Assembly (NCBI RefSeq): GCF_003991155.1 | Contig: NZ_CP031293.1 | DNA length: 64,000 nucleotides | Strand: one strand, 5' to 3' | Source of the DNA: Escherichia coli | GTDB lineage: Bacteria > Pseudomonadota > Gammaproteobacteria > Enterobacterales > Enterobacteriaceae | In this document: positions 1-64,000 of the stretch, in pieces | Position numbering within the stretch: position 1 is the stretch's first letter | Layout of the letters: every line of letters starts with the position of its first letter | Translations under genes and position numbers: made by a program | Notes under the pieces: model-generated | What the model was told of the DNA's origin: nothing | The model's input: only the letters and a program-made list of their open reading frames with translations | Database searches by the model: none

Positions 1-1335
1 TTCAACAGATGCATCGGTGATCACCTGCCAGCGCGTTTTATTATCCAGCGTGGCGTCAGGATGCTGGTGCTGCCACTCTTCCAGCCGTTTATGCGCATTC
101 TCGATCATGACGATAGCGGCATCGACCATCGCCCCGACGGCAATCGCAATGCCACCCAACGACATAATATTGGCGTTCAGTCCCTGAAAGTGCATGACAA
201 TAAAAGCAATACACAACCCCAGCGGCAACGAAATAATCGCCACCAGCGCCGAGCGCACATGCCAGAGAAACAGCGCACAGACTACCGCCACCACAATAAA
301 CTCTTCCAGCAACTTGCCACTGAGGTTGTCAATGGCGCGGTCAATGAGCTGGCTGCGATCGTATGTTGTAACTATCTCCACGCCTTCCGGCAGACTGCTT
401 TTCAGCGTTTCCAGTTTGTCCTTCACGGCAGCGATCACTTCACGGGCGTTTTTGCCGGAACGCAGGATCACCACCCCGCCCGCCACTTCGCCTTCGCCGT
501 TCAGTTCGGCAATGCCCCGGCGCATCTCCGGGCCAACCTGGACCTTCGCAACATCACGCAGATAAACGGGCACGCCATTTTCACTGGCTTTTAAAACGAT
601 GTGATTAAAGTCGTCGAGCGTTTGCAGATAGCCGCTGGCGCGCACCATATATTCCGCTTCCGCCAGTTCGATCGACGAACCGCCCGTTTCCTGGTTTGAA
701 GCATCCAGCGCGCTTTTTACTTCGGCGAGACTGATGCCATACTGCGCCAGGCGCTGAGGATCGATAACCACCTGATACTCTTTCACCACACCGCCCACCG
801 ACGCCACTTCCGCAACGTCAGGGATGGTTTTTAGCTCATATTTGAGAAACCAGTCCTGCAATGAGCGTAAATCGGCCAGATCGTGCTTACCGCTGCGATC
901 CACCAGTGCATATTCATAGATCCAGCCAACACCCGTGGCATCTGGCCCCAGCTCGGCGCTGACTCCCGCAGGCAGCTTACCCTGTACCTGGTTGAGGTAC
1001 TCCAGCACCCGCGAGCGCGCCCAGTACGGATCGGTGCCATCTTCGAAAATGACATACACATAAGAGTCGCCAAACTGCGAGAAACCGCGCACAGTCTTCG
1101 CGCCAGGCACCGACAACATGGTGGTGGTTAGCGGATAAGTCACCTGATTTTCAACGATTTGCGGTGCCTGACCGGGATAGCTGGTTTTAATAATCACCTG
1201 TACATCAGAGAGATCCGGCAGTGCATCCACTGGCGTGTTAATGATAGTCCAGGTGCCCCAGATACTCAGAAACAACGCGCCCATCAGCACCAGAAAACGG
1301 TTCGTCACCGAGCGACGAATAATCCATTCAATCAT
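1..1335 (-). CDS. cusA: CusA RND Cu(I)/Ag(I) efflux pump, N-terminal 445 codons (continues beyond window start)
   Basis: Reverse translation from the ATG at 1335 reads [24 protein letters not shown]... with no stop before position 1. It starts 11 nt after the cusB stop. cusCFBA synteny. Confidence 0.95.
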
Positions 1336-1346
1336 TGGCTATTCCC

Positions 1347-2570
1347 TCAATGCGCATGGGTAGCACTTTCAGAGCGCATCCGCTCCAGTGCGCCAGAAAT
1401 ATTGGCTTCAGAATCAATCAGGAACAGGCCGCTGGAAACCACCTTTTCACCTTCCGCCAGACCAGAGCGTAACGCGGTGACGCCTTGCGATGCCTGGAAA
1501 ACGGCAACGCGTTTCGGTACAAAGCATCCGTCAGCATCAACGGTAATCACCCGCTGTTCACTGCCGGTATCAATCAGCGCCTGTGACGGAATGAGCAGCA
1601 TCGGTTCGCTGGCGGTATTGAGTTGCAACCAGGCGTTCATGCCCGGTTTTAGCGCCTCGTCGGCGTTGTCGATTTCCAGACGCAACTGCAGCGTGCGGGT
1701 CGCGGCATCCACGCCGGGTAGCAGGGTCCATTTGCGAATGGTGAGTGTTTTATCAGGTCGCGCCGGAACGGTGAGCGTAAACTGCGAGGCATCTTTCACC
1801 AGCCAGGCGATGGACTCCGGGATCGCAGCAGTGACCCACACCGGGTCCATACCCTGAATTTTCGCGACCACGTTATCTTTGGCGATATTCATTCCCGCGC
1901 GCAGATCAAACGCGGTGATCACGCCATCAATGGGCGCTTTGAGCGTAAAGCGAGTCTGGATTTTTTGCGTGGCGATCAGGCGGCGAATATCCGCCTCCGG
2001 CATTCCCGCCAGTCTCAGCCGCTCAAGAATGCCTTCAGTCTGGGTCGCCGTACCGCCGGTTTCGCGCAGCAGTAAATACTCACTCTGCGCTTCCACCCAG
2101 TCGGGAATGGTCAGGTCGAGAAGCGGCGCGCCCTTTTGCACTTTATCGCCCACGGTAAGCGGATACACCTTGTCGATAAACCCGGCGGCGCGGGCCTGCA
2201 CAATGGCAAACTGATACTCGTTGTAACTGACATTAGCGGGGAAACTCTGGGCAAAAGTCAGCGGCCCGCGCGTGACGGTCGCCGTTTTCACCCCCAGATT
2301 CTGCGTCTGGGTCGGGTCAATGCGTACACCAGACGCAGAACTCTCTTCATCGGCATATTTCGGCACCAGATCCATATCCATAAACGGCGATTTACCTGGT
2401 TTATCGAACCGCGTATTGGGATACATCGGGTCGTACCAGAATAAGATTTTACGTTCTGCGGTCGGCGTTTTTTCTGCGGGCGGTTCAGCCTTTGCAAACC
2501 AGGTAAAACCTGCCGCAGAAATAATACCGCCCGCGATCATGCTGCCGATAATAAGCGCGATTTTTTTCAT
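1347..2570 (-). CDS. cusB: CusB periplasmic membrane-fusion adaptor of the Cus efflux system
   Basis: 407-aa ORF with N-terminal anchor MKKIALIIGSMIAGG. Positioned between cusF and cusA. Confidence 0.95.
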   Translation of the reverse strand: MKKIALIIGSMIAGGIISAAGFTWFAKAEPPAEKTPTAERKILFWYDPMYPNTRFDKPGKSPFMDMDLVPKYADEESSASGVRIDPTQTQNLGVKTATVTRGPLTFAQSFPANVSYNEYQFAIVQARAAGFIDKVYPLTVGDKVQKGAPLLDLTIPDWVEAQSEYLLLRETGGTATQTEGILERLRLAGMPEADIRRLIATQKIQTRFTLKAPIDGVITAFDLRAGMNIAKDNVVAKIQGMDPVWVTAAIPESIAWLVKDASQFTLTVPARPDKTLTIRKWTLLPGVDAATRTLQLRLEIDNADEALKPGMNAWLQLNTASEPMLLIPSQALIDTGSEQRVITVDADGCFVPKRVAVFQASQGVTALRSGLAEGEKVVSSGLFLIDSEANISGALERMRSESATHAH

Positions 2571-2585
2571 CTCATTAAACCTGGG

Positions 2586-2918
2586 TTACTGGCTGACTTT
2601 AATATCCTGTAATAAAGAAAGGTTGCCCTGCTGGACAAAATTAAACGCCACTTTGTCGCCAGTTTTAATTTCGCTCATTTTCGTCTGCGGGGTGATGGTA
2701 AAGCGCATGGTCATCTCCGGCCAGTTCACGGCAGCAATCGGAGCGTGATGGATGGTGATTTTTTTGCTTTCCAGATCAATACCTTTTACCACGCCAGTGG
2801 CGCTAATAACCTGTGGTTGTGCTTCGCTCATGGTTTCATGATGATGTTCGTTAGCCTGGGCATTAAAGCCAATAACGGTAAACAGACTGAACATTGCGAC
2901 TTGCAGTGCTTTTCTCAT
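2586..2918 (-). CDS. cusF: CusF periplasmic Cu/Ag chaperone
   Basis: ORF trimmed to the internal start MRKALQVAMFSLFTVIGFNAQA (signal peptide), giving 110 aa. Contains the NEHHHETM region. Lies after the cusC stop at 2942. Confidence 0.9.
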   Translation of the reverse strand: MRKALQVAMFSLFTVIGFNAQANEHHHETMSEAQPQVISATGVVKGIDLESKKITIHHAPIAAVNWPEMTMRFTITPQTKMSEIKTGDKVAFNFVQQGNLSLLQDIKVSQ

Positions 2919-2941
2919 ATATTCTCTCCTGGAGTTAAAAA

Positions 2942-4324
2942 TTATTGCTGCCAACCGCCGCCTAAGGCGGCATATAAAGAAATTTCGTTAACCTGACGGG
3001 CATAATTCAGGTCAAGTAAAGTTTGTCGGGTTGCAAATAAAGAACGCTCAGCATCCAGCACTTCCAGATAACTTACCGCGCCGTGCTGATATAATGCCCG
3101 CGCCCGTTGCAAAGTAATTTGCAGCGACGCAAGATAACGCTGCTGGGCGCTGATTTGATCGTTCAGGCTTTGACGTAATGCCAGCGCATCTGCCACTTCT
3201 TTAAAGGCGTTCTGGATTTTCTGTTCATAATTCACCACCGACTGCTGCTGGCGAATTTCGGCGATATCCAGATTGGCCTGGTTGCGTCCGGCATTAAAAA
3301 TGGGGATCTCAATTTTAGGAATAAAATTCCACATCCCGCTGCTGGCGTTAAATAATGACGACAGATCGCTGCTGGCGGTTGATATTTCGCTGGTCAGGCT
3401 GATAGACGGGAAAAATGCCGCACGCGCAGCACCAATATTGGCATTAGCCGCCATTAACGCGTGTTCAGCTTCCATAATATCCGGGCGCTGCAATAAGATT
3501 TGCGACGACAAGCCCGCCGGTAATTTAACGCTTTGCAGGCTGTCGCTGTTTACTGTCTGCGCTTGCGGCAGCTTGCCGTAGCTTCCCAATAACAGTTGCA
3601 ATGCATTATTCGCCTGCGCCAGTTCCCCCTGACGTTTAGCGATGTCGCTGCGGGTACTTTCTATCACCCCGCGAGCCTGTTCCAGCGCCAGAACATTGCT
3701 GCTACCGGTCAACAGTTGTTTTTCGACAAACGCATATGACTGCTGATAATTACGCAGCGTTTCTTCGGCTATTTGCAATTGCGCATACGCCAGTTGCTGA
3801 TTGAAATAGCTTTGTGCGACATTAGAAACTAGCAAAATATGCACCGCGCGCTGAGCTTCCTCAGTGGCTAAATAATTTTGGCGCTCGGCTTCGCTCATGT
3901 TCTTTAAGCGACCGAAAAAATCGAGATCAAAGCTGGCGTTAAGGCCAGTCGAGAACTCCCGCGTCGTGGCTGAATCGCCTTTAAGATTGCCGCTCCAGCT
4001 GCCGCTGCCCTCGCCATTGAGCTGTGGGTAGCGGTCGGCATCGGTCAGACGATATTGCGCCCGCGCTTCCTGCACTTTCAGCGCCGCCATGCGCAAATCC
4101 CGGTTATTCACCAACGCCTCGCTAATCAGCGTCTTCACCCGATTATCAACAAAAAAGGTGCGCCAGCCCGCGTTCTGGTAGTTATCTGCTGCGTTAACCA
4201 GGCCGTTCTGGCTGAGTGAGAACTGCTGCGGCACGGGCATTGCCGGACGCTGATAATCCGGTGCCAGTGAACAACCGGTTAGCGCAAGGGCCACACAAAA
4301 TGGCAGAAGTTTACAAGGAGACAT
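2942..4324 (-). CDS. cusC: CusC outer-membrane factor lipoprotein
   Basis: 460-aa ORF with lipobox LALTGCSL. OMF-type repeats. First gene of cusCFBA. Confidence 0.95.
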   Translation of the reverse strand: MSPCKLLPFCVALALTGCSLAPDYQRPAMPVPQQFSLSQNGLVNAADNYQNAGWRTFFVDNRVKTLISEALVNNRDLRMAALKVQEARAQYRLTDADRYPQLNGEGSGSWSGNLKGDSATTREFSTGLNASFDLDFFGRLKNMSEAERQNYLATEEAQRAVHILLVSNVAQSYFNQQLAYAQLQIAEETLRNYQQSYAFVEKQLLTGSSNVLALEQARGVIESTRSDIAKRQGELAQANNALQLLLGSYGKLPQAQTVNSDSLQSVKLPAGLSSQILLQRPDIMEAEHALMAANANIGAARAAFFPSISLTSEISTASSDLSSLFNASSGMWNFIPKIEIPIFNAGRNQANLDIAEIRQQQSVVNYEQKIQNAFKEVADALALRQSLNDQISAQQRYLASLQITLQRARALYQHGAVSYLEVLDAERSLFATRQTLLDLNYARQVNEISLYAALGGGWQQ

Positions 4325-4393
4325 AGGCTCATAATTTCTGGTGATTTTATGCCGCCAACTTTACTCGCCAGGCTCTGATTTTCCGGTGACAGG

Positions 4394-4415
4394 AAAATGA
4401 CAAAATTGTCATTTT
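4394..4415. promoter_or_regulatory. CusR box in the cusC-cusR divergent intergenic region
   Basis: AAAATGACAA-AA-TTGTCATTTT, with perfect 10-bp inverted arms, lying between the divergent cusC and cusR starts. Confidence 0.8.
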
Positions 4416-4480
4416 GCCAATAAGCGATTGCCATCTGATCCCGCTACTCTAGAATTGCCCGGGCAACATGCGGAGGAAAT

Positions 4481-5164
4481 ATGAAACTGTTGATTGTCGA
4501 AGATGAAAAGAAAACCGGAGAATACTTGACCAAAGGGTTAACCGAAGCCGGTTTTGTGGTCGATTTGGCCGACAACGGGCTGAATGGCTACCATCTGGCG
4601 ATGACCGGTGATTATGATCTGATAATCCTCGATATTATGCTGCCGGACGTGAACGGCTGGGATATCGTGCGCATGTTGCGTTCCGCCAATAAGGGGATGC
4701 CGATTCTGTTGCTTACCGCGCTTGGCACCATTGAACATCGCGTCAAGGGGCTGGAGTTGGGGGCCGATGACTATCTGGTGAAGCCGTTCGCTTTTGCTGA
4801 ACTGCTGGCGCGGGTGCGCACTCTCCTGCGGCGCGGGGCGGCGGTGATTATCGAAAGTCAGTTTCAGGTTGCCGATCTGATGGTCGATCTCGTCAGCCGC
4901 AAAGTCACCCGCAGCGGCACGCGCATCACTCTGACCAGTAAAGAATTTACTCTGCTGGAGTTTTTCCTTCGCCATCAGGGCGAAGTGCTGCCCCGCTCGC
5001 TTATCGCCTCGCAGGTATGGGACATGAATTTCGACAGCGACACTAACGCCATTGATGTGGCGGTGAAGCGGCTACGCGGCAAAATCGACAACGACTTTGA
5101 GCCGAAGCTGATTCAAACCGTGCGCGGCGTGGGTTACATGCTTGAGGTACCGGATGGCCAGTAA
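4481..5164 (+). CDS. cusR: CusR OmpR-family response regulator
   Basis: 227 aa. Receiver domain (MKLLIVEDE...[15 protein letters not shown]) plus a winged-helix C-terminus. Confidence 0.95.
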
Positions 5165-6596
5165 GCCATTTCAGCGCCCGTTTTCGCTGGCAACCCGCCT
5201 GACCTTTTTTATCAGCCTGGCCACCATCGCGGCGTTTTTCGCCTTTGCATGGATCATGATCCACTCAGTAAAAGTGCATTTTGCCGAGCAGGATATTAAT
5301 GATTTAAAAGAGATTAGCGCCACCCTTGAACGGGTACTAAATCACCCTGACGAAACGCAAGCCCGACGCTTAATGACGCTGGAAGATATTGTCAGTGGTT
5401 ATTCCAACGTGTTGATTTCCCTGGCAGATAGCCACGGCAAAACGGTGTATCACTCCCCCGGTGCGCCTGATATCCGCGAGTTTGCACGTGATGCCATACC
5501 CGATAAAGACGCTCGGAGCGGCGAGGTGTATCTCCTTTCCGGCCCGACAATGATGATGCCAGGCCACGGTCACGGGCATATGGAACACAGCAACTGGCGG
5601 ATGATTAACTTGCCGGTTGGCCCGTTGGTGGACGGCAAACCGATTTATACGCTCTACATCGCGCTTTCGATCGATTTTCATCTTCATTACATAAATGATT
5701 TGATGAATAAACTTATTATGACCGCATCGATCATCAGCATCCTGATCGTCTTTATCGTGCTGCTGGCGGTACATAAAGGCCACGCGCCAATTCGCAGCGT
5801 CAGCCGTCAAATCCAGAACATTACCTCGAAAGATCTCGACGTTCGCCTCGATCCACAGACCGTGCCCATTGAACTCGAACAACTGGTGCTGTCGTTCAAC
5901 CATATGATCGAGCGTATCGAGGATGTCTTTACCCGCCAGTCCAATTTCTCAGCGGATATCGCTCACGAAATTCGCACGCCGATTACGAATCTCATAACGC
6001 AAACGGAAATCGCCCTCAGCCAGTCGCGCAGTCAGAAGGAGCTGGAAGATGTGCTCTACTCTAATCTCGAAGAGCTGACTCGAATGGCGAAAATGGTCAG
6101 CGATATGTTGTTTCTCGCCCAGGCCGATAACAACCAGTTAATCCCCGAAAAGAAAATGCTCAACCTGGCGGATGAAGTCGGCAAAGTGTTCGATTTTTTC
6201 GAGGCGTTAGCGGAAGATCGCGGCGTGGAGTTGCGGTTTGTTGGTGACGAGTGTCAGGTTGCGGGCGATCCGCTGATGTTGCGTCGGGCGTTAAGCAACC
6301 TGCTTTCGAACGCCCTGCGTTATACGCCACCCGGAGAGGCAATTGTTGTGCGCTGCCAGACGGTCGATCACCAGGTGCAAGTTTCCGTCGAAAACCCCGG
6401 TACGCCCATTGCGCCCGAACACTTACCGCGATTGTTTGACCGTTTCTACCGCGTTGATCCTTCCCGCCAGCGAAAAGGCGAAGGTAGCGGCATTGGGCTG
6501 GCGATAGTGAAATCAATTGTTGTCGCGCATAAAGGCACGGTTGCAGTAACTTCAGATGCGCGCGGAACAAGGTTTGTTATCATATTACCCGCTTAA
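5154..6596 (+). CDS. cusS: CusS copper/silver sensor histidine kinase
   Basis: Start trimmed to [10 protein letters not shown], giving 480 aa. Two TM segments, H-box [14 protein letters not shown] and HATPase motifs. Overlaps the cusR end by 11 nt. Confidence 0.9.
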
Positions 6597-6745
6597 TCCT
6601 TCAGCAAACGGCAACTTTTATAACCAGTGTAAAAATAACGTGCCGCAATAATCCTACCTATTAATGATAAAAAGCTGTCACAATTCATAAAAAACTTTAA
6701 TATACGCCACCCTAAACATAACCAGCGTTAATGTAAGGTTTTTGT

Positions 6746-8983
6746 GTGGACTGGCTTCTTGATGTTTTTGCTACCTGGCTCTACGGCTTAAAAGTAATCG
6801 CGATAACGTTAGCGGTCATCATGTTCATCAGCGGGCTGGACGATTTTTTTATTGATGTCGTCTACTGGGTACGCCGCATTAAACGCAAGTTGAGTGTTTA
6901 TCGCCGCTACCCGCGAATGAGTTACCGCGAACTGTATAAACCAGATGAAAAACCGTTAGCGATTATGGTTCCGGCGTGGAATGAAACGGGCGTCATCGGC
7001 AATATGGCCGAGCTGGCGGCGACCACGCTCGACTACGAAAACTATCATATCTTTGTTGGCACCTACCCCAACGACCCCGATACTCAGCGTGATGTTGACG
7101 AAGTGTGCGCTCGCTTCCCGAACGTGCATAAGGTAGTCTGCGCGCGTCCTGGCCCCACCAGCAAAGCCGACTGTCTGAACAACGTGCTGGACGCCATCAC
7201 CCAATTTGAACGTAGCGCCAATTTCGCTTTTGCTGGTTTTATTCTGCATGACGCCGAAGATGTGATTTCACCGATGGAATTGCGTCTGTTCAACTATCTG
7301 GTCGAGCGTAAAGATCTGATTCAGATCCCAGTGTATCCGTTCGAACGCGAATGGACGCACTTCACCAGCATGACTTACATTGATGAGTTTTCAGAACTGC
7401 ATGGCAAAGATGTTCCGGTGCGTGAAGCCCTCGCCGGACAAGTGCCCAGCGCAGGCGTCGGCACCTGTTTCAGCCGCCGCGCCGTGACCGCTCTGTTAGC
7501 TGACGGTGACGGTATTGCTTTCGACGTGCAGAGTCTGACTGAAGATTACGATATTGGCTTCCGCCTGAAAGAAAAAGGTATGACGGAAATTTTTGTCCGT
7601 TTTCCGGTGGTGGACGAAGCCAAAGAACGCGAGCAGCGTAAATTTTTACAGCACGCGCGGACGTCAAACATGATCTGCGTGCGCGAATATTTCCCCGATA
7701 CCTTTTCGACGGCGGTTCGACAAAAATCTCGCTGGATCATCGGCATTGTTTTCCAGGGCTTTAAAACCCATAAATGGACCTCCAGCCTGACGCTGAACTA
7801 CTTTCTCTGGCGCGACCGCAAAGGGGCAATCAGTAACTTTGTCAGCTTCCTCGCGATGCTGGTGATGATCCAGCTTTTGCTGTTACTGGCGTATGAAAGT
7901 TTGTGGCCCGATGCCTGGCATTTCCTTTCTATTTTCAGCGGCAGCGCATGGTTAATGACCCTGCTGTGGCTAAACTTTGGTTTGATGGTTAACCGCATCG
8001 TGCAGCGGGTGATTTTTGTCACTGGCTACTACGGTCTGACGCAGGGGCTGCTATCTGTCCTGCGTCTTTTCTGGGGCAACCTGATTAACTTCATGGCCAA
8101 CTGGCGCGCGTTAAAACAGGTACTTCAACACGGCGATCCACGTCGCGTCGCGTGGGATAAAACAACGCATGACTTCCCCAGCGTGACTGGCGATACCCGC
8201 TCGTTGCGCCCGTTAGGCCAAATTCTGCTGGAAAATCAGGTCATCACTGAAGAACAACTCGATACAGCACTGCGTAATCGCGTCGAAGGTCTACGCCTGG
8301 GCGGTTCAATGCTGATGCAGGGGCTGATTAGCGCCGAACAGCTGGCACAGGCGCTGGCAGAGCAAAACGGCGTGGCGTGGGAGTCGATCGACGCCTGGCA
8401 GATCCCTTCATCACTGATTGCCGAAATGCCGGCTTCCGTGGCGCTGCATTATGCAGTACTGCCGCTGCGTCTGGAAAATGATGAGTTAATTGTCGGCAGT
8501 GAAGATGGTATTGACCCGGTTTCGCTGGCAGCCCTGACGCGTAAAGTCGGACGCAAAGTGCGTTACGTCATTGTTCTGCGGGGACAAATTGTCACCGGAT
8601 TACGCCACTGGTATGCACGCCGACGCGGTCACGATCCGCGGGCAATGTTGTACAATGCAGTTCAGCATCAGTGGCTCACGGAACAGCAGGCCGGTGAAAT
8701 CTGGCGGCAATATGTGCCGCATCAGTTCCTGTTCGCCGAAATACTGACCACGCTCGGTCATATTAATCGTTCAGCAATTAACGTGTTGTTATTGCGCCAT
8801 GAACGCAGTTCTCTGCCGCTCGGCAAGTTTTTGGTCACCGAAGGCGTTATCAGCCAGGAAACGTTGGATCGCGTCCTGACAATTCAACGCGAATTACAAG
8901 TTTCGATGCAATCACTATTACTCAAAGCAGGTTTAAACACAGAAAAGGTTGCGCAACTGGAGTCCGAAAATGAAGGAGAATAA
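6746..8983 (+). CDS. nfrB: NfrB inner-membrane family-2 glycosyltransferase (phage N4 adsorption protein B)
   Basis: 745 aa with a GTG start. N-terminal TM, GT2 core (HDAEDV) and multiple TM segments. nfrB-nfrA-ybcH synteny. Confidence 0.9.
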   Translation: MDWLLDVFATWLYGLKVIAITLAVIMFISGLDDFFIDVVYWVRRIKRKLSVYRRYPRMSYRELYKPDEKPLAIMVPAWNETGVIGNMAELAATTLDYENYHIFVGTYPNDPDTQRDVDEVCARFPNVHKVVCARPGPTSKADCLNNVLDAITQFERSANFAFAGFILHDAEDVISPMELRLFNYLVERKDLIQIPVYPFEREWTHFTSMTYIDEFSELHGKDVPVREALAGQVPSAGVGTCFSRRAVTALLADGDGIAFDVQSLTEDYDIGFRLKEKGMTEIFVRFPVVDEAKEREQRKFLQHARTSNMICVREYFPDTFSTAVRQKSRWIIGIVFQGFKTHKWTSSLTLNYFLWRDRKGAISNFVSFLAMLVMIQLLLLLAYESLWPDAWHFLSIFSGSAWLMTLLWLNFGLMVNRIVQRVIFVTGYYGLTQGLLSVLRLFWGNLINFMANWRALKQVLQHGDPRRVAWDKTTHDFPSVTGDTRSLRPLGQILLENQVITEEQLDTALRNRVEGLRLGGSMLMQGLISAEQLAQALAEQNGVAWESIDAWQIPSSLIAEMPASVALHYAVLPLRLENDELIVGSEDGIDPVSLAALTRKVGRKVRYVIVLRGQIVTGLRHWYARRRGHDPRAMLYNAVQHQWLTEQQAGEIWRQYVPHQFLFAEILTTLGHINRSAINVLLLRHERSSLPLGKFLVTEGVISQETLDRVLTIQRELQVSMQSLLLKAGLNTEKVAQLESENEGE

Positions 8984-11942
8984 CCTTAATCGCGTCATCG
9001 GATGGTCTGGTTTACTGCTGACGTCTTTATTGAGTACCAGCGCACTCGCAGACAATATCGGCACCAGCGCAGAAGAGCTGGGGCTGAGCGATTATCGCCA
9101 TTTCGTTATTTATCCCCGTCTCGACAAGGCGCTGAAGGCACAGAAAAATAACGACGAAGCAACCGCCATCCGCGAATTTGAATATATACACCAACAGGTG
9201 CCGGATAATATTCCACTAACTTTATACCTTGCGGAAGCCTATCGCCATTTTGGTCATGATGACCGGGCGCGGCTGTTGCTTGAGGATCAACTGAAACGTC
9301 ACCCAGGAGATGCCCGACTTGAGCGCAGTCTGGCGGCTATTCCAGTTGAAGTGAAAAGCGTTACGACTGTTGAAGAACTGCTGGCCCAGCAAAAAGCGTG
9401 CGATGCTGCGCCGACCCTGCGTTGTCGCAGTGAAGTTGGGCAGAATGCCCTGCGGCTGGCACAATTACCTGTCGCCAGAGCGCAACTGAACGATGCGACG
9501 TTTGCTGCATCGCCGGAAGGAAAAACGCTGCGAACCGATCTGCTGCAACGGGCAATCTACCTGAAACAATGGTCCCAGGCAGATACGCTATACAATGAAG
9601 CACGCCAGCAGAACACATTAAGCGCGGCAGAACGCCGCCAGTGGTTTGATGTGCTTCTTGCCGGGCAGCTGGACGATCGGATCCTGGCGCTGCAATCACA
9701 GGGGATCTTCACCGATCCTCAGTCATATATTACTTACGCGACCGCGCTGGCTTATCGTGGCGAAAAAGCACGCCTCCAGCGTTATCTCATTGAAAATAAG
9801 CCGCTGTTTACCACGGACGCACAAGAGAAAAGTTGGCTCTATCTGATATCTAAATACAGCGCCAACCCCGTTCAGGCGTTGGCGAATTATACGGTACAGT
9901 TTGCCGATAACCGCCAGTATGTTGTTGGCGCGACGCTACCGGTGCTGTTAAAAGAAGGTCAGTACGACGCAGCGCAAAAACTGCTCGCCACCCTCCCCGC
10001 CAATGAAATGCTTGAGGAGCGTTATACCGTTAGCGTAGCGACCCATAACAAGGCTGAAGCTCTGCGTCTGGCACGATTGCTGTATCAGCAAGAACCGGCA
10101 AATCTTACCCGCCTGGATCAACTGACCTGGCAACTGATGCAGAACGAGCAGTCACGCGAAGCTGCCGATTTATTGCTGCAACGCTATCCTTTCCAGGGCG
10201 ATGCGCGTGTCAGCCAGACGTTAATGGCGCGACTGGCGTCTCTGCTGGAAAGTCATCCTTACCTGGCAACGCCGGCGAAGGTGGCGATTTTATCGAAACC
10301 CTTACCGCTGGCGGAGCAACGTCAGTGGCAAAGTCAGTTGCCGGGTATTGCAGATAATTGCCCGGCTATAGTTCGCTTGCTGGGCGATATGTCGCCTTCC
10401 TACGATGCCGCCGCCTGGAACCGTCTGGCAAAGTGTTATCGGGACACGCTACCCGGTGTGGCGTTGTATGCATGGCTTCAGGCCGAACAACGACAACCGA
10501 ACGCCTGGCAACATCGTGCGGTAGCCTATCAGGCGTATCAGGTTGAGGACTACGCCACCGCACTGGCGGCCTGGCAGAAAATCAGTCTTCACGACATGAG
10601 CAATGAGGATCTGCTTGCTGCTGCCAATACCGCCCAGGCGGCAGGAAATGGTGCGGCTCGCGATCGCTGGCTTCAGCAGGCAGAACAACGTGGGCTGGGA
10701 AACAATGCCCTCTACTGGTGGCTGCATGCGCAACGTTACATTCCTGGTCAGCCGGAACTCGCACTGAACGATCTCACGCGCTCAATCAATATTGCGCCTT
10801 CTGCCAACGCTTACGTTGCGCGGGCGACAATTTATCGCCAACGTCATAATGTCCCGGCGGCGGTGAGTGATTTGCGCGCCGCGCTGGAACTGGAACCGAA
10901 TAATAGCAACACCCAGGCAGCGCTCGGTTACGCCTTGTGGGATAGCGGTGATATCGCACAGTCGCGGGAAATGCTCGAACAGGCGCATAAAGGGCTACCG
11001 GACGATCCGGCACTTATCCGACAACTGGCCTACGTGAACCAGCGTCTGGATGACATGCCTGCGACGCAGCACTACGCCCGGCTGGTGATTGATGACATTG
11101 ATAATCAGGCGCTGATAACCCCACTGACCCCAGAGCAAAATCAGCAACGCTTCAATTTCCGCCGTCTGCATGAGGAGGTCGGTCGCCGCTGGACGTTCAG
11201 TTTCGATTCTTCTATCGGCTTGCGTTCCGGCGCAATGAGTACCGCTAACAATAATGTCGGCGGCGCAGCGCCAGGGAAAAGCTATCGTAGCTACGGGCAA
11301 CTGGAAGCCGAGTACCGCATCGGACGCAATATGCTGCTGGAAGGCGACCTGCTCTCGGTTTACAGCCGTGTATTTGCCGATACCGGTGAAAACGGGGTGA
11401 TGATGCCGGTGAAAAATCCGATGTCCGGCACCGGTCTGCGCTGGAAGCCGCTGCGCGATCAGATCTTTTTCCTCGCCGTCGAACAGCAGTTGCCGCTGAA
11501 CGGCCAAAATGGCGCATCCGATACCATGCTGCGCGCCAGCGCCTCATTCTTTAATGGCGGCAAATACAGCGACGAATGGCACCCGAACGGTTCAGGCTGG
11601 TTTGCCCAAAACCTGTACCTCGATGCGGCGCAATATGTCCGCCAGGATATTCAGGCGTGGACGGCAGATTATCGCGTCAGCTGGCATCAGAAGGTGGCTA
11701 ACGGACAGACTATTGAGCCTTACGCTCACGTTCAGGACAACGGCTATCGTGATAAAGGCACTCAGGGCGCGCAGCTTGGCGGAGTCGGGGTCCGCTGGAA
11801 TATCTGGACCGGCGAGACGCACTACGACGCCTGGCCGCACAAAGTCAGTCTCGGCGTCGAGTATCAACATACCTTTAAGGCGATTAATCAACGTAACGGA
11901 GAGCGCAACAACGCGTTTCTCACCATTGGAGTGCACTGGTAA
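8970..11942 (+). CDS. nfrA: NfrA outer-membrane protein (phage N4 receptor, TPR plus barrel)
   Basis: Start trimmed to MKENNLNRVIGWSGLLLTSLLSTSALA (signal peptide), giving 990 aa. The C-terminus ends in the beta-barrel-like FLTIGVHW. Confidence 0.9.
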   Translation: MKENNLNRVIGWSGLLLTSLLSTSALADNIGTSAEELGLSDYRHFVIYPRLDKALKAQKNNDEATAIREFEYIHQQVPDNIPLTLYLAEAYRHFGHDDRARLLLEDQLKRHPGDARLERSLAAIPVEVKSVTTVEELLAQQKACDAAPTLRCRSEVGQNALRLAQLPVARAQLNDATFAASPEGKTLRTDLLQRAIYLKQWSQADTLYNEARQQNTLSAAERRQWFDVLLAGQLDDRILALQSQGIFTDPQSYITYATALAYRGEKARLQRYLIENKPLFTTDAQEKSWLYLISKYSANPVQALANYTVQFADNRQYVVGATLPVLLKEGQYDAAQKLLATLPANEMLEERYTVSVATHNKAEALRLARLLYQQEPANLTRLDQLTWQLMQNEQSREAADLLLQRYPFQGDARVSQTLMARLASLLESHPYLATPAKVAILSKPLPLAEQRQWQSQLPGIADNCPAIVRLLGDMSPSYDAAAWNRLAKCYRDTLPGVALYAWLQAEQRQPNAWQHRAVAYQAYQVEDYATALAAWQKISLHDMSNEDLLAAANTAQAAGNGAARDRWLQQAEQRGLGNNALYWWLHAQRYIPGQPELALNDLTRSINIAPSANAYVARATIYRQRHNVPAAVSDLRAALELEPNNSNTQAALGYALWDSGDIAQSREMLEQAHKGLPDDPALIRQLAYVNQRLDDMPATQHYARLVIDDIDNQALITPLTPEQNQQRFNFRRLHEEVGRRWTFSFDSSIGLRSGAMSTANNNVGGAAPGKSYRSYGQLEAEYRIGRNMLLEGDLLSVYSRVFADTGENGVMMPVKNPMSGTGLRWKPLRDQIFFLAVEQQLPLNGQNGASDTMLRASASFFNGGKYSDEWHPNGSGWFAQNLYLDAAQYVRQDIQAWTADYRVSWHQKVANGQTIEPYAHVQDNGYRDKGTQGAQLGGVGVRWNIWTGETHYDAWPHKVSLGVEYQHTFKAINQRNGERNNAFLTIGVHW

Positions 11943-12833
11943 ATGCGTAAGTTCATTTTCGTATTGCTGACACTGCTTTTGGTCAGCCCTTTTTCCTTTG
12001 CGATGAAAGGTATTATCTGGCAACCACAAAACCGTGATAGTCAGGTTACCGATACCCAGTGGCAGGGGCTGATGAGTCAGTTACGTTTGCAAGGCTTCGA
12101 TACCCTGGTTTTGCAATGGACTCGTTACGGCGATGCATTCACCCAGCCAGAACAGCGCGCGTTATTGTTTAAGCGTGCCGCAGCTGCGCAACAGGCTGGC
12201 CTGAAGCTGATTGTCGGGCTGAATGCCGATCCGGAATTTTTTATGCACCAGAAACAGTCGTCTGCAGCGCTGGAAAGCTATCTTAACCGCCTGCTGGCTG
12301 CCGATCTCCAGCAAGCCAGATTATGGAGCGCCGTACCTGGCGTAACGCCGGATGGCTGGTACATCAGCGCGGAAATTGACGACCTGAACTGGCGCAGCGA
12401 AGCCGCCCGTCAGCCTTTGCTAACATGGTTAAACAACGCGCAGCGGTTGATTAGCGATGTTTCAGCAAAACCGGTTTATATCAGTAGTTTTTTCGCCGGA
12501 AACATGTCGCCCGATGGCTATCGCCAACTGCTGGAACACGTTAAAGCAACCGGCGTTAATGTCTGGGTACAGGATGGCAGCGGCGTGGATAAACTGACCG
12601 CTGAACAGCGTGAACGTTATCTACAGGCCAGCGCCGATTGCCAAAGCTCCGCCCCAGCAAGCGGCATTGTTTATGAACTGTTTGTCGCCGGCAAAGGCAA
12701 AACCTTTACAGCGAAACCGAAACCGGACGCAGAAATTGCCTCGCTGTTAGCGAAACGTTCCTCTTGCGGTAAAGACACGCTCTATTTCTCTCTGCGCTAT
12801 TTGCCCGTCGCGCACGGCATTCTCGAGTATTAA
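11943..12833 (+). CDS. ybcH: YbcH, secreted protein of the nfr locus
   Basis: 296 aa with signal peptide MRKFIFVLLTLLLVSPFSFA. The start abuts the nfrA stop (TAA-ATG). Confidence 0.85.
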   Translation: MRKFIFVLLTLLLVSPFSFAMKGIIWQPQNRDSQVTDTQWQGLMSQLRLQGFDTLVLQWTRYGDAFTQPEQRALLFKRAAAAQQAGLKLIVGLNADPEFFMHQKQSSAALESYLNRLLAADLQQARLWSAVPGVTPDGWYISAEIDDLNWRSEAARQPLLTWLNNAQRLISDVSAKPVYISSFFAGNMSPDGYRQLLEHVKATGVNVWVQDGSGVDKLTAEQRERYLQASADCQSSAPASGIVYELFVAGKGKTFTAKPKPDAEIASLLAKRSSCGKDTLYFSLRYLPVAHGILEY

Positions 12834-13015
12834 ATCTCCTCCAGGTAAGTCGGGTACGACCTGGCTTACCTCTTTCGCTCTCGTCAGAATTCCATCAAGA
12901 TTAATTGCTAAAAAGCGTGCTAAAGAAAGAAGATCGTTATCGGCGAACGGGCCGATCACTCATGCAGGAAGCATAGATCCTTTGAGCGGAGTTTCTGATA
13001 TCTGAGGAGTGCGAA

Positions 13016-13777
13016 ATGCAATTGAGCAGCAGTGAACCTTGCGTGGTGATCCTGACCGAAAAAGAGGTAGAGGTAAGCGTCAATAACCATGCTACGTTTA
13101 CCCTTCCGAAAAACTACCTGGCCGCCTTCGCGTGCAACAATAACGTCATTGAACTCTCAACGTTAAATCACGTATTAATCACCCACATCAACCGTAACAT
13201 CATCAACGATTATCTGTTGTTTTTAAATAAGAACTTAACCTGTATAAAGCCCTGGTCGCGGCTGGCAACCCCGGTTATCGCTTGTCATAGCCGTACACCG
13301 GAAGTGTTCCGGCTAGCCGCCAACCACAGCAAGCAGCAACCCAGCAAACCCTGCGAAGCGGAGTTGACGCGCGCATTGCTTTTTACCGTATTGTCTAACT
13401 TTCTTGAGCAATCGCGGTTTATTGCCCTACTGATGTATATCTTACGCAGCAGCGTCCGCGACAGCGTCTGCCGCATTATTCAAAGCGATATTCAGCATTA
13501 CTGGAATCTGCGAATTGTCGCCAGTTCGCTATGTTTAAGCCCCAGCCTGCTCAAAAAGAAATTAAAAAACGAAAATACCAGCTATAGCCAGATTGTCACA
13601 GAGTGTCGTATGCGTTACGCCGTACAGATGTTATTGATGGATAACAAAAATATCACTCAGGTAGCGCAATTATGTGGCTATAGCAGCACGTCGTACTTTA
13701 TCTCTGTTTTTAAGGCGTTTTACGGCCTGACACCGTTGAATTATCTCGCCAAACAGCGACAAAAAGTGATGTGGTGA
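13016..13777 (+). CDS. envY: EnvY AraC-family porin thermoregulator
   Basis: 253 aa. C-terminal AraC HTH (ITQVAQLCGYSSTSYFISVFKAFYGLTP). Sits between ybcH and ompT, as in K-12. Confidence 0.9.
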   Translation: MQLSSSEPCVVILTEKEVEVSVNNHATFTLPKNYLAAFACNNNVIELSTLNHVLITHINRNIINDYLLFLNKNLTCIKPWSRLATPVIACHSRTPEVFRLAANHSKQQPSKPCEAELTRALLFTVLSNFLEQSRFIALLMYILRSSVRDSVCRIIQSDIQHYWNLRIVASSLCLSPSLLKKKLKNENTSYSQIVTECRMRYAVQMLLMDNKNITQVAQLCGYSSTSYFISVFKAFYGLTPLNYLAKQRQKVMW

Positions 13778-13820
13778 AGGGCAAAGCGGAAACGGATAAG
13801 ACGGGGATAAATGAAGAAGA

Positions 13821-13867
13821 AATGGCGCGCCCTGCAGGATTCGAACCTGCGGCCCACGACTTAGAAG
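13821..13867. repeat. att repeat (distal copy): duplicated 3' end of argU
   Basis: AATGGCGCGCCCTGCAGGATTCGAACCTGCGGCCCACGACTTAGAAG is identical to 62545-62591. Identity ends at the next base (T versus G). Confidence 0.9.
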
Positions 13868-14289
13868 TTCCTAGAACGACATTTTAAGTCAACAACTTAC
13901 CGCGCCATCTCTGCGCTCACACGTCCCACTACCTCAAAACATGTAAAGCCTTGCAAGCCATTGTGAGGCCTTATGTGTCTCAGTTTTGTCCCTCTTTTTT
14001 GTACCAAAAAACATAGCAATTGAGGATAAACCTCATGCTATTTTCGCTTATATGCCTCTAAAGGCATGGCGCTTAAATAGATAAAAACACCACAAAAGCA
14101 TAAAAAACCACACAGTAAAACCGCAACATAAAACAATAACAGATAATTAAACCAAAAACAGATAGCGCATTGTGATAATCATTCAATACTAAACAAAATA
14201 TAAACAGTGGAGCAATATGTAATTGACTCATTAAGTTAGATATAAAAAATACATATTCAATCATTAAAACGATTGAATGGAGAACTTTT

Positions 14290-15243
14290 ATGCGGGCGAA
14301 ACTTCTGGGAATAGTCCTGACAACCCCTATTGCGATCAGCTCTTTTGCTTCTACCGAGACTATATCGTTTACTCCTGACAACATAAATGCGGGCATTAGT
14401 CTTGGAACTCTGAGCGGAAAAACAAAAGAGCGCGTTTATCTAGCTGAAGAAGGAGGCCGAAAAGTCAGTCAACTCGACTGGAAATTCAATAACGCTGCAA
14501 TTATTAAAGGTGCAATTAATTGGGATTTGATGCCCCAGATATCTATTGGGGCTGCGGGCTGGACTACTCTCGGCAGCCGAGGTGGCAATATGGTCGATCA
14601 GGACTGGATGGATTCCAGTAACCCCGGAACCTGGACAGATGAAAGTAGGCACCCTGATACACAACTCAATTATGCCAACGAATTTGATCTGAATATCAAA
14701 GGCTGGCTCCTCAACGAACCCAATTACCGCCTGGGACTCATGGCCGGATATCAGGAAAGCCGTTATAGCTTTACAGCCAGAGGTGGTTCCTATATCTACA
14801 GTTCTGAGGAGGGATTCAGAGATGATATCGGCTCCTTCCCGAATGGAGAAAGAGCAATCGGCTACAAACAACGTTTTAAAATGCCCTACATTGGCTTGAC
14901 TGGAAGTTATCGTTATGAAGATTTTGAGCTAGGTGGCACATTTAAATACAGCGGCTGGGTGGAAGCATCTGATAACGATGAGCACTATGACCCAGGAAAA
15001 AGAATCACTTATCGCAGTAAAGTCAAAGACCAAAATTACTATTCTGTTGCAGTCAATGCAGGTTATTACGTAACACCTAACGCAAAAGTTTATGTTGAAG
15101 GCGCATGGAATCGGGTTACGAATAAAAAAGGTAATACTTCACTTTATGATCACAATGATAACACTTCAGACTACAGCAAAAATGGTGCAGGCATAGAAAA
15201 CTATAACTTCATCACTACTGCTGGTCTTAAGTACACCTTTTAA
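14290..15243 (+). CDS. ompT: OmpT outer-membrane aspartyl (omptin) protease
   Basis: 317 aa, MRAKLLGIVLTTPIAISSFA...TTAGLKYTF. Lies inside the att repeats. Confidence 0.95.
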   Translation: MRAKLLGIVLTTPIAISSFASTETISFTPDNINAGISLGTLSGKTKERVYLAEEGGRKVSQLDWKFNNAAIIKGAINWDLMPQISIGAAGWTTLGSRGGNMVDQDWMDSSNPGTWTDESRHPDTQLNYANEFDLNIKGWLLNEPNYRLGLMAGYQESRYSFTARGGSYIYSSEEGFRDDIGSFPNGERAIGYKQRFKMPYIGLTGSYRYEDFELGGTFKYSGWVEASDNDEHYDPGKRITYRSKVKDQNYYSVAVNAGYYVTPNAKVYVEGAWNRVTNKKGNTSLYDHNDNTSDYSKNGAGIENYNFITTAGLKYTF

Positions 15244-15263
15244 CGAAGTTAACCAGATTTTCT

Positions 15264-15299
15264 CCCCGGTGGTATTGTATAACCCCGGGGAATTTGTTT
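15264..15299 (+). terminator. Putative ompT terminator hairpin
   Basis: CCCCGG...CCGGGG stem followed by AATTTGTTT, 20 nt after the ompT stop. Confidence 0.45.
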
Positions 15300-15429
15300 A
15301 CAGTTACAAGTAGACAATATCCACTAATTTTGTAAGCATTTAACCTATGTCATAACGTGTAATCTCTTACCGCAACACAAGACCTCAATATATTCAAATC
15401 TTATCTTTATTCCGATATTCAGAGACACA

Positions 15430-16914
15430 ATGCGAAAAATAATTACTCATTTCAAAGTTGTTTTAACGTTACTTCTACCAGTAACCGTATCTGCCCAGCA
15501 GATACAGTGGCAATCCTGTATGGCCAGTCAATTCAACCACTGGTTTGGTGAGGAAAAACCGTCTCCTGACTTACTATGTGGTTATTTGTCTGTTCCATTA
15601 AAATATACAGACACAGGCGGAGATGCTTCTTATGAAAAAAAATCACAAGTCAAACTAGCGTTGACAAAATTGCCGGCAAAAAGCAAGCATAAAGGAAGTA
15701 TCCTGATAATAAGTGGTGGTCCCGGGTTACCAGGCATAAATCCTTATATTAACTTTGACTGGCCAGTCACAAATCTTCGTGAGTCATGGGATATTATTGG
15801 ATTTGATCCTCGAGGCGTCGGACAGTCCACTCCGACAATAAACTGCCGGCAATCAGATACAGAGACTCAGGAAAACATAACCGAAAAGCAACAAGTATTA
15901 AATAAAATTAATGCCTGTATCCATAATACCGGAGCCGAAGTCATTCGCCATATCGGCTCTAACGAGGCTGTATACGATATTGATCGTATTAGGCAAGCCT
16001 TGGGGGATAAACAACTGACAGCCGTGGCGTATTCGTATGGAACTCAAATTGCAGCCTTATATGCAGAACGTTTTCCCTACAACGTAAGATCTATCGTTCT
16101 TGATGGAGTCGTCGATATCGATGACCTGGAGGACAACTTCACATGGCAACTCAAACAGGCACAGAGTTATCAGGAAACGTTTGATCGCTTTGCATCCTGG
16201 TGTGCGCGTACAAAAAGTTGCCCGCTTTCTTCAGACAGAGATAAGGCAATAACTCAGTTCCATGAGCTATTATCAAAATTACATCACAAACCTTTATTAG
16301 ACAGTAAGGGAGAAAATATATCTTCAGATGAACTCATATCATTAACAACAGACCTTCTGCTATGGCGTTCATCATGGCCAACCCTTGCAACTGCCATACG
16401 CCAGTTCTCTCAGGGGATTGTCAGTAATGAAATTGAAACTGCGCTCAGTGCTCCGATAGCCTCAGAAGAGTCAAGCGATGCTTCGGGGGTAATCCTCTGT
16501 GTAGATCAGGGGGATGAGCAATTAACACCAGAAGAGCGAAAATCCCGAAAAGACGCTCTTGCGAATGCCTTCCCGGCTATTAACTTTGACAATGGACGTT
16601 CCGATTCACCTGATTTTTGTGAATTATGGCCAATACATAGCGACCTGAACAAAACTCGCCTGAAAAATACTGTTCTGCCCTCTGGTTTACTGTTTGTAGC
16701 ACACAAATACGACCCAACAACGCCCTGGATTAATGCCCGTAAGATGGCAGAGAAATTTTCCAGCCCGTTACTAACAATAAATGGTGATGGGCATACATTA
16801 GCTCTCACCGGAGTTAATTTATGTGTAGATAAAGCAGTTGTACATCACCTGATCACTCCACAAAAAATAGAAAATATATACTGCCCAGGAAATTCTGAAG
16901 CAGAAATACAATAA
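15430..16914 (+). CDS. Secreted alpha/beta-hydrolase, S33 tripeptidyl-aminopeptidase (TAP)-like
   Basis: 494 aa with signal peptide ending VSAQQ. Contains GGPGLPG and DPRGVGQS, nucleophile elbow AYSYGTQ, and C-terminal NGDGHT. AT-rich. Confidence 0.7.
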   Translation: MRKIITHFKVVLTLLLPVTVSAQQIQWQSCMASQFNHWFGEEKPSPDLLCGYLSVPLKYTDTGGDASYEKKSQVKLALTKLPAKSKHKGSILIISGGPGLPGINPYINFDWPVTNLRESWDIIGFDPRGVGQSTPTINCRQSDTETQENITEKQQVLNKINACIHNTGAEVIRHIGSNEAVYDIDRIRQALGDKQLTAVAYSYGTQIAALYAERFPYNVRSIVLDGVVDIDDLEDNFTWQLKQAQSYQETFDRFASWCARTKSCPLSSDRDKAITQFHELLSKLHHKPLLDSKGENISSDELISLTTDLLLWRSSWPTLATAIRQFSQGIVSNEIETALSAPIASEESSDASGVILCVDQGDEQLTPEERKSRKDALANAFPAINFDNGRSDSPDFCELWPIHSDLNKTRLKNTVLPSGLLFVAHKYDPTTPWINARKMAEKFSSPLLTINGDGHTLALTGVNLCVDKAVVHHLITPQKIENIYCPGNSEAEIQ

Positions 16915-16935
16915 TTTCAAAATATTCCGCTATTT

Positions 16936-16985
16936 GCTCCCAATGCAAAACATATATTGCATTGGGAGCATATTCATATTTTTGT
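16936..16985 (+). terminator. Rho-independent terminator after the hydrolase gene
   Basis: 13-bp perfect stem GCTCCCAATGCAA/TTGCATTGGGAGC (16936-16969), followed by a T-rich tract. Confidence 0.6.
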
Positions 16986-17180
16986 TATTCTTGTATGAAA
17001 TCGTCTCATGTACACGGTCCTTTTTTCGCCGAAAACTGATATTACTTTAATCAAAAGTTGACGTGCCAGATTCGAAGTAAATTTATAAAATATCAAATCA
17101 ATATACATTTTGCACCTTCGAGATAGTAATTGCTGTTACTGTAACATGAGTTACAAACAGCTTCATACCCAGAGCTACTG

Positions 17181-17396
17181 ATGTATCAACACGATTCAAC
17201 AATACCCGATATTTATTCCATGCCTCCAGCAACGATCTTTCTTCCTCCGTTGCGATTTCCCAGCATCCTGCAGTGGCGCAATATACTCACTGAATTCCTG
17301 GATGTAGAACTGTGTGGTGACGGTCTTCCAGCCATTCGGCTCCTGCTGTATCGAAGCATACCAGGCTATTTCAATATCGCTATGCTGCGGCAGCAT
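17181..17396 (-). pseudogene. Tail-fibre assembly (tfa) remnant, frameshifted (tfaX-like)
   Basis: Reads MLPQHSDIEIAWYAS...PLQDAG. The Tfa C-terminal motif [27 protein letters not shown] continues in another frame. Homology stops at about 17181. Confidence 0.7.
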
Positions 17397-17452
17397 TTAA
17401 CCCCTTGTAATTCATCGCCATAATTGATTTAATTCACAAATAAAACTATAAC

Positions 17453-18121
17453 ATGGTGAAATTAATGAAAAAAAACACAGATGATGGGGCTAAAATTTAC
17501 ACACCACTTACCCTAAAGCTTTATGACTGGTGGGTTTTGGGAGTATCAAATCGGCTTGCATGGGGATGTCCTACAAAGGAACACCTTCTTCCACACTTTC
17601 TGGAACATTTAGGTAACAACCATCTGGATATTGGTGTTGGAACTGGGTTTTACCTTACTCACGTACCTGAGAGCAGTCTGATATCTTTAATGGATTTGAA
17701 CGAAGCTAGCCTGAACGCGGCATCTACAAGGGCTGGGGAATCAAAAATTAAACATAAAATTAGCCATGATGTTTTTGAACCTTATCCCGCGGCGTTACAT
17801 GGTCAATTTGATTCCATTTCCATGTTTTACCTTCTTCACTGCCTGCCTGGAAATATATCTACAAAAAGCTGTGTAATACGCAATGCGGCGCAGGCCTTAA
17901 CTGACGATGGAACTCTATACGGAGCCACAATTCTTGGCGATGGAGTTGTGCACAATAGCTTCGGTCAAAAACTGATGCGCATTTACAATCAGAAAGGCAT
18001 CTTTTCAAACACAAAAGATTCCGAAGAAGGCTTAACACATATACTCTCAGAGCATTTCGAGAATGTTAAAACCAAGGTTCAAGGTACTGTAGTAATGTTT
18101 TCCGCTTCAGGGAAAAAATAG
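17453..18121 (+). CDS. ybcY: SAM-dependent methyltransferase (YbcY-like)
   Basis: 222 aa with class-I MTase motif HLDIGVGTGFY. Sits between two tfa fragments, as ybcY does in DLP12. Confidence 0.7.
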   Translation: MVKLMKKNTDDGAKIYTPLTLKLYDWWVLGVSNRLAWGCPTKEHLLPHFLEHLGNNHLDIGVGTGFYLTHVPESSLISLMDLNEASLNAASTRAGESKIKHKISHDVFEPYPAALHGQFDSISMFYLLHCLPGNISTKSCVIRNAAQALTDDGTLYGATILGDGVVHNSFGQKLMRIYNQKGIFSNTKDSEEGLTHILSEHFENVKTKVQGTVVMFSASGKK

Positions 18122-18128
18122 CATCCAA

Positions 18129-18161
18129 CCGCAGCACGTTCTTGCTTAAGACGTGCTGCGG
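18129..18161. terminator. 11-bp perfect hairpin between the convergent ybcY-like gene and tfa fragment
   Basis: CCGCAGCACGT-11 nt-ACGTGCTGCGG. No clear T-run on either side. Confidence 0.4.
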
Positions 18162-18175
18162 CATAATCCCAATGA

Positions 18176-18304
18176 TTACTCCCTGACAGGGTTCGTAGGC
18201 CACTCAATATCAGGTGCAGTTGATGTATCAACACGGTTCAGCAACACCCGATACTTCTTCCAGGCTTCCAGCAACGAGGTTTCTTCCTCCGTTGCATATA
18301 CAGC
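18176..18304 (-). pseudogene. C-terminal tfa fragment without a start codon
   Basis: Reverse frame reads [42 protein letters not shown]-stop. There is an in-frame stop immediately upstream at 18305-18307. Confidence 0.75.
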
Positions 18305-18313
18305 TCACTTTTT

Positions 18314-18607
18314 TCACCCACGATTAACCAACAGCCAGACCAGCAGACACGCCACCACCGGCACAGCAAAATCCATCAGACTTGCTACATCCCACGCGCG
18401 CGGATCAAAACCGCCCCACCACGGCATATTCATTCGCTTGCCATGCCCGAACATTTCAATCCAGCGATATTCTGCCTGGGTGTGTTCACGCGCAATGAAG
18501 AACGTACAACCGGCTATCGCCCCGTAAACCCAGTTTCCGGTAAAAAGACCAATCAGTACCTGCGCAGCCACAGCACAAAGCGCATGAAGAAAAGGTGTTA
18601 TATCCAT
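18314..18607 (-). CDS. Small hydrophobic (multi-TM) protein of unknown function
   Basis: 97 aa with hydrophobic stretches LHALCAVAAQVLIGLF, YGAIAGCTFFIA and VPVVACLLVWLLV. Occupies the place of the N-terminal part of a tfa gene. Confidence 0.5.
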   Translation of the reverse strand: MDITPFLHALCAVAAQVLIGLFTGNWVYGAIAGCTFFIAREHTQAEYRWIEMFGHGKRMNMPWWGGFDPRAWDVASLMDFAVPVVACLLVWLLVNRG

Positions 18608-18617
18608 TACTCCTCCT

Positions 18618-19322
18618 TTATCTAATATCGCTTCGGGAAGTTAATAACAACTTTAATTCTGACTCAAGTTCATCAACTCTTTCAGTCAGTTTCTGGATAT
18701 GGTGAATCAGTGGAACAACCAGACGTTCGTACATTACACCTTCGGCAACAAGGCCATTGCTGGAAATAGCTTCAGGAGCATCATCTTCGTTAGCTGGTCG
18801 CCAGTGTACAAACTGAGGAGCAATTTCTCCTACTTCCTCGGCAATCAATCCGTAGAATCCCCAGTCACGCCTGTCATTTTCGCATTGCGACCTGTACCAC
18901 ACAGGGCGCATCCTGAAAATGAGATCGGCGTGCTCTGAATCTATTGTCTCTACTGAATGTTTATAGCGGATAGACGATGTTGACCGCAGCACAGACGAAA
19001 TTGCAGGGTCAGGATTAAGATAAAGGTTTGCCGCCGCTGTAGTCGTGGCCAAATTCCATAAATAAAACGCTTCACGACCTGTCAGTGGATAAAAATCTCC
19101 GCCATAACGACCACTTTCCAGATCGTTCACTTCCACTTTGTTTTTCAGCTTATTATCAACTTCAGTTTTTGTGTATCTGGAGCTGATATCCTGCTTTGCA
19201 CTGGTCATCTCAGTCTGAAGCGTTGATACTTTTCTGCTAATTGATGAAATATCTTCCTTAGCTTTACTGACATCTCCCTTTAGCTTGGTGATATCTCCTG
19301 GAATTACTGTCGATGTAGCCAT
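18618..19322 (-). CDS. Short fibre-like protein with a C-terminal S74 intramolecular-chaperone domain
   Basis: 234 aa with an N-terminal coiled coil. Contains SSIRYKHSVETID...WGFYGLIAEEVGEIAPQFV...MYERLVVPLIHHIQKL, an S74-type Ser/Lys autoprocessing signature. Confidence 0.65.
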   Translation of the reverse strand: MATSTVIPGDITKLKGDVSKAKEDISSISRKVSTLQTEMTSAKQDISSRYTKTEVDNKLKNKVEVNDLESGRYGGDFYPLTGREAFYLWNLATTTAAANLYLNPDPAISSVLRSTSSIRYKHSVETIDSEHADLIFRMRPVWYRSQCENDRRDWGFYGLIAEEVGEIAPQFVHWRPANEDDAPEAISSNGLVAEGVMYERLVVPLIHHIQKLTERVDELESELKLLLTSRSDIR

Positions 19323-19331
19323 TTTTCTGCC

Positions 19332-19613
19332 TCACATCCAGCCACGAAGTTGATGCTCAACAACAACCGCGTATTTATCGAATATTGACGATTTTTTTGC
19401 ATCATTAATGATGCGCACGTTTACAAAATATCCATCTTCCTTAACACATACCGGTTCGCCATCTTCAGTCAGCTCTCCGGTTTCTTTGTACACGTTACCT
19501 ATCACGTCAATAAGAATATCATCCTGCATCGACTCGTCATCATAATAACCAGCACTCTCCATAAAGGTCGAAAAGTCGGCCCTGTCGGCAAATTTGAGTG
19601 TTAAATCTTTCAT
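19332..19613 (-). CDS. 93-aa acidic protein translationally coupled to stf (possible fibre accessory/chaperone)
   Basis: Its ATG overlaps the stf stop (TAATG at 19611-19615). No recognised family. Confidence 0.5.
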   Translation of the reverse strand: MKDLTLKFADRADFSTFMESAGYYDDESMQDDILIDVIGNVYKETGELTEDGEPVCVKEDGYFVNVRIINDAKKSSIFDKYAVVVEHQLRGWM

Positions 19614-21991
19614 TAGATTGACTCCCCCACCTGAGCATCAGTCAATGCCTTGTGCCATATTCTGAAATTCCTGACATGACCAAATAAATGACGTAACCCG
19701 GCTGTAGTCTGGCCTCCAATACGGATAATTGCGGTGTTCTGAATATAGGACCATGTGGTTTTTGTTTCGCTGGATATACGCCCGTTACTTACTGAGCACG
19801 TAGACTGATCTGACTTTACACGCATCCCCATAACCATTTTTTCAAGCAATGCGTTTTCGTTTACCCGTCTGTTAGCTCCTCCAATATCGCAATAAGGAAA
19901 TCCGTCGTAATCTGTTGAATGACCGAAGCCAAGAATAATAGCCGCTCCGGTTTGATGACCGCCGGTATCAAAAACACGCGGTGCTGCATTTGGCGTTTTA
20001 TACCAGTTCTTATGTACCTCACAAAGAACCGTAAAAGGAAGATTATAAAGGTTATTCTTGATTGGGACTGTCACCATATCGCTTGCGCGGGTCGCTGCCG
20101 TCGTTTCTGATATAATAAAAGATGATGCGCAAGGGCCATTTTCAACCTGAGGGGTGGACAGGAAAATATAATCTCCCGATTCAACGACACCACCTTCTTT
20201 TGGTGCGTATTGTATTGCCGAGGTTATGCAGGACTCGTCAATTGCCTGAATCGTTGCCTCTGCAAAAATCCAGCCCGTAACCTCATCCTTGTTAACTCGA
20301 GCAGTGAGCCTGTCGGCAGCTACACCGGTGATTTCAACCGATAAAGACCGCGTATTAACAATGGCATATCCAAGATTAGATGAAGCGCTGCCATCGAAGG
20401 CTTCAAACCTGATCCTTAACCGGAGTTCCAAATCCGTTTTAAATCTGCACGATGTCGTCACACACTTATTATCGCCTGATACATCGACAGCCCCGGTTAC
20501 TGTAACTGACGCCATGTTAACAGGAGAGGTTTTCCCAATCAGAGAATCGTTACAGACAAATTTTCCATAAGTAAAACCAAAACTATCCGTCCCGGTTTCG
20601 GGCACATCCATATTTACCGACTTGCCCCAACTGGCAGGGGTTTCCGAATTGAGCATGTAGTTCGTTCTCTGACCCTCAATAAGCAGGCCATCACGTTCAA
20701 ATCGTGGCTCGTCAATGGCAGCCTCTGTCAGCACACCAGATTTATTAATATAGGTTGCTTTCGATGCGCGTTTAAACTTTACAACCTTATCGCCAGGCAT
20801 CGTTATTTCATCATCACCAATAACAATCTTTTTATATGATGGCGAAAACCCCGTAATCATATCCAGTGAATCGTTAAACGGTATCCACACATCAGGCAGT
20901 GGCTGTAAGACATATTTATACGGCTCTGCTGCCTGACTTGCATACTCTCTGGCTGCGTCTTCACTTGCTTTTGCAGCGGTCTGGCTTGCAGCGGATGCTT
21001 TCGCCGAGTTCGCCGCTGCAGTCTCGCTTGTCTTTGCATTGGTTTCACTGGTTTTTGCTGCTTTTTGACTGTTGGCTGATGCAGTGGCAGAAGCAGCCGC
21101 CGCACTTGCAGAACCAGCTGCGGCACTCTCGCTTTGGGCTGCTGCATCCTGACTGTTTTTCGCCGCAGTTTCGCTGGCTTTAGCATTCGTTTCGCTGGTC
21201 TTCGCTGCCGTCTGGCTGGACTTTGCGTTGGTTTCGCTCGTCTTCGCTGCTTTCTGACTGTTAGCCGCAGCAGTTGCTGATCCAGCTGCTGAAGTCGCAG
21301 AACCGGCTGCTGCGCTCTCGCTTTCAGCTGCTGCAGCCTGGCTGTTTTTCGCCGCAGTTTCACTGGCTTTAGCATTCGTTTCGCTGGTCTTCGCTGCCGT
21401 CTGGCTTGACTTTGCGTTGGTTTCGCTCGTCTTTGCTGCTGTCTCGCTATTTTTCGCGTTGGTTTCTGATTTTTTGGCTGCTGTCGCGGAATTTGCCGAT
21501 GCAGTCTGTGAGGTCGCTGCCGCCTGTGCGCTGTTAGCTGCATTCGTTTCTGAGGTTTTCGCCGCGTTCTTCGATGATGCCGCTGCAGTTTCGGATTTCT
21601 TTGCCGCCGCTGCGCTCTGAGAGGCGGCTTCGGCGTTGCGTGCCACTTCTTCCACCATTGCCTCAAAACGACGCAATGCCTCCGGCATGACATCATCTTC
21701 CGTCATGGCACCGAGAAAATCATTCAGCGTACCTGGTCTGGAGCCTTCATAGACGGTAATGGTCCCAGCATGTGAAGGCGGAAAACCTTCAACCAGCAGG
21801 GTGACGCTGTACTGGCCATACTCAACATCCATGCTGTAACGTCCGGCTTCATCCGGATTTTCAGAAGCCACCGTGTTCACCAGTACCGTGGTGCTGTTAC
21901 GCTTTGCCTTCAGTTGAATAGTGCAGTTCTGTATTGGTTTTCCCGCACCATCTTTCAGCACACCTGAGATTTTTACTGCTGCCATATCCAC
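19613..21991 (-). CDS. stf: Side tail fibre protein (lambda Stf N-terminus, different distal domain)
   Basis: 792 aa. AVKISGVLKDGAGKPIQNCTIQLKAKRNSTTV matches the lambda Stf start. Ala/Ser/Thr fibre repeats follow. The C-terminus ends in the lectin-like NFRIWHKALTDAQV. Confidence 0.85.
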   Translation of the reverse strand: MDMAAVKISGVLKDGAGKPIQNCTIQLKAKRNSTTVLVNTVASENPDEAGRYSMDVEYGQYSVTLLVEGFPPSHAGTITVYEGSRPGTLNDFLGAMTEDDVMPEALRRFEAMVEEVARNAEAASQSAAAAKKSETAAASSKNAAKTSETNAANSAQAAATSQTASANSATAAKKSETNAKNSETAAKTSETNAKSSQTAAKTSETNAKASETAAKNSQAAAAESESAAAGSATSAAGSATAAANSQKAAKTSETNAKSSQTAAKTSETNAKASETAAKNSQDAAAQSESAAAGSASAAAASATASANSQKAAKTSETNAKTSETAAANSAKASAASQTAAKASEDAAREYASQAAEPYKYVLQPLPDVWIPFNDSLDMITGFSPSYKKIVIGDDEITMPGDKVVKFKRASKATYINKSGVLTEAAIDEPRFERDGLLIEGQRTNYMLNSETPASWGKSVNMDVPETGTDSFGFTYGKFVCNDSLIGKTSPVNMASVTVTGAVDVSGDNKCVTTSCRFKTDLELRLRIRFEAFDGSASSNLGYAIVNTRSLSVEITGVAADRLTARVNKDEVTGWIFAEATIQAIDESCITSAIQYAPKEGGVVESGDYIFLSTPQVENGPCASSFIISETTAATRASDMVTVPIKNNLYNLPFTVLCEVHKNWYKTPNAAPRVFDTGGHQTGAAIILGFGHSTDYDGFPYCDIGGANRRVNENALLEKMVMGMRVKSDQSTCSVSNGRISSETKTTWSYIQNTAIIRIGGQTTAGLRHLFGHVRNFRIWHKALTDAQVGESI
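21000..21640. repeat. Intragenic tandem repeats in stf (189-bp period plus shorter AAKTSETNAK-type units)
   Basis: TTTTTCGCCGCAGTTTC(G/A)CTGGCTTTAGCATTCGTTTCGCTGGTCTTCGCTGCCGTCTGGCT recurs at 21156 and 21345. Confidence 0.8.
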
Positions 21992-21996
21992 TCCAC

Positions 21997-22022
21997 AAAA
22001 AAGCCCGCCTGAACCGGCGGGC
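21997..22022 (-). terminator. Rho-independent terminator downstream of lom
   Basis: Minus strand reads GCCCGCC-loop-GGCGGGC followed by TTTTTT, 28 nt after the lom stop. Confidence 0.65.
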
Positions 22023-22049
22023 TGTCATAACACTGTGTTACCTGGCTAA

Positions 22050-22649
22050 TCAGAATTTATAACCGACACCCACGATGAAACCGTCAGTGCGCCAGTCGCC
22101 ACTGCCGGAGCCTTCATAAGCAATATCAATGGCCACGGATTCGGTCGGGTTAAACTGCACGCCAGCTCCCCACGCCAGAGACGTGTTGCTGTGGCGATCG
22201 TCATCACTTCCGGTCAGCACATCGTGCGTTTTCCCCTTGTTGTCAGTTACGCGGAGATAATCCCCGGAGAACGTCGAAACACGGCTGTAAGCCACACCTG
22301 CCATCGCATAAGCACTGAACCATTCATTCACGCGTACAGATGGCCCCGCCATCATGCTGAACCAGCGGTTACGCACTGAATCTTCATGCCAGCGGGTATC
22401 GCTGTAATGCGTTTTTTGCTCATCTTTGGCATTGGCATAACTGAATGACGTCACCAGCCCCAGCGTGTCCGTAAATTCATAACGGTATTTCACGTTAATG
22501 CCCTTCAGGTCATCACTGCCTGGCATATCAGTATGGGTCTGAAGATACCCGGCGCTTAGTGTGGACTGATGCTCTGCTGCGCTCGCTGGCGTACCAGCGG
22601 CAACCAGCCAGACTACTGCGGACAGAATAACAGCACATAATTTACGCAT
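22050..22649 (-). CDS. lom: Lom outer-membrane protein (Ail/Lom family)
   Basis: Trimmed to MRKLCAVILSAVVWLVAAGTPASA (signal peptide) with an upstream GAGAGG SD. Ends in the barrel terminus VGVGYKF. Confidence 0.9.
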   Translation of the reverse strand: MRKLCAVILSAVVWLVAAGTPASAAEHQSTLSAGYLQTHTDMPGSDDLKGINVKYRYEFTDTLGLVTSFSYANAKDEQKTHYSDTRWHEDSVRNRWFSMMAGPSVRVNEWFSAYAMAGVAYSRVSTFSGDYLRVTDNKGKTHDVLTGSDDDRHSNTSLAWGAGVQFNPTESVAIDIAYEGSGSGDWRTDGFIVGVGYKF

Positions 22650-22716
22650 AATTACCTCTCGCTTTTCTGCAATAAAAAAGGCGTCATTTCTGACGCCCAT
22701 ATTGGGGTTATAAAAT

Positions 22717-25700
22717 TCAGCTGATACTGATGCCTGCGGTGGCTTTCTTCATCACCACAACCAGCAAATCGCTGATACTTGCTGTGGGATACCAGCCATT
22801 TACCAGCCATGCCGATACAGAAAATTCCAGTGTCATGACACCACTGCCTGCAGGCATATCAATAACACCCGTATATATCAGCGTATTATCCAGAGCCGTT
22901 CGGTTATAAATTTCAGCACCGTTTTTTCGTACTATCAGACGGCATGAGGAGTAGATATCAGTATGATCTTGCTCATGTTTAGCGCCACTGAATGCCACCG
23001 CCGGGATAACAATTTGCCGGTCAAACGGCTGATCGTCATAAACCCTGACGGTAATGGTTCCTGATGGCCACCGCTCCGGTGCACGGGAGTCCCGGGGGAA
23101 AGCTTTGCCCACCGTTTTAACAATATCGCCTTCAATCTGGTTGGCTGACAGTTTTCCCAGAATCCGGCAGTTCTGATTAATCGTGACATTGTTGAGCGTC
23201 CCGGAGTTCGCATTCACGTTACCGCTGATATCGGCATTTTTCGCCGTCAGCCGCCCGTCCGGTGTCAGGGAAAATGCCGGAGGATTACCGCCGCTGGTAA
23301 TGGTGGGAGCCGTCAGGTATTTCAGGAACACTTCGTTCATGAATATCTGATCGCCCTGACCAACAAACATCGGCTTTGTGTTGCCATTCGCAGGATTAAT
23401 CATCGCAATCCTGTCTGCCGCCAGCAGCACCTGACTCTGCATGCCGTCAGGGGTGTTTTCAATACCGGCACCAATACCCGCGATATAAAGGCGTCCGTCC
23501 TGCATCTGCTGCAGCTTCACAGCCCACATGCTGTTCAGGTTATTATTTGTATCAACCTGAACCTTCTGTATCTGCTGGATCGCTGCACTCTGGTCTTCCA
23601 GTTTCTTATTGACGGTCTGCGTGATTTCATTACTGACATCCGTGATGGACGTTCTGATTTCCGCCAGGTCAGGCGCAAGCTGACCGTTATCAATCTGCGT
23701 CCACAACTCCTGAGCCAGATGGGTTTTCCCTATCTCTCCTTTGAAAAAATCCAGATAGCCGGATGCATCATCACTCGGCTGGCCAACAGCCTCCACGAAT
23801 GCCGATTTGCCAACGGTGTTCACACTGCGGATGTAAAAATAATAATCATGGCCCGGCCTGATATTGATACTGGCAGCTATCCAGTACAGCGCCGTGCCAA
23901 GATAGCGCGCTGTGGTTTCAACCTGTCTGATATCCGCAATCCGCTTTTCCGAGAACCAGAACTCAAACTGTACCGTCGGGTCATAAACGGCAAGATGCGG
24001 CGTGGCGGTGATCTGAAAATAGCCCGGCGTCAGCTCAATCTGTGACGGCGCTGCCGGTGCGGCAATCCGGAACGATACCGATGCAGGATCGCCCTGCTGT
24101 CCCCACGCATTTACCGCCCGGACTGTCAGCCTGTAGTTCCCCAGCGCCAGTTGCGTGAAGCGGTATGTGGTTTCCGCCGTCCGGGCCGTGCTGACCAGCC
24201 GCTCACTGCCGTCATCCGCTGCCACGGTCAGGCGAAGCATGAAACTCACGCCCTTCACCACCTTCGGCGTGTCCCAGCGGGCCAGTACCTGATACTCCCC
24301 GCTGTCTGCGGTGACTTCGGCAGTCAGGTGCTGCACCGCTGGCGGCGTGACACCATTCACCGTGCCGCTCTGGTCGCCGTCAAAGTGCGCCCCGTTATCC
24401 ACGATGGCTTCTTTTTCCGGTACATGCTGCACGGCGGTGATGGCATACGTGCCGTCGTCGTTCTCACGGATACTCACGCAGCGGAACAGGCGCTGGCGCA
24501 GCGTCGGCAGCTTCAGCCCCCACACGCTGTATTCGGCTATCCCGTCAGGAAACCGGCTCACTTTCACCTTCACGCCGTCGGTGACGGACTGGACTTCCAC
24601 GCTGACCGGATTGCCCTGCCCGTCAACCAGGCTTATCAGCGTGGTACCGGAGGATGGCAGCGTGATTTCACGGTCGAGCGTCAGCGTCCGGGTCTGGCTG
24701 TTCACCGCCAGCACGCGCCCGCCAATGCTGATCCCCGCATAGTCATCATCGCAGATTTCAATAACATCACCCGGTACATGGCGAAGCCCTTCTGCGCCGA
24801 CGCTGAAATCCACGGTCTGCGTTTCCAGCAGTTCTGTTTTAATCAGCCACAGCCCGGCGCGGTGTGCCTGCCCCCGGCTGGTACAGCCAAAGGCATCCAT
24901 CTTCGTGACGTTACGACCGTAACGGGCAATGGCCTGCGTGTCCTCCACAAGCTCTGTCGCCGTCTCCCAGCCGTTATTCGGGTCAATCCAGTTCACCTCA
25001 ACGGCATTATGACGGTCCTTCAGGGCGCTGAAGCTGTAGCGGAACGGCGCGCCATCATCCGGCATCACCACATTACTACGGTTATAGGTCCACACCTTAT
25101 CCGATGGCCGGTCCTGCACGAACGTCAGCGTCTGCCCGTTCCATACCGGCATACAGCGCATCGCCGAGCAGAAATCACTGAGCACATCCCACGCCTTGCG
25201 CTGCGTGGTCAGCCAGGCATTACAGGTGATGCGCGGCTCCGTGCCACCAAAGCCATCCGGCACCGACTGGTCGCAATTCTGGCCGATGACATACAGCGCC
25301 CATTTGTCCACATCCGCCGCACCGAGACGCTTCCCCATGCCGTAGCGCGGATGGGTCAGCATATCCCACAGACACCAGGCCATGTTGTTGCTGTATGCCG
25401 GTTTAAACGTCCCGTCCCAGATACCGCTGTATTGCCGCGTCTGCGGGTTATAGTTCGACGGCACCTGCAGAATACGCCCGCGCAGATGATAATTACGGCT
25501 CACCTGCTGGCTGCCGAACTGCTCCGAGTCCACCTGCACGCCGACCAGTGCCGTGTTCGGGTAGCACTGTTTCACATCGATGATTTCGGTGTATGACGAC
25601 CAGAGCGTTTTGTTCTGCAGCTGGTCTGTGGTGCTGTCCGGCGTCATCCTGCGCATCCGGATATTAAACGGGCGCGGCGGCAGGTTATCCACCACCACTG

Positions 25701-26196
25701 AGGCCAGATACTGCGAGGTGGTTTTACCCTTAATGGTGATGTCTTTTTCCGTCACCCAGCCACCGTTACGTTGTATCTGAACCAGCAGGCGGACTTCCGA
25801 TGGATTCCTGTCCCCCTTTGAGGTGGTTTCCACCAGTGCCTGCACACCGAAGGTAAAGCGCAGACGGTCGATGTTTGCCGACGTGATGGTGCGGGTGATC
25901 GGCGTGTCATATTTCACTTCCGTACCCAGCACCGTCTCGGAACCGGAGGATTCAAATCCCTCCGGCGGAGTCTGCTCCTGCTCACCGGCCCGGAACACCA
26001 CCGTGACGCCGGATATATTGGTATTCCCCTCACTGTCCAGCACCGGCGTACTGTTCAGCAGCACGCTTTTTAATCCATCCACCGGACCTTCAACCGGCCC
26101 TTCGCTGATGGCATCGATCACACTCAGCAGCTGCGTGGACTTCAGGTTGTCCTTCGCTTCGCGCGGGGTATGCCCCTTACTGCTGCCTTTACCCAT
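22717..26196 (-). CDS. J: Tail tip/host-specificity protein J
   Basis: 1159 aa, [22 protein letters not shown]...[21 protein letters not shown]. Collinear with lambda J. Confidence 0.95.
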
Positions 26197-26256
26197 TCGT
26201 CATGCTCCATAAACGATAAAACCGCCCGGAGGCGGTTTCACATAAAACGTTTTTCA

Positions 26257-26898
26257 TCAGCGACCAATCACCACAACCTGACCACCATCACCTTCATCTG
26301 CTGTGCTGATCTCCTGAGATACCACACGTGATCCCACGCGCATTTCACCGTACAGAACGGGCAGAACATTGCCCTGGGCAACCATATTATCCAGTGAAGA
26401 AAAATAGGTGTTCTGTTTGCCGTTATCCGTTGTCTGTGTGCGGGGGGTTTTGGGTTTAGGGGCCAGCATCTGTGCAACACCGCCAAGCGTCATACTGGCA
26501 CCGAGAGAAAACAGCAGATTACTCGCCATAATTCCTACCCCCGGCATCCATATAGCAACCGCCATAACAGCCGCCCCCAGCACAGCCTGAAACACACCGC
26601 CACTTTTGGCTCCTGCCAGACGCGGCACGATATGGATCACAGCACCATTTGCCAGCGGTTCATTAAGACGGGCTGATAATTCCGTTTCACCTGTATCACG
26701 CCCGGCAATCCGTACCTGATACCAGCCGTCGCTCAGTTTCTGACGAAACGCCGGGAGCTGTGTGGCCAGCGCCCGGATGGCTTCAGCCCCCGTTTTCACA
26801 CGAAGGTCGATGCGGCGACCAAATCGTTGTAAATCCCCGTAAAGGCAGATGCGCGCCATGCCCGGTGACGCCAGAGGGAGTGTGTGCGTCGCTGCCAT
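26257..26898 (-). CDS. I: Tail assembly protein I
   Basis: 213 aa, MAATHTLPLASPGMARICLYGDLQRF...DGGQVVVIGR. Overlaps the K end by 103 nt, as in lambda. Confidence 0.9.
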   Translation of the reverse strand: MAATHTLPLASPGMARICLYGDLQRFGRRIDLRVKTGAEAIRALATQLPAFRQKLSDGWYQVRIAGRDTGETELSARLNEPLANGAVIHIVPRLAGAKSGGVFQAVLGAAVMAVAIWMPGVGIMASNLLFSLGASMTLGGVAQMLAPKPKTPRTQTTDNGKQNTYFSSLDNMVAQGNVLPVLYGEMRVGSRVVSQEISTADEGDGGQVVVIGR

Positions 26899-27539
26899 TT
26901 GTCGGTATACCTCTCTCGTTTGCTCAGTTGTTCAGGAATATGGTGCAGCAGCTCGCCATCACCACAGTAAATGGCGGCATGATTCGGCACCGATGAACCA
27001 AAACAGCACAGCAGCACATCGCCCGGTTGTGCTGATGACAACGGCACCTGATACAGCCCTGTGGCCTCCAGATTATCCAGATAGAGATTCTGACCGTGAC
27101 GCCACCAGTCATCCTCGCGATGAAAATCCGGCATCTCAATCCCCGCCAGATGATAAGCATCCCGGAACAGCGTGTAACAGTCCGTCACCCCGTGCTCAAA
27201 GCGCCGCCCGGTGAGATGCGGCACACAGCGGAACTTATGAATCGCCCCCCGGCAGACCAGCAACCACGGCAAATCACTCTGCACCTGCAGCCGCCGGTCA
27301 GCCTCACTCAGCCAGGGCAGACCACCGGGGTGGCTGTGGACCAGCGCCACAATCTCACCCTGCATTTCTGCCTGCAGCCAGTCCTCCGGAGCCATCCGGA
27401 AATAATCCTCCGGCTCACCGGAGATATTCACGCAGGGGAAATATCTTTCCCCCTCCGGCGTGCTTACCACGAAGCCGCACGACTCCGCTGGCGCACATCG
27501 CCGGGCGTGCGCCAGAATCGCTGATTCTGTCTCTGTCAT
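26796..27539 (-). CDS. K: Tail assembly protein K (MPN/JAMM plus NlpC/P60 domains)
   Basis: Trimmed to MTETESAILAHARRCAPAESCGF, 4 nt after the L stop. Contains HSHPGG. Lambda annotation uses a later start (199 aa). Confidence 0.85.
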   Translation of the reverse strand: MTETESAILAHARRCAPAESCGFVVSTPEGERYFPCVNISGEPEDYFRMAPEDWLQAEMQGEIVALVHSHPGGLPWLSEADRRLQVQSDLPWLLVCRGAIHKFRCVPHLTGRRFEHGVTDCYTLFRDAYHLAGIEMPDFHREDDWWRHGQNLYLDNLEATGLYQVPLSSAQPGDVLLCCFGSSVPNHAAIYCGDGELLHHIPEQLSKRERYTDKWQRRTHSLWRHRAWRASAFTGIYNDLVAASTFV

Positions 27540-27543
27540 GGGA

Positions 27544-28242
27544 TTACTGCGAAAGTTTGTTAATGGAAAGGAAGCCGCCAAAGTTGCCGACGTTATTGCG
27601 GAACTTACAACCGCTCAGGCATTTGCTGCATTTATCCTTCGTGATATCGGACGTTGGCTGGTCATATTCATCCGCGACCGCCGGACCGTGATAACCGCAC
27701 TCATCGCCGCGATAGGTCCAGGTGCAGGTGTTGGCCAGCATGATACGTCCCGGAAAAACAGCGCCGTCCGTTTCCGTCGGCGTGGACAGTACAAAGGAGG
27801 CACTGACCGCGCTCAGTTCGCTGCACTGCTCAATGCGCCAGCGGCTGATCACCTCCTGCTCCGAATCGGCGTCTCTGTTTCCGTTGACGAAGTTCACCGC
27901 ATCCAGAAAACGGGCGTAAACCTTACGCCTGACCACCGTTCCGCCGACCAGACTCTGCAGATCTTCCGCCATCCCGGTGACCATGCCGTACAGGTTAGAA
28001 ACCGTCAGCGTGGGGCGCGTACTGGTGCCTTTGCCATTCAGTTCAAAACCACTCCCCTGAATGGGATACGCCTGATACTGCCGCCCCTGCCAGGTGACCG
28101 GCTCACCTTTTTCGTTCTGCTCATTACAGAAAAAATAACGTTCTCCACCAACCTCTGTCAGATCGATTTCCCAGAGCACCACGCTGGCCGACTGCTCCGC
28201 ACGGGTGCATTCATTCAGTGTTTCCTGCCGGATATCCTGCAT
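27544..28242 (-). CDS. L: Minor tail protein L
   Basis: 232 aa, MQDIRQETLNECTRAEQSASVVLWEIDL. Lambda L order and length. Confidence 0.95.
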   Translation of the reverse strand: MQDIRQETLNECTRAEQSASVVLWEIDLTEVGGERYFFCNEQNEKGEPVTWQGRQYQAYPIQGSGFELNGKGTSTRPTLTVSNLYGMVTGMAEDLQSLVGGTVVRRKVYARFLDAVNFVNGNRDADSEQEVISRWRIEQCSELSAVSASFVLSTPTETDGAVFPGRIMLANTCTWTYRGDECGYHGPAVADEYDQPTSDITKDKCSKCLSGCKFRNNVGNFGGFLSINKLSQ

Positions 28243-28571
28243 CAGTTCACCACCTGTTTAAACTCTGCGCTGAACTCAACACGCAACATACTGACCTGCG
28301 ACGACCATTTTGCGCAGGTCACCTTTATCTGCCTGTAACCATAAGGCGGCGTCCACAGAAAGGCCTTCCAGCCCCCGTGCTCAGCCAGAAACGACTCCAG
28401 CGCCGTGGCCTCCTCACGGGAGACAGACAGCGTCACGCTGTACGTTTTCAGGTCAGCGTTCAGCCCGGCAGGCGCACGCTGGGAATAGCCATCACCAAAG
28501 CGCACCTCCCTGACGGAAGGAGCCGATGTCACATCCATACCGGGTTTCACTTTCCAGCGGAAGGTCTTCAT
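28242..28571 (-). CDS. M: Minor tail protein M
   Basis: 109 aa, MKTFRWKVKPGMDV.... Lambda M order and length. Confidence 0.95.
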   Translation of the reverse strand: MKTFRWKVKPGMDVTSAPSVREVRFGDGYSQRAPAGLNADLKTYSVTLSVSREEATALESFLAEHGGWKAFLWTPPYGYRQIKVTCAKWSSQVSMLRVEFSAEFKQVVN

Positions 28572-31129
28572 CGTCCACCTCCGGAGAACAGGCCACCATC
28601 ACGCATCTGTGTCTGAATTTCATCACGGGCACCCTTGCGGGCCATGTCATACACCGCCTTCAGAGCGGCCGGACCTATCTGCCCGTTCGTGCCGTCGTTG
28701 TTAATCACCACATGGTTATTCTGCTCAAACGTCCCGGACGCCTGCGACCGGCTGTCTGCCATGCTGCCCGGTGTACCGACATAACCGCCGGTGGCATAGC
28801 CGCGCATCAGCCGGTAAAGATTCCCCACGCCAATCCGGCTGGTTGCCTCCTTCGTGAAGACAAACTCACCACGGTGAACAATCCCCGCTGGCTCATATTT
28901 GCCGCCGGTTCCCGTAAATCCTCCGGTTGCAAAATGGAATTTCGCCGCAGCGGCCTGAATGGCTGTACCGCCTGACGCGGATGCGCCGCCACCAACAGCC
29001 CCGCCAATGGCGCTGCCGATACTCCCGACAATCCCCACCATTGCCTGCTTAAGCAGAATTTCTGTCATCATGGACAGCACGGAACGGGTGAAGCTGCGCC
29101 AGTTCTGCTCACTGCCGGTCAGCATCGCCGCCATATTCTGTGCAATACCATCAAAGGTCTGCGTGGCTGCACTTTTTACCTGCGACATACTGTCCGTGGC
29201 GCTCTCTTCCCACTCACTCCAGCCGGACTTCAGGCCTGCCATCCAGTTCCCGCGAAGCTGGTCTTCAGCCGCCCAGGTCTTTTTCTGCTCTGACATGACG
29301 TTATTCAGCGCCAGCGGATTATCGCCATACTGTTCCTTCAGGCGCTGTTCCGTGGCTTCCCGTTCTGCCTGCCGGTCAGTCAGCCCCCGGCTTTTCGCAT
29401 CAATGGCGGCCCGTTTTGCCCGTTGCTGCTGTGCGAATTTATCCGCCTGCTGCGCCAGCGCGTTCAGGCGCTCCTGATACGTAACCTTGTCGCCAAGCGC
29501 AGCCAGCTGGCGTTTGTACTCCAGCGTCTCATCTTTATGCGCCAGCAGGGATTTCTCCTGTGCAGACAGCTGGCGACGTTGCGCCGCCTCCTCCAGTACC
29601 GCGAACTGACTCTCCGCCTTCCACAAATCCCGGCGCTGCTGGCTGATTTTCTCATTTGCTCCGGCATGCTTCTCCAGCGTCCGGAGTTCTGCCTGAAGCG
29701 TCAGCAGAGCAGCATGAGCACTGTCTTCCTGACGATCGCCCGCAGACACCTTCACGCCGGACTGTTTCGGCTTTTTCAGCGTCGCTTCATAATCCTTTTT
29801 CGCCGCCGCCATCAGCGTGTTGTAATCCGCCTGCAGGATTTTCCCGTCTTTCAGTGCCTTGTTCAGTTCTTCCTGACGGGCGGTATATTTCTCCAGCGGC
29901 GTCTGCAGCCGTTCGTAAGCCTTCTGCGCCTCTTCGGTATATTTCAGCCGTGACGCTTCGGTATCGCTCTGCTGCTGCGCATTTTTGTCCTGTTGAGTCT
30001 GCTGCTCAGCCTTCTTTCGGGCGGCTTCAAGCGCAAGACGGGCCTTTTCACGGTCATCCCAGTAACGCGCCCGCGCTTCATCGTTAACAAAATAATCATC
30101 CTTGCGCAGATTCCAGATGTCGTCTGCTTTCTTAAACGCAGCCTCTGCCTTAATCAGCATCTCCTGCGCGGTATCAGGACGACCAATATCCAGCACCGCA
30201 TCCCACATGGATTTGAATGCCCGCGCAGTCCTGTCTGCCCAGGTCTCCAGCGTGCCCATGTTCTCTTTCAGGCGGCGGGTCTGGTCATCAAACCCTTTCG
30301 TTGCGGCCTCGTTCGCCGCCTGCAATGCCCCGGCTTCATCGCCGGAACGCTGCAACTGAGCAACATACGCAATCTGCTCCGCCGTCACGTTATGGAACTG
30401 GCGTGCCATCGCCGTCAGCCCCGACGTCGGGTCTGTGGTCAGCTTCCCGAAGGCTTCAGCGACCTTGTCCACCTCCACGCTGGATGCAGAGGAGAAACGC
30501 GCCACACTCTGGCTGATGGACGCAATCTGAGCCTCACCGCTTACCCCCGCCTTAACCAGTGCGCTGAGTGACTCGCTGGTCTGGTCAAACGTCAGCCCTG
30601 CCGCCTGCCCGGCTCTGGACAGGACCAGCATGCGATCTGCCGTCAGCCCCGACTGATTGCCGGAAAGGACCAGCGTTTTGTTGAAATCGGACAGGGTTGA
30701 GTTGCCCTGATACCAGGCATACGCCAGCGCACCGGTCGCCACCGCCAGCGAGGTGGCCCCGACCATCGGCAGGGTGAGCGCACCGGCAAGCCCCCTGAAC
30801 ATGGGGATCATCCCGCCGAAGGAGTCCTTCACCTGACCACCCTGTTGCAGCAGGATCAGCCACGGACTTTGCCCGCCTGCAAGCTGCGTGGCCACGTCAG
30901 TGAACTGCGCAGGCAGCATACGCATGGCAGCTTTATACTGCCCAACGGAAATCCCCGCTTTCTGTGCAGCCAGCGCCTGTCGGCTCAGCGACTGTTCAAC
31001 GACTGCCGCTGTTTTTTTCGCATCACTTTCCGTACCGGAAAAATGACGCCTGACTCTGGCCATCTGCTCGTCAAATCTGGCCGCATCCAGACTCAAATCA
31101 ACGACCAGATCGCCTACCGGTTCAGCCAT
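28568..31129 (-). CDS. H: Tail tape-measure protein H
   Basis: 853 aa, the same length as lambda H, MAEPVGDLVVDLSLDAARFDEQ.... Confidence 0.95.
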   Translation of the reverse strand: MAEPVGDLVVDLSLDAARFDEQMARVRRHFSGTESDAKKTAAVVEQSLSRQALAAQKAGISVGQYKAAMRMLPAQFTDVATQLAGGQSPWLILLQQGGQVKDSFGGMIPMFRGLAGALTLPMVGATSLAVATGALAYAWYQGNSTLSDFNKTLVLSGNQSGLTADRMLVLSRAGQAAGLTFDQTSESLSALVKAGVSGEAQIASISQSVARFSSASSVEVDKVAEAFGKLTTDPTSGLTAMARQFHNVTAEQIAYVAQLQRSGDEAGALQAANEAATKGFDDQTRRLKENMGTLETWADRTARAFKSMWDAVLDIGRPDTAQEMLIKAEAAFKKADDIWNLRKDDYFVNDEARARYWDDREKARLALEAARKKAEQQTQQDKNAQQQSDTEASRLKYTEEAQKAYERLQTPLEKYTARQEELNKALKDGKILQADYNTLMAAAKKDYEATLKKPKQSGVKVSAGDRQEDSAHAALLTLQAELRTLEKHAGANEKISQQRRDLWKAESQFAVLEEAAQRRQLSAQEKSLLAHKDETLEYKRQLAALGDKVTYQERLNALAQQADKFAQQQRAKRAAIDAKSRGLTDRQAEREATEQRLKEQYGDNPLALNNVMSEQKKTWAAEDQLRGNWMAGLKSGWSEWEESATDSMSQVKSAATQTFDGIAQNMAAMLTGSEQNWRSFTRSVLSMMTEILLKQAMVGIVGSIGSAIGGAVGGGASASGGTAIQAAAAKFHFATGGFTGTGGKYEPAGIVHRGEFVFTKEATSRIGVGNLYRLMRGYATGGYVGTPGSMADSRSQASGTFEQNNHVVINNDGTNGQIGPAALKAVYDMARKGARDEIQTQMRDGGLFSGGGR

Positions 31130-31960
31130 ACCGGACTCCTCCTGCGATCCCTTCTGATACTGTCATCAGCATTACGTCATCCTCCGTCATGTCCGCCACA
31201 TCCGTGGAAGTAGGGATAACTTCATTCCCGTCCGGGCCAAAGCGGACACCTCCGGCAAGCCCTGCCGCTTTCTGCATCAGCACATCATCTTCAGGCTCTT
31301 CGTCAGCCTCGCGCCGGTTCAGCAGACTGAAATCCAGCGGATGCATATCCGGATCGCTGAAAAACAGGCTGAGCACGGTGTACGTCAGCCCGGAAAAGTG
31401 CATATCCAGCAGAACATCATGAAAATAATGGGTACTGTAAAAGCGGTGCCAGTCGGCATACTCCGTGGATGACATCCCGGCAAGCATGGCACGCCAGTCG
31501 GGTCGCCCCATCTCACGCGCCAGTTTCAGGGCAAAACTCAGCTCACCGTCGAACGCTTTCCCGCAGAAACAGGCTCTGCAGGCCCGGAGTCCTCTGCCTG
31601 TTCAGGGGCATCATTCACCACAAACTCATACATACCGGACAGCCGGTACACCACGTTTTCAGCATGAGAAATTGCCTCCGTGGGCCAGGTGGTAAGCACT
31701 TCCTGCTCAATCTGTTTAACGGCTTCATTCATGGAAGGCAGCTTTGTCTTCTGCGGATGGTTATGCCACAGGGACATCGCCACCACAAAAGCACCGGTTC
31801 TGATGGCGTCTTCCACAGTAAACTTCCGGTTGCTGTCTGACTCCGCCTGTTCTGCCTGCCGTTTCATCAGGGCGAGATGCTCAATACGCTGCAGGGCTGA
31901 CAGTTCAGAAAGCGTGACGGTCACACCGTTATGTTCAAATGATTCGGTTTTCAGGAACAT
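31122..31960 (-). CDS. T: Tail assembly chaperone G-T fusion made by programmed -1 frameshift
   Basis: Slippery GGGAAAG lies at 31556-31562 (minus strand). The -1 frame continues KAFDGELSFALKLAREMGRPDWRAMLAG... to the stop at 31122. Confidence 0.9.
31538..31960 (-). CDS. G: Tail assembly chaperone G
   Basis: 140 aa, MFLKTESFEHNGVTVTLSELSALQRIEHL...AGKRSTVS. Confidence 0.95.
   Translation of the reverse strand: MFLKTESFEHNGVTVTLSELSALQRIEHLALMKRQAEQAESDSNRKFTVEDAIRTGAFVVAMSLWHNHPQKTKLPSMNEAVKQIEQEVLTTWPTEAISHAENVVYRLSGMYEFVVNDAPEQAEDSGPAEPVSAGKRSTVS
31556..31562 (-). promoter_or_regulatory. G/GT -1 ribosomal frameshift heptamer G GGA AAG
   Basis: Plus strand CTTTCCC equals minus strand GGGAAAG, 6 codons before the G stop. 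Confidence 0.9.
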
Positions 31961-31975
31961 CGCTGACTCTCCGGA

Positions 31976-32716
31976 TTAACTGGCGGTGACGTTGATTTCT
32001 GCAACCGCAGCAAGTTCACCATTACCGGATACGACCGGAATGTTGACCTTGCCTGCAGCAACACCTTTCACGGTGATGGTCATACCACTGACCGACACGG
32101 TGGCTTTTGTTTTATCCGCAGACACCGCACGGAAGCTCTTGTCGGTTGCGCCTTCCGGCTGGAATGCCACGGTCAGCGTCGTGCTCTTCCCTTTCACCAC
32201 CGAGGTGCTGGCAGGCGTCACGGTCATGCCGGTTGCCGCTGTTACCGTGCTGCGATCTTCTGCCATCGACGGACGTCCCACATTGGTGACTTTCACCGTG
32301 CGGGTGATCACTTCCTTCGCCGTCACCGCCTTACCGATACTGCTGACCCAGCCGCGGAACACATCGATCGTGCCGTTCGGGAAGCGGATTTTATAGGCAC
32401 GGGTATCACCTTCATTAAACCACGCCAGCAGCGCCTGCTGCCCCTGCTCTCCGGGCATCCACGCCAGCGTGAAGCTGGTATCTCCGGCAGATTTCTGCCC
32501 CTGTCCGGTCGCGGTCCAGTCCGCATCTTCATCATCGAGATAACTGTCGTCATAGGACTCAGCGGTCAGTTCGCCGGGCGTCAGGTCTTTAACCTTTGCC
32601 AGACGCGACCAGTCATTGTCTGAAAGCGGGTTTGCATAAGGGTCGCCGCTCCCGTTATAAACCCACAGTGTGGTCCCGGCCCCTTTCACCGGTGCCAGAG
32701 GATTTGGTGTTGGCAT
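31976..32716 (-). CDS. V: Major tail tube protein V
   Basis: Trimmed to [20 protein letters not shown], giving 246 aa. Has a C-terminal Ig-like domain. Confidence 0.95.
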
Positions 32717-32723
32717 ATCGTCC

Positions 32724-33119
32724 TCACATTTCATAGGTAATGACATAAGTCAGATCGGCTGAACTCCACAGGCCCGCATCATCGTCGCGCCGGTAGTCAT
32801 AGCCACTGGCCACCATACTGGTGATCAAATCTGACAGTGCCGGGATATCGCTCATCACCGGATAAATCCGGGACTCCATCCACGAATCCAGCTCTGAATC
32901 CGGCACCTGAGCAGGCAGGAAAACTTCAATATGCAGCTCCGCCTGCCAGGTATCGCTGTCCAGCTCTTCGCCCGTGTATTCAGCGCCGGTGAGATAAACG
33001 GCAATTGCCGGAAAATCTTCCTCATCAAAAACAGCAGGGCGACCATCAAAAAGCGTCGCCCCGGTGTCATGCTTCTCCAGTGCATCCAGTACGGCTGCAC
33101 GGAGTTCAGTATGTTTCAT
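32724..33119 (-). CDS. U: Tail terminator protein U
   Basis: 131 aa, [20 protein letters not shown].... Confidence 0.95.
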
Positions 33120-33694
33120 CGCTTTATTACCATTCTCAGTTGATGCTGCAGCGCATAGCCCAGCTCTTTCGGAAGACGCTCACGCCGTATCCGCTCAATA
33201 TTCTGTTTAAACGCCGTGGTCAGCGGCACCGCCATCGGGATTTTCACCACATCAATGGGGTAACGGTTTTTCCCGGCCACACGCTGCATGACATGCCACC
33301 GGCCATTTTTCAGTTGCTGAATAAACGCGCCGGGAATACGACGGTTTCCCACCACAAGCACGCTGCCGCCACCTTTCAGGGATGAACGCTGCCCCTTTTT
33401 ACGACGCCTGCGTCGGGACAGGACAACCCGCGCGTTACCCAGCCTGATTACGGGCAAATCCCCCCGGTTAACCTTGATTCTGGCCTGCGGATTTTTGACC
33501 GTGGCCCTTTTCAGCCTGGCCCTTTCCTTTACCAGTTTCCGGCGTACCTTTGTCTCACGGGCAACCTGTGACGCCGACTGCGATATCGCGGATGAAGCAA
33601 CGCGGTTAATGGCCATTGCGGCGGCACCGGGCACCGCCGTTCTGCTGATACGGCTGAGGTTTTCAACGGCCTGCTCAAGACCTTTTATGGCCAT
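33116..33694 (-). CDS. Z: Tail completion protein Z
   Basis: 192 aa, MAIKGLEQAVENLSRISRTAVPGAAAMAINRV.... Confidence 0.95.
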   Translation of the reverse strand: MAIKGLEQAVENLSRISRTAVPGAAAMAINRVASSAISQSASQVARETKVRRKLVKERARLKRATVKNPQARIKVNRGDLPVIRLGNARVVLSRRRRRKKGQRSSLKGGGSVLVVGNRRIPGAFIQQLKNGRWHVMQRVAGKNRYPIDVVKIPMAVPLTTAFKQNIERIRRERLPKELGYALQHQLRMVIKR

Positions 33695-33705
33695 ACATCC
33701 CCCTT

Positions 33706-34059
33706 TCAGCGGCGACGGTTAACGGCAGGCGGTACGCCCCGCCCAAGCCAGAGATGACAGCTTCCGCCATCATCCGGCGAAATCCGGTCTATCCAGAAGT
33801 TTTCCTCACCGATGGTCAGCGTGTCGCCGCGCCGCAGCTGCCGCACATCATCAGTCCGGACAAACAGGGACGGGCTGGAGCCTTCAACGCGCACGCCCTG
33901 TCCGGCATAGCTGATATTTTCAGGGTCATCAAAAACACCACGTATCACAGCACCGGACTGCTCACCGGATGTCATGGTGGCTGACGTTCCCATGTACCCG
34001 CGTATCGTTTCATCGGCGCGGGCAATGGCAGCATCGAACAGGTTATCGAAATCAGCCAC
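33706..34059 (-). CDS. FII: Head-tail joining protein FII
   Basis: 117 aa, MADFDNLFDAAIARADETIRGYMG.... Confidence 0.95.
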   Translation of the reverse strand: MADFDNLFDAAIARADETIRGYMGTSATMTSGEQSGAVIRGVFDDPENISYAGQGVRVEGSSPSLFVRTDDVRQLRRGDTLTIGEENFWIDRISPDDGGSCHLWLGRGVPPAVNRRR

Positions 34060-34070
34060 AGCGCCTCCCG

Positions 34071-34469
34071 TTATTGCATTCTGGCCAGGCCGCGCTCTGT
34101 CATTTCAGCTGCCACACCGGCAGAGACACGGAACGCCGTTCCCGGCAGCACAAATGCCACAGGTTCATCCCGCGTGGCGTGAAGTGCATCAGTATGCAGC
34201 GTCACCAGTGCCACAACCGTGACCAGTTCAGCCGTATCCTGAATCACGGTATCCGGCTGCGCTGATACCACCTCATTTTCATGCCCGGTCAGCACATTTT
34301 CCCGGCTGAGAGGGGTGTCCTGACCGGCAGTTTCATCCGTGTCATCAAGCTCTTCTTCCAGCTCTGCCACACGAAGCGCCAGTTCTTCTTTCGTTCCCGT
34401 CAAACTGACATCGCGGTTCAGTTGCTCACCCAGCTCCTGAAGACGGGCAATCAGTTCATCTTTCGTCAT
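34071..34469 (-). CDS. FI: DNA-packaging/head-completion protein FI
   Basis: Trimmed to MTKDELIARLQELGEQLNRDVSLTG, giving 132 aa. Confidence 0.9.
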   Translation of the reverse strand: MTKDELIARLQELGEQLNRDVSLTGTKEELALRVAELEEELDDTDETAGQDTPLSRENVLTGHENEVVSAQPDTVIQDTAELVTVVALVTLHTDALHATRDEPVAFVLPGTAFRVSAGVAAEMTERGLARMQ

Positions 34470-34510
34470 GAACTCCTCCACAGAGAGAAAATGGCCCCGA
34501 AGGGCCATGA

Positions 34511-35536
34511 TTACGCCAGTTGTACAGACACGAACTCATCAGGATCAGCCAGCAGCATCAGCGGTGCTGACTGAATCATGGTGAACTCACGCGCCGGATC
34601 GCCGGTGGTCACCCAGTTTTTCGGGTAACGGGCAGAGGCGTTAATGCCTTCGCGCTGTGCGTCCGCATCCTGAATGCAGCCATAGGTGCGCAGACCGCGT
34701 GCCTGAGTGTTCCCCAGCACCATCGTGTTGTCCGGCAGGAAGTTCTTTTTGACGCCGTTTTCCACGTACTGTCCGGAATACACGACGATGGCCACATCGC
34801 CATACATCCCCTTGTAGGACACCGCTTTGCCCAGGTCTTTCACCGCTGTCTCCAGCTCGGAATGAGAGCCGCGACGAGTATCCAGCTTCTCCTTGACGGC
34901 TTTGAAGGAACGGAACAGCGCCCAGCCTTTCGGATCAAACACGATGATATTCACCACTCCGCTGGCGTTCAGCGCGTAGGCTTCGATATCGTCGGTCGGG
35001 TCATACGTGGACTTGTCACGCTTGCTCCACTCCGTGCCGCCGGACTGCGTGATGTTGTTGGCCGCACTGCGGCCCATATCCACCTCAACCGGATCGAAAG
35101 CTTCACCGGTCATGGTGTATTTGCCCTTAAGCACGGCAGAAACTGCCTGCATCTCTTCGACCTGGGCAATGGCCAGCTCTTCGTCACGCATGTTCTGCAT
35201 AATGATGCGACGGCGGCGGTAAGCCGGGTCCGCCAGATTCTGCGGATCTTCATCCGGCAGGCGACGCAGGGTCATCTGCGGATTCACCTCATGCTTCGGC
35301 TTGACATATCCCGGCGTAAATTCAGAGGTGGAGCCGCCACGGGAGCGGATAACCTCACCGGAAACAATCGGCGAAACGTACAGCGCCATGTTTACCAGCC
35401 CCGGAATTTGTGAGAGATAGACTTTCTCCGTGGTGAAGGGATAGCTCTCACGGAAAAAGAGACGCAGAAACAGCGGATCAAACTTAAATTTCTGCTCATT
35501 TGCCGCCAGCAGCTGGGCGGTTGTGTACATCGACAT
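34511..35536 (-). CDS. E: Major capsid protein E
   Basis: Trimmed to MSMYTTAQLLAANEQKFKFDPLFLRLF, giving 341 aa, the same as lambda E. Confidence 0.95.
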   Translation of the reverse strand: MSMYTTAQLLAANEQKFKFDPLFLRLFFRESYPFTTEKVYLSQIPGLVNMALYVSPIVSGEVIRSRGGSTSEFTPGYVKPKHEVNPQMTLRRLPDEDPQNLADPAYRRRRIIMQNMRDEELAIAQVEEMQAVSAVLKGKYTMTGEAFDPVEVDMGRSAANNITQSGGTEWSKRDKSTYDPTDDIEAYALNASGVVNIIVFDPKGWALFRSFKAVKEKLDTRRGSHSELETAVKDLGKAVSYKGMYGDVAIVVYSGQYVENGVKKNFLPDNTMVLGNTQARGLRTYGCIQDADAQREGINASARYPKNWVTTGDPAREFTMIQSAPLMLLADPDEFVSVQLA

Positions 35537-35591
35537 AAAAAAATCCCGTAAAAAAAGCCGCACAGGCGGCCTTTAGTGATGAAGGGTAAGG

Positions 35592-35924
35592 TTAAACGAT
35601 GCTGATTGCCGTTCCGGCAAACGCGGTCCGTTTTTTCGTCTCGTCGCTGGCAGCCTCCGGCCAGAGCACATCCTCATAACGGAACGTGCCGGACTTGTAG
35701 AACGTCAGCGTGGTGCTGGTCTGGTCAGCAGCAACAGCAAGAATGCCAACGGCAGCACCGTCGGTGGTGCCATCCCACGCAACCAGCTTACGGGTGGAGG
35801 TGTCCAGCATCAGCGGGGTCATTGCAGGCGCTTTCGCACTCAATCCGCCTGGCGCGGTTGCGGTATGAGCCGGGTCACTGTTGCCCAGCGGCTGGTAATG
35901 GGTAAAGGTTTCTTTGCTCGTCAT
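35592..35924 (-). CDS. D: Head decoration protein D
   Basis: Trimmed to [27 protein letters not shown], giving 110 aa. Confidence 0.95.
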
Positions 35925-35933
35925 AAACATCCC

Positions 35934-36539
35934 TTACACTGGTGTGTTCAGCAAATCGTTAACGGCATCAGATGCCGGGTTACCTGCAGCCAGCGGTGCC
36001 GGTGCACCCTGCATCAGACGATCCAGCGCAGTGTCACTGCGCGCCTGTGCACTCTGTGGTGCTGCGGCCAGAATGCGGCGGGCCGTTTCCACGGTCATAC
36101 CGGGGGTTTCTGCCAGAACGCGCGCCTGTTCTTCGCGTCCGTGAGCCTCCTCACAGTTGAGGATCCCCATAATGCGGCTGTTTTCTGCCGCAACCGCTGC
36201 AGTGATCTGCGCGTTCACGTCCGGCTGCGCCGCGCTGGCGTTTTCGCCCTCCGTCGCTGGCACCACCTCAGTAACGTCAGCCTGCGAAGCAGTGGCTGAA
36301 ACAGTTGTTGATTGAGTCTCTTTGGTCATTCGCCCTCCTGAGAGACGGGATTTATGTGCATCCAGTGCATCACGCATGACGGTGATCGCATCGGTGCTGT
36401 TAACAAGTTCATCAGCCAGTCCGGCATCAATGGCCTCCTGACCGCTGTACACTGCAGCCTCGGTATCCAGCACAGCCTGCACAGACAGGCCGGTATATGC
36501 CGACACCTTCTGCGCAAACATCCGGCGGGTTGCGTCCAT
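35934..36539 (-). CDS. Nu3: Scaffold protein Nu3 (in-frame internal start within C)
   Basis: The internal ATG at 36539 reads MDATRRMFAQKVSAY, giving 201 codons to the shared stop. This is the lambda C/Nu3 nested arrangement. Confidence 0.75.
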   Translation of the reverse strand: MDATRRMFAQKVSAYTGLSVQAVLDTEAAVYSGQEAIDAGLADELVNSTDAITVMRDALDAHKSRLSGGRMTKETQSTTVSATASQADVTEVVPATEGENASAAQPDVNAQITAAVAAENSRIMGILNCEEAHGREEQARVLAETPGMTVETARRILAAAPQSAQARSDTALDRLMQGAPAPLAAGNPASDAVNDLLNTPV

Positions 36540-37233
36540 CCGGGACTGCAGTGTCTCCCGGACGTCATCCGGAAGATGGCTGTAAGGATTGCCATCCACC
36601 TTATGGCTGCCGCTGTAAATCAGCGTGATTTCCACGCCCTGTTTCTCCAGGGCAGCACCGTAATTACTGTGAGCCATCATGACGCCGATGGAGCCTGTCC
36701 GGGCGGTCTGCGTGACCAGACGCCGGGAGGCGGCACTGGCAAGCAGCTGACCTGCACTGCAGTTCATGTCGTTGGCCAGCGCCCATACCGGTTTTATGTC
36801 ACGCACACGGGCGATGATGTCAGCGCAGTCAAATGCCCCCGCCACCATTCCGCCTGGCGTGTCCATATCGAGCAGAATGCCGTCCACCATCGGGTCGCTG
36901 GCGGCCTGTTGCAGACGGGCGATAATGCCGTTGTAACCGGTCATCCCCGAGTACGGCTGCAGCGCCCGCGTCCGGCTGACCAGCGTGCCGGACACCGGCA
37001 GCACGGCGATGCCGTTCATGACCTGATAACTGCGGGCCTGTCGTGGTCCGTCATCATCACCGGATAATGCCAGCGTCGCGAGTGCCTCCTGGGCAGTCAG
37101 GCTGTCGCCGGACACCGCATCCGTCAGGCGGCTGATCCCAAGCTGGCCTGCAAGCGCACAAAAGAAAACCCGCGCATAGGCGGGTTCAAGCATCAGCGGC
37201 TCATTAAAGGCCATGCTGGCAATATGCGGGAGA

Positions 37234-37253
<20 letters not shown>
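35934..37253 (-). CDS. C: Head maturation protease/scaffold C
   Basis: GTG start at 37253 gives (M)TAELRNLPHIASMAFNEPL, 439 aa. Overlaps the B end by 20 nt, as in lambda. Confidence 0.9.
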
Positions 37254-40934
<3,681 letters not shown>

Positions 40935-40960
<26 letters not shown>

Positions 40961-41480
40961 TCAGCAACCCCGGTATCAGTTCATCCAGCGCGGCTGCTTT
41001 GTTCATGGCTTTGATGATATCCCGTTTCAGGAAATCAACATGTCGGTTTTCCAGTTCCGGAAAACGCCGCTGCACCGACAGGGGGATCCCGTCGAGAATA
41101 CTGGCAATTTCACCTGCGATACGCGACAGCACGAAAGTACAGAATGCGGTTTCCACCACTTCAGCGGAGTCTCTGGCATTTTTCAGCTCCTGTGCGTCGG
41201 CCTGCGCACGCGTAAGTCGATGGCGTTCGTACTCAATAGTCCCTGGCTGGAGATCTGTCTCGCTGGCCTGCAGCAGTTCTTCAACCTCCCGGCGCAGCTT
41301 TTCGTTCTCAATTTCAGCATCCCTTTCGGCATACCATTTTATGACGGCGGCAGAGTCATAAAGCACCTCATTACCCTTGCCACCGCCTCGCAGAACGGGC
41401 ATTCCCTGTTCCTGCCAGTTCTGAATGGTACGGATACTCGCACCGAAAATGTCAGCCAGCTGCTTTTTGTTGACTTCCAT
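40935..41480 (-). CDS. Nu1: Terminase small subunit Nu1
   Basis: 181 aa, MEVNKKQLADIFGASIRTIQNWQEQGMPVL (winged HTH). Confidence 0.95.
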
Positions 41481-41657
41481 TGCTCATTCCACGGACAAAA
41501 ACAGAGAAAGGAAACGACAGAGGCCAAAAAGCTCGCTTTCAGCACCTGTCGTTTCCTTTCTTTTCAGGGGGTGTTTTAAATAAAAACATTAGGTTACGGC
41601 GAAGAAGAACGGAAACACCTTAAACCGGAAAATTTTCATAAATAGCGAAAACCCGCG

Positions 41658-41669
41658 AGGTCGCCGCCC
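41658..41669. other. cosN cohesive-end site (within the cos region, ~41500-41760)
   Basis: AGGTCGCCGCCC is the complement of the lambda 12-nt cohesive end GGGCGGCGACCT. Flanking sequence reads like lambda cosB and cosQ. Confidence 0.9.
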
Positions 41670-41868
41670 CGTAACCTGTCGGATCGCCGGAAAGGACCCG
41701 CAAAATGATAATAATTATCATCTACATGTCACAACGTGCATCTACGCCATCAAACCACGTCAAATAATCAATTATGACGCAGGTATCGTATTAATTGATC
41801 TGCATCAACTTAACGTAAAAACAACTTCAGACAATACAAATCAGCGACACTGAATACGGGGCAACCTC

Positions 41869-42063
41869 ATGTCAACGAAGAACAGAACCCGCAGAACAAC
41901 AACCCGCAACATCCGCTTTCCTAACCAAATGATTGAACAAATTAACATCGCTCTTGAGCAAAAAGGGTCCGGGAATTTCTCAGCCTGGGTCATTGAAGCC
42001 TGCCGTCGGAGACTAACGTCAGAAAAGAGAGCATATACATCAATCCAAAGTGATGATGGATGA
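41869..42063 (+). CDS. Ribbon-helix-helix-like small protein (lambda orf64 equivalent)
   Basis: 64 aa, MSTKNRTRRTTTRNIRFPNQMIEQINIALEQKGSGNFSAWVIEACRRRL. Same position next to cos as in lambda. Confidence 0.8.
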   Translation: MSTKNRTRRTTTRNIRFPNQMIEQINIALEQKGSGNFSAWVIEACRRRLTSEKRAYTSIQSDDG

Positions 42064-42425
42064 ACATCCCGGTTTCTTCCACCATCGCACCGGAAAAGCG
42101 ACTATGAGGGTAACCCTGCGTCTGTCAGCACAGTAAAACCCGGTGTGCATCGTTTTTGATTATTCCCGCACACTCACGCAGAAGGAATTCCCCGTCGGGC
42201 TACGGTCATGGTTAATGCGGGAATACGGCGACGATACAGCGCAGCTAAAAGGGTAATAGACGGATAGACCGGTTTATTTCATTCCACAGGATTCTGAGTG
42301 TCCCCAACTTCCTCCAATAGTCTGAGCGTACACCTATATAGTTTTAATTTTCATCAATCCATTTAACTATCGTTTAATTGTTGTCACATAGGATTCTGCC
42401 GTTTTTAACAATGCAGGATAATAAG

Positions 42426-42719
42426 ATGAAAAAAATGTTGTTTTCTGCCGCTCTGGCAATGCTTATTACAGGATGTGCTCAACAGACGTTTACTGTTGGA
42501 AACAAACCGACAGCAGTAACACCAAAGGAAACCATCACCCATCACTTCTTCGTTTCGGGAATTGGACAGGAGAAAACTGTTGATGCAGCCAAAATTTGTG
42601 GCGGCGCAGAAAATGTTGTTAAAACAGAAACCCAGCAAACATTCGTAAATGGATTGCTCGGTTTTATTACTTTAGGCATTTATACTCCGCTGGAAGCGCG
42701 TGTGTATTGCTCACAATAA
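42426..42719 (+). CDS. bor: Bor serum-resistance lipoprotein
   Basis: Trimmed to MKKMLFSAALAMLITGCAQQ (lipobox), giving 97 aa. Opposite strand to the lysis genes, as in lambda. Confidence 0.95.
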   Translation: MKKMLFSAALAMLITGCAQQTFTVGNKPTAVTPKETITHHFFVSGIGQEKTVDAAKICGGAENVVKTETQQTFVNGLLGFITLGIYTPLEARVYCSQ

Positions 42720-42750
42720 TTGCATGAGTTGCCCATCGATATGGGCAGCT

Positions 42751-43212
42751 CTATCTGCACTGCTCATTAATATACTTCTGGGTTCCTTCCAGTTGTTTTT
42801 GCATAGTGATCAGCCTCTCTCTGAGGGTGAAATAATCCCGTTCAGCGGTGTCTGCCAGTCGGGGGGAGGCTGCATTATCCACGCCGGAGGCGGTGGTGGC
42901 TTCACGCACTGACTGACAGACTGCTTTGATGTGCAACCGACGACGACCAGCGGCAACATCATCACGCAGAGCATCATTTTCAGCTTTCGCATCAGCTAAC
43001 TCCTTCGTGTATTTTGCATCGAGCGCAGCAACATCACGCTGACGCATCTGCATGTCAGTAATTGCCGCGTTCGCCAGCTTCAGTTCTCTGGCATTTTTGT
43101 CGCGCTGGGCTTTGTAGGTAATGGCGTTATCACGGTAATGATTAACCGCCCATGACAGACAGACGATGATGCAGATAACCAGAGCGGAGATAATCGCGGT
43201 TAATCTGTTCAT
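42751..43212 (-). CDS. Rz: Rz i-spanin
   Basis: 153 aa, [38 protein letters not shown].... Confidence 0.95.
42810..42992 (-). CDS. Rz1: Rz1 o-spanin lipoprotein embedded in the +1 frame of Rz
   Basis: 60 aa, [24 protein letters not shown]...[29 protein letters not shown]. Confidence 0.9.
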
Positions 43213-43685
43213 ACCTCAATCTCTCTGACCATTCCGCCCGCTTCTTTGAATTTTGCAATCAGGCTGTCAGCCTTATGCTCGAACTGACCATAACCAGCGC
43301 CCGGAAGTGAAGCCCAGATATTGCTGCAACGGTCGATAGCCTGACGAATATCACCGCGATCAATCATCGGTAAAGCGCCACGCTCTTTAATCTGTTGCAG
43401 TGCCACAGCGTCCTGGCTTTTCGGAGAGAAGTCTTTCAGGCCAAGCTGCTTGCGGTAAGCAACCCACCAGCGTGAAAGAAGTTGATAACGGCCTGCAGCT
43501 GTTGATTTGAGTTTCGGGTTTAGCGTGACAAGTTTGCGAGGGTGATCGGAGTAATCAGTGAAGAGTTCTCCACCGACAATAACGTCATAACCGTGGTTAC
43601 GTGTCGGTTGTCGCCCGTTATCCGTTCCCTCTGACCATGCCACCATATCAAGGAAAGCTTTACGCTGGGAATTTAGTACCTGCAT
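43209..43685 (-). CDS. R: Endolysin R (lambda-type lytic transglycosylase)
   Basis: 158 aa, ...[41 protein letters not shown].... Confidence 0.95.
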
Positions 43686-43688
43686 AAA

Positions 43689-44015
43689 TTACTCCTTAGA
43701 GCCACCAAACTTGTTACCGATTACTCTCATTGCAGCCCCACGAATAGCATCAACACCGATCAGCCCCACCCCACCACCAATGGCAACAGATAGTGATTTA
43801 GGCCATCCGACATACTCAAGAGCGGATGCAAAAGTCAGCGTCAGAGCGCCACAGAGTAGAATTTCGAGTGTTTTTCGCTTCCAGCCGCCACCACCGCCAA
43901 AATAGGCAATACGTAAACCAGCCATAACAATCGACATAATCACTGCGCCCAGCGGTGTGTCTCCACGCCACCAGCTCTGGACCAACTCCAGCCATGTATT
44001 TGGGTTATGAGGCAT
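43689..44015 (-). CDS. Holin, non-lambda type (about three TM segments, HP1/holin-3-like)
   Basis: 108 aa directly upstream of R. Hydrophobic segments GAVIMSIVMAGLRIAYF, ILLCGALTLTFASAL and AIGGGVGLIGV. No similarity to lambda S. Confidence 0.75.
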   Translation of the reverse strand: MPHNPNTWLELVQSWWRGDTPLGAVIMSIVMAGLRIAYFGGGGGWKRKTLEILLCGALTLTFASALEYVGWPKSLSVAIGGGVGLIGVDAIRGAAMRVIGNKFGGSKE

Positions 44016-44154
44016 TTGTAGTTATCTCTCACCTCGCTGATACAGCAGGTGCAAATTGAGGAAACATCATGTACCGCAAATCAGAAGCGGAAACGTCAAA
44101 GAAGCCGAGTCAATGGATAACTGCGGGATAGGCTAGGACCAAGGAATCCCCAGA

Positions 44155-44189
44155 CCCAGAAACGACAAAACCCGCTCGATGGCGGGTTT
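44155..44189 (-). terminator. tR-prime-like intrinsic terminator upstream of the holin
   Basis: Minus strand reads AAACCCGC-CATCGA-GCGGGTTT followed by TGTCGTTTC. On the plus strand there is no T-run. Confidence 0.5.
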
Positions 44190-44306
44190 AAGCTGTGTGG
44201 CGAAGTGAGCACACTTAACAGATTACGATATTTTTTGCGTACGCGTTAGTGTTTTGATAGAATTTTCAGCCACATAAAAATTCATTCTTATAATTCGGGA
44301 TATATA

Positions 44307-45481
44307 ATGGATATAACTTGTTTAGAATGTGGCAATGTTCTTGACGACCCAACTGTAGCTTGCGATAAATGCGGTGCCACGCCTCATGTTGTAGTGCTGG
44401 GCAAACAATCGTACTTTCCTATTGGTGCTGTAACAGCAAATCTTGAAAAAAATGATTCAAGAGCATTTGATTATCGATTAGGTGAAGTTTGGGATCTAAA
44501 AAATGAAGTCACATCTGAATTCATAACCAGAATTGAGAAAAAATTTAGCCGAAAAAACAAATTTCATAACTTCCTAGACTCAGATCACAACCCTTCATCC
44601 ATTCCTACGATCCTAAAAAAATACATTAATAAGAATAATGAATTCATTGATTTATCTAGAGCTATAATAGAGAAGCTTAAACATAATGCTAATAACGAAT
44701 CGAGAGTTGCCCAACTTCAGGGGGGGAGCGTTGTTTTCATCCACTATAAGTCTACCGAACCAGAGGATTTGGGGAAACTTCTAATCGTAATGGTTGATAA
44801 ACAAAGCGCCTATGACTTTGATTCGGATAAGTTGACCCCAACAAGATTAAATCCAATTAATACCGATGCCTTACGGCAGGCTGCGATGTTCGATTTAACT
44901 TTATTCGAAGCCAGTTATCCAGAAAACAAGGGTGACTCATATGTACATTTCTTGCAAGGTAAATCTAAAAGCGATTTTTTCAAAGACTCATTAGGTTGCC
45001 GACATGATTCGGACAATAAAAGAAGCATTCAGCAATTATTCAGTGCTATAGATATTTTTGCTAGTAAAAACTCACTCGGTCGTGTACTGCGTGATACTAT
45101 TGACAATGAAGTTAAATCCTTACTGGAAAAAAATCAAAAGATAAACACGGAAATAAGTCCGTTAAGATAGAGGATATTTCAAAAATAATTGACTCATGCC
45201 TGACTGATTCACACAAATGTAAGGGAACGTTTGTCGATTTTGTTAATCTTAATGGTTTCCAGATTGACCCTCAATTTGAACCAACTCCTAAAGCAGCTGA
45301 AAGCGCGCTTACAATTGAAGTGGCAGATAACGACAATAATTTTAAGTTGAAAATAATGCGTGGAGCTATTGGAGACGAAAAGTCAAATAAGCCTGTAATT
45401 CTCACTGACAACAAATGCGAAATTGTGATAAAATTGAGTCAGGCAAATTATGATGAACTCAAAAGATATAGAGACAGCTAA
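44307..45481 (+). pseudogene. Zn-ribbon plus YejK/NdpA-like (NA37) nucleoid-associated-type protein, split by a frameshift at an A7 tract
   Basis: The first frame (44307-45170) has CLECG...CDKCG, GGSVVFIHYK, LLIVMVDK and HFLQGKSKSDFFKDSLGC. The -1 frame is open from 45116 to 45478 and carries the family-like C-terminus (...CEIVIKLSQANYDEL). Confidence 0.6.
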
Positions 45482-45483
45482 TA

Positions 45484-46698
45484 ATGACAATTGCTGATGA
45501 CTTATCAAGATTAGCGCAGATTATTAACGGAGCCTCAAGCAGAGTTGAGGGCTACTACACTGTCATAAGTCTTGAAGAAAGCATTGTTATTGTAAATAGT
45601 TCTGAAATAATTAGACTGTTACAATCTATAGGTTATAAAAAGGCAACAACCTGCATCGAAAATAATGAAATTTGGCTAGATCGCCAAGCTTCATCTTGGG
45701 ATGATGCTATAATTTATGAGAATGTTGAGTCTTTTTGGTCTAGAGTAAACACCCAAAACGCTCTTCCGAAAAATTATATCATCGGAACGCCGTTAATACT
45801 CCCTACTTCTAAGAATGAAAGCATCGAAAAAATCCATATTTTCTTTATGTGGAAAGATATCCTTTCATTAATTGCTGATCATCATAACAGTGACTGCTCT
45901 GTCTTATTTTTCACCAATGAAGACAAAAGTTATACAGTCGAACTCACGCATTTTTTACAATATAGCGAGATTAATCGCTTATCGAACTCGTCTCTTAAAT
46001 ATGAAATTATAAAGGAGCTTCTCGACACAATAAAAATCAATGATTTACACAAAAGCGAGCGCAAGCTCGTTATACGCTCAGCCATAAACGAAGTATTTAA
46101 AGCAAATGGTACGTTCAATTTCTTTGACTTGCTTAACTCTACTGAACTCGTCAGGAAAAAATATGATGAACTATATGAGATTTACACAAAGAGGTTTTCT
46201 GTAAATAAAATTCTTAACGAACTCGATGAGAAAAATCTTGAGTTCACGAGTAAAATTAACGAATTCATATCATCTAATCAGACAAAAGCATTGACTATTC
46301 CCGGTGCATTAATAGCAGCTGGTGGCTTAGTGAAGGCTAATGAAACAACCGAAGCAATATTGATTATCGCAGGACTTTGGATGATAAAAAAAGTCAATTA
46401 CATTTCTATTGAGATATTCAATGAAACATTCGACAACTTACGTTCTCGAGTGGAGTCCGCTTTCGATAAGTATTTAAAGTTTGAAGAAAATAAAGAAATC
46501 AAAGATAATGCAGATAGTATTAAGAGTAGCATTACAGGTTTGATTGATAAAGCTAAAAAAAGGATGAGAACTGTTAAATATCTCGCATCAGCCATGTTTT
46601 ATGGAGGCCTTATTTACGTTGGATATAAACAGTTCCCAGTCTTTTTTGAAAAATCGGCAGTAAATCTATTTTATTTTTTATGCCATACTATAAGCTAA
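45484..46698 (+). CDS. 404-aa protein of unknown function with C-terminal transmembrane helices
   Basis: The ATG is 2 nt after the upstream stop. Hydrophobic ALTIPGALIAAGGLV, AILIIAGLWMI and YLASAMFYGGLIYVGY. Very AT-rich. No recognised domain. Confidence 0.6.
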   Translation: MTIADDLSRLAQIINGASSRVEGYYTVISLEESIVIVNSSEIIRLLQSIGYKKATTCIENNEIWLDRQASSWDDAIIYENVESFWSRVNTQNALPKNYIIGTPLILPTSKNESIEKIHIFFMWKDILSLIADHHNSDCSVLFFTNEDKSYTVELTHFLQYSEINRLSNSSLKYEIIKELLDTIKINDLHKSERKLVIRSAINEVFKANGTFNFFDLLNSTELVRKKYDELYEIYTKRFSVNKILNELDEKNLEFTSKINEFISSNQTKALTIPGALIAAGGLVKANETTEAILIIAGLWMIKKVNYISIEIFNETFDNLRSRVESAFDKYLKFEENKEIKDNADSIKSSITGLIDKAKKRMRTVKYLASAMFYGGLIYVGYKQFPVFFEKSAVNLFYFLCHTIS

Positions 46699-47034
46699 CA
46701 TTGCTAAACAGCCGTCAACAAACCCCATTGCAGTTTGCAGTTCCTTCCTAATTGTGCCATCAGAGCATTTTCTCTTCTTCGCAATAGTGCGTAATGAGAT
46801 ACCGATAACAAAGTGGGCGATGATGAGCTCATATTCCTCTGGTTTATACCTTCTCAACCGAGCCACACAACTGTCTATCATGATGCCTTCGTCATCATCA
46901 CACTGAATCCGTGACTTTTTGCCATGAGGTAAAAGTCCCTTGAAACCAGCCGCTATCGGCTGCCAGTCCACTCCGCTATTGTCTGAAGCAGCCCAAGCTC
47001 CCCAACGATCCATTACTTCATACATATCACGCAT
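46678..47034 (-). CDS. quuD: Late antiterminator Q (DLP12 QuuD / phage 82-21 type)
   Basis: Trimmed to MRDMYEVMDRWGAWAASDNSGVDWQPIAAGFKGLL, giving 118 aa. Gene order rusA-ylcG-Q, as in DLP12. Confidence 0.8.
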   Translation of the reverse strand: MRDMYEVMDRWGAWAASDNSGVDWQPIAAGFKGLLPHGKKSRIQCDDDEGIMIDSCVARLRRYKPEEYELIIAHFVIGISLRTIAKKRKCSDGTIRKELQTAMGFVDGCLAMLAYSMA

Positions 47035-47118
47035 CAACTTTCTCCACAAAATCAGGCCAGAACGCCAATTACAAGCAAAAATCAACAAAACAGTATTAGT
47101 TGATTGTTATCTCTGACT

Positions 47119-47259
47119 TCATACTCCTGCTCCTGTCAGGGTTTTGGCGTAATTCTTCAGTATTCGGTAATCGGTCAAAACAGAACCGGGGAAACGATAT
47201 AAGCGCAGACGCCCCCAGCGGTGGCGAAGAAATTCTGCCATATTAAACTCAAACATCAT
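47119..47259 (-). CDS. ylcG: YlcG-like small protein
   Basis: 46 aa, read by hand: [46 protein letters not shown]. Its ATG overlaps the rusA stop (ATGA). Confidence 0.7.
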
Positions 47260-47618
47260 TCATTCCCCATTTCGGTGATGGTCAGTTCCAGCCTCCCACC
47301 TTTGGTAACAGGCATCTTCACAACGCGGTAATCAACGACCTGAGCATCATCCAGCCAGAAACCTGCTTTAGTGAGTGCGTCAAAAGCGGCTTTTTGCAGA
47401 TTATCCAGGTCACGGCGACGGCGATCCGGCATGTGGCACTCAATGCGGATTTTCACAGGCATAGCTAGGCCGATATCCAGCATTGCGTTTTTAATGATTC
47501 GGGCGACGTTATCGCGGTATGCCTGCCCCTCTGCGCTGACGTGCGTGCGCCCGCGATTATGGCGGTAATAGCGATTATTGCTCGGAGGCCAGGGTAATGT
47601 GATACTGTAGGTATTCAC
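47256..47618 (-). CDS. rusA: RusA Holliday-junction resolvase
   Basis: 120 aa, [36 protein letters not shown]...[13 protein letters not shown]. Confidence 0.95.
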
Positions 47619-47905
47619 GCCTTAATAACCCCCTCTTTCAGCCAGATAACCTGTGTTCTCGCCATACCTTCCAGCGCGCATTCTTTTGCATATGCAGCAT
47701 CGACAAAATGTGTGCGGCGGTCGATTTCGTCGTGGCAGGCAGAACATGCAATGGTGGCAATCAGGTCTGGCGGTTTGATACCGGTACCGCACAATCCAGC
47801 CAGCCGGATATGTGCCAGTACAGACGTTTCAGAATTGCCATTACATACGCCAGGGATTCTTACCTGGCATTCCCGACCACGCGCTGCTTTTCTCAAATCA
47901 GCCAT
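47615..47905 (-). CDS. ybcO: YbcO (DUF1364 nin-region putative nuclease)
   Basis: Trimmed to [34 protein letters not shown], giving 96 aa. Confidence 0.85.
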
Positions 47906-48068
47906 GATTCCTCCTTGCTGCCAGTCGCAACCATTTTTTATCAACCAGGCTAGCGGTATATCCGAGCAGTGTTGGTATTTCGGATGGCTTCGGCTCAGGC
48001 TTACGCTTACGACGATTTGATACTCTGTAGATGTGTCCGTTCATGACACGAATAAGCGGTGTAGCCAT
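47898..48068 (-). CDS. ninE: NinE
   Basis: 56 aa, read by hand: [56 protein letters not shown]. Overlaps the ybcN stop and the ybcO start. Confidence 0.85.
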   Translation of the reverse strand: MATPLIRVMNGHIYRVSNRRKRKPEPKPSEIPTLLGYTASLVDKKWLRLAARRNHG

Positions 48069-48523
48069 TACGCCTCCTGCTTGTCACGGAGCAGCTGGAA
48101 CTCGCAGCTCTGCGGAATAGTCAGGTGGCAGCCAATATTCACCGCCCAGGCTTCAACCTTACACAGGAAGACATACATCTCTCCGGTATCAAGATCGGAG
48201 GTATGGCGTAACGACTGGATAGTGGTGATATCACCGGTTACGACATCAACCAGGTCTTTGGTTTCATAACCGAGATATGTGTGTTTGAGAGCATCTTTTA
48301 CCCAAGCTGGAGTGGCGAACGTTTTACCCCTGTTGATGAGGTATTCACTGATTTCGCTGTACCACATGTGGCTGAGTGCATTCTGGGAAAGACTGCGTTT
48401 CTCACGCCACGGTTTAAGCACCATGCGAAAGCATTTGCCCTCCTCCAGATAAGGCTGGATCTGCCGACCGATAGCGGTGAAGTTACCGCGATGTAATTTG
48501 ATGCCATCTTGTGGGAGATTCAC
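48068..48523 (-). CDS. ybcN: YbcN (NinB-family DNA-binding recombination protein)
   Basis: 151 aa with a GTG start, [50 protein letters not shown].... Confidence 0.9.
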
Positions 48524-48621
48524 GCTTCACCTCCGCAGAGGTCAAACGCTGGATGCAAAAAATCGCAGGTGCATCTCTGCATCTGTGAAGGGAGAAGAGA
48601 GTTTGGATTGTATGTGCGCAT
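48520..48621 (-). CDS. ylcH: YlcH-like 33-aa peptide
   Basis: Read by hand: [33 protein letters not shown]. Its stop overlaps the ybcN GTG (GTGA). Confidence 0.6.
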
Positions 48622-48719
48622 AAACGTCCCCGTTTAGCGCAGAAGTCACCGGAGTTGTTCAGGCTCCGATGACATGATTATGGCAAAATGATTATGTAAA
48701 ATCAAAAGCCAAAAAACAA

Positions 48720-49649
48720 TTATGGTTTATTTTCTAGCTCTGATTTTTTGAAAGCTTCTATCAGACGATTAGCATCTTCTGTACCACCAGGAAGCACGTT
48801 TGATTTTTTAAGAATATACGGTGGGAACTTTGTGGTTAAATATTCATGCTTAAACCATCTACGAAACTCTGACAATGCAGAATCAGGATAGGCATTAATG
48901 ATCTGAGGATTGGAACTTGCCTGAAGAAAATCTTCAGGGTAATAATGCTCACAGTCTACTCTTTCTCCAAATTCTGTTGCTAACCCCTTTGCTTTCCAGT
49001 GACGCGCCCAGCAAGAACCAACACTGCCATCAGGTACGGTATGCTGATTAATCGCTAATCCAGCATTGATGAGATCTACCATCATACCTGCAATTTCATT
49101 AAATATAATGAAATACCCATCAGGTATGGTTCCCTTATCTTTTAATAAAGATACTCTGTCATGGTAATGCCTCCACGGGTCCTCCGGTTGATATTTTAGC
49201 GCCTCGTATATAAATGTCTTGAGGCCTTTTTTAGCAAGCTCTCTGTAAGATCTAATTGCAGTCTCACTTTCTGCTTGTTTTGCTTCAAAGGCATAGTATT
49301 CAAGTATAGCCATGCATACAACATCTGGATAAGCATGGTACTCAACACCATTTCGAATTATTGGTATATAAAGTTTTTCATCTGTAAAACCTTCATTAAG
49401 AAGATATGTACCAATAAAAGTCATTCTTCCTTTTTTGAAAATACCGTTCTCAACAGATTGAGCCCACTCATCGGTAATTTCCTTGATTCGCAAACGCTGA
49501 ACACCACAAACATTTGCCAACCCATTCTGAGTAAGGTACGGAATTCCGTTATCGAGTACCCCCATTTCTATACCGTTAATGACAGCCTCTTGCTTAACAT
49601 CTAAGTCTAAAGGTATGGATCTGAGGGAGGTAGTTCTCTGTTGTGCCAT
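48720..49649 (-). CDS. 309-aa protein of unknown function (weak by-eye resemblance of the N-terminal half to P63C-type phage proteins)
   Basis: The ATG at 49649 has an AGGA SD. The track start at 49664 is TTG. AT-rich. Contains motifs HAYPDVVCMAILEYYAFEAK and KTFIYEALKYQ. Confidence 0.5.
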   Translation of the reverse strand: MAQQRTTSLRSIPLDLDVKQEAVINGIEMGVLDNGIPYLTQNGLANVCGVQRLRIKEITDEWAQSVENGIFKKGRMTFIGTYLLNEGFTDEKLYIPIIRNGVEYHAYPDVVCMAILEYYAFEAKQAESETAIRSYRELAKKGLKTFIYEALKYQPEDPWRHYHDRVSLLKDKGTIPDGYFIIFNEIAGMMVDLINAGLAINQHTVPDGSVGSCWARHWKAKGLATEFGERVDCEHYYPEDFLQASSNPQIINAYPDSALSEFRRWFKHEYLTTKFPPYILKKSNVLPGGTEDANRLIEAFKKSELENKP

Positions 49650-49853
49650 TTTTGATCCTATCAATTTGAATTCATTGAAAAAATTAGGTGTTCCCTATGC
49701 ATTAGAACACTCATCATAGTAACCCCACTCGTTTGTGAAAAAAACTAATTTCACAATCAGTTAACTCTCAAAATAACTGATATTCATACTCTCGCTATCC
49801 CATATATAGACATCCTTGTTTTAATACAACACTCATGGCTGGCGGCTATACTC

Positions 49854-50171
49854 CTAACAGATTTGACGCAAATACGGCAATACTCGACTCCACTTATCAT
49901 CCTGCCACGGCTGAAGTTTTACATGTGCCGTTTCTCGGACGAGGATTGCTCGCGCTCTGTTGAGTATCTGGGGATATTCTTGCTCGATGGAAGTGAAGTG
50001 ACCAGCTTCACCATGCTCCGCATCCTGAAGAAGATGAGTAACGTTCTGGTAGGCAATTAACATCACATTCCCTGCTCGCCATAACCAGGCGAGTGTGCAA
50101 AGTTCGTTATCAGTGAATTGTTTTGTGATTGGGGATTGTTGAACTGCTAGAACGAGAACGCCAGCATCCAT
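49854..50171 (-). CDS. 105-aa hypothetical protein
   Basis: Intact ORF between the ybcK-like gene and the 309-aa gene. No recognised motif. Confidence 0.4.
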   Translation of the reverse strand: MDAGVLVLAVQQSPITKQFTDNELCTLAWLWRAGNVMLIAYQNVTHLLQDAEHGEAGHFTSIEQEYPQILNRARAILVRETAHVKLQPWQDDKWSRVLPYLRQIC

Positions 50172-50282
50172 TGGCAGTCCCTATAGTAAAACCATAGCTC
50201 AGGACGCTTCGTTCAGGATAGATAATTTTATTGTACTTACCTAACTTTCTTACTATAGCACGGTTGAAAAAGTGATTATTAC

Positions 50283-51809
50283 TCAAAAATAAACCTCACC
50301 ATCAACCATATATTTGAGAGTACTTATCGCCTGCTGGGCGGATATTGTTTTCATTAAAGGATAGTGTTTAAAAACAATGCCATTCATAAAATAGATATCA
50401 CAGGTTTTATTATCTGTATTGATTATGATTTTTTCGAATGTTTTATAGGCAAGTGTACGACATAGCTCTCGCCCATTTTTACTGGTTAAGTCAATAGCAT
50501 GAAAATCACCAAGTGAGCTCACCGCTTTACTCTTCAAAGTTTTTAATGATACAGAAGCCCTTCGTAATTCCTTATCTAATACTCTGATTTTTTCTGCTAT
50601 AGCGGTAACTTCAGGCGCAACAGATAATGCAGCAATTAAATTATTAATTTTCATCTGGAGCTCAATAATTTTCAACTCTAAAGTTTCATTAGCATCTTTC
50701 TTGTTTTCAACTGGTTGGATTTTACTACAATTAAAAAGCAACTCATTAATGATATTATAATCAACCAAATCTCTCTTTATTGATGGCCTGTCACATCGAT
50801 GCAGTCTTCTCATCGGACAAACATAATAGCCATGCAAACTTCCAGATACCGCATGAACAATCATGGTATTACCACAAGCCTCGCACTTCATAACTGTTCG
50901 AAGTAGATTTATCAACATAGGATTTTTGCTACTATTGCTAATACCAAAAGGTGCCAACCGAATTTCCTGCACAGCGTAAAACAAATCATCTGATATGACT
51001 CTGGGATAATAGCCAGCGATTTCACTTATTCCTTTACCTCTTGCACGATATGAAGGTACGCATATACCTATCAGAGCTTTATTCGCTAATAATTTTTCAA
51101 TTACAGAAGGTCCCCATGCACTTTCTTTTCCTGAGAAATTCTTTACAGCATGATCATTTAAATACTTGGCTATTGCATTCAATGAGCGCCTTTCCATCCT
51201 GAGTTTAAAAATTAGCTCAATAGTTTTCACCCTGTCGGGGTCTGGAACAAAAGCCGTTCTTTTGTCATCTAAGGAGAGCCATCTCGGACAAGACGCCGTC
51301 ATAATCGTGCCTGACTCCAGTGCATCCTGCCGTTTTTTCTTCCATGATAATTTAACCCGACTTGACTTTATCTCGCTTTCTTCATTTGCCCTTTGTGCTA
51401 TAAGTATGGCTTTTATTAATGAATATGGATCATTCAAAGAGTCAATATTATAGACTGTATTATCGCAAAGAGTTATAACATCAATACCGTGATTCAAAAT
51501 CAATTTCAGACGCTCAATCGCTTCACCGACTTTTTCTCTTGAAAGTCTGTCCAGACTTTCAACTAACAATGTAGTTCCTGGCAATATATAACCATGCTCT
51601 ATAGCATCTAAAAATTCCGAAAAAGCTCCTGATTGTGCATGCTTTCCTTTGAATGCACTTAATCCTAAATCTTCATATGTTATGGTATCAAGATAATAAT
51701 CACTATTTACCTTTAACCATTCAGCAATAAGTCTTCTCTGTCGGTTTAATGAGTCGCCAGACATCTGACCTGGTGATGAAAATCGCATATATGCTATGGC
51801 TTTTTTCAT
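50283..51809 (-). CDS. ybcK: Large serine recombinase (YbcK-like)
   Basis: 508 aa with resolvase N-domain AIAYMRFSSPGQ...LLVESLDRLSR. Recombinase domain, Zn-ribbon CEACGN...YYVCP...HRCD, and a coiled coil. Confidence 0.85.
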   Translation of the reverse strand: MKKAIAYMRFSSPGQMSGDSLNRQRRLIAEWLKVNSDYYLDTITYEDLGLSAFKGKHAQSGAFSEFLDAIEHGYILPGTTLLVESLDRLSREKVGEAIERLKLILNHGIDVITLCDNTVYNIDSLNDPYSLIKAILIAQRANEESEIKSSRVKLSWKKKRQDALESGTIMTASCPRWLSLDDKRTAFVPDPDRVKTIELIFKLRMERRSLNAIAKYLNDHAVKNFSGKESAWGPSVIEKLLANKALIGICVPSYRARGKGISEIAGYYPRVISDDLFYAVQEIRLAPFGISNSSKNPMLINLLRTVMKCEACGNTMIVHAVSGSLHGYYVCPMRRLHRCDRPSIKRDLVDYNIINELLFNCSKIQPVENKKDANETLELKIIELQMKINNLIAALSVAPEVTAIAEKIRVLDKELRRASVSLKTLKSKAVSSLGDFHAIDLTSKNGRELCRTLAYKTFEKIIINTDNKTCDIYFMNGIVFKHYPLMKTISAQQAISTLKYMVDGEVYF

Positions 51810-51990
51810 GGTGACACCTGCTAACGTATGCTTTTATAAACCTTAGTGGTGAGATATAATTTTTGTTTAATTTTTATTTAAAAAGACAATTAAGGTCACA
51901 TTATCTTGAATATACAACAATAATCGTATTGCAATTTTCTTACGCCATAATCTTGAAAGCACAAAAGAATACATAAAAAAATAAAGACAT

Positions 51991-52034
51991 TAACAAAAAG
52001 CATAAAACGAGGCTCATATAAATATAAGAGCCTC
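51991..52034 (-). terminator. Rho-independent terminator after emrE
   Basis: Minus strand has stem GAGGCTC/GAGCCTC (52009-52034) followed by GTTTTATGCTTTTTGTT. Confidence 0.55.
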
Positions 52035-52065
52035 CATATTTTAGTCGTTTAGAAACAAATTATTT

Positions 52066-52398
52066 TTAATGTGGTGTGCTTCGTGACAATAAATTAATAA
52101 CCAACACACCGGCACAAATCAACATCATGCCTATAATGGCTGGCAGGTCCAGCCGTTGGCCGAAAAATCCCCATGACAGTAAGCTAATCAGGACAATACC
52201 GACTCCTGACCAGATAGCATAAGCAATCCCTGTAGGAATATAAGCCAGCGTCTGAGCTAATAACCAGAATGATGCACAATAACAAATAATTGTACCAACA
52301 GATGGCCATAACCGTGTAAAACCTTCTGAAAACTTCATTAAGGTTGTACCAATGACCTCTGCAAGTATTGCACCACCAAGATAAATATAAGGGTTCAT
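52066..52398 (-). CDS. emrE: EmrE small multidrug resistance (SMR) transporter
   Basis: Trimmed to MNPYIYLGGAILAEVIGTTLMKFSEGF, giving 110 aa with four TM segments. Confidence 0.95.
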   Translation of the reverse strand: MNPYIYLGGAILAEVIGTTLMKFSEGFTRLWPSVGTIICYCASFWLLAQTLAYIPTGIAYAIWSGVGIVLISLLSWGFFGQRLDLPAIIGMMLICAGVLVINLLSRSTPH

Positions 52399-52465
52399 AG
52401 CATATTCTTTCCTGTTCAAACTGGAGAGAATTGTACTACAGTTTGAAATCAACTCACCTGTTTCA

Positions 52466-52768
52466 TCATTGTGTACCCATTGATGTTCTTTTATATACCC
52501 TCAATAAGCGTTTCATCGCGGCACTCTGGCGACACTCCTTAAAAATCAGATTCGTGCTCACCTTTCCTTCCCGTTCTTCTCTGGTAGCGAACCGGTAATA
52601 CACCGTTCGCCAGACCTTACCATCAACGACCAGGATTCCTGCCCGCGCCATTTTAGCCGCAGCCTGATTTATGCTGGTTACGGTTGCGCCTGTTACCGCG
52701 GCAACGTCCTGTGCACAGAAGCTCTTATGCGTCCCCAGGTAATGAATAATTGCCTCTTTGCCCGTCAT
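52466..52768 (-). CDS. ren: Ren (Rex-exclusion escape protein)
   Basis: 100 aa, MTGKEAIIHYLGTHKSFCAQDVAAVTGATVTSINQAAAKMARAG.... Directly follows P. Confidence 0.9.
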   Translation of the reverse strand: MTGKEAIIHYLGTHKSFCAQDVAAVTGATVTSINQAAAKMARAGILVVDGKVWRTVYYRFATREEREGKVSTNLIFKECRQSAAMKRLLRVYKRTSMGTQ

Positions 52769-53466
52769 ACACTTGCTCCTTTCAGTCCGAACTTAGCTTT
52801 AATTTCTGCGATCTTCGCCAGAGCCTGTGCACGATTTAGAGGTCTACCGCCCATAACAGGAAGTTGTTTTACTGGTTCAGGGATCGCCTCACCACGGTTA
52901 ATTCGCGCGGTCATACAAGTCAGTTCATCGGCAGCCTTGCGCCGTAATTCCGTATCAGTAAGCGCATTGGCCCGCATATTCTGGTACAGGCTAGTAACCA
53001 GCCAGTAGTGCGCGTTTGATTTCCACGGATAAGACTCTGCATCCGGATACAGGCCACGCTTCCGGCAATACTCGTAAACCATATCAACCAGCTCGCTGGC
53101 GTTTGGCAGTCCGGCAATAACGGATACTTCTTCACGGCACCATGCAACAAACTGCCCGGGTGATGGCAGGAATGGTCGATTCTGCCGACGGGCTACGCGC
53201 ATTCCTGCGTTAACCTGTTCCATTGTGGTGATCCCGTTTTCCCGGAAAGCCAGAACCCACTGGCGGCGGATTTCGTTCAGTTCGTTCTGGTCCCGGTTAG
53301 CCAGGCTCGCCGGGAAAGTTGCCAGTAACTGGCTGAACACACCATTGATGATCTGCGCTACCTGCTGTACCTGAGGCTTTTCGTCGTACTGTTCCGGCAT
53401 GTTGTTGGCGATCCGACGCATCTGCTCACGGTCAAAGTTAATCATCTGTGCGGCGATGTTTTTCAT
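52765..53466 (-). CDS. P: Replication protein P (DnaB loader)
   Basis: 233 aa, MKNIAAQMINFDREQMRRIANNMPEQYDEKPQVQQVAQII.... Confidence 0.95.
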   Translation of the reverse strand: MKNIAAQMINFDREQMRRIANNMPEQYDEKPQVQQVAQIINGVFSQLLATFPASLANRDQNELNEIRRQWVLAFRENGITTMEQVNAGMRVARRQNRPFLPSPGQFVAWCREEVSVIAGLPNASELVDMVYEYCRKRGLYPDAESYPWKSNAHYWLVTSLYQNMRANALTDTELRRKAADELTCMTARINRGEAIPEPVKQLPVMGGRPLNRAQALAKIAEIKAKFGLKGASV

Positions 53467-54392
53467 AAATCCACCCCGTAAATCCAGTCTGTGTTTGTCA
53501 GGTCGAGTTTTGGTTTGCTAGCTGTCACGCCTGCCTGTTGCTTGTTACGGTTGATTTCGAGTTGGGTCCACTTGTCGCGGAGTTTGGCCGGACTTAGCAC
53601 GTTACCGGACCAGAAGTTGTCCTGGCATGCCCAGCGGAACAGCACGCACATGTCGCGGTGGTTACGTCCGTCACGTTCACGCATCAGGCGGATATCGTTA
53701 GCCCACCCTGCAAAATTCGGTTTTCTGGCTGATGGCGCGATGGTCTTCACCATGTCAAACATCCACTCTGCGGCGGTCAGGTCTTCTGCTGTCCCCCACC
53801 TGCTGCCGCTCTGAATTGCAGCATCTGGTTTCTCCACAGGAAGGTCGTTTTCTGGCTGGTCAGAGGATTCGCCAGAATTCTCGGACGAAAAAGGTTTTAT
53901 ATTGTCTTTTGTTAGTTTGTCTTTTGTGTTTACCTGATTCGGGTAAACGTCTTTACCTGATTTGGGTAAACTTTTTTTACCTGATTCAGGTAAATTTACC
54001 TCTTTCAGGTAAACTTTATTTTTCTTACCTGATTCGGGTAATGTTGACCATTCACTGACCACATTATTAATGCCGATATTCCGCCCGCTCTGAATAAAAA
54101 TCCCACGCTTTACCAGAACACTTTTTGCAGCAGAACACTTGTGCGGCAATATCCCGGTTAACTCGGAAAGTTGCTCGTTGCTCACCCAATCCATTTTTTT
54201 ATTAAAGCCATATGTTTTGCGCATGACAGCCAGGAAGACCAGAAGCTGGTGCTGTGTTAATCCGGCCAGCATCACAGCTTCCAGCAACTCATTTGCAATG
54301 CGCGTATAACCATCATCGAGATCTGCCACGCGCCGCTCCTTTTGTGCCGCATCCGGCACTGGAAAATTGAATATCTCAGCAGTGTTTGCCAT
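53463..54392 (-). CDS. O: Replication initiator O (non-lambda N-terminal DNA-binding half, lambda-like C-terminal half)
   Basis: Trimmed to MANTAEIFNFPVPDAAQKERRVADLDDGY with a GGAGG SD. The C-terminal ...SSENSGESSDQPENDL...TNTDWIYGVDL is as in lambda O. Confidence 0.85.
   Translation of the reverse strand: MANTAEIFNFPVPDAAQKERRVADLDDGYTRIANELLEAVMLAGLTQHQLLVFLAVMRKTYGFNKKMDWVSNEQLSELTGILPHKCSAAKSVLVKRGIFIQSGRNIGINNVVSEWSTLPESGKKNKVYLKEVNLPESGKKSLPKSGKDVYPNQVNTKDKLTKDNIKPFSSENSGESSDQPENDLPVEKPDAAIQSGSRWGTAEDLTAAEWMFDMVKTIAPSARKPNFAGWANDIRLMRERDGRNHRDMCVLFRWACQDNFWSGNVLSPAKLRDKWTQLEINRNKQQAGVTASKPKLDLTNTDWIYGVDL
53930..54041. repeat. Replication origin iterons inside O (five copies), with an adjacent AT-rich tract at 53891-53928
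   Basis: TTACC-N7-GGTAA 17-mers begin at 53930, 53953, 53977, 53996 and 54025 (TTACCTGATTCGGGTAA and variants). Confidence 0.8.
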
Positions 54393-54478
54393 AATTCCTC
54401 CCGCAATGAGTGTGTTACGATTTGCACCTGAAAGTCGGTTCTGTTCCAGCAGACCGGCTTTCGCCATTTCTGAACCTG

Positions 54479-55018
54479 TCATATTGCCCCCAGCATGGTG
54501 GTGACCATCGCCATCAGTGGACCAGCCAGATCTGGGTCCACACGAAACATCGACACAATACCTTCACTAATTTCCTTCAGTTTCTGGTGGCGTGGTGCGT
54601 TGAGAATGACAGCCTGTTTTGCCTCACTGAGTTCCTTTTCCATTTCAGCCAACCTAGCCATAAAGCTATCCTGCTCAACCAGGTAACCGCGATATTCCAG
54701 CGGTAGTACCGCCAGAATTGCCGGGGTCAGTTCACGCACGTTATTTCGGTATTTTTCAGAATCGAATTTGTTATCGAGGAAGCGGAACAGCTTCTGGCGT
54801 GCACGGCTGACATCATCAGGGAAATCGATGGTGCCGCCGCCCAGCTCCCGATACTCATTCACAATGAGTGCGGCAACAACATCCTGATTATCTGCAGCCG
54901 ACCAGGCGCGAACGGCATCACGGATTTTTTCGTGGCCTGGCGCCTGTTTTGTTTGAGAACGATTTATCACCGCAGTCGGGGTAAATCCGCTAGTCTGTTG
55001 GTATGTAATTGGTTGCAT
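54479..55018 (-). CDS. YdaT-family protein in the cII position
   Basis: 179 aa. Alignable by eye to Rac YdaT (EY..GGG, L.PAILAVLP.E.R). Follows the YdaS-like cro. Confidence 0.6.
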   Translation of the reverse strand: MQPITYQQTSGFTPTAVINRSQTKQAPGHEKIRDAVRAWSAADNQDVVAALIVNEYRELGGGTIDFPDDVSRARQKLFRFLDNKFDSEKYRNNVRELTPAILAVLPLEYRGYLVEQDSFMARLAEMEKELSEAKQAVILNAPRHQKLKEISEGIVSMFRVDPDLAGPLMAMVTTMLGAI

Positions 55019-55041
55019 AATTGATTCCTTTAGTTTGAATT

Positions 55042-55087
55042 GACTGTTAATCAGTCTGTTAAGTTGATTGCTTATTGTTAAAGAGCG
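55042..55087 (-). promoter_or_regulatory. nutR-like site: boxA plus a small boxB-like hairpin
   Basis: Minus strand CGCTCTTTAACAA (55087-55075) lies 13 nt after the cro stop. GACTG-ATTAA-CAGTC (55056-55042) follows. Confidence 0.45.
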
Positions 55088-55099
55088 TGAAATGGAAAT

Positions 55100-55330
55100 T
55101 TAAGCTGCGTTCTTTTCGGTGTGTGGAAACAACTTCGGAAGATCCGGGCGAATCTGGTATGCCTTCACAACTCCACCAGTAGCCGTAACAATGCTGCCGA
55201 CATGTTCAGGGGATACCTTTGCTTTGTTGTGAAGCCACTTATAGACGGCCTGCTGTGAAACTTCGCAGGCATCGCCCAGTTTCTTTTGTGAACCAACTAT
55301 ATTGATCGCTGTTTTGATTGCTGGGTTCAT
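55100..55330 (-). CDS. cro: Cro-like HTH regulator (YdaS family)
   Basis: 76 aa with HTH KKLGDACEVSQQAVYKWL. Divergent from the CI repressor. GGAGG SD. Confidence 0.8.
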   Translation of the reverse strand: MNPAIKTAINIVGSQKKLGDACEVSQQAVYKWLHNKAKVSPEHVGSIVTATGGVVKAYQIRPDLPKLFPHTEKNAA

Positions 55331-55357
55331 AACAACCTCCGTGGTTAATCTGAACCA

Positions 55358-55386
55358 AGATTAAAACTATGGTTGTTTTTAGTCAA
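55358..55386 (-). promoter_or_regulatory. PR promoter (rightward early, drives cro)
   Basis: Minus strand TTGACT-17 nt-TAATCT, embedded in the 25-bp inverted repeat ATGGTTGTT-N7-AACAACCAT (55369-55393). Confidence 0.6.
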
Positions 55387-55399
55387 CAACCATTTTCGT

Positions 55400-55428
55400 T
55401 TGATGGAATAAAACCTTGGTTGTACATT
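55400..55428 (+). promoter_or_regulatory. PRM-like promoter giving a leaderless cI mRNA
   Basis: TTGATG-17 nt-TACATT. The -10 hexamer ends 6 nt before the cI ATG at 55435. No SD upstream of cI. Confidence 0.5.
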
Positions 55429-55434
55429 TGGTCT

Positions 55435-56124
55435 ATGAAAACAACACTCTCAGAAAGACTTAAAGAAGCCAGATCAGCGCGAGGCCTTACACAAAAGGCA
55501 CTTGGGGATTTGGTTGGGGTTAGCCAGGCTGCTATTCAGAAAATCGAAACAGGGAAAGCTAACCAAACAACTAAAATCGTGGAGATCGCGAACGCTTTGG
55601 GTGTGCGCGCAGAATGGTTATCTTCTGGCATTGGAAATATGTCAGACAGTACAGTGCAACCAATACAATCAACTCTCAGCCATTCCAAATACTTCAAGAT
55701 TGACGTTCTTGATATAGAAGTCAGTGCTGGGCCGGGAGTCATCAACCGTGAGTTTGTAGAAGTTCTACGCTCGGTTGAGTACTCGTTTGACGATGCTCGT
55801 CACATGTTCGATGGTAGGAAAGCGGAAAATATCCGCATCATTAACGTGCGTGGTGACAGCATGTCAGGAACGATCGAACCAGGTGATCTGCTGTTCGTTG
55901 ATATCACTGTTAAATCTTTCGACGGTGATGGTATCTATGCGTTTCTGTACGACGACACAGCCCATGTAAAGCGCCTGCAAATGATGAAGGATAAGCTGCT
56001 GGTCATCTCTGATAACAAAAGCTACTCACCGTGGGACCCGATCGAGAAAGACGAGATGAACCGGGTGTTCATCTTCGGTAAGGTTATTGGGAGCATGCCG
56101 CAGACGTACAGGAAACACGGATAA
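55435..56124 (+). CDS. cI: CI-type prophage repressor (HTH plus S24/LexA-like autopeptidase)
   Basis: Trimmed to MKTTLSERLKEARSARGLTQKALGDLVGVSQAAIQKIETG. The C-terminus has VRGDSMSGTIEPGDLLFV...AHVKRL (Ser/Lys dyad). Confidence 0.85.
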   Translation: MKTTLSERLKEARSARGLTQKALGDLVGVSQAAIQKIETGKANQTTKIVEIANALGVRAEWLSSGIGNMSDSTVQPIQSTLSHSKYFKIDVLDIEVSAGPGVINREFVEVLRSVEYSFDDARHMFDGRKAENIRIINVRGDSMSGTIEPGDLLFVDITVKSFDGDGIYAFLYDDTAHVKRLQMMKDKLLVISDNKSYSPWDPIEKDEMNRVFIFGKVIGSMPQTYRKHG

Positions 56125-56204
56125 TCAGCTGCGTGCTGATGAGGCTTTAGGGTAATGCGCTGAAAGAATTCTTTATAAAAATAACATTACGGGAAAGGCA
56201 AAAA

Positions 56205-56474
56205 ATGAGTGATAAAAAACTTATTAAAAAATCAAATAACTGTGTAGATGCATATGCTGATGCATTTGGATATTCATCTTTTGGGGAAGATGACGATCGC
56301 TTAGGCTCCATATCTTTCTTTCAGCATGTTACAGAATGGGACGCTGATGGTAGTAATGACACTGAAAGCGTAAAGTACAACATTGCAACAATTCGCATGA
56401 CGGAAGATTTAATGCTTAAACTCGCTGACTTTATTCGCGATCAGCATGATAGAGCTAAAACCAATAAGTCATAA
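56205..56474 (+). CDS. 89-aa acidic hypothetical protein downstream of cI
   Basis: GGAAAGG SD. Same strand as cI. AT-rich. No recognised motif. Confidence 0.5.
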   Translation: MSDKKLIKKSNNCVDAYADAFGYSSFGEDDDRLGSISFFQHVTEWDADGSNDTESVKYNIATIRMTEDLMLKLADFIRDQHDRAKTNKS

Positions 56475-56482
56475 TATTAACA

Positions 56483-56923
56483 ATGAAATACGGTTATTAC
56501 GAAGCTCCAAACCTAACTGAAAAGCTTGAACAAGCGGCAAGATCATCATCTTTGCACACCGCAGCATTTTCTCAATCAGCTGGTATGTCTGGCGATAATG
56601 TACCTATGCTACAATCAAGTGGTAGCGGTGGCTCTGGGAGTAATAATGTGCTTGAATCAAAAGTTGCAAAGCTTGAGTCTGATGTGTCCTACATCCGACG
56701 TGACGTTGATGAGCTTAAGACAGATGTCAAATCTATCGACAGAAACATGATCGCTGTTCTGGAGCGACTCGATTCAATAAAAGAGTCACTAGCCAAAAAA
56801 CCATCCATCGATGCTATCGATAAAAAGATTTCAGACGCAAAGCTTGCGGTATTGCTTGGTGTTCCAGCAATCATCGCTGCAGGAACAGGGCTTTATAAGC
56901 TATCAATGTACTTTTTTCTTTAG
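56483..56923 (+). CDS. 146-aa tail-anchored coiled-coil membrane protein of unknown function
   Basis: Gly/Ser linker SSGSGGSGSN, heptad-like LESKVAKLESDVSYIRRDVDELKTDVKSIDRNMIAVLERLDSIKESL, and C-terminal TM LAVLLGVPAIIAAGTGLYKL. Confidence 0.55.
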   Translation: MKYGYYEAPNLTEKLEQAARSSSLHTAAFSQSAGMSGDNVPMLQSSGSGGSGSNNVLESKVAKLESDVSYIRRDVDELKTDVKSIDRNMIAVLERLDSIKESLAKKPSIDAIDKKISDAKLAVLLGVPAIIAAGTGLYKLSMYFFL

Positions 56924-57002
56924 TGCTTAAGAAACTGCTCGCCACCTCGCATTAGGCAAAGCGATTTTTCATTCCCTATTACCCTTTCTTAACCAATCAT
57001 CT

Positions 57003-57031
57003 AAACCCGGCCCCGTGCCGGGTTTTCTTTT
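57003..57031 (+). terminator. Rho-independent terminator ending the cI-side transcription unit
   Basis: AACCCGGC-CCCGT-GCCGGGTT followed by TTCTTTT. Confidence 0.75.
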
Positions 57032-57158
57032 GCCCTCCCCTCATCACACACACCGTTAAAAAAACCACCATAACCTCGCTTCAGTTATCGCTATGCGATT
57101 CAAGTCACAAAATAAATCCATCCTAAATACAACCAGTTATATCTAAAACAACCAATAA

Positions 57159-57202
57159 AACAACTTTTGTTGTTGACGATAAAACAACTATAGTTTTAAA
57201 TA
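57159..57202 (+). promoter_or_regulatory. PL promoter with OL operators
   Basis: TTGACG (57173)-17 nt-TTAAAT. AACAAC-TTTT-GTTGTT palindrome at 57159-57174. The spacer AAAACAACTATAGTTTT nearly repeats the PR spacer. Confidence 0.6.
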
Positions 57203-57274
57203 AGTTCATCGCAACAACACAACGATACGGCAACCACCTGATTCACCGTTGCGATGACCGCTTAGATCCGCAGC

Positions 57275-57685
57275 TTGAATTTCAGCAGGCTCCGGGGAGT
57301 GCGAGGGGTGAAGCGGACGCGTGAACGTCGGTGTGACCAGCTGAAATCAACTCAACACTTCATACCTCAGTCGCTTCAACGAGGCGGCTTAGTTATGACA
57401 ACCGGCGGCCATCCACCGCCTGAATACGCGCAGAAGTCTCTATATGTTCAGCAGCCCAGCTTACGGGCAGGAGTTTTTATGGTTCATCAACATTACGGTA
57501 CGCAGACCGTTAATCGCGGTGCGGTCATGCCAGGAATGCTGGTCAAACACAAAGATGGTACCTGGACTGCATCGGCTAATTTACGCGGACGGCTTTATCT
57601 GCATCGCGGCGTCGAGCGCACTTATACCCGTGACTTGCTCGTGGAAATTTTTCTCGACGGACGCGGCAACGGCCTGAATCACTAA
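57275..57685 (+). CDS. ORF in the N position; possible N-like antiterminator, start uncertain
   Basis: First ORF after PL. Arg-rich [13 protein letters not shown] resembles N-type ARMs, but only TTG/GTG starts (57275, 57299, 57308) include it. ATG options at 57395 and 57479 exclude it. Confidence 0.3.
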
Positions 57686-57760
57686 TCCCCTTTCCTGTTT
57701 TCCTAATCAGCCTGGCATTTCGCGGGCGATATTTTCACAGCCATTTTCAGGAGTTCAGCC

Positions 57761-58057
57761 ATGAACGCTTATTACATTCAGGATCGTCTTGAGGCTCAGA
57801 GCTGGGCACGTCACTACCAGCAGATCGCCCGTGAAGAGAAAGAGGCAGAACTGGCAGACGACATGGAAAAAGGCCTGCCCCAGCACCTGTTTGAATCGCT
57901 ATGCATCGATCATTTGCAACGCCACGGGGCCAGCAAAAAAGCCATTACCCGTGCGTTTGATGACGATGTTGAGTTTCAGGAGCGCATGGCAGAACACATC
58001 CGGTACATGGTTGAAACCATTGCTCACCACCAGGTTGATATTGATTCAGAGGTATAA
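57761..58057 (+). CDS. gam: Gam (RecBCD inhibitor, 98-aa GamS form)
   Basis: [44 protein letters not shown].... The upstream extension of lambda long Gam is interrupted by an in-frame TAA. Confidence 0.95.
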
Positions 58058-58062
58058 AACGG

Positions 58063-58848
58063 ATGAGTACAGCACTCGCAACGCTGGCTGGGAAGCTGGC
58101 TGAACGTGTCGGCATGGATTCAGTCGACCCACAGGAACTGATCACCACTCTTCGCCAGACGGCATTTAAAGGTGATGCCAGCGATGCGCAGTTCATCGCA
58201 TTGTTGATCGTCGCCAACCAGTACGGCCTTAATCCGTGGACGAAAGAAATTTACGCCTTCCCTGATAAGCAGAACGGCATCGTTCCGGTGGTGGGCGTTG
58301 ATGGCTGGTCCCGCATCATCAATGAAAACCAGCAGTTTGATGGCATGGACTTTGAGCAGGACAACGAATCCTGTACATGCCGAATTTACCGCAAGGACCG
58401 TAATCATCCGATCTGCGTTACCGAGTGGATGGATGAATGCCGCCGCGAACCATTCAAAACCCGCGAAGGCAGAGAAATCACGGGGCCGTGGCAGTCGCAT
58501 CCCAAACGGATGTTACGGCATAAAGCCATGATTCAGTGTGCCCGTCTGGCCTTCGGATTTGCTGGTATCTATGACAAGGATGAAGCCGAGCGCATTGTCG
58601 AAAATACCGCATACACTGCAGAACATCAGCCGGAACGCGACATCACTCCGGTTAACGATGAAACCATGCAGGAGATTAACACTCTGCTGATCGCCCTGGA
58701 TAAAACATGGGATGACGACTTATTGCCGCTCTGTTCCCAGATATTTCGCCGCGACATTCGCGCATCGTCAGAACTGACACAGGCCGAAGCAGTGAAAGCT
58801 CTTGGATTCCTGAAACAGAAAGCCACTGAGCAGAAGGTGGCAGCATGA
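58063..58848 (+). CDS. bet: Bet single-strand annealing recombinase
   Basis: 261 aa, [44 protein letters not shown].... Confidence 0.95.
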
Positions 58849-59525
58849 CACCGGACATTATCCTGCAGCGTACCGGGATCGACGTGAGAGCTGTCGAACA
58901 GGGGGATGATGCATGGCACAAATTACGGCTCGGCGTCATCACCGCTTCAGAAGTTCACAACGTGATAGCAAAGCCCCGCTCAGGAAAGAAGTGGCCTGAC
59001 ATGAAAATGTCCTACTTCCACACCCTGCTGGCTGAGGTTTGCACCGGTGTGGCTCCGGAAGTTAATGCTAAGGCGCTGGCATGGGGAAAACAGTACGAGA
59101 ACGACGCCAGAACTCTGTTTGAATTCACTTCCGGCGTGAATGTTACTGAATCCCCGATCATCTATCGCGACGAAAGTATGCGCACCGCCTGCTCTCCCGA
59201 TGGTTTATGCAGTGACGGCAATGGCCTTGAGCTGAAATGCCCGTTTACCTCCCGGGATTTCATGAAGTTCCGGCTCGGTGGTTTCGAGGCCATAAAATCG
59301 GCTTACATGGCCCAGGTGCAGTACAGCATGTGGGTGACGCGAAAAGATGCCTGGTACTTTTCCAACTATGACCCGCGTATGAAGCGTGAAGGCCTGCATT
59401 ATGTCGTGGTTGAGCGGGATGAAAAGTACATGGCGAGTTTTGACGAGATGGTGCCGGAGTTCATCGAAAAAATGGACGAGGCACTGGCTGAAATTGGTTT
59501 TGTATTTGGGGAGCAATGGCGATGA
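58845..59525 (+). CDS. exo: Exo (lambda 5'-3' exonuclease)
   Basis: 226 aa, [49 protein letters not shown].... Confidence 0.95.
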
Positions 59526-59680
59526 CGCATCCTCACGATAATATCCGGGTAGGCGCGATCACTTTCGTCTACTCCATTACAAAGCGAGGCTGGGTATTTC
59601 CCGGCCTTTCTGTTATCAGAAATCCACTGAAAGCACAGCGGCTGGCTGAGGAGATAAATAATAAACGGGGGGCTGTATGA
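59522..59680 (+). CDS. 52-aa protein (lambda orf60a-like)
   Basis: Read by hand: [56 protein letters not shown] overlaps at both ends. Confidence 0.6.
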
Positions 59681-60234
59681 CTGATTTCACCGGAAGCAAT
59701 ACTCCTGCCGAACATCGCGACAGCTGGCGCACACCACCAGAGATTTTTGCTGCGCTTAATGCAGAGTTCGTTTTTCAACTTGATGCTGCAGCCAGCGAAA
59801 AAAACCGACTATGTCGGCTTTTTATCTCACAGGAGCAGAACACATTAACCACTTCATGGCCTGAAGCAATGGGATATGCCTCTGGTTATGTCTGGTTGAA
59901 TCCACCATACAGCAATATTTCCCCTTTTGTGAAAAAGGCAGCCACTGAAAACAAATTCAGTAGTGTGGGATGTGTAATGTTATTGCCTGCTGACACATCT
60001 GTCGGATGGTTTCATGAAGCGATACAAACCGCCAGTGAGGTCAGATTCATCACGGCAGGACGACTGGCATTTATTAACCCACTCACCGGGAAACCCGTCA
60101 GTGGAAATAATAAAGGCTCGATGCTCATTATCTGGCACCCATACCCCCGTACACACTGCCACTTTACGACCGTTGATCGTGGAGAGTTGATGGCGTTCGG
60201 CTCAAGGATTCTTGCCCGTCGGGAGGCTGCATGA
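59677..60234 (+). CDS. Phage-type DNA N6-adenine methyltransferase
   Basis: 185 aa, WRTPPEIFAALNAEFVFQLDAAAS...YVWLNPPYSNISPFVKKA (NPPY catalytic motif). Confidence 0.8.
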   Translation: MTDFTGSNTPAEHRDSWRTPPEIFAALNAEFVFQLDAAASEKNRLCRLFISQEQNTLTTSWPEAMGYASGYVWLNPPYSNISPFVKKAATENKFSSVGCVMLLPADTSVGWFHEAIQTASEVRFITAGRLAFINPLTGKPVSGNNKGSMLIIWHPYPRTHCHFTTVDRGELMAFGSRILARREAA

Positions 60235-60314
60235 CAACCACGGAATGCATTTTTCTGGCAGCGGGCTTCATATTCTGTGTGCTTATGCTTGCCGACATGG
60301 GACTTGTTCAATGA
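60231..60314 (+). CDS. 27-aa hydrophobic peptide (tentative)
   Basis: MTTTECIFLAAGFIFCVLMLADMGLVQ. ATGA-coupled to both the methylase stop and the next ORF start. Confidence 0.35.
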   Translation: MTTTECIFLAAGFIFCVLMLADMGLVQ

Positions 60315-60526
60315 CACCTCAGCAGGAAAACGCCCTTCGCAGCATTGCCCGTCAGGCTAATTCTGAAATCAAAAAAGCCAGACAGCAGTTTCCGGATAAA
60401 AACGTCGATGACATTTGCCGTAGCGTACTGAAGAAGCACCGCGAAACGGTAACGCTGATGGGATTCACACCGACTCATTTAAGCCTGGCGATCGGCATGT
60501 TAAACGGCGTCTTTAAGGAGCGATGA
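60311..60526 (+). CDS. 71-aa early-left hypothetical protein
   Basis: MTPQQENALRSIARQANSEIKKARQQFPDKNVDDI.... The ATG is coupled to the upstream ORF. Confidence 0.5.
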   Translation: MTPQQENALRSIARQANSEIKKARQQFPDKNVDDICRSVLKKHRETVTLMGFTPTHLSLAIGMLNGVFKER

Positions 60527-60624
60527 ACATGAAAAGCAAAATCATCAGGGAGCTACAGGCTCCTTTTTTATTGTTCGCATTCATCCTCAAGCGTATTAAC
60601 CAACAATTCAGGGATTAATGGAAG

Positions 60625-60843
60625 ATGGCAGACATCATTGATTCAGCATCAGAAATCGAAGAATTACAGCGCAATACAGCAATAAAAATGCGTCGTCTGA
60701 ACTACCAGACTGTATCCGCAACTCATTGTTGTGAGTGTGGCGATCCGATAGATGAGCGAAGACGCCTGGCTGTTCAGGGTTGTCGGACTTGTGCAAGTTG
60801 CCAGGAGGAGATCGAACTTAAGAACAAACAATGGGGACTGTGA
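60625..60843 (+). CDS. TraR/DksA-family C4 zinc-finger protein
   Basis: 72 aa with CCECGDPIDERRRLAVQGCRTCASC (CxxC-N17-CxxC). Confidence 0.8.
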   Translation: MADIIDSASEIEELQRNTAIKMRRLNYQTVSATHCCECGDPIDERRRLAVQGCRTCASCQEEIELKNKQWGL

Positions 60844-60890
60844 TGGCCTCAAAGCAGCAAATTTCAACATCGTCCAACTGAGGTGTAAAA

Positions 60891-61169
60891 ATGTTCAGAA
60901 TCATTTTTCCTAACACCTGGTACGTCGACCACCACGGCACTCCCTGCAAAATCCTGCGTTCTACCCACAACAAAGTTCACTACATCCGAAAAGGCAGAAC
61001 ATGTATCGCCAGCATGTTCCGCTTTAATCATGACTTTGAACCTGTGAATAAAGCTGATGCAGATCGGATAGCAGAAGAGATCGAAACGGCAGAACACATT
61101 AAGAAGTTACGTGACATGCGTTCAAAAAGCAGAGGTAACCATGGAATCATACAGCCTCACACTCGATGA
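60891..61169 (+). CDS. 92-aa hypothetical protein (DUF4222-like by eye)
   Basis: Intact ORF upstream of xis. Motif HHGTPCKILRSTHNKVHYIRKG. Confidence 0.45.
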   Translation: MFRIIFPNTWYVDHHGTPCKILRSTHNKVHYIRKGRTCIASMFRFNHDFEPVNKADADRIAEEIETAEHIKKLRDMRSKSRGNHGIIQPHTR

Positions 61170-61512
61170 GGCCTGTCAGTTTCTTAAGATATCCAGACCA
61201 ACCGCCACCAACTGGATACGAACAGGCCGCCTACAGGCAACACGTAAAGATCCAACCAAGCCAAAATCTCCTTACCTCACAACACGGCAAGCCTGCATTG
61301 CGGCGCTTCAGTCTCCGCTGCATACTGTCCAGGTGAGCGCGGGTGATGGCATAACAGAGGAAAGAAAATGTCACTCTTCCGCAGAAATGAAATATGGTAT
61401 GCCTCGTATTCGCTCCCGGGCGGGAAACGAATTAAGGAATCTCTTGGCACAAAGGACAAGCGGCAAGCTCAGGAGTTGCACGACAAGCGAAAAGCAGAAC
61501 TCTGGCGAGTAG
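61141..61512 (+). CDS. xis: Excisionase-like HTH protein (DLP12 XisD-like)
   Basis: Trimmed to [35 protein letters not shown]. The ORF runs 145 nt past the int ATG. Confidence 0.6.
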
Positions 61513-62531
61513 AAAAGCTAGGGGATTTACCTGATGTCACTTTTGAAGAGGCCTGCCTAAGATGGCTTGAGGAAAAAGCTGATAAAAAATCTCTCGATTC
61601 AGATAAAAGCCGGATTGAGTTCTGGCTTGAACATTTTGAGGGTATAAGGCTTAAAGATATCTCGGAGGCAAAGATTTACTCTGCTGTAAGCAGAATGCAT
61701 AACAGAAAGACGAAAGAAATATGGAAACAGAAAGTTCAGGCCGCCATCAGGAAAGGTAAAGAACTGCCTGTTTATGAACCAAAGCCAGTATCAACTCAGA
61801 CAAAGGCAAAGCATCTTGCCATGATAAAGGCCATTCTCCGTGCTGCAGAACGCGACTGGAAGTGGCTGGAAAAAGCGCCTGTCATCAAGATACCAGCGGT
61901 CAGAAACAAGCGAGTCAGATGGCTGGAAAAGGAGGAAGCAAAACGCCTTATTGATGAGTGCCCCGAACCACTGAAATCTGTCGTCAAGTTTGCGCTGGCA
62001 ACTGGTCTGAGAAAGTCGAACATCATAAATCTGGAATGGCAACAAATCGACATGCAGCGACGAGTTGCCTGGGTGAATCCAGAAGAGAGCAAATCAAACC
62101 GCGCCATTGGTGTGGCGCTGAACGATACCGCCTGTAAAGTGTTGCGTGATCAAATAGGCAAGCATCGCAAATGGGTGTTTGTACATACCAAGGCGGCTAA
62201 GCGAGCAGATGGAACATCAACGCCTGCGGTCAGGAAGATGCGCATCGACAGCAAGACATCATGGCTATCAGCTTGTCGTCGTGCAGGAATTGAAGATTTC
62301 CGTTTCCATGACCTCAGACACACCTGGGCAAGCTGGCTGATTCAGTCAGGCGTCCCATTATCAGTGCTTCAGGAAATGGGCGGATGGGAGTCCATAGAAA
62401 TGGTTCGTAGGTATGCTCACCTTGCGCCTAATCATTTGACAGAGCATGCGAGGAAAATAGACGACATTTTTGGTGATAATGTCCCAAATATGTCCCACTC
62501 TGGAATTATGGAGGATATAAAGAAGGCGTAA
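61368..62531 (+). CDS. intD: Tyrosine integrase (IntD / phage-21 type)
   Basis: 387 aa. [20 protein letters not shown] and VRRYAHL (R-H-R-Y catalytic set). Ends 15 nt from the argU 3' end. Confidence 0.95.
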
Positions 62532-62544
62532 CTGATTGAATTGT

Positions 62545-62591
62545 AATGGCGCGCCCTGCAGGATTCGAACCTGCGGCCCACGACTTAGAAG
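62545..62591. repeat. att repeat (int-proximal copy) overlapping the 3' part of argU
   Basis: Identical 47-mer to 13821-13867. Confidence 0.9.
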
Positions 62592-62623
62592 GTCGTTGCT
62601 CTATCCAACTGAGCTAAGGGCGC
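62547..62623 (-). tRNA. argU: tRNA-Arg (anticodon UCU)
   Basis: The reverse complement reads GCGCCCTTAGCTCAGTTGGATAGAGCAACGACCTTCTAAGTCGTGGGCCGCAGGTTCGAATCCTGCAGGGCGCGCCA, 77 nt, with CT-TCT-AA in the anticodon loop. Confidence 0.97.
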
Positions 62624-62654
62624 GTTGATACCGCAATGCGGTGTAATCGCGTGA

Positions 62655-62682
62655 ATTATACGGTCAACCCTTGCTGAGTCAA
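62655..62682 (-). promoter_or_regulatory. argU promoter
   Basis: Minus strand TTGACT-16 nt-TATAAT, with the -10 hexamer ending ~31 nt upstream of the tRNA 5' end. Confidence 0.55.
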
Positions 62683-62864
62683 TGGCTTTTGATCTGGTTG
62701 CTGAACAAGTGAACGACCGCGTCTGATTTTCTGATTTATTTCGTTATAGCGGCAAACAAACGCACACCGCTGCGCGTCTGAATCAAGAAAACCCGTATTT
62801 TCATGTATCAAGTACAATTTCCCGCCCTAACGGAAAATTGTCCGATCCAATGAGACTGGTAACT

Positions 62865-63497
62865 ATGAAACCAACGTCGGTGATCATTATGGATACTCAT
62901 CCTATCATCAGAATGTCTATTGAAGTTCTGTTGCAAAAAAACAATGAATTGCAAATTGTCCTGAAAACGGATGATTATCGCATAACCATCGATTATCTCC
63001 GAACCCGTCCTGTTGATTTAATCATTATGGATATAGACTTGCCCGGAACAGACGGTTTTACCTTCCTGAAAAGGATCAAACAAATCCAGAGTACAGTGAA
63101 AGTATTATTTTTATCATCGAAATCAGAATGCTTTTATGCTGGCAGAGCGATACAAGCTGGTGCTAACGGTTTTGTCAGTAAATGCAATGATCAGAATGAT
63201 ATTTTTCATGCCGTTCAGATGATCCTCTCCGGATACACTTTTTTTCCCAGCGAAACGCTCAACTATATAAAAAGCAATAAATGCAGTACGAATAGTTCAA
63301 CGGTCACGGTGCTATCTAATCGTGAAGTAACCATATTACGTTATCTGGTTAGCGGATTATCTAATAAAGAAATTGCCGATAAGTTATTACTTAGCAATAA
63401 AACAGTTAGTGCACATAAATCTAATATTTATGGCAAGCTAGGTTTGCATTCAATTGTAGAGCTTATCGACTACGCCAAATTATATGAATTAATATAA
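62865..63497 (+). CDS. fimZ: FimZ (SfmZ) LuxR/NarL-family response regulator
   Basis: Trimmed to MKPTSVIIMDTHPIIRMSIEVLL, giving 210 aa. C-terminal LuxR HTH LSNREVTILRYLVSGLSNKEIADKLLLSNKTVSAHK. Confidence 0.9.
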   Translation: MKPTSVIIMDTHPIIRMSIEVLLQKNNELQIVLKTDDYRITIDYLRTRPVDLIIMDIDLPGTDGFTFLKRIKQIQSTVKVLFLSSKSECFYAGRAIQAGANGFVSKCNDQNDIFHAVQMILSGYTFFPSETLNYIKSNKCSTNSSTVTVLSNREVTILRYLVSGLSNKEIADKLLLSNKTVSAHKSNIYGKLGLHSIVELIDYAKLYELI

Positions 63498-63499
63498 TA

Positions 63500-64000
63500 T
63501 TAATTATAATTGATCATAAATATCGCATCCGCTTTCGCCACACCAGGCTGAACACCGCTGGCTAACGCTCGATAATTGGCAAAAAAGTTTAGTGTGACAT
63601 TGCCATTAGCATCAACTTCCTCAGTCGAGCTCGCCTCCCCCAGTGCGAGCCGGGAGCGATCGCTATTACGTAATTCGATGGCGACGGTTTGTGCCATTGC
63701 GGGATCATCCAGAGCCAGCAGGTTGGCATCAGATGCCGGCGTTCCCGTAAATAAAATCGCAACTGAACCCGGAGGACATCCCTCCAGCCGCAGGCTAAAA
63801 GGGACGAGTGCCGTGGTATCGCCAGCGCTCAGTAATTGTGTCGTAGGCCATCTGCCTAAATCTACCGTCTTATCCTTATCCGCTGTGTTTACGGTACAGG
63901 AGAAATCAACAACGTTACCGTGCAAATTGATATTAATCGTTCCTAAAGGGTCAACTGCCCATCCACTGGAACTCCACAGTAGCCCGCAGAAACAGCTAAA
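63500..64000 (-). CDS. sfmF: SfmF fimbrial subunit-like protein, C-terminal part (start beyond window end)
   Basis: The reverse frame ends ...GVAKADAIFMINYN, a fimbrial subunit C-terminus. The frame stays open to position 64000. Confidence 0.8.
   Translation of the reverse strand, partial: FSCFCGLLWSSSGWAVDPLGTININLHGNVVDFSCTVNTADKDKTVDLGRWPTTQLLSAGDTTALVPFSLRLEGCPPGSVAILFTGTPASDANLLALDDPAMAQTVAIELRNSDRSRLALGEASSTEEVDANGNVTLNFFANYRALASGVQPGVAKADAIFMINYN

Follow-up and report, generated by a model that had tools for sequence, protein, structure and literature searches.

A prophage-borne TAP/Hip1-type hydrolase (peptidase family S33) adjoining ompT in Escherichia coli: probable periplasmic location and linkage to omptins

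Hip1 of Mycobacterium tuberculosis (Rv2224c, CaeA; PDB 5ugq, 7sfm, 8e5w) is a product of a core chromosomal virulence gene and is associated with the mycobacterial envelope. It hydrolyses azocasein, Ala-Pro-Ala-pNA, Gly-Pro-Leu-pNA and pNP-butyrate, cleaves a peptide of GroEL2 at the bonds following residue 3 and Arg12, and is described as an endoprotease, an esterase and a tripeptide-releasing enzyme (PMC4022732). Its nucleophile, Ser228, is located within a YSYGT motif, and five disulfides are predicted (PMC4022732). The Tap, SlpD and SlpE proteins of Streptomyces lividans (MEROPS S33 TAP) are extracytoplasmic serine peptidases, of which SlpD and SlpE are mycelium-associated (PMC4022732). 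Besides peptidases, the family holds esterase activity (Hip1/CaeA) and the non-hydrolytic biosynthetic enzymes TnmK1 and TnmK2.

The hydrolase described here is encoded in a 64,000-nucleotide stretch of E. coli DNA (the window), and its O157 Sakai orthologue is ECs_1662. Its annotation so far is "alpha/beta hydrolase" only; a literature search found no description of the protein, the O157 locus tag appearing only in a transcriptome table. The coding sequence comprises the following features:

15430..16914, + strand: coding sequence of the TAP/Hip1-type S33 alpha/beta-hydrolase (WP_001226375.1), 494 aa, ATG start, intact
15430..15495, + strand: predicted signal peptide, aa 1-22 (hydropathy profile and -3/-1 rule), with predicted cleavage between VSA and QQ
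16033..16035, + strand: codon of the putative nucleophile Ser202 (A-Y-S-Y-G), invariant, aligned with YSYGT of Hip1
16711..16713, + strand: codon of Asp428 (D-P-T-T-P), invariant, aligned with HDPATP of Hip1
16792..16794, + strand: codon of His455 (G-D-G-H-T), invariant, aligned with GTQHT of Hip1

The Pfam search suggested in the original prediction returned Abhydrolase_1 (PF00561, 3e-33) and the TAP-like Abhydrolase_4 (PF08386), the latter scoring 54.2 bits (cut-off 21) between residues 386 and 479. Hip1, the best relative with a solved structure, matches over the full length (E 3.5e-51), and a search with the AF2 model (pLDDT 90.8) in Foldseek gave six Hip1 entries as top matches (TM 0.75-0.82, E 1e-30 to 1e-34), followed by TnmK1 and TnmK2. 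These profile and model matches place the protein in the TAP/Hip1 branch of family S33, and the modelled fold is an alpha/beta-hydrolase core with a large helical lid. The likeness to Tap, SlpD and SlpE, which consists in the TAP-like C-terminal domain and the order of the triad, is drawn from the Pfam model and from what PMC4022732 states about Hip1 and TPP A/B/C. The S33 TAP assignment made earlier is thus upheld by PF00561, PF08386 and Hip1, but the proline-iminopeptidase type named alongside it is not: the TIGR01249 equivalog model reaches 35.8 bits against a cut-off of 259.75, with a match limited to residues 167-263. Proline iminopeptidases (PDB 1qtr, 1azw) resemble the hydrolase in the alpha/beta-hydrolase core and the nucleophile region. 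However, they are cytoplasmic proteins of about 310 aa that lack the large lid, the cysteines and the TAP C-terminal domain, and their TM score normalised to the query is about 0.35.

In an alignment of 64 homologues reaching down to 27% identity, no variation occurs at Ser202, Asp428, His455, Thr431 or the GPG motif, which, together with the Hip1-aligned motifs, bears out the prediction of a Ser-Asp-His hydrolase. Judged by motif position, Asp428 should correspond to Asp463 of Hip1 and His455 to His490 (PMC4022732), and Thr431 of the Asp428 motif would be the counterpart of the residue mutated in PDB 5uoh (T466A). The two proteins have in common the two-domain fold, the triad with its Thr after Asp, and export to the cell envelope (predicted for the hydrolase). 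By contrast, the nucleophile elbow is AYSYG in the hydrolase and GYSYG in Hip1, the first Gly of GxSxG being replaced by Ala in the hydrolase clade. Ten cysteines are present, six of them invariant and four nearly so in the 64-homologue alignment, and 9 of the 10 align with cysteines of Hip1; being shared with a protein that has predicted disulfides, they fit an oxidising, extracytoplasmic compartment. Identity between the two is only 27-28%, so the hydrolase is a homologue of Hip1 and not an orthologue. It also differs in its Gram-negative host, its soluble-type signal peptide and its carriage as phage or plasmid cargo, and the secreted or cleaved GroEL2 that serves Hip1 as substrate has no obvious E. 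coli equivalent.

The open reading frame, the signal peptide and the four motifs reported originally were recovered, with GGPGLPG at aa 96, DPRGVGQS at 126, AYSYGT at 200 and GDGHT at 452. The N-terminus runs from MRK through the hydrophobic core VVLTLLLPVTV (Kyte-Doolittle 2.64) to the VSA-QQ site. Heuristic assessment classes it as a classical signal-peptidase-I signal without a lipobox cysteine, whereas SlpD and SlpE are associated with the mycelium. The junction TVSA-Q(Q/R)I(E/Q)WQSC is kept in paralogues of the hydrolase. Because of this signal type, and with no lipobox, the periplasm is the most likely location; of the earlier wording "periplasmic or secreted", the first term is favoured by the predicted signal and the second is not. 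A start at Met31, as used in the phage 2G7b record and PHROG 20134, was rejected, since the 30 upstream residues are conserved in paralogues; it would also drop Cys30, which aligns with a cysteine of Hip1.

It is therefore probable, though well short of certain, that the gene product is a serine hydrolase of about 52.5 kDa from the TAP/Hip1 branch of S33, exported by the Sec route and rich in disulfides, most likely periplasmic and carried as prophage cargo. Catalysis would be performed by the Ser202-Asp428-His455 triad on the lid-capped alpha/beta-hydrolase core. If Hip1 and the tripeptidyl aminopeptidases of Streptomyces are taken as a guide, the protein would act as a peptidase, its substrates would most likely be peptides or unfolded protein N-termini, and it may remove tripeptides from the N-terminus, perhaps with limited cleavage at internal sites. 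The label "exopeptidase" given to it originally is not established, as Hip1, the closest characterised relative, is also an endoprotease and an esterase.

The surroundings of the gene are those of a 2G7b-like lambdoid prophage integrated at argU, and contain these features:

13821..13867, unstranded: 47-bp att core (copy of the argU 3' end) at the ompT-proximal prophage end, an exact match to 62545-62591
14290..15243, + strand: ompT, omptin outer-membrane protease, 317 aa (Pfam Omptin E 3.7e-130; RefSeq OmpT)
15294..17173, + strand: 1,880-bp cassette with the hydrolase and its flanks in the place of appY (breakpoints by blastn against MG1655)
17098..17378, unstranded: remnants of tail-fibre-assembly and DinI-family genes (RefSeq pseudogenes of the identical strain, coordinates converted)
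17453..18121, + strand: class I SAM-dependent methyltransferase (Pfam methyltransferase domains, PHROG 2132)
62545..62623, - strand: argU tRNA-Arg(tct) with the second att core at the integrase-proximal prophage end (ARAGORN; exact repeat)

The tRNA gene itself occupies 62547-62623, with the att copy at 62545-62591 within and next to it. Homology to phage 2G7b stops exactly at the 13821-13867 core, and the argU end of the prophage is homologous to the int side of that phage. The position of the former core places ompT and the hydrolase just inside the prophage end, between the att repeats, as had been proposed. K-12 aligns at 97-98% identity to 12801-15293 and 17174-18295 of the window. The breakpoints thereby confirm the predicted substitution for appY: the slot, from the ompT terminator to the tfaX/ybcY remnants, is identical to that of DLP12, and the 1,880-bp cassette stands in for a 1,529-bp appY cassette of K-12 whose product is an unrelated AraC-family regulator, an alternative cargo and not a homologue. 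The methyltransferase gene corresponds, in intact form, to the pseudogene ybcY of K-12; in phage 2G7b and in Sp8 of O157 it accompanies ompT and the hydrolase as part of one cargo block. The proposal of a prophage cargo gene beside ompT holds for isolated temperate phages as well, 11 records of which carry the hydrolase (at least 99.6% protein identity, identical copies included) in the order methyltransferase, hydrolase, OmpT, attP, int. The hydrolase is thus lysogenic-conversion cargo: it lies in the dispensable stretch that separates the tail-fibre genes from attP, at a position matching that in phage 2G7b.

Three further elements concern transcription:

15263..15291, + strand: ompT terminator hairpin, CCCCGG...CCGGGG (predicted fold -18.5 kcal/mol)
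15311..15429, + strand: conserved 5' region with a putative own promoter and a weak GAGA Shine-Dalgarno sequence (from alignment)
16935..16970, + strand: intrinsic-terminator-like hairpin of the hydrolase gene (14-bp stem, 7 GC pairs, -24.3 kcal/mol)

The last of these is followed by a moderately T-rich tail and agrees with the claim that the gene has its own terminator. The ompT hairpin, which is kept in the pH22 and F-plasmid pairs, puts a terminator between ompT and the hydrolase gene. The 5' region aligns across the copies in the window, in pH22 and on a deer plasmid, and homology to the last, which has no omptin nearby, begins at 15311. This conservation is suggestive of a promoter of the hydrolase's own in this 118-bp upstream region; no consensus sigma-70 site upstream of the gene passed the promoter scan. 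A half PhoP-box-like TGTTTA just past the ompT terminator was discarded, as no second half-site could be found by eye. In the F-plasmid version the ompP terminator and the start codon are about 40 bp apart, a gap which, with no consensus promoter, means that expression of the hydrolase may depend on read-through.

That F-plasmid hydrolase (NC_002483, WP_072145210.1), adjacent to ompP, is a paralogue with 76% identity and is equally uncharacterised. It shares the omptin-then-hydrolase arrangement with the copy in the window but is plasmid-borne, has a 92-bp spacer (p1303 copy) without a separate upstream region, and has a stronger Shine-Dalgarno sequence. New here is the linkage to omptins within E. 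coli, seen in six co-diverging pairs. Including the ompP pair of the F plasmid, these have omptins of 69-90% identity and all keep gene order, orientation and a short spacer (92-188 bp). Within E. coli, the omptin and hydrolase genes have been inherited together as a unit of two, carried by phages, prophage remnants and F-type plasmids.

Such an arrangement could represent, as originally speculated, a coupled module for two-step proteolysis at the envelope, in which OmpT would cut cationic peptides at the outer membrane and the hydrolase would trim the fragments in the periplasm or, in a variant, one of the two would process the other. We regard this reading as rather unlikely, although several observations point towards it. 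A contiguous ompT-hydrolase pair is found in 1,220 genomes against 1,229 with the hydrolase, so that about 99% of the E. coli genome copies adjoin ompT, and ompP and the hydrolase are kept together on 156 of 186 matching plasmids. In O157 the ompT-hydrolase block has been transferred whole to another prophage, Sp8. Purifying selection acts on both genes, with dN/dS of 0.12-0.14 for the hydrolase in four comparisons (dS up to 1.1). ECs_1662 is transcribed in O157 Sakai, changes by -2.53 log2 at the stationary-phase transition in the transcriptome table, and shares an expression cluster with ompT, both genes dropping on entry into stationary phase. The divergence of omptin and hydrolase across the six pairs is correlated (r 0.86); however, the pairwise values are not independent, and co-divergence is expected from physical linkage alone.

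Coupling is also opposed by the terminator that separates the two genes and by the fact that ompT works in K-12, and in the majority of genomes, with no hydrolase to accompany it: the hydrolase is missing from about 61% of ompT-positive genomes, which have appY or nothing in the slot. Some copies of the hydrolase are without an omptin, among them the one on the deer plasmid. Together with the distant homologues described next, the ompT-positive genomes without the hydrolase and the omptin-less copies mean that linkage could reflect only the shared descent of a small mobile block. The co-occurrence with ompT that was to be surveyed is strong within E. coli but absent further afield, since no omptin was found within 5-6 kb of homologues of about 53% identity in any of four contexts (Salmonella, Serratia, Budvicia and a metagenomic contig). 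In tblastn searches with OmpT and OmpP against 93 loci, omptins were confined to E. coli loci. Plasmid records with a homologue of the hydrolase numbered 2 in Shigella and 0 in Yersinia, which suggests that IcsP and Pla do not have such a partner. When genome contigs were searched with the family alignment, the matches listed were almost all from Actinobacteria, with at least three proteobacterial loci; the neighbourhoods in Enterobacterales come from look-ups of exact proteins. The pairing is thus real within E. coli but not obligatory. It is similarly doubtful that DLP12/2G7b-type phages and F-type plasmids disperse a conserved but unnoticed two-enzyme module, in which the hydrolase would cooperate with the omptin or, like Hip1, process a specific envelope or host-facing protein.

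Quite unlikely is a role of the hydrolase chiefly as an esterase, lipase or lactonase on a non-peptide envelope substrate, for instance a lactone, a lipid or some acylated molecule. Hip1 was originally reported under the name carboxylesterase A and is active on pNP-butyrate, the structural neighbours TnmK1 and TnmK2 that follow it are not peptidases, and the hydrolase is named "putative lactone hydrolase" in the 2G7b record and "pimeloyl-ACP methyl ester carboxylesterase" by JGI. These two names are automatic annotation, however, and the TAP-like C-terminal domain scores above threshold. The closest characterised relatives, Hip1 and the Streptomyces Tap, SlpD and SlpE, are peptidases (PMC4022732).

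That the gene benefits the phage and not the host, say through superinfection exclusion or anti-phage defence, is very improbable. Viable temperate phages have it among their cargo beside attP, but it also occurs on F plasmids, and a periplasmic enzyme is an unlikely cytoplasmic defence effector. In PADLOC the protein matches C3a206 (PDLC01094, "TAP-like protein", E 7e-56) over its full length, but this was rejected as evidence of defence once traced to its source: C3a206 is a candidate accessory cluster seen beside type III-D CRISPR modules, listed three times and described for Nocardiopsis; the likeness goes no further than the family, and the annotation of the identical strain shows no cas gene across the 34 kb surrounding the hydrolase. 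That the gene is decaying, non-functional hitch-hiking DNA, as its lack from most ompT-positive genomes might suggest, has next to no probability and is effectively refuted by the selection analysis. Against it also stand reading frames that are intact in all six lineages and encode the complete triad and 10 or more cysteines, the retention of at least 80% of the gene in 1,229 of 1,253 matching genomes, and its transcription in O157 Sakai.

OmpT and OmpP belong to the most thoroughly studied outer-membrane proteases of bacteria and serve as markers in studies of antimicrobial-peptide resistance and host association; it is as such a protease that OmpT is absent from BL21-type expression strains. 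Since a hydrolase under purifying selection travels with these omptins, phenotypes and host associations ascribed to ompT and ompP could partly stem from the neighbour. The association of ompP with cattle (PMC10088187) is one example that may be due to, or modified by, the hydrolase. A coupled module, if true, would contribute to antimicrobial-peptide resistance or host colonisation, and an ordinary periplasmic peptidase with no omptin link would amount to a routine improvement of annotation. The hydrolase also makes the Hip1/TAP family readily accessible to study in a Gram-negative host; the physiological substrates of that family are poorly known, and its mycobacterial member, Hip1, is a drug target.

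The hydrolase gene has a GC content of 0.423 and a GC3 of 0.352; the window as a whole stands at 0.50 and the flanking core genes at 0.53. The gene is AT-rich, as had been remarked, but "strongly" slightly overstates the case, since its neighbours are similarly low in GC (ompT 0.437, methyltransferase 0.41).

The hydrolase gene belongs to the TAP/Hip1 branch of the S33 alpha/beta-hydrolases (TAP, tripeptidyl aminopeptidase; Hip1, a Mycobacterium tuberculosis relative) and follows ompT at one end of a prophage. Outside the prophage lie the cus genes, nfrB, nfrA, ybcH and envY, in that order up to the att core. Inside it come ompT, the hydrolase, tail-fibre-assembly and DinI fragments and a class I methyltransferase, followed by lambdoid tail genes, the remaining prophage and argU. 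The features of this end are as follows:

13821-13867: att core copy, 47 bp of the argU 3' end, matching 62545-62591
about 15263-15291: ompT hairpin, -18.5 kcal/mol
15430..16914, + strand: hydrolase ORF, 494 aa, ATG start
16935-16970: terminator-type hairpin 3' of the hydrolase stop codon, 14-bp stem, -24.3 kcal/mol

The argU repeat thus makes ompT and the hydrolase the first genes within the prophage, and the second hairpin supplies the separate terminator proposed in the original prediction. The window is E. coli DNA; many RefSeq chromosomes match the segment at 100% identity and label the hydrolase just "alpha/beta hydrolase" (WP_001226375.1). Against K-12 MG1655, identity is 97-98% over positions 12801-15293 and 17174-18295, and the 1,880 bp between them stand in place of the 1,529-bp appY cassette, so that the gene does occupy the appY slot. 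In a third arrangement (e.g., strain MS8345) the methyltransferase directly follows ompT, and the equivalent succession of ompT and ybcY is given for CFT073, UTI89 and other UPEC strains (PMC6854850). In strains arranged like MS8345, homology to 15294-15404 stops some 25-30 bp short of the hydrolase start codon, which points to a gene cleanly deleted, not one that was never inserted.

The prophage is closely related to 2G7b, an isolated temperate phage of the genus Nesevirus, and covers 74% of that phage's genome at 92-99.7% identity, the homology ending exactly at the att core. In 2G7b the tail fibres are followed by the methyltransferase, hydrolase, OmpT, attP and int, and eleven phage records carry the hydrolase gene (at least 99.6% protein identity). 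The gene is therefore genuine phage cargo, as proposed, packaged in the virion and not just prophage-adjacent DNA. The prophage itself (13821-62623) is apparently near-complete and lambdoid, with a cos junction near 41669/41670, and seems to be an intact version of DLP12, the cryptic K-12 prophage at this locus. The methyltransferase (17453-18121; SAM-dependent, PHROG 2132, unknown function) is intact, and its K-12 equivalent, ybcY, is a pseudogene. As ompT and the hydrolase accompany it in both 2G7b and the O157 prophage Sp8, the cargo block may comprise three genes. Further in, a 792-aa tail-fibre protein (19613-21991, - strand) contains a long, highly repetitive Ala/Ser/Thr/Lys-rich tract (SETNAK.S.TAAKT-like repeats), which gives rise to the extreme AT skew (-0.59) at about 21000-21500; in strain 2016C-3878 the matching CDS is annotated as broken fragments.

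The hydrolase carries the motifs first noted in the sequence, GGPGLPG, DPRGVGQS, AYSYGT and GDGHT, at residues 96, 126, 200 and 452. Its N-terminus, MRKIITHFKVVLTLLLPVTVSA|QQ, reads heuristically as the signal peptide that had been expected, with a basic n-region, a hydrophobic core (Kyte-Doolittle maximum 2.64 over 11 residues), a V-S-A cleavage motif and no lipobox cysteine. The phage 2G7b record (25071-26465), which names the gene "putative lactone hydrolase," and the PHROG 20134 profile ("unknown function") begin the protein at Met31, leaving no signal peptide; conservation of residues 19-30, including Cys30, counters this start and supports the 494-aa form. The gene is AT-rich as described (GC 0.423 and GC3 0.352; window 0.50, neighbouring core genes 0.53), but only to about the degree of ompT and the downstream methyltransferase.

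Pfam assigns the protein to Abhydrolase_1 (3e-33) and the TAP-like Abhydrolase_4 (54.2 bits, cut-off 21). The best matches among solved structures are to Hip1/CaeA (Rv2224c; E 3.5e-51, residues 21-475). Of the proposed TAP/proline-iminopeptidase type, the first half holds and the second fails: NCBIfam yields nothing above threshold, its prolyl aminopeptidase match scoring 35.8 bits, far under the cut-off of 259.75, and prolyl aminopeptidases are structurally distant from the AlphaFold model (TM about 0.35). The model (pLDDT 90.8, pTM 0.90) best matches six Hip1 entries (TM 0.75-0.82), followed by the enediyne-pathway proteins TnmK1 and TnmK2. Among 64 aligned homologues as distant as 27% identity, Ser202, Asp428, His455, the oxyanion-loop GPG and Thr431 are invariant, as are six cysteines, with four more nearly so. 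The motifs holding the triad and Thr431 align with Hip1 YSYGT, HDPATP and GTQHT; from motif position, we infer a residue-by-residue match to the Hip1 triad, Ser228, Asp463 and His490 (PMC4022732), and to the residue changed in PDB entry 5uoh, a T466A mutant. Nine of the ten hydrolase cysteines align with cysteines of Hip1, which has 11 and five predicted disulfides (PMC4022732). In its fold, its triad, its C-terminal domain and its export features the protein agrees with the TAP/Hip1 branch.

Hip1, the only close relative with published biochemistry found, cleaves a GroEL2 peptide C-terminal to residue 3 and to Arg12 (PMC4022732). The E. coli enzyme would be a periplasmic serine peptidase that works as a tripeptidyl aminopeptidase, and perhaps to a limited extent as an endopeptidase, on peptides or accessible N-termini; a predominantly esterase function is conceivable. 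Of the two locations first suggested, the periplasm is the likely one, and nothing supports secretion past the outer membrane. The gene is functional, given its dN/dS of 0.12-0.14 (four comparisons, dS up to 1.1), retention of at least 80% of its length in 1,229 of the 1,253 genomes with a match, and its orthologue in the O157:H7 Sakai expression time course. That orthologue, ECs_1662 ("hydrolase"), adjoins ompT (ECs_1663) at the end of Sp8, falls by 2.53 log2 units at the stationary-phase transition and shares one expression cluster with ompT (PMC2241611).

The functional pairing with OmpT, a speculative proposal, has a stronger genomic basis than a sequence-only reading could have known. A joint ompT-hydrolase query matches 3,110 of 5,426 complete E. 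coli genomes and finds both genes contiguous in 1,220; since the hydrolase is present over at least 80% of its length in 1,229, about 99% of its copies adjoin ompT. The converse fails, the pair being present in about 39% of ompT-positive genomes. In O157 the block is intact at a different chromosomal place. On 156 plasmids, the classic F plasmid (NC_002483) among them, ompP immediately precedes a paralogous hydrolase, and additional diverged pairs occur on a ColV-like plasmid and three other contig types. Across the six pairs order and orientation are constant, spacers measure 92-188 bp, the triad and a minimum of ten cysteines are present in all the hydrolases, and omptin and hydrolase pairwise identities correlate (Pearson r 0.86, 15 non-independent comparisons). 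The two genes thus make up a long-lived block specific to E. coli, compatible with functional cooperation and explained equally well by shared descent of a small mobile unit. Evidence against obligatory coupling is given by the terminator between the genes, by the majority of ompT-positive genomes that lack the hydrolase, by a deer-isolate plasmid with a hydrolase (91% identity, own 118-bp upstream region) and no omptin, by a few goat and sheep plasmids matching solely the hydrolase part of the ompP-hydrolase query, and by relatives at about 53% identity (Salmonella Tn7-like element, Serratia plasmid, Budvicia chromosome, a metagenomic contig) with no omptin nearby.

The sequence entered the databases with the F plasmid and O157 genomes; a literature search found no paper characterising the hydrolase or noting its omptin association. 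In a UPEC isolate, a study of ompT contexts labels a gene that starts 186 bp past ompT "ymcE" (PMC6854850); the spacer here (15244-15429) is exactly 186 bp, so "ymcE" is probably this hydrolase misannotated. A host-association GWAS linked ompP to cattle, the hydrolase being absent from its main text (PMC10088187); that association would tag the linked hydrolase equally. A PADLOC match to C3a206, a type III-D CRISPR accessory candidate described for Nocardiopsis, is a resemblance at family level only. The hydrolase adds a new, uncharacterised member to a known enzyme family, and its genetic location is of a well-understood kind; its one noteworthy feature is the conserved omptin-hydrolase block on phages and F plasmids.

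Most of the F-type plasmids listed with ompP and the hydrolase paralogue derive from samples of cattle, sheep and goats. On the deer-isolate plasmid (NZ_CP166875), about 1.7 kb from the hydrolase, a four-gene cluster (11160-15077) encodes a bifunctional alpha/beta-hydrolase/methyltransferase, a lysophospholipid acyltransferase, a phosphatidate cytidylyltransferase and a CDP-alcohol phosphatidyltransferase, a lipid-modification set unusual for a plasmid. The Salmonella enterica homologue lies beside a Tn7-like transposition module (TniQ, TniB and a Mu-type transposase), with a serralysin-type metalloprotease gene about 5 kb off.

Follow-up and report, generated by a model that had tools for sequence, protein, structure and literature searches.

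What do the two genes lying between the late antiterminator Q and the holin of an E. coli prophage do, and does this copy still do it? The window analyzed here is a stretch of 64,000 nucleotides of E. coli DNA that includes a DLP12-like prophage, and its ORF list places a 2.4-kb cassette of two plus-strand genes with Q on one side and the holin on the other (Table 1). A sequence-only reading had singled out this region as an AT-rich insert of about 2.4 kb whose genes both run against the late operon, in a slot that holds cargo in other lambdoid phages, and had proposed an undescribed defense or conversion module. The physical description holds: in a composition scan of the window, GC is 0.31–0.39 over 44300–46700 versus 0.44–0.55 in the flanks, both ORFs are on the plus strand and K-12 DLP12 carries nmpC in the same slot, likewise against the late operon. 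In RefSeq records of identical DNA, the neighbors are named "phage holin, lambda family" and "antiterminator Q family protein".

Table 1. Features of the cassette and its surroundings (window coordinates).
Feature	Position	Strand	Basis or remark
Holin S, first gene of the lysis cassette	43689-44015	-	ORF; RefSeq annotation
Non-coding conserved element upstream of the holin	44160..44255	-	terminator-like hairpin 44189-44168 and T-run at its end
Promoter-like site, TTGATA, 16 nt, AAAAAT	44254..44281	+	consensus scan; consensus match only
DS-1A, 5′ part	44307..45170	+	275 native + 12 frameshifted residues = 287 aa
A7 tract, -1 frameshift site	45127..45133	+	alignment with PEC403 and LWY24
Out-of-frame DS-1A remainder	45134..45481	+	codes for the C-terminal 116 residues of intact DS-1A, which are conserved; tail present as ORF 45320-45481
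DS-1B, WP_000150292.1, intact, 404 aa	45484..46698	+	ORF; annotation; NF053869
Late antiterminator Q	46678-47034	-	convergent with DS-1B; 3′ ends share 21 nt

By its protein sequences, the cassette is DS-1, a published and experimentally validated two-gene anti-phage system. With its reading frame repaired, gene 1 (391 aa) scores 451.4 bits against NCBIfam NF053868 (DS1_1_antiphage, cut-off 330), and gene 2 (404 aa) scores 375.2 bits against NF053869 (DS1_2_antiphage, cut-off 315), both of them equivalog models; the unrepaired 287-aa ORF still reaches 349 bits, above the same cut-off of 330. Annotation of identical DNA provides the accessions WP_000355468.1 (gene 1, repaired) and WP_000150292.1 (gene 2, exact), and recent PGAP names are "nucleoid-associated anti-phage protein" and "anti-phage protein". 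These two accessions make up system D390, the working name of DS-1, in Tables S6 and S8 of the study that found it with DefensePredictor (DeWeirdt et al., Science 2026; PMC13092281). DS-1 protects E. coli from T1-like, T5-like and T7-like phages, the data having no T4 row, with −log10 EOP values of 7.6 for Bas1, 2.7 for Bas26, 1.7 for Bas3, 1.7 for T3, 1.0 for T5 and 0.9 for T7 (PMC13092281, Table S7). Bas01 belongs to the T1-like phages (Drexlerviridae) and Bas26 to the T5-like ones (Markadamsvirinae). The paper gives neither a mechanism nor a mutational analysis of DS-1 (PMC13092281).

The window matches the published system in its proteins (gene 1 after repair of one base), in gene order and in the 2-nt junction, and in the window the genes are adjacent on one strand with A upstream of B. 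Resistance was shown for intact sequences; the published system has A8 where the window has A7, which leaves a 287-aa DS-1A product here, with DS-1A frameshifted and DS-1B intact. The call of a defense module was therefore right, as these proteins were shown to protect against phages (PMC13092281, Tables S6–S8). The module is not undescribed, however, the same two proteins having been cloned as DS-1 (PMC13092281), nor does it fall outside every named defense family, since both NCBIfam models are passed above their cut-offs. The earlier failure to place the pair is explained by PADLOC-DB 2023, which has no model for it and in which neither protein was matched. Still, a real defense system had been correctly picked from reading the sequence alone.

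The 287-aa DS-1A ORF holds the N-terminal CxxC...CxxC and most of the YejK/NA37 domain. A likeness to YejK/NdpA, first seen by eye, is confirmed by a Pfam NA37 (PF04245) match at 1.2e-23, by the family profile against PDB 9be2 (E. coli YejK) at 1.9e-19, with the motifs listed earlier in alignment, and by Foldseek at 1.2e-13. DS-1A and YejK (NdpA) have fold and domain family in common and align at GG.V.F.HY, LL.V.V and FL.G....DFF..LG. The identity between them, on the other hand, is about 19%, and DS-1A, unlike YejK, carries some 36 additional N-terminal residues with a Cys4 motif, is always paired with DS-1B and is prophage-borne. Against the YejK model NCBIfam NF001557, DS-1A scores 81.4 bits, far below the equivalog cut-off of 341. 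Judged from these comparisons, it represents a branch of the NA37 superfamily that is paralogous to YejK, and not YejK proper. YejK itself is a housekeeping nucleoid protein.

Gene 1 had also been read as a zinc-ribbon protein, and this stands in part. The motif CLECG...CDKCG (CxxC-N12-CxxC) is present; however, Zn_Ribbon_1 (Pfam PF13240) reaches 13.4 bits (E = 0.07), below its gathering cut-off of 25 bits, and the Cys4 motif occurs in 24 of the 46 family members. The region is modeled with low confidence (pLDDT 48–65). Its distribution over the aligned homologues indicates that the motif is a clade-specific N-terminal add-on and not a feature of the family.

DS-1B matched no domain in the Pfam scan, in agreement with the earlier impression that nothing recognizable was there, and the family profile returned nothing up to E = 10 among PDB sequences. 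The two or three hydrophobic helices expected in its last third were located at approximately 268–285, 289–303 and 364–383; they are short and moderate, with a best 19-residue Kyte-Doolittle mean of 1.56. Residues 1–215 form a variable alpha/beta N-terminal domain, and residues 216–285 comprise a highly conserved helix and the first hydrophobic helix. Mean pairwise identity among homologues is 67% over residues 216–285 versus 28% in the N-terminal domain. That domain is net acidic in all 41 homologues (−1 to −19, pI about 5), which is not distinctive. A net charge of −8 over the 215 residues of DS-1B is ordinary for a cytoplasmic domain. Several homologues have a C-terminal bacterial SH3 domain beyond the last hydrophobic helix and, since bacterial SH3 domains are usually extracytoplasmic, a periplasmic C-terminus is suggested. 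We predict that DS-1B is an inner-membrane protein composed of a cytoplasmic acidic N-terminal domain and a conserved juxtamembrane/transmembrane core.

A frameshift in gene 1 had been suspected and was confirmed, the window carrying A7 where most genomes have A8. Intact alleles read GAA AAA AAA (Glu-Lys-Lys) and the window is one base short. With A8 restored, DS-1A has 391 aa and its stop at 45481, 2 nt before the DS-1B ATG at 45484, which recovers the spacing that the sequence-only reading had given for the two genes; the A7 frameshift uncouples DS-1B from this stop-start junction. Conserved columns in the lost region include K284, F309, N314, F324, T327, D341, G356 and K362. Among 106 complete-genome records, A8 is present in about 100, A7 in 2–3 and A9 in at least 2; at the level of contigs, 373 carry A7 and 97 carry A9 (together at least 470) versus at least 1000 with the intact allele. 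DS-1B stays intact in the broken alleles, and A7 and A9 are found in differing prophage backgrounds. Sequencing error was dismissed as the cause of A7, since 373 contigs encode exactly this 287-aa product, which RefSeq lists as a protein of multiple genomes. Because A7 removes the conserved C-terminal third of DS-1A, the DS-1 copy in the window is probably off.

A possible mode of action comes from type II PANGU (Pag2A and Pag2B), which supplies the only mechanistic model for an architecture of YejK-like protein plus membrane protein (Li et al., bioRxiv, April 2026; 10.64898/2026.04.06.716658). Both of its genes are required for defense and neither is toxic alone, the phenotype is abortive infection, Pag2A-GFP departs from the nucleoid upon T4 infection, the KD of Pag2A for the acidic N-terminus of Pag2B, described as a DNA-mimic (DMK) domain, is 19 nM and T4 denA mutants escape (10.64898/2026.04.06.716658). 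In the PANGU model, binding of the nucleoid protein to the host chromosome is non-specific; when the phage degrades host DNA, the YejK-like protein comes off the nucleoid and the membrane effector becomes active (10.64898/2026.04.06.716658). The type II family shows horizontal transfer and a link to defense islands (10.64898/2026.04.06.716658).

Type II PANGU is an operon encoding a YejK-like nucleoid protein and then a protein with an acidic N-terminus and a C-terminal transmembrane region, an arrangement that DS-1 would share if DS-1B has the predicted membrane architecture. DS-1A is likewise an operon-encoded YejK-like protein, judging from its NA37 (1.2e-23) and PDB 9be2 matches. Among the tested examples of type II PANGU is one from E. 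coli. Its targets differ from those of DS-1, as it is reported to act on T4 but not on T1 or T5, whereas DS-1 acts on T1-, T5- and T7-like phages; expression in the two assays differed as well, IPTG-induced for PANGU versus the native promoter for DS-1. The two papers do not cite each other, and a search of the preprint for accessions or residue numbers linking the E. coli PANGU to DS-1 found none. Likened by their architecture, DS-1 and type II PANGU look like systems of the same kind that were described independently. A nucleic-acid sensor coupled to a membrane protein had been considered characteristic of abortive infection from the outset, and the preprint on that architecture fits this expectation (10.64898/2026.04.06.716658).

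We hypothesize, and consider likely, that the cassette is DS-1 carried as cargo of a DLP12-like prophage just downstream of Q, that it works by a PANGU-like mechanism and that the present copy is inactive. By analogy with type II PANGU, DS-1A would reside on chromosomal DNA in a healthy cell and would be freed once a phage degrades or displaces host DNA. Free DS-1A would then bind the N-terminal domain of DS-1B, and the membrane effector thus switched on would damage membrane integrity and abort the infection. Phages of the T1, T5 and T7 types degrade host DNA, and the targets of DS-1 therefore fit a genome-integrity sensor. The frequency of alleles in which A is broken and B intact, as the contig counts show, points to DS-1A as an activator rather than an antitoxin.

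The pairing of the two genes is robust and extends beyond this locus. In all 21 assessable loci among GTDB species representatives, a B relative lies directly downstream of the A relative, and the contexts examined by hand were paired in ten of ten cases, including relatives found only via profile search. DS-1 relatives also occur in defense islands beside AbiE, AAA_21, ResIII and BstA_C genes.

It is also conceivable that the same parts serve direct exclusion, with DS-1A on incoming phage DNA and DS-1B holding that DNA at the membrane or entry site, so that the cell survives. Such first-line immunity would suit the full block of Bas1, where plaques are absent (−log EOP 7.6), and a prophage-borne system with a membrane component recalls superinfection exclusion in its classical form; extra nucleic-acid contacts could come from the Cys4 motif. 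However, this motif is missing in about half of the family, and the effects of DS-1 are mostly a reduction in plaque size or a 10- to 500-fold drop in EOP, more typical of abortive infection. Moreover, the sole studied system of the same architecture acts by abortive infection, and the DNA to which its nucleoid protein binds, non-specifically, is the host chromosome (10.64898/2026.04.06.716658). We consider direct exclusion unlikely. Many abortive-infection systems are toxin-antitoxin pairs, and the tight coupling through a 2-nt stop-start junction would be in keeping with a membrane toxin, DS-1B, restrained by DS-1A until infection removes it. Viable isolates, nevertheless, commonly carry a broken A next to an intact, identical B (373 A7 and 97 A9 contigs, the window included), and a sensor gene so often broken while the effector is kept counts against toxin-antitoxin logic. 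The type II PANGU genes, too, are non-toxic singly and both needed for defense (10.64898/2026.04.06.716658), and a toxin-antitoxin arrangement is very improbable. The idea that the cargo has no defense role and serves the prophage itself, through lysogenic conversion or nucleoid remodeling, draws on a slot that bears conversion genes in other phages, such as nmpC in DLP12, and on the housekeeping role of YejK. It is scarcely credible against plaque assays that show defense by identical proteins (PMC13092281), relatives located in defense islands near the genes named above and a DS-1A that fails the YejK equivalog cut-off (81 versus 341 bits).

The loss of function assumed for the window calls for a separate weighing. 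Truncated DS-1A might be enough, or transcriptional or translational slippage might restore the full length: A-runs are known slippage sites, and the truncated ORF keeps Cys4, most of NA37 and the conserved GKSKSDFFK loop, with its 349 bits against DS1_1. Seven A, however, is short for efficient slippage, the tract is not kept in other genera and the lost 116 residues hold invariant and near-invariant columns. The lost part may also contain the effector-binding region, by analogy with Pag1A, in which residues 278 and 282 contact the effector, and type II PANGU required both intact genes (10.64898/2026.04.06.716658). We give a functional A7 copy a low probability. Alternatively, the A8 run could be a mutational on/off switch (a contingency locus) of a costly abortive-infection system, leaving lysogens mixed; slippage to A7 or A9 would silence the sensor without loss of the effector gene, which is harmless, and a reverse slip would restore the sensor. 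This is doubtful in our view. A tract selected for phase variation was judged unlikely, as Raoultella has A6 at this site and a Klebsiella species has an interrupted run. This absence of the A-tract in other genera favors a plain mutational hotspot. Frequent breakage of the sensor gene at one A-run, with the effector kept, suggests that the sensor has a fitness cost.

As cargo of its prophage, DS-1 occupies a slot with a recognizable left edge, the conserved element upstream of the holin, which is common to prophages with different cargo. No Rfam family matches this element, nor did an Rfam search of 43900–47200 give anything meaningful, and the late promoter pR′ was sought within the element and no convincing −35/−10 pair emerged. 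The end of homology to the cassette-free phage SfII (44255) coincides with the promoter-like site, 3′ of which a Shine-Dalgarno-like GGGA is found at 44296–44299. Plasmid-borne DS-1 is active with its native upstream region (PMC13092281). nmpC of DLP12 and SfII_50/SfII_49 of phage SfII share with the DS-1 cassette both the insertion point, from the 3′ end of Q to the holin leader, and the orientation opposite to the late operon, but the genes themselves (a porin, and a pair with no assigned function) are unrelated to DS-1. Among 50,697 deposited phage genome records, there was no match to the cassette DNA or to the DS-1B protein. DS-1-like cassettes adjoining Q were also found in Salmonella, Raoultella, Klebsiella, Yersinia and E. 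coli O104:H4.

For annotation, the two genes can be labeled DS-1A (frameshifted) and DS-1B instead of hypothetical. The locus itself was already known; the likeness between DS-1 and PANGU and the recurrent breakage at the A-run go slightly beyond the literature consulted. If the link between the two systems is confirmed, the model of a nucleoid protein as genome-integrity sensor would reach T1-, T5- and T7-like phages. A comparable logic is proposed for lambda RexA/RexB, in which a DNA state specific to infection would be sensed in the cytoplasm and the sensor would then activate a membrane protein, with collapse of the membrane potential. In outline, RexA/RexB and DS-1 each consist of two prophage genes that the lysogen expresses. 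They have no sequence relationship, however, the Pfam scans of both DS-1 proteins being without a Rex family, and RexA/RexB lies in the immunity region whereas DS-1 lies in the slot between Q and the holin.

The two-gene cassette between the antiterminator gene Q and the holin gene is DS-1, a defence system that has been published and validated by experiment and that NCBI annotation models already cover. NCBIfam release 20 holds two equivalog models for it: DS1_1_antiphage (cut-off 330 bits) matches the repaired gene 1 (DS-1A) at 451 bits, and DS1_2_antiphage (cut-off 315 bits) matches gene 2 (DS-1B) at 375 bits. Recent PGAP names are "nucleoid-associated anti-phage protein" for gene 1 and "anti-phage protein" for gene 2; PADLOC-DB 2023 contains no model for DS-1. 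The DS1 names originate from the DefensePredictor paper (PMC13092281), whose supplementary tables identify WP_000355468.1 and WP_000150292.1 of an E. coli isolate, transcription unit D390, as DS-1, classed as a "predicted novel defense gene" and replicated. Its Table S7 reports -log10 EOP values of 7.6 for Bas1 (no plaques), 2.7 for Bas26, 1.7 for Bas3, 1.7 for T3, 1.0 for T5 and 0.9 for T7, with mostly small plaques (Bas01 is a T1-like Drexlerviridae phage and Bas26 a T5-like Markadamsvirinae phage). The main text presents the "YejK nucleoid-associated domain" as previously unvalidated in defence and gives no mechanism (PMC13092281). The sequence-only reading, which proposed a defence module coupling a sensor to a membrane protein, thus pointed to a real system and got its logic right; its description of the pair as undescribed and outside any named family has to be withdrawn.

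The host element is a DLP12-like lambdoid prophage at tRNA-Arg, spanning ~17 kb to 62.6 kb of the window, with the gene order ybcN-ninE-ybcO-rusA-ylcG-Q followed by lysis genes and iss/bor. ORFs and base composition agree with the AT-rich, opposite-strand gene pair first described by eye: both genes between Q and holin are on the plus strand, and GC is 31-39% in this region versus 44-55% in the flanks. The precedent then invoked is also real, since K-12 DLP12 carries nmpC at the equivalent site, likewise in opposite orientation. Homology to the cassette-free phage SfII covers the lysis genes and ends at 44255, and the SfII slot holds another opposite-strand gene pair, unlike DS-1. A conserved non-coding element of ~95 nt is common to SfII, K-12 DLP12, the Yersinia prophage and E. 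coli O104:H4, whichever cargo adjoins, and its Yersinia copy shows compensatory stem changes. The end of SfII homology and this element therefore bound the cargo between the Q stop codon and the element; the 3′ end of DS-1B overlaps Q by 21 nt. The element, for which Rfam has no family, could be a late-operon leader or a tR′-like terminator; a late promoter was sought and not located.

Features of the cassette and its prophage, in window coordinates
Feature	Position	Strand	Remark
Repeats in tail-fibre region	21014-21444		two overlapping direct repeats
iss	42426-42719	plus	just beyond lysis genes
Holin	43689-44015	minus	
Conserved non-coding element	44255 down to 44160	minus	upstream of holin; terminal terminator-like hairpin (44189-44168) and T-run
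Promoter-like site of cassette	44254-44281		left junction of cargo
DS-1A, as read	44307-45170	plus	287 aa
A-run of DS-1A	45127-45133		A7
Stop of A8 form	45481		391 aa; 2 nt ahead of DS-1B ATG
DS-1B	45484-46698	plus	404 aa
Q	46678-47034	minus	
BstA C-terminal domain-containing protein	48720-49649	minus	WP_000068668.1

An exhaustive profile search found 776 representatives of DS-1B relatives at 50% clustering (E ≤ 0.001); among the 150 matches listed, most are ~400 aa and aligned over the majority of their length, and about 12 are short fragments. In the survey of co-occurrence suggested earlier, a DS-1B relative lies directly downstream of a DS-1A relative in 21 of 22 species-representative genomes, the remaining locus being cut by a contig edge. 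Such pairs span Pseudomonas, Pantoea, Morganella, Proteus, Marinomonas, Pseudoalteromonas, Vogesella and others, and two profile-level relatives are likewise found behind an NA37 gene. Among the contexts inspected by hand, the Q-to-holin slot is used, as in the window, in Raoultella, a Klebsiella species and Yersinia (DS-1B identity only 38%). Salmonella has the pair immediately after Q, and so does E. coli O104:H4, there in an Stx-phage-like late region; in Serratia marcescens it adjoins a BstA_C gene (9423-10334 of locus L003), and in Pseudoteredinibacter it belongs to an integrase island that also holds AbiE, AAA_21 and ResIII genes. PHROG families exist for both proteins; no cassette was found in deposited phage genomes. 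One 64-kb circular replicon annotated as a plasmid (E. coli MS 69-1 "plasmid unnamed3") carries lambdoid terminase, lysis and Q genes in the ~10 kb examined; it also has DS-1, whose A gene is unbroken there but whose B gene is divided between two ORFs.

DS-1A matches Pfam NA37 (1.2e-23), and a profile built from 46 family members matches E. coli YejK (PDB 9be2) at 1.9e-19, aligning the very motifs of the earlier by-eye comparison. 9be2 is also the sole PDB match (Foldseek 1.2e-13) of its AlphaFold model (pLDDT 85). Identity with YejK proper was rejected (81 bits versus a cut-off of 341). The CxxC-N12-CxxC motif lies within a poorly modelled N-terminal extension of ~36 residues and occurs in 24 of the 46 members, mainly Enterobacterales.

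DS-1B has no match in Pfam, PADLOC or PDB sequences. Its model (pLDDT 85) shows an alpha/beta domain up to ~215 and then long helices. By far the most conserved part is 216-285 (…KRFSVNKILNELDEKNLEFTSKINEFISSNQTKALTIPGALIAAGGLVK…), with a mean pairwise identity of 67% versus 28% in the N-terminal domain, which carries a net negative charge in each of the 41 homologues examined. Hydrophobic helices, of modest hydropathy, lie at ~268-285, 289-303 and 364-383. Several longer homologues (P0058, P0227, P0232, P0239) carry a bacterial SH3 domain beyond the last of these. Since such domains usually reside outside the cytoplasm, the C-terminus of DS-1B is probably periplasmic and its N-terminal domain cytoplasmic. 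For the effector family as a whole, the SH3 domains suggest a C-terminus in the periplasm that perhaps contacts the cell wall.

The only mechanistic study of an architecture joining a YejK-like protein to a membrane effector is the PANGU preprint (10.64898/2026.04.06.716658); it and PMC13092281 do not cite each other. Type II PANGU comprises a YejK-like Pag2A and a Pag2B whose N-terminal "DNA-mimic" domain is acidic and whose C-terminal region is transmembrane. In an E. coli example both genes are required, neither is toxic alone, and cultures show abortive-infection behaviour; Pag2A-GFP departs the nucleoid on T4 infection, Pag2A binds the Pag2B N-terminal domain with a KD of 19 nM, and T4 denA mutants escape (10.64898/2026.04.06.716658). 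The nucleoid protein of type I shows non-specific binding to long DNA, and DNA-binding mutants cause constitutive toxicity (same preprint). As far as can be read from sequence, DS-1 matches type II feature by feature, and we infer that it belongs there, the likeness being one of architecture as described. Equivalence of the two systems is likely, although the E. coli type II PANGU example is reported as T4-sensitive and T1/T5-insensitive whereas DS-1 shows the reverse (published rows: T1-, T5- and T7-like), and although the former was IPTG-induced and the latter expressed from its native promoter. T1-, T5- and T7-like phages, the published targets of DS-1, are all known to degrade host DNA. 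Our favoured explanation is that DS-1A would be nucleoid-bound and released upon host-DNA degradation; once freed, it would bind the N-terminal domain of DS-1B and switch on this effector, presumably acting on the membrane, so that infection is aborted. Others have demonstrated defence by DS-1 (PMC13092281), and, with a type II PANGU, both the relocation and the binding step (10.64898/2026.04.06.716658). Alternatively, DS-1A could be an antitoxin; however, alleles with a broken A and an intact B gene are abundant in nature, which argues against this role and fits DS-1A as activator.

Those alleles arise at the A-run. By alignment the window has A7 where other E. coli genomes have A8. Among 106 complete-genome records with the cassette, ~100 are A8, 2-3 A7 and at least 2 A9; in a large protein collection, intact DS-1A is on at least 1000 contigs and the A9 product on 97. 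The exact 287-aa A7 product is on 373 contigs, ruling out a sequencing artefact as its origin. A7 occurs in two prophage types, DLP12-like (window) and Stx-phage-like late region (strain 2018-166), and gene 2 is unbroken in all A7 and A9 cases. With A8 confined to the alleles from E. coli and Salmonella, A6 in Raoultella and an interrupted tract in a Klebsiella species, the run resembles a lineage-specific hotspot of mutation more than a conserved switch. The A7 frameshift deletes DS-1A residues 276-391, including invariant and near-invariant family positions, and stops translation 314 nt before DS-1B begins, so that the 2-nt coupling is lost. As both genes are required in the related type II PANGU, the window copy is most likely inactive. 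Over 1-50933 the window shows 100% identity to E. coli LWY24, and the match is broken only by an additional IS3-family element of 1.3 kb, which in LWY24 is inserted in the ybcK recombinase gene (absent from the window, at 50929-50933); the window thus comes from a strain closely related to LWY24 that shares its A7 allele. The remaining interest lies in how the membrane effector works, in DS-1 and PANGU being likely equivalents, and in the repeated inactivation at the A-run.

Other cargo was noticed alongside. SfII_50 and SfII_49 (340 and 194 aa; 3202-4816 of the SfII locus L008), the opposite-strand cargo of the Q-to-holin slot in an isolated phage, have matches in PHROG alone, to families of unknown function, Pfam and NCBIfam giving nothing significant, and are a candidate for a further uncharacterised cargo or defence pair. 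The BstA C-terminal protein gene is a second AT-rich insert of the window prophage, occupying the ybcL-ybcM position of K-12 DLP12. The bor homologue iss, encoding a serum-resistance lipoprotein, is a further plus-strand cargo gene, and the tail-fibre repeats (242 bp) share 86% identity at an offset of 189 bp.

What the first reader, a model, noticed from the sequence alone, without database searches (positions are those of the whole stretch)
45116..45170. Frameshift inside the YejK-like gene at an A7 tract: decay, phase variation or programmed -1 slippage
**Seen in sequence**
- The first frame stops at 45168-45170.
- The -1 frame is open for 121 codons (45116-45478).
- That frame encodes what looks like the family C-terminus (...ALTIEVADNDNNFKLKIMRGAIGDEKSNKPVILTDNKCEIVIKLSQANYDELKRYRDS).
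- It ends 2 nt before the next gene.
- The 55-nt overlap window contains GGAAAAAAAT (A7 at 45127-45133).
- In the zero frame this reads A AAA AAT, a slippery X XXY YYZ pattern.

**Inference**
- One extra A (A8) would fuse both parts into a single ~391-aa protein.
- The possibilities are a recent 1-nt deletion, a sequencing error, a homopolymer phase switch, or programmed -1 frameshifting that yields two isoforms.
Basis: seen in the sequence. Interest (0 to 1): 0.5.

Follow-up and report, generated by a model that had tools for sequence, protein, structure and literature searches.

The report
One-base deletion breaks a known anti-phage gene
A prophage-borne anti-phage gene (DS-1A, a YejK-like DNA-binding protein) is split here because a run of eight A's has lost one A; this is an ordinary slippage mutation at a run that often gains or loses a base in E. 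coli, not programmed frameshifting.

Summary
ORF 44307-45170 (287 aa) stops early, the -1 frame stays open to 45481, and adding one A to the A7 run (45127-45133) restores a 391-aa protein.

That restored protein is WP_000355468.1. Together with the intact downstream gene (45484-46698, WP_000150292.1) it forms DS-1, a two-gene anti-phage system validated experimentally in the DefensePredictor study. DS-1 has the architecture of type II PANGU: a YejK-like sensor plus a membrane effector.

- **Relatives:** of 106 complete E. coli records with the locus, 3 carry A7, 4 carry A9 (3 isolates), and about 99 carry A8 with a single ORF. All distant homologues are single ~390-aa proteins.
- **Tract conservation:** the run is interrupted in Klebsiella and Raoultella orthologues.
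- **Frameshift signals:** no stimulatory RNA structure follows the run.

Programmed frameshifting is therefore not supported. The truncation removes the part that, in YejK, makes the stable dimer and is needed for DNA binding, so the sensor is probably dead.

The one mildly interesting point is that the tract is a recurrent hot spot. A7 occurs on 4 operon haplotypes and A9 on 6, about 9% of all occurrences. Phase variation is not excluded, but simple decay is more likely.

The parts
44307..45170 (+). Truncated DS-1A (YejK/NA37-like nucleoid-associated anti-phage protein). It has 275 native residues plus 12 out-of-frame residues (NQKINTEISPLR), 287 aa in all, and is the RefSeq protein WP_001588485.1.
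   Evidence: NF053868 scores 349 bits and covers profile 3-277 of 369. Pfam NA37.
45127..45133 (+). A7 homopolymer, which is A8 in the intact allele. This is the site of the 1-nt deletion and a recurrent +/-1 indel hot spot.
   Evidence: A7 lies on 4 operon haplotypes and A9 on 6.
45116..45481 (+). The -1-frame remainder of DS-1A: the C-terminal ~115 residues of the 391-aa protein plus the TAA stop. Its first internal start codon is the GTG at 45320, so the whole C-terminal part cannot be made as a separate protein.
   Evidence: NF053868 profile positions 269-369 of 369. Conserved residues F309, F324, G356, K362 and P363 lie in this stretch.
45484..46698 (+). DS-1B, the intact 404-aa partner and effector gene (WP_000150292.1). 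Its N-terminal 270 residues are mildly acidic and its C-terminal region is hydrophobic. Its last 21 nt overlap the convergent Q gene.
   Evidence: NF053869 scores 375 bits against a cut-off of 315. phrog_5023. Hydropathy and charge.
44720..44726 (+). G7 run inside DS-1A, a second and less frequent indel site in relatives.
   Evidence: G7 is G5 in strain UID2309220009 (L014). Fragment P0007, seen on 8 contigs, begins out of frame just upstream of the G run and rejoins the DS-1A frame there.

Best explanation
The gene is DS-1A, the YejK-like nucleoid-associated sensor of the two-gene DS-1 anti-phage system. DS-1 has the type II PANGU architecture and is carried as an AT-rich cargo cassette between the Q antiterminator and the holin of a lambdoid prophage.

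In this genome, replication slippage has shortened an in-frame A8 run (GAA AAA AAA, Glu-Lys-Lys) to A7. Translation then leaves the native frame after residue 275 and stops 12 codons later.

**Shown:**
- the deletion itself;
- that A8 is the common, functional state;
- that the same tract has changed by +1 or -1 many times independently.

**Inferred:**
- The 287-aa product is non-functional. It lacks the equivalent of YejK residues ~237-335. These include the C-domain arm that forms the stable dimer, without which YejK does not bind DNA.
- The system no longer defends, because in a type II PANGU system both genes were required.
- Translation of DS-1B may also fall, because its start codon sits 2 nt after the native DS-1A stop and ribosomes now terminate 313 nt upstream.
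- Any full-length protein made from A7 by spontaneous ribosomal or transcriptional slippage would be a trace by-product, not a programmed isoform.
For: **Identity of the system.** NF053868 DS1_1_antiphage scores 451 bits (cut-off 330) and NF053869 DS1_2_antiphage scores 375 bits (cut-off 315). Table S6 of PMC13092281 lists WP_000150292.1 + WP_000355468.1 as 'defensive TRUE, DS-1'. Newer RefSeq annotations call the pair 'nucleoid-associated anti-phage protein' and 'anti-phage protein'.

**A8 is the norm.**
- About 99 of 106 complete E. coli records have A8 and one ORF. Three have A7, and 4 records (3 isolates) have A9.
- PEC403 matches the window over 8.5 kb with no mismatch and a single 1-base gap, at the missing A.
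- 110 homologues down to 32% identity are single ~390-aa proteins with a conserved C-terminus.

**The tract is not conserved.** It reads GAACGAAAG in Klebsiella, GATAAAAAA in Raoultella and GATAAGAAA in Klebsiella sp..

**No frameshift stimulator.** The downstream fold has z = -0.97 and there is no Rfam hit.

**The allele is real and heritable.** A7 occurs in near-identical prophages of other assemblies: L024 has 2 mismatches in 8864 nt, and L016 is GCA_000457065.1, an independent assembly with a much older accession.

**Recurrent slippage.** A7 is found on 4 haplotypes and A9 on 6, and 3 haplotypes carry both. Index blocks: 10,333 for the 391-aa protein, 744 for A7 and 246 for A9.

**Loss of function.** The frameshift maps to about YejK position 237. 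YejK lacking residues 291-335 is mostly monomeric and shows essentially no DNA binding (PMC11229321). Both genes of a type II PANGU system are needed for defence (preprint 10.64898/2026.04.06.716658).
Against: - No reads were available, so an assembly error in this particular record cannot be formally excluded.
- The activity of the 287-aa protein has not been tested. It keeps the N-domain and still passes the NF053868 cut-off (349 bits against 330).
- None of the 27 A7 or A9 loci sampled has a second lesion in either gene. That fits very recent decay, but it fits reversible switching equally well.
Confidence: 0.72

Rival explanations
1. Phase variation (contingency locus). The A8 run would act as a reversible ON/OFF switch for a potentially costly abortive-infection system. 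A7 and A9 would be OFF states that revert to A8 under phage pressure.
For: - Length changes occur in both directions at the same tract on many independent haplotypes: A7 on 4, A9 on 6, and 3 haplotypes with both.
- OFF alleles make up about 9% of occurrences.
- Tract indels dominate over the other loss-of-function alleles seen.
- No sampled OFF locus carries a secondary lesion, and DS-1B is always intact.
Against: - The tract is absent from Klebsiella and Raoultella orthologues that sit in the same prophage position, so it is not a conserved design feature.
- From general knowledge, A8 is short for a high-rate switch.
- The gene also decays by other routes: G7 to G5, a T deletion, and IS1 and ISKpn26 insertions. 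That is as expected for an accessory gene under relaxed or negative selection.
- Recurrence at the longest homopolymer across many thousands of occurrences is what plain mutation bias predicts.
Confidence: 0.15
2. Sequencing or assembly error. The strain really has A8, and the homopolymer was miscalled in this record.
For: - Homopolymer miscalls are common in long-read assemblies (general knowledge).
- The window differs from PEC403 by this single base over 8.5 kb.
Against: - The identical A7 allele, in the same prophage type, appears in independent assemblies made at other times (L024, L016, L023).
- The allele is in 744 index blocks and has its own long-standing RefSeq protein, WP_001588485.1.
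Confidence: 0.1
3. Programmed recoding. Either -1 ribosomal frameshifting on A_AAA_AAT, or transcriptional slippage on the A run, would deliberately produce both a 287-aa and a 391-aa isoform.
For: - The heptamer is in register in the zero frame, and the shift window 45116-45170 is open in both frames.
- A_AAA_AAC, a similar heptamer, is used by IS1 without a known stimulator (PMC4066793).
Against: - The majority allele, which is the experimentally active one, is an uninterrupted ORF.
- No homologue shows the split arrangement as a conserved state.
- The tract is not conserved, and there is no stimulatory structure.
- Without stimulators, E. coli heptamers shift only 2-10 times over a 0.055% background, and A_AA.A_AA.C is rated 'low efficiency' (PMC4066793).
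- A9 alleles recur too and would need the opposite shift.
Confidence: 0.03

Closest known systems
DS-1 anti-phage system (DefensePredictor; DeWeirdt et al., Science 2026, PMC13092281; NCBIfam NF053868 and NF053869)
   Same: - The downstream gene is the very protein cloned in that study (WP_000150292.1).
- The upstream gene is WP_000355468.1 minus one nucleotide.
- The gene order and the 2-nt spacing are the same.
   Different: Here DS-1A is frameshifted to 287 aa. The validated construct encoded the intact 391-aa protein.
Type II PANGU (Pag2A nucleoid-associated sensor + Pag2B membrane effector; bioRxiv 10.64898/2026.04.06.716658)
   Same: - A two-gene operon with a YejK/NA37-like protein first.
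- The second protein has a net-acidic N-terminal part and a hydrophobic C-terminal part.
- One tested system came from an E. coli UPEC strain.
   Different: - Sequence identity with the published PANGU-Ecu system could not be checked, because its sequences are not held.
- The mechanism (release of the sensor from degraded host DNA, then binding to the effector's DNA-mimic domain) was shown mainly for type I.
E. coli YejK (NdpA) nucleoid-associated DNA clamp (PDB 9be2; PMC11229321)
   Same: Same fold family: Pfam NA37, and a profile match to 9be2_A with E = 7e-16.
   Different: - Only about 23% identity.
- DS-1A has an extra N-terminal zinc-ribbon-like CxxC...CxxC segment.
- It is prophage cargo paired with an effector, not a housekeeping gene.
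IS1 insA-insB -1 frameshift at A_AAA_AAC
   Same: An A-rich heptamer in the zero frame, with the downstream part of the protein in the -1 frame.
   Different: - In IS1 the split is the conserved, functional arrangement.
- Here the split is a minority mutant of an uninterrupted gene, and +1 (A9) mutants occur as well.

Membership tests
DS-1 anti-phage system | First protein matches the NF053868 (DS1_1_antiphage) equivalog above its cut-off. | tested here: met
   The repaired 391-aa protein scores 451 bits against a cut-off of 330. The 287-aa product as encoded scores 349 bits but covers only profile positions 3-277 of 369.
DS-1 anti-phage system | An adjacent second protein matches NF053869 (DS1_2_antiphage). 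| tested here: met
   It scores 375 bits against a cut-off of 315. It is identical to WP_000150292.1, the protein cloned as DS-1.
DS-1 anti-phage system | Both genes are intact. | tested here: not met
   DS-1A is frameshifted at the A7 run and lacks native residues 276-391.
DS-1 anti-phage system | The system protects against phage. | not testable with these tools
   Protection was shown in the literature for the intact pair (PMC13092281 Table S6). It has not been shown for the A7 allele.
Type II PANGU | A YejK-like nucleoid-associated protein is encoded first in a two-gene operon. | tested here: met
   Pfam NA37 scores 84.5 bits. The native stop and the next ATG are 2 nt apart.
Type II PANGU | The effector has an acidic N-terminal DNA-mimic domain and a C-terminal transmembrane domain. 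| tested here: inconclusive
   A crude analysis only. Residues 1-270 have a net charge of -8. One 19-residue window (291-309) passes a Kyte-Doolittle threshold of 1.4, and further hydrophobic stretches lie near 270-283 and 366-390. No structure model was made.
Programmed -1 ribosomal frameshift site | A slippery X_XXY_YYZ heptamer lies in the zero frame. | tested here: met
   A_AAA_AAT at 45128-45134, with codons GAA AAA AAT.
Programmed -1 ribosomal frameshift site | A stimulatory element is present (a downstream structure or an upstream SD-like sequence). | tested here: not met
   The downstream 67 nt fold to -7.6 kcal/mol, z = -0.97, and 34 of 200 shuffles fold as well. No AGGAGG-like sequence is visible upstream. 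There is no Rfam hit.
Programmed -1 ribosomal frameshift site | The two-frame arrangement and the slippery site are conserved among homologues. | tested here: not met
   About 99 of 106 E. coli records have an in-frame A8. All distant homologues are single ORFs. The tract is broken in Klebsiella and Raoultella.
Homopolymer phase-variable (contingency) gene | Tract length is polymorphic among close relatives, in both directions and recurrently. | tested here: met
   A7, A8 and A9 are all seen. A7 lies on 4 haplotypes and A9 on 6, and 3 haplotypes carry both.
Homopolymer phase-variable (contingency) gene | The tract is maintained across orthologues. | tested here: not met
   It is present in E. 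coli and in a 95%-identical Salmonella allele, but absent from orthologues at 75-88% identity.
Homopolymer phase-variable (contingency) gene | Switching is reversible and fast, with a phenotypic consequence. | not testable with these tools
   This needs fluctuation assays, or the mapping of tract states on strain phylogenies.

The most novel reading that the evidence does not exclude
The A8 run in DS-1A would be a genuine contingency switch. Lambdoid prophages of E. coli and Salmonella would toggle a nucleoid-sensing abortive-infection system OFF (A7 or A9) and back ON (A8) by slippage. This would balance the cost or self-toxicity of the system, for example during the prophage's own induction, when host DNA may be damaged, against protection from other phages.
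Probability: 0.12. Interest if true: 0.5.

Novelty: already known. Interest (0 to 1): 0.2.

Why it matters
Mostly for annotation and phenotype prediction. This strain, and roughly one in eleven occurrences of the locus, should be scored as carrying a broken DS-1 system. It should not be scored as a two-isoform gene, or as a plain 'nucleoid-associated protein'.

The recurrent A7/A9 alleles also provide natural loss-of-function controls for studying DS-1 and type II PANGU. They raise a testable but unproven possibility that a prophage defence system is switched by homopolymer slippage.

Tried and rejected
- **PADLOC-DB v2.0.0** has no model for either protein. The system was described after that release.
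- **Scan of genome contigs** with the single protein confirmed no locus. Orthologue DNA was obtained instead from a plasmid hit and from exact-protein look-ups.
- **The 'phages' collection** holds only distant (~20% identity) Pseudomonas phage NdpA-like genes, which say nothing about the tract.
- **PANGU preprint:** its supplementary sequences are not held, so identity with PANGU-Ecu could not be tested.
- **Frameshift stimulators:** the downstream RNA fold and Rfam gave no sign of one.
- **A split, two-polypeptide protein** was considered and rejected. The -1 frame has no start codon before the GTG at 45320, which leaves only a 53-aa ORF.
- **An LWY24-private error** was considered and judged unlikely, because the same allele sits in near-identical prophages of other assemblies.

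Full report
**1. Observation**

- An ORF starts at 44307 and stops at TAG 45168-45170, giving 287 aa.
- The -1 frame is open from 45116 to TAA 45479-45481.
- The next gene starts at 45484.
- An A7 run lies at 45127-45133, read in the zero frame as GAA AAA AAT.
- Adding one A gives a single 391-aa ORF.

The two frames match adjoining parts of one family profile. NF053868 positions 3-277 fall in the zero frame and positions 269-369 in the -1 frame. This is therefore one gene split by a frameshift, not two genes.

**2. What the gene is**

The repaired protein belongs to Pfam NA37 (YejK/NdpA), scoring 84.5 bits. It also scores 451 bits on NCBIfam NF053868 'DS1_1_antiphage, nucleoid-associated anti-phage protein'. 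The downstream 404-aa protein scores 375 bits on NF053869 'DS1_2_antiphage'.

Window 41200-49750 is identical to E. coli LWY24 (NZ_CP054556.1). There the two genes are annotated as WP_001588485.1 (287 aa) and WP_000150292.1. In strain PEC403 the same 8.5 kb differs only by the extra A. Its genes are annotated as 'nucleoid-associated anti-phage protein' (WP_000355468.1, 391 aa) and 'anti-phage protein'.

Table S6 of the DefensePredictor paper (PMC13092281) lists exactly this pair, WP_000150292.1 + WP_000355468.1, as construct D390, 'defensive TRUE', named DS-1. The main text of that paper counts a YejK nucleoid-associated domain among the newly validated defence domains.

A 2026 preprint (10.64898/2026.04.06.716658) describes PANGU systems. 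In these, a YejK-like protein leaves the nucleoid when phage degrades host DNA and then activates a partner effector. Type II PANGU pairs the sensor with a membrane protein that has an acidic N-terminal DNA-mimic domain, and both genes were required for defence.

DS-1B here has a net-acidic N-terminal 270 residues and a hydrophobic C-terminal part. That fits the type II architecture. Identity with the published E. coli system could not be checked.

**3. Genomic setting**

The cassette has 33-36% GC against 46-53% in the flanks. It lies on the strand opposite the late genes, between the Q antiterminator (46678-47088, - strand) and the holin (43689-44015, - strand) of a lambdoid prophage. Orthologous cassettes sit in the same slot in Klebsiella, Salmonella and Raoultella prophages.

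**4. Is the frameshift programmed?**

The evidence says no.
- **State in E. coli.** Among 106 complete E. coli records (105 genomes) with the locus, 3 have A7: LWY24 and two Swiss STEC isolates. Four records from 3 isolates have A9: PK12, 21AR0303 and CB6886. About 99 records have A8 and one ORF.
- **Distant homologues.** All 110 homologues, down to 32% identity, are single proteins of about 390 aa. Invariant residues (F309, F324, G356, K362, P363) lie downstream of the shift site.
- **Tract conservation.** The run is kept in a 95%-identical Salmonella allele. It reads GAACGAAAG in Klebsiella, GATAAAAAA in Raoultella and GATAAGAAA in Klebsiella sp..
- **RNA signals.** The 67 nt after the run fold no better than shuffles (z = -0.97). 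No Rfam family matches.
- **Expected efficiency.** Measured -1 frameshifting on heptamers in E. coli without stimulators is only 2-10 times a 0.055% background, and A_AA.A_AA.C is rated low-efficiency (PMC4066793).
- **Opposite-direction mutants.** A9 alleles, which would need the opposite shift, recur as well.

Trace restoration of the frame by spontaneous ribosomal or transcriptional slippage on A7 is plausible. It would be an accident, not a design.

**5. Real allele or sequencing error?**

The exact 287-aa protein is seen on 373 contigs and is indexed in 744 blocks of the assembly collection. It sits in the same prophage type in independent assemblies.
- L024 has 2 mismatches and no gap over 8864 nt.
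- L016 (GCA_000457065.1) has 1 mismatch over 6 kb.

An error private to this record is therefore unlikely. It cannot be excluded without the reads.

**6. A recurrent hot spot**

I compared operon haplotypes in 35 fetched E. coli loci.
- A7 lies on 4 different SNP haplotypes.
- A9 lies on 6 haplotypes.
- Three haplotypes carry both A7 and A9.

This means at least 10 independent one-base changes at this one tract.

Index blocks number 10,333 for the intact 391-aa protein, 744 for A7 and 246 for A9. About 9% of occurrences are therefore off by one.

Other inactivating lesions exist but are rarer:
- G7 to G5 at 44720-44726 (L014);
- a T deletion at gene position 749 (MDR_56);
- IS1 and ISKpn26 insertions.

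None of the 27 A7 or A9 loci examined has a second lesion, and DS-1B is intact in all of them. This pattern fits simple mutation bias at the longest homopolymer of a dispensable, possibly costly gene. It also fits reversible phase variation.

**7. Consequence (inferred)**

The shift site aligns with about residue 237 of E. coli YejK.

In YejK, the C-domain arm (residues 291-335) forms the stable dimer interface. Deleting it gives a mostly monomeric protein with essentially no DNA binding. R276, R280 and K284 also contribute to DNA binding (PMC11229321).

The 287-aa product lacks all of this, so it probably can neither clamp DNA nor act as the sensor. The -1 frame has no start codon before the GTG at 45320, so the missing part cannot be supplied as a second polypeptide.

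The native DS-1A stop lies 2 nt before the DS-1B start. Premature termination 313 nt upstream may therefore also lower DS-1B translation.

**8. Verdict**

This is an ordinary loss-of-function slippage mutation (A8 to A7) in a known, experimentally validated prophage anti-phage gene. Programmed frameshifting is not supported.

The only point of modest interest is that the tract is a recurrent, bidirectional indel hot spot. That leaves a low-probability phase-variation reading open.

Noticed in passing
window 44720-44726 (+): A G7 run inside DS-1A is a second indel site in relatives. It is G5 in strain UID2309220009 (L014). Protein fragment P0007, seen on 8 contigs, begins out of frame just upstream of the G run and rejoins the DS-1A frame there.
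   Followed up: partly
window 43689-47088, both strands: The AT-rich DS-1 cassette (33-36% GC) sits on the opposite strand between the Q antiterminator and the holin. This is the slot where lambdoid phages carry cargo. A terminator-like hairpin on the - strand lies at 44189-44168, just upstream of the holin. Where the late promoter lies relative to the cassette was not worked out.
   Followed up: partly
window 46678-46698: The 3' end of DS-1B overlaps the 3' end of the convergent Q gene by 21 nt. Orthologous cassettes in Klebsiella, Salmonella and Raoultella show a similar 21-30 nt overlap (L007-L012).
   Followed up: no
window ~48720-49649 (-): In a newer RefSeq record of the identical sequence (PEC403), the gene here is annotated as 'BstA C-terminal domain-containing protein'. 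It may be a second prophage-borne abortive-infection defence, about 2 kb from DS-1.
   Followed up: no
window 42426-42719 (+): The iss gene (increased serum survival lipoprotein, Bor family) lies next to the lysis genes of the same prophage. It is a virulence-associated cargo gene.
   Followed up: no
relatives H2 (NZ_OZ547033.1) and H45 (NZ_CP182203.1): In these two genomes the DS-1 cassette is interrupted by insertion sequences. In H2 an IS1 splits the nucleoid-associated gene. H45 carries an ISKpn26-family element in the cassette.
   Followed up: no
L003, L004, L019, L022, L025 (Stx-phage-like context): One operon haplotype (327A, 1400C, 1721T, 1738T, 2012T; DS-1B allele WP_096849363.1) was seen only with A7 in the loci fetched. 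It sits next to tRNA genes, or an AraC-type HTH gene and a nanS-p-like esterase gene. The frameshift may be fixed in an STEC prophage lineage.
   Followed up: no
window 62550-62623 (-): This tRNA gene is the only Rfam match in the window. It may be a prophage or island integration site.
   Followed up: no

Follow-up and report, generated by a model that had tools for sequence, protein, structure and literature searches.

What is encoded between the ybcK-like recombinase gene and ylcH in a prophage of Escherichia coli, where the same interval of K-12 DLP12 holds ybcL-ybcM, and does the DNA found there form one unit? The question is raised by a stretch of 64,000 nucleotides of contig NZ_CP031293.1 (assembly GCF_003991155.1), called the window here and analyzed as a whole. 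A preliminary description, made from the letters alone, had placed two minus-strand ORFs of 309 and 105 aa in this interval. Both are present where it had put them, and the flanking genes that it had named, the ybcK-like recombinase on one side and ylcH/ybcN on the other, were borne out by Pfam and annotation. The features of the locus are the following.

48068-48523: ybcN/NinB, followed downstream by ninE, ybcO, rusA, ylcG and Q.
48520-48621, minus strand: ylcH, 33 aa, first gene of the conserved nin flank (translation; annotation of the identical locus).
48720-49649, minus strand: coding sequence of the 309-aa protein (bstA); ATG start, preceded at 8 nt by an SD-like AGGA.
49664, minus strand: upstream TTG, an alternative bstA start giving 314 aa (ORF translation).
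49854-50171, minus strand: 105-aa ORF, C-terminal P22AR_C half of an antirepressor-family gene (Pfam and alignment).
50283-51809, minus strand: ybcK-like large serine recombinase, the upstream flank (Pfam Resolvase, Recombinase and Zn_ribbon_recom; RefSeq annotation of the identical locus).
62547-62623: tRNA-Arg(tct), the prophage end (DLP12/argU site).

The 309-aa protein is identified by profile matches as a full-length BstA, a known prophage abortive-infection defence family. PHROG 6287 ('BstA abortive infection system, replication inhibitor') matches its residues 5-308 over positions 2-303 of 304 (E=1.8e-136), and the PADLOC BstA model PDLC02356 matches it with E=3.6e-121. In the precomputed Pfam assignments BstA_C (PF26567) is present on the 100%-identical protein cluster P0001 and on all full-length homologues. 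An older Pfam copy without the BstA_C model gave no significant match to the protein, only crAss_CARG1 at E=0.16, and no match was found in NCBIfam. In RefSeq the recent name is 'BstA C-terminal domain-containing protein', while older records and most copies read 'hypothetical'. A faint likeness of the N-terminal half to P63C-type phage proteins had been suspected; it is not supported, Pfam giving no P63C match at E<=1. Nor do the earlier statements hold that the rest of this protein and the whole 105-aa protein are unrecognizable and the function unknown: BstA has been characterized experimentally since 2021 (PMC8585504), PADLOC and PHROGs detect the 309-aa protein, and P22_AR_C matches the 105-aa protein with E=7.7e-14.

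All 42 invariant columns in an alignment of 117 homologues are present in the window BstA. A confident AF2 model has an N-terminal fold that matches DNA-binding domains, and the N-terminal domain is predicted to be a KilA-N/APSES-like DNA-binding domain. Structure comparison found no structural relative that would explain the C-terminal effector domain. Identity is 40% to BstA-BTP1 (over 99% of the length) and 38% to the BstA-Ec type, so the window BstA belongs to a separate lineage. Its nearest relatives are a protein on a metagenomic contig (86% identity) and proteins of Lonsdalea, Xenorhabdus and Rahnella (74-76%), followed by Morganella (69%) and Pasteurella (65%). The window gene is not the BstA-Ec allele of Owen et al., since the BstA-Ec cloning primer is absent from the window.

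BstA is expressed from the prophage in lysogens, colocalizes with infecting phage DNA, stops its replication and aborts infection (PMC8585504). The BstA proteins of BTP1, Klebsiella and E. coli, only about 40% identical to one another, all defend and are interchangeable for defence (PMC8585504). The resident prophage escapes through aba, a DNA element of 63 bp (-29 to +34 of bstA-BTP1); the DNA itself is active, when present in many copies, and only against the cognate BstA. In BTP1 the element ends in CCCGCC direct repeats, 56 nt apart across the ATG, which are essential (PMC8585504). The element has been mapped experimentally in BTP1 only, and repeats have been reported for BTP1 only (PMC8585504).

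Among the characterized systems, BstA-BTP1 (st313-td of Salmonella prophage BTP1; PMC8585504) is like the window protein in full-length family membership and two-domain layout, and both are prophage-borne single genes with a direct repeat about 56-57 nt apart across the start codon. They differ in that the BTP1 gene lies directly downstream of cI whereas the window gene lies in the nin region between ybcK and ylcH, and in that the repeat is CCCGCC in BTP1 but an imperfect AGRGAAC-ACCT in the window. The BstA-Ec type (E. coli NCTC10963 / 2012C-4431) likewise comes from an E. coli prophage; defence by it and a cognate aba of its own have been demonstrated (PMC8585504), and its locus also carries a 57-nt repeat, AGCAGATCCCT / AGCGAATCCCT; it differs in its lower identity, its length of 298-301 aa and its place downstream of cI in a P22-like immunity region. 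The clade relatives from Lonsdalea, Xenorhabdus, Rahnella, Morganella and Pasteurella (65-76% identity) belong to the same BstA subclade and have an AGGGAAC-ACCCT-type repeat at 57 nt, but most follow an S24 repressor gene or have other surroundings.

Positions 15287-64000 of the window are collinear, at 99.994% identity, with a stretch of E. coli PK12 whose annotated genes make up a complete lambdoid prophage (tail, head, terminase, lysis, Q, nin, O/P, cro/cI, red, int). In the window the prophage that encodes bstA runs from the tail fibres to intD and adjoins tRNA-Arg; ren, emrE, ylcJ and the ybcK-like recombinase lie upstream of the two ORFs in the direction of transcription. This lambdoid prophage, about 45 kb in length, is apparently complete and has tRNA-Arg (the DLP12/argU site) as its integration site. 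Hochhauser et al. (2023) reported E. coli bstA in lambda-like prophages at tRNA-Arg, hotspot #32 (PMC10121019). That hotspot is the integration site of the window prophage, a match at the level of the site.

The two ORFs had been taken to form one replacement island. Compared with K-12, in which DLP12 does have the same flanks with ybcL-ybcM as cargo, as had been noted, homology stops at 48707 and restarts at 50244, with both ORFs inside the differing segment. In blastn comparisons with five other lambdoid prophages of the same backbone, the conserved flank ends at 48705-48724 and restarts at 49856-49866, the second breakpoint falling at the stop codon of the 105-aa ORF; the ylcH flank is common to all compared prophages. 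With breakpoints at 48707 and 49855 the exchanged unit is bstA alone, without the 105-aa ORF, and an island of both ORFs is ruled out because the breakpoints enclose only bstA. As delimited in this way, 48707-49855 is a single-gene 'moron' cassette carrying bstA. Its parts are listed below.

48707-49855: exchanged cargo cassette, 1,149 bp, GC 0.38 (blastn breakpoints).
49650-49853, minus strand: AT-rich upstream region, GC 0.34, inside the cassette; presumed promoter and SD.
49628-49698, minus strand: candidate aba, an imperfect direct repeat straddling the bstA start codon; function presumed from the repeat.
48698-48747, minus strand: AU-rich hairpin, ~20 bp, that covers the bstA stop codon and might serve as a terminator (RNA fold).

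The cassette contains bstA, 204 nt of AT-rich upstream DNA and the 3' hairpin, has a GC content of 0.38 against 0.51 in the nin genes, and recurs at 99% identity or more in 109 complete E. coli genomes. AT-rich regions of 100-200 nt had been described upstream of both ORFs, and they measure 204 nt (GC 0.34) and 111 nt (GC 0.36). The claim that both genes are AT-rich stands for bstA (GC 0.39) and not for the 105-aa ORF, whose GC of 0.475 is near that of the nin genes. The upstream region has one weak sigma-70-like match, TTTTCA-17-TATGAT at 49741-49713; in a consensus scan the number of matches was not above that in shuffles, so a promoter of bstA's own is presumed only. The RNA fold of 48640-48760 (minus strand) has an MFE of -33.4 kcal/mol (z = -4.9 vs shuffles), and a scan for G+C-rich terminators did not detect the 3' hairpin and gave no excess over shuffles.

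The 105-aa ORF has clear antirepressor homology, a result that the preliminary description had named as grounds for refuting its reading. P22_AR_C (PF10548) matches its residues 15-85 over positions 3-73 of 73, and the ORF aligns to residues ~100-202 of 202-aa proteins found at two other loci (L008 and L009). These proteins occupy the same place in prophages without ybcK and carry Bro-N (E=4.4e-10) as well as P22_AR_C; the N-terminal Bro-N/ANT domain is absent from the 105-aa ORF by Pfam and by alignment to them. The ORF begins with a new MDAG, and as only its first few residues are novel, the gene was cut at the junction with the ybcK module. The P22 Ant / Bro-N + P22AR_C antirepressor family shares the P22_AR_C domain with the ORF, which lacks Bro-N. 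From these alignments the ORF is best described as what is left, after 5' truncation, of a 202-aa Bro-N + P22AR_C antirepressor-family gene; it belongs to the flank, which is conserved more widely than the cassette, and lies outside the BstA system.

Two other roles for the 105-aa protein were weighed against that of a remnant. It might work with BstA, as a regulator or protein antidote, the two having been acquired together as one island. The ORFs are adjacent and in the same orientation, and K-12 DLP12 has neither, but the 105-aa gene occurs in 668 genomes against ~108 with bstA and adjoins at least four other cargoes in the inspected loci, the homology breakpoint lies exactly at its stop codon, and no P22AR_C neighbour was found beside the BstA relatives inspected in other genera. 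With a single protein sufficing for BstA action in experiments (PMC8585504), and with the ORF being half of a longer gene under relaxed constraint, such a two-gene system is extremely improbable; it was rejected on distribution and breakpoints. The ORF could instead be a functional small protein in its own right, for example a dominant-negative or decoy Bro-N/P22AR_C antirepressor. Its open frame with the new ATG is kept in hundreds of genomes, PHROG 7640, a family of ~107-aa proteins, matches it end to end (E=1.7e-69), and dN/dS is below 1 in most pairs. Against this stand the missing Bro-N domain, an internal stop in one truncated copy and the rise of dN/dS in the shared core from 0.04 between two full-length copies to 0.30-1.09 among truncated copies, values that rest on small substitution counts and make the test weak either way. 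An independent function of this kind is unlikely, and the pattern is consistent with a remnant that evolves under relaxed constraint, in line with decay.

For bstA itself, the alternative turns on its position. Owen et al. stress the link of bstA to the repressor promoter (PMC8585504), and in relatives at 69-74% identity the gene directly follows that for an S24 cI repressor, which points to the window bstA as the same gene family moved to another slot. In the window the gene lies between ybcK and ylcH in the nin region and not directly downstream of the repressor, so the repressor promoter is not usable; two other small hypothetical genes occupy the place behind cI in the PK12 prophage (99.99% identical). 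The nin-region slot adjoining ybcK was found in none of the closest clade relatives compared. On these grounds bstA could be a passenger without a defence role in the lysogen, silent in lysogeny and transcribed from pR only in lytic growth, where it might serve in competition between phages upon induction, or play some other part, e.g. in virulence phenotypes such as those once reported for st313-td. Its non-canonical position, the lack of a convincing promoter in the consensus scan, the stressed repressor-promoter link and the existence of truncated E. coli copies (cluster P0039 of 187 aa, and match H108 at 67% coverage) would all fit. But the window ORF is intact, at least 99% identical in 109 genomes and has kept all family-invariant residues, and the cassette brings its own 204 nt of upstream DNA and 3' hairpin, as a moron would. 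Nor is the position without parallel: the place downstream of the repressor was reported for 'many', not all, BstA homologues, 21% are not adjacent to prophage repressors (PMC8585504), and some other relatives compared here are also located away from cI. A silent passenger is therefore quite unlikely, and the window bstA is presumably expressed in the lysogen.

The locus is thus very probably explained by a bstA moron in the nin region of a lambdoid prophage, encoding a BstA-type Abi with escape through aba, and by an antirepressor remnant that is uninvolved. By homology to BstA-BTP1, BstA-Ec and BstA-Kp, the window allele, 38-40% identical to the tested proteins, would be expected to have an Abi phenotype and to act as follows. 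BstA would be made in the lysogen and, when a foreign phage infects, would go to the replicating phage DNA by means of its KilA-N-like N-terminal DNA-binding domain. Phage DNA replication would be blocked, and the infected cell would die without release of progeny (abortive infection). On induction of the resident prophage, aba, which would overlap the bstA start, would rise in copy number with the replicating phage genome and at high copy would switch BstA off, letting the prophage escape its own defence. The 105-aa ORF, as a truncated antirepressor-family remnant at the ybcK junction, would have no role in the BstA system.

The candidate aba of the window allele is placed at 49698-49628 and is marked by AGGGAAC-ACCT / AGAGAACTACCT about 57 nt apart. 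Copy 1 is ATAGGGAACACCT at 49698-49686 and copy 2 is ACAGAGAACTACCT at 49641-49628; at a spacing of 57 nt, 8 of 12 positions agree, and the ACCT part realigns at 58 nt (a 1-nt offset). Throughout the window clade a AGGGAACACCCT-type motif precedes bstA and recurs as AGAGATCACCCT within the first codons, always at a spacing of 57 nt. Relative to the ATG the pair slides, standing at -29/+28 in three loci and at about -48/+9 in four, the window included. No copies of the motif beyond chance were found elsewhere in the window.

The spacing was surveyed across 64 BstA loci, which are not phylogenetically independent (58 from a scan of species-representative genomes, together with the window, BTP1, the Ec type and three relatives), by taking, for each locus, the 12-nt direct repeat that scored best in the 200 nt preceding the conserved MGVL motif. 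This top repeat was spaced 56/57 nt in 19.7 loci (weighted), against a mean of 1.6 and a maximum of 3.1 in shuffles and 0.9-7.8 loci in control regions, an enrichment of ~12-fold over shuffles and ~2.5-fold over the worst control. In that control, a coding region, 57 nt is likewise the peak (7.8 of 64), probably through codon periodicity and shared ancestry. In single loci, the window included, the repeat is not significant (shuffle p 0.3-1.0), and what counts is only that one spacing recurs from locus to locus. The repeat sequences differ by lineage (e.g. CACCCGGCACCC, CAGGTCGCCCCC, TTGGTCACCAAC and GGGCAACACCCA), which is what cognate aba specificity would require, and the pattern parallels the CCCGCC pair of BTP1 at 56 nt. 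It is conceivable, at somewhat less than even chances, that aba is a predictable structure throughout the family, consisting of two lineage-specific direct repeats of ~6-12 nt placed 56-57 bp (~5.4 helical turns) apart, one copy upstream of bstA and one within its first ~40 nt, and that the repeats are the 'address' read by the BstA DNA-binding domain. If so, the cognate specificity of each BstA could be read from sequence. The repeat of the window, a candidate aba, is degenerate, with one half-site offset by 1 nt; given this and the nin position, its self-immunity or regulation may depart from the canonical arrangement.

The preliminary description had also called the ybcK-ylcH interval a variable cargo slot, of a type that often carries accessory or defence functions. 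At least six different occupants are found between the P22AR_C gene (or ybcK) and ylcH. They are listed with the number of genomes, among 5,426 complete E. coli, that contain at least 80% of each cargo sequence, positions having been checked in the example loci only.

ybcL-ybcM (example K-12): 3,216 genomes.
HEPN protein and 133-aa ORF (example O157:H7): 190 genomes.
169-aa ORF (examples 90-9281 and CFSAN061770): 180 genomes.
bstA (example the window): about 103-108 genomes.
118-aa ORF (example ECONIH1): 96 genomes.
260-aa ORF (example FORC_082): 80 genomes.

The neighbouring emrE-ybcK position is filled in strain CFSAN061770 by PD-Lambda-1, a known defence system. With PADLOC the other cargoes of the slot matched no known defence system, the HEPN protein giving a weak match only (PDC-M28A), and none was matched by the two AT-rich genes at 44.3-46.7 kb of the window. 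Lambda RexAB, PD-Lambda-1 and other lambdoid defence morons are, like the window bstA, prophage-encoded defence genes in exchangeable slots, but the proteins and mechanisms of RexAB and PD-Lambda-1 are unrelated to BstA. With at least six occupants between the same flanks, a cargo that profile matches assign to the BstA defence family and PD-Lambda-1 in the adjacent position, the earlier reading of a variable slot with defence functions was right in substance.

The window bstA belongs to a known, catalogued defence family, included in PADLOC and in DefenseFinder-based surveys, and the 105-aa ORF is a gene fragment; the family being known already, novelty is low. Beyond the literature, the findings are the nin-region position and, as a modest by-product, the family-wide pattern of 56/57-nt repeats. 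For annotation, a protein labelled 'hypothetical' in most RefSeq copies gains a known defence function, and the ybcK-ylcH interval of DLP12-type prophages emerges as an exchange point for small defence-like cargo. About 2% of complete E. coli genomes carry the cassette, and predictions of their phage sensitivity benefit from this; if the 56/57-nt repeat marks aba, aba elements and their specificity would be predictable across the BstA family.

Direct repeats spaced 56 or 57 nt apart are enriched throughout the BstA family, occurring in 19.7 of 64 BstA loci (weighted count) vs 1.6 in shuffles. The 64 loci comprise the compared loci L002, L003, L010, L011, L013 and L017-L076 and the window itself. 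One copy of the pair lies in the first codons of bstA and the other upstream of the gene. The repeat sequences themselves are lineage-specific. The 56/57-nt pair looks like a general architecture of aba, the DNA element over the bstA start; in the original paper such an architecture was described for BTP1 only (PMC8585504).

In the prophage of E. coli CFSAN061770 (L008), which is related to that of the window, a 500-aa DUF4041/T5orf172 protein (4915-6417) stands in place of emrE-ylcJ-ybcK. It matches PADLOC PD-Lambda-1 (E=1.9e-198), and the position beside the bstA slot is therefore a defence slot too. In L008 and in a second prophage, L009, the ylcH-region sequence is duplicated upstream of the full-length 202-aa Bro-N/P22AR_C gene. 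The second copies, about 100-140 bp long and 89-91% identical, are equivalent to window 48538-48681:

L008 4503-4606, second ylcH-region copy
L009 4511-4648, second ylcH-region copy

The antirepressor-like gene and the cargo therefore form a module between direct repeats of a linker, and these repeats may be what recombination acts on when modules are exchanged.

At 44307-46698, on the plus strand of the window, lies a second cargo that is likewise AT-rich (GC about 0.33-0.38). It is bordered by two genes:

43689-44015, minus strand, holin
46678-47088, minus strand, Q

One product of this cargo, 287 aa long, is an NA37/NdpA-like nucleoid-associated protein (PF04245, E=1.1e-21); the cargo also includes a small ORF and a protein of 404 aa without a match in Pfam or PADLOC. 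K-12 carries nmpC at this site and other strains an ompC or lipocalin gene, and the Q-holin interval looks like a further exchangeable slot. The window prophage also encodes a 179-aa YdaT toxin-domain protein (54479-55018, minus strand) in a cII-like position, between replication gene O and the cro-like regulator.

Shortened forms of the window's bstA allele are present in some E. coli genomes. One protein cluster (P0039, 54 member sequences) represents a truncated product of 187 aa, and the copy in E. coli STEC307 (H108) spans only 67% of the bstA cassette; bstA is undergoing loss in part of the E. coli population. A relative of BstA was found beside a putAbiC gene in a Pasteurella canis prophage (L080, 2891-3865). 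Another (L081, 4001-4933) belongs to a non-lambdoid element that also carries DNA polymerase A and SNF2 genes. The BstA family moves among quite different mobile-element slots.

Follow-up and report, generated by a model that had tools for sequence, protein, structure and literature searches.

What do two small genes contribute that reside directly behind the repressor gene of a lambdoid prophage, in the position that rexA and rexB occupy in phage lambda, but which show no homology to either? A first-pass annotation, made from the DNA sequence, had singled out such a pair, here termed ORF-A and ORF-B, as a candidate superinfection exclusion or abortive infection module. The subsequent computational analysis characterizes the pair as a repressor-linked, modular cassette of prophages and makes a role in phage exclusion the preferred, though tentative, reading.

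The cI-ORF-A-ORF-B locus

The window, i.e. the whole stretch of 64,000 nucleotides of Escherichia coli DNA analysed, represents a lambdoid prophage that occupies the argU (DLP12) site, and the 2.3 kb between 55000 and 57300 are 100% identical to strain 2016C-3878. On the plus strand, a cI-type repressor gene (55369..56124; Pfam Peptidase_S24 at 1.5e-18 and HTH_3 at 1.1e-11) is followed by ORF-A, ORF-B and a terminator at 57003. The true start of cI may be the ATG at 55435 rather than 55369, and forms of 251 aa and 229 aa are both annotated in RefSeq. cI is the first gene of a putative cI-A-B operon. The hairpin ATCAGC-N5-GCTGAT just 3' of the cI stop codon (56124..56140, plus strand), which had been described as lacking a T-run, is present as such, and was rejected as a terminator because it has no U-run and because its fold of -8.1 kcal/mol is no better than that of shuffled sequences (z = -0.9). 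The putative operon is closed by an intrinsic terminator (57003..57035, plus strand), in which a stem of 9 pairs, 6 of them G-C (57003-57025), is followed by the T-tail TCTTTT. With a fold of -14.8 kcal/mol (z = -3.3 versus shuffles), this structure is, as proposed for 57003-57031, the first strong terminator after cI, and no plus-strand terminator of similar strength was found from cI to 57003. Downstream lie an OL/PL-like region (approximately 57150-57215), a gene for a 68-aa hypothetical protein and then gam, bet and exo; in near-identical prophages, the 68-aa gene product belongs to the KilR family. The layout matches the order cI-rexA-rexB-OL/PL-N of lambda, with the pair filling the interval between cI and PL as rexAB does, on the strand of the repressor and closed off by a terminator, as the first-pass annotation had recognized.

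Both genes are AT-rich, as had been noted, with 36.3% GC in ORF-A and 42.2% GC in ORF-B compared to 50% in the window, which is a foreign composition, and the separation of 8 nt observed at first pass corresponds to positions 56475-56482. ORF-A (56205..56474, plus strand) is preceded by its own SD, GGAAAGG, and encodes a soluble protein of 89 aa, the acidic character of which is reflected in a pI of 4.82. Its AF2 model (pLDDT 78.6) consists of three beta strands and a C-terminal helix. The ORF-A family is narrow: it comprises 15 clusters, and 1.84 billion proteins yielded 10 representatives of it; no Pfam family was matched at E <= 1. Profile matches to phrog_4231 for ORF-A (1.7e-48) and to phrog_3556 for ORF-B (7.8e-53), both labelled 'unknown function', are the sole firm family assignments of the pair, while Pfam, NCBIfam and PADLOC contain no significant model for either protein.

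The long form of ORF-B (146 aa; 56483..56923, plus strand) starts without an SD 8 nt past the stop codon of ORF-A, which suggests that its translation is coupled to the partner gene; in relatives, the position of this start with respect to the partner stop ranges from a 14-nt overlap to a 4-nt gap. The layout initially read from the sequence, with a Gly/Ser linker, a heptad coil and one C-terminal TM helix, was supported by sequence, AF2 and hydropathy alike. An N-terminal partner-linked peptide leads into the linker SSGSGGSGSNN (residues 45-55), which is followed by the coiled coil and the C-terminal TM anchor. The coiled-coil segment LEARVAKLESDVSYIRRDVDELK (residues 56-105; 56648..56797, plus strand) possesses 14 consecutive a/d positions in a 3-4 pattern without stutter (57, 61, 64, 68, 71, 75, 78, 82, 85, 89, 92, 96, 99 and 103), 12 of which are 100% L/I/V/M/F in 74 homologues, with 88% at position 82 and 59% at position 92. 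This segment is the best-conserved part of the B family, with a dN/dS of 0.06 versus the O26-type allele. AF2 places helices at residues 54-105 and 109-145, and the second of them includes the TM helix at approximately residues 119-140 (56837..56902, plus strand), the single hydrophobic stretch of the protein (Kyte-Doolittle mean up to 1.8), which is preceded by the Lys-rich KKPSIDAIDKKISDAK and followed by approximately 6 residues. ORF-B is predicted to be an N-in, C-tail-anchored protein, and its action at the membrane is predicted on the basis of this one TM helix.

A conserved internal start and exchangeable partners

What the first-pass annotation had not recorded is that each of the 36-37 unique B genes has an internal in-frame start codon that specifies the opening residue of the coiled coil. 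In the window (56636..56650, plus strand), GGGAG at 56636-56640 is separated by a 7-nt spacer from a GTG at 56648-56650; the start codon is ATG in 33 unique B genes, the SD core is GGAGG in most, and the 7-nt spacing is found in 28 of 36. The mean anti-SD duplex energy of the internal SD amounts to -9.96 kcal/mol compared to -8.13 +/- 0.33 kcal/mol in synonymous controls, resampled with the codon usage of the B genes themselves (z = -5.6; 0/500 equally strong), and to a mean of -2.15 for 84 other internal Met codons. As the signal is kept in the most diverged analogues, in which the linker is not Gly-rich, such as at Met73 behind AAAGGAG in Serratia and in the loci L190, L193, L196 and L197, it is not just a by-product of glycine codons. 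Around 20 of the 109 B clusters are annotated at 90-93 aa (e.g. P0011), where the gene callers took the internal start.

The conserved internal SD and start codon predict two B products, the long form and a short form of 91 aa that would comprise coiled coil and TM only (56648..56923, plus strand). For the window allele, the short form may be minor because of the GTG start and a weaker SD (-6.8 kcal/mol). With a conserved in-frame internal start that has its own SD, B genes resemble lambda S105/S107 and P22 sieB/esc, where one frame with two starts provides a membrane protein in two lengths, full and N-terminally shortened, which are able to co-assemble. In B genes, however, the starts are 55 codons apart, and the predicted long isoform would carry a partner-docking peptide instead of a two-residue extension.

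The B family consists of 109 homologous clusters across Enterobacterales, in which the last ~90 residues with coiled coil and TM are kept while the N-terminus is variable. An upstream same-strand partner gene is always present at B-type genes, but its type varies by locus. Besides partners of the A type (88-98 aa), there are proteins of 93-106 aa that are paired with B proteins of 173-180 aa, beta-rich proteins of 136-160 aa that are unrelated to A, and proteins of 119-132 aa with a CxxC...CxxC motif; among the beta-rich partners, those of 151 and 153 aa are mutually related at 1e-8 to 1e-10. Partner identity covaries with the N-terminus of B (Mantel rho 0.55, p = 0.0005) as opposed to its coiled-coil/TM C-terminus (rho 0.075). 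Among 690 pairs of loci with unrelated partners, the C-modules were more than 50% identical in 282, but the N-termini were common in only 3, and A-type partners were found with at least 5 different membrane anchors. As the partner tracks the N-terminus of B and not the C-module, and as A occurs with several anchors, we infer from these comparisons that the partner docks on the N-terminal peptide of B and looks like a subunit that confers specificity on a conserved membrane module and can be exchanged. The family with its swappable partners had been missed at first pass. Some cassettes contain a third, envelope gene, the product of which is a BamE-like lipoprotein in Citrobacter and, in Serratia, a protein with a signal peptide, and some sources label B homologues 'hemolysin XhlA'.

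Occurrence, allele exchange and repressor-linked slots

Of 5426 complete E. coli genomes, 213 carry the pair behind cI, where it occurs as two alleles within immunity regions that are nearly identical in other respects, with an identity of at least 95% in 49 genomes and of approximately 79.5% in 164. The genomes with the 79.5% allele include many large ones of human origin. Rather than being absent or pseudogenised throughout related prophages, the pair is kept in relatives in the same operon position and behind several cI alleles, with dN/dS below 1, as the initial proposal had led to expect. Sequence comparison identifies A and B as real genes under purifying selection (dN/dS of 0.09-0.12 for ORF-A and 0.25-0.42 for ORF-B).

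In comparison with the O26-type prophage, cI displays 99% aa identity at a dS of 0.10, and A and B display 78% and 74% aa identity, respectively, at a dS of 0.6-1.5. Sliding identity delimits a mosaic segment (56130..56827) of 64-84% identity to the O26-type prophage, with the exception of one 50-column bin (56178-56227) that reaches 92%. Identity rises to mostly 94-100% in the flanks, which are cI on the left and, on the right, the TM-coding end of B with OL/PL, and the edges of the segment are sharp, with 56130 just past the cI stop codon and 56827 just ahead of the TM-coding part of B. By these sequence comparisons, A-B is shown to be a mobile cassette that has been exchanged independently of cI.

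The cI allele of the window is found at a query coverage of at least 80% in 1521 genomes. Four loci were inspected that encode the same cI protein (WP_000858975.1), except for L079, the cI of which has 95% DNA identity. Behind this cI there is nothing in L077 and L078, a DUF7946 + DUF7947 protein in L076, and the PADLOC candidate PDC-M11A/B (2.9e-133 and 6.8e-52) in L079. Because the inspected loci carry nothing or different genes in this place, the cI-adjacent slot is, on comparative grounds, a variable cargo site. The interval between cI and N is a mosaic hotspot housing rexAB and bstA (PMC8585504). The pair shares the niche directly downstream of cI with BstA (PMC8585504) and PDC-M11, but both are unrelated to it: BstA is one large protein whose self-immunity element is DNA-based, and PDC-M11 consists of a 353-aa protein and an ASCH-domain protein.

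Linkage to a repressor gene extends beyond cI. In the P22-like Salmonella phage UPF_BP1, a bona fide mnt, which encodes Arc and Repressor_Mnt domains, is directly followed by genes homologous to A (75% identity) and B (45% identity) that run convergently to gene 16; the annotation of UPF_BP1 ties gene A to the O26 locus tag ECO26_0580. The same mnt-A-B arrangement is found in E. coli 503829 and in Serratia marcescens, where B is diverged (207 aa) with unchanged architecture, and in these P22-like phages of Salmonella, E. coli and Serratia the start of A overlaps the stop of mnt. In P22, the interval between mnt and gene 16 contains orf59a and sieA, to which, as to rexA and rexB, A and B show no homology; the occupancy of the sieA slot by the pair had gone unnoticed at first pass. 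B-family genes are positioned behind at least 5 different cI alleles in Citrobacter and Salmonella, and in relatives the start of the partner gene often abuts or overlaps the repressor stop. In IMG/VR, a B-type gene is immediately 3' of A in 44/44 A loci, and at least 62 of 79 B loci are downstream of a cI- or Mnt-like gene on the same strand within 1.3 kb. Other sites of the family are an antisense position within a lambda-like tail operon and a prophage end.

Candidate function and rival explanations

Our preferred reading, which we hold at somewhat less than an even chance, is that the pair is a lysogen-expressed exclusion module of sensor and membrane effector that follows a Rex-like logic with unrelated sequence. 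A and B would constitute a cargo cassette ('moron') that is transcribed together with the lysogeny repressor and protects the lysogen from other phages at the inner membrane. ORF-B would be tail-anchored, with its coiled coil oligomerising on the cytoplasmic face of the membrane. The long form, translated by coupling to ORF-A, would dock ORF-A with its N-terminal peptide, and the short form, translated from the internal SD and GTG, would provide coiled coil and TM only. ORF-A, like the other partner proteins in relatives, would be the specificity or sensor subunit. Once an infecting phage presents the partner with its cue, the oligomer of B would change state and would either compromise the membrane in a Rex-like abortive infection or block a membrane step. 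Pore formation by B is an assumption, as the protein has a single TM with approximately 6 residues beyond it.

The association of a soluble with a membrane protein beside the repressor is already known from RexAB and Sbash gp30/gp31. In RexAB-type systems, a sensor and an ion channel cause abortive infection (PMC8585504; PMC7542560). As a functional class, these systems depend on both genes and respond to phage with depolarisation of the membrane and abortive infection. The pair shares with RexA/RexB and their actinophage analogues Sbash gp30/gp31 and CarolAnn gp44/gp43 the order of a gene for a soluble cytoplasmic protein followed by one for a membrane protein. However, RexA comprises 279 aa compared to 89 aa in ORF-A, and RexB and its analogues possess four TMs (PMC7542560), whereas the only TM of ORF-B is C-terminal and accompanied by a long coiled coil; the internal start and the swappable partners are further features of the ORF-B family in comparison to RexAB. 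The lack of resemblance to RexA and RexB stated at first pass holds. ORF-A was rejected as RexA (PF15969), with no match to the Pfam profile, to which lambda RexA as positive control scored 326.8 bits at a cut-off of 25, and with an hhalign probability of 0.3% for the A family versus lambda RexA, and ORF-B was rejected as RexB (PF15968), with no match, an equal hhalign probability of 0.3% and one hydrophobic segment only.

The linkage to repressors across unrelated immunity systems, the moron sites and the cargo-hotspot slot argue for exclusion, as do the independent exchange, the constant effector with a variable partner, the internal start and the foreign composition. On the other hand, the argument from location is one of guilt by association, as some repressor-adjacent cargo is non-defensive, and PADLOC-DB 2.0.0 (5027 models) has no model for the pair or the alternative partners. 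ORF-A gave no match in this database, the alternative partners and B variants gave none either, and the matches of ORF-B, to SMC-like regions of GajA, LmuB and JetC, did not exceed coiled-coil noise (E >= 0.006). Neither protein was found by accession in the DefensePredictor supplements and the literature, and the searched literature does not describe these proteins, the tail-anchored coiled-coil layout, the swappable partners or the dual start. A bolder version, which we regard as rather doubtful, is that the pair represents, in E. coli, an undescribed modular family of prophage defence built on a conserved, XhlA-like tail-anchored coiled-coil effector with two isoforms from a dual start. The long isoform would dock one of several interchangeable cytoplasmic sensors with its N-terminal peptide, while the threshold would be set by the short isoform, similar to holin/antiholin or SieB/Esc, and the module would be placed in the repressor operon, at the rexAB slot in lambdoid and the sieA slot in P22-like phages.

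Modelled on P22 SieA and HK97 gp15, an alternative view is that B, with A, disturbs the ejection or tape-measure conduit of an incoming phage at the inner membrane without killing the cell. This view is consistent with P22-like prophages having the pair in place of orf59a and sieA in the interval from mnt to gene 16, and with the insertion of a related cassette in a tail operon, given that the HK97 gp15 moron is also located among tail genes. Nevertheless, A is predicted to be wholly and B almost wholly cytoplasmic, with no signal peptide and few residues past the TM, and the presence of one C-module in lambdoid and P22-like prophages with many cytoplasmic partners fits intracellular sensing better than the targeting of a single conduit. 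While the location in UPF_BP1, E. coli 503829 and Serratia is that of SieA, the pair was rejected as P22 SieA on sequence (hhalign 1.4%), number of TMs (1 versus 3) and motif. SieA, an injection blocker of 162-164 aa with three TMs and the cytoplasmic motif FxRYPxEAxxFNK, encoded between genes 16 and 9, is carried by only 22 of 66 P22-like phages (PMC10883804). Furthermore, SieA is a single protein that is confined to P22-like prophages in the cases described in detail (PMC10883804), whereas lambdoid prophages contain the pair as well. Overall, such an entry block appears unlikely. Slightly less probable still is a lysogenic conversion unrelated to defence, in which B serves as a membrane-tethered coiled-coil scaffold that alters stress tolerance, envelope, division or virulence of the host; by architecture alone, B is similar to the C-tail-anchored ElaB, YqjD and YgaM. 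Repressor-linked expression would suit any gene useful to the lysogen, and the third envelope gene of some cassettes and the failure of defence databases to recognize the pair point in the same direction. Yet the family is essentially restricted to prophage cargo sites, the fast replacement of alleles in identical immunity regions together with the swappable partners indicates a conflict system, and characterised host membrane families gave no Pfam match at E <= 1, with sub-threshold coiled-coil matches only.

Two further explanations place the pair in the service of the prophage itself. B could act in the phage's own life cycle as an XhlA-like holin accessory, a dual-start timer or a membrane tether with an influence on induction or lysis, and dual starts are typical of holin/antiholin genes. 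Like XhlA, B is a small protein in which the coiled coil precedes a C-terminal TM, and the loose resemblance remarked upon at first pass translates into 11.4 bits (E = 0.38) for ORF-B at a gathering threshold of 34.7. In a sister subfamily, which has the coiled-coil motif of B but another anchor, the member P0103 matches XhlA (PF10779) over the whole profile with 25.2 bits (E = 1.9e-5), and others reach 18.6-19.3 bits. XhlA is a membrane protein that is required with the holin XhlB for PBSX lysis and is encoded in the cassette xhlA-xhlB-xlyA (PMC5589764). However, with the best family score below the threshold, ORF-B was rejected as XhlA, from which it also differs by its anchor, its N-terminal extension, the obligate upstream partner and the lack of a holin or endolysin neighbour. 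An XhlA-type lysis cassette was likewise rejected, as the pair is situated in the immunity region and not in the late operon, while the complete lysis cassette of the prophage, with lambda-family holin, GH24 endolysin and Rz, is located approximately 12 kb away. One relative, moreover, is antisense to the tail operon, and altogether we judge a role in the life cycle improbable. The least probable of these explanations is that of an addiction pair which stabilises the prophage, with B as membrane toxin and A as protein antidote. The co-translation of two small genes, of which the first encodes the soluble protein, and an N-terminus of B that covaries with the partner would fit such a pair; at least 4 structurally diverse partner types would, however, be unusual for the antitoxin of one toxin, and the explanation overlaps, and is compatible, with the abortive infection that the preferred exclusion reading includes.

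With respect to gene annotation, two points stand whatever the function of the pair. The internal start accounts for the disagreement of pipelines over the length of B (~91 versus 146 aa), and the internal SD is partly encoded by the Gly-rich linker, such that a linker can serve as a ribosome-binding site too. The pair represents a well-defined, widespread candidate system. If the proposed exclusion function is true, A and B would be a compact anti-phage module of ~0.75 kb in ~4% of complete E. coli genomes, which present defence databases overlook and which has relatives across Enterobacterales. The architecture would be testable in its individual elements, namely the swappable partner, the docking peptide, the coiled-coil oligomer, the tail anchor and the two isoforms. 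The pair would also be a candidate for the replacement of sieA in at least some P22-like phages without this gene, and the RexAB theme of a soluble sensor and a membrane effector behind the repressor would extend to an unrelated pair of proteins.

Start of cI and putative operators

The upstream ATG of the cI repressor open reading frame is overlapped by a 25-nt inverted repeat, ATGGTTGTT-N7-AACAACCAT (55369-55393), which consists of 9-bp arms and a 7-nt spacer, and the OL/PL region contains related CAACAAC/GTTGTTG motifs around 57160-57200. The repeat and the OL/PL motifs are probably operators, so the start at 55435 is the more likely one. It yields the 229-aa form of cI, which is the form annotated in many genomes.

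An internal start within ORF-B

In ORF-B, the 146-aa coiled-coil protein with a C-terminal transmembrane helix (56483-56923), an internal Shine-Dalgarno sequence (GGGAG) precedes an in-frame GTG (56636-56650), with the start codon corresponding to the first residue of the coiled coil. This internal start is kept throughout the B family, the Enterobacterales homologues of ORF-B, in the form GGAGG-7 nt-ATG. The arrangement predicts a short ORF-B isoform of 91 aa, and the 'Gly-rich linker' of ORF-B in part encodes the ribosome-binding site of the internal start. With respect to transcription, a weak sigma-70-like site (ATGATA-18-CATAAT, 56446-56475) at the end of ORF-A, the 89-aa partner gene upstream, resembles lambda PLIT in position; such sites are not above chance, with 3 in the region versus 4.8 expected.

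Other regions of the prophage

Between Q and the holin gene, a gene pair (44307-46698) lies on the plus strand, opposite to the late operon, and may represent another cargo pair in an stx-like position. One of the two genes, frameshifted in the window (287-aa ORF) and intact in strain 2016C-3878, encodes a 'nucleoid-associated protein' of 391 aa whose N-terminus bears a double-CxxC; the other encodes a 404-aa hypothetical protein. Neither protein has a PADLOC match. Downstream of cro, in the cII position, a 179-aa YdaT-domain protein is encoded on the minus strand (54479-55018). The YdaT-domain gene also follows a cro/YdaS-type gene in the Citrobacter and the other E. coli loci, with Phage_CII taking its place in the Salmonella loci. 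The prophage of NZ_CP029747.1 is inserted at argU, the DLP12 site, and between ren and ninE it carries emrE, ybcK (recombinase) and a gene with a P22AR C-terminal domain, a stretch corresponding to approximately 50000-52500 of the window. It therefore seems to be a relative of the cryptic DLP12 that appears intact.

Related cassettes and cargo behind the repressor

In some cassettes, a third small envelope gene, which may or may not be part of the module, follows B, encoding a 126-aa BamE-like lipoprotein in Citrobacter (L003:6474-6854; Pfam E = 9e-4, a match below the cut-off) and a 101-aa signal-peptide protein in Serratia (L064:5957-6262). At L108:1022-1761, two B-like genes in tandem, encoding 99 aa and 136 aa, adjoin a regulator putatively of AraC type as judged by its translation. 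The locus has no recognisable partner or repressor, and the two genes may represent a copy that has been domesticated or has decayed.

Other E. coli prophages share the cI protein but differ in what lies behind it: RM19259 carries the PADLOC candidate system PDC-M11A/B (L079:3771-5187), another prophage a DUF7946 + DUF7947 protein (L076:3757-4620), and in two more (L077 and L078) the slot, ~600 nt long, is empty. The cI-PL interval is a hotspot for cargo.
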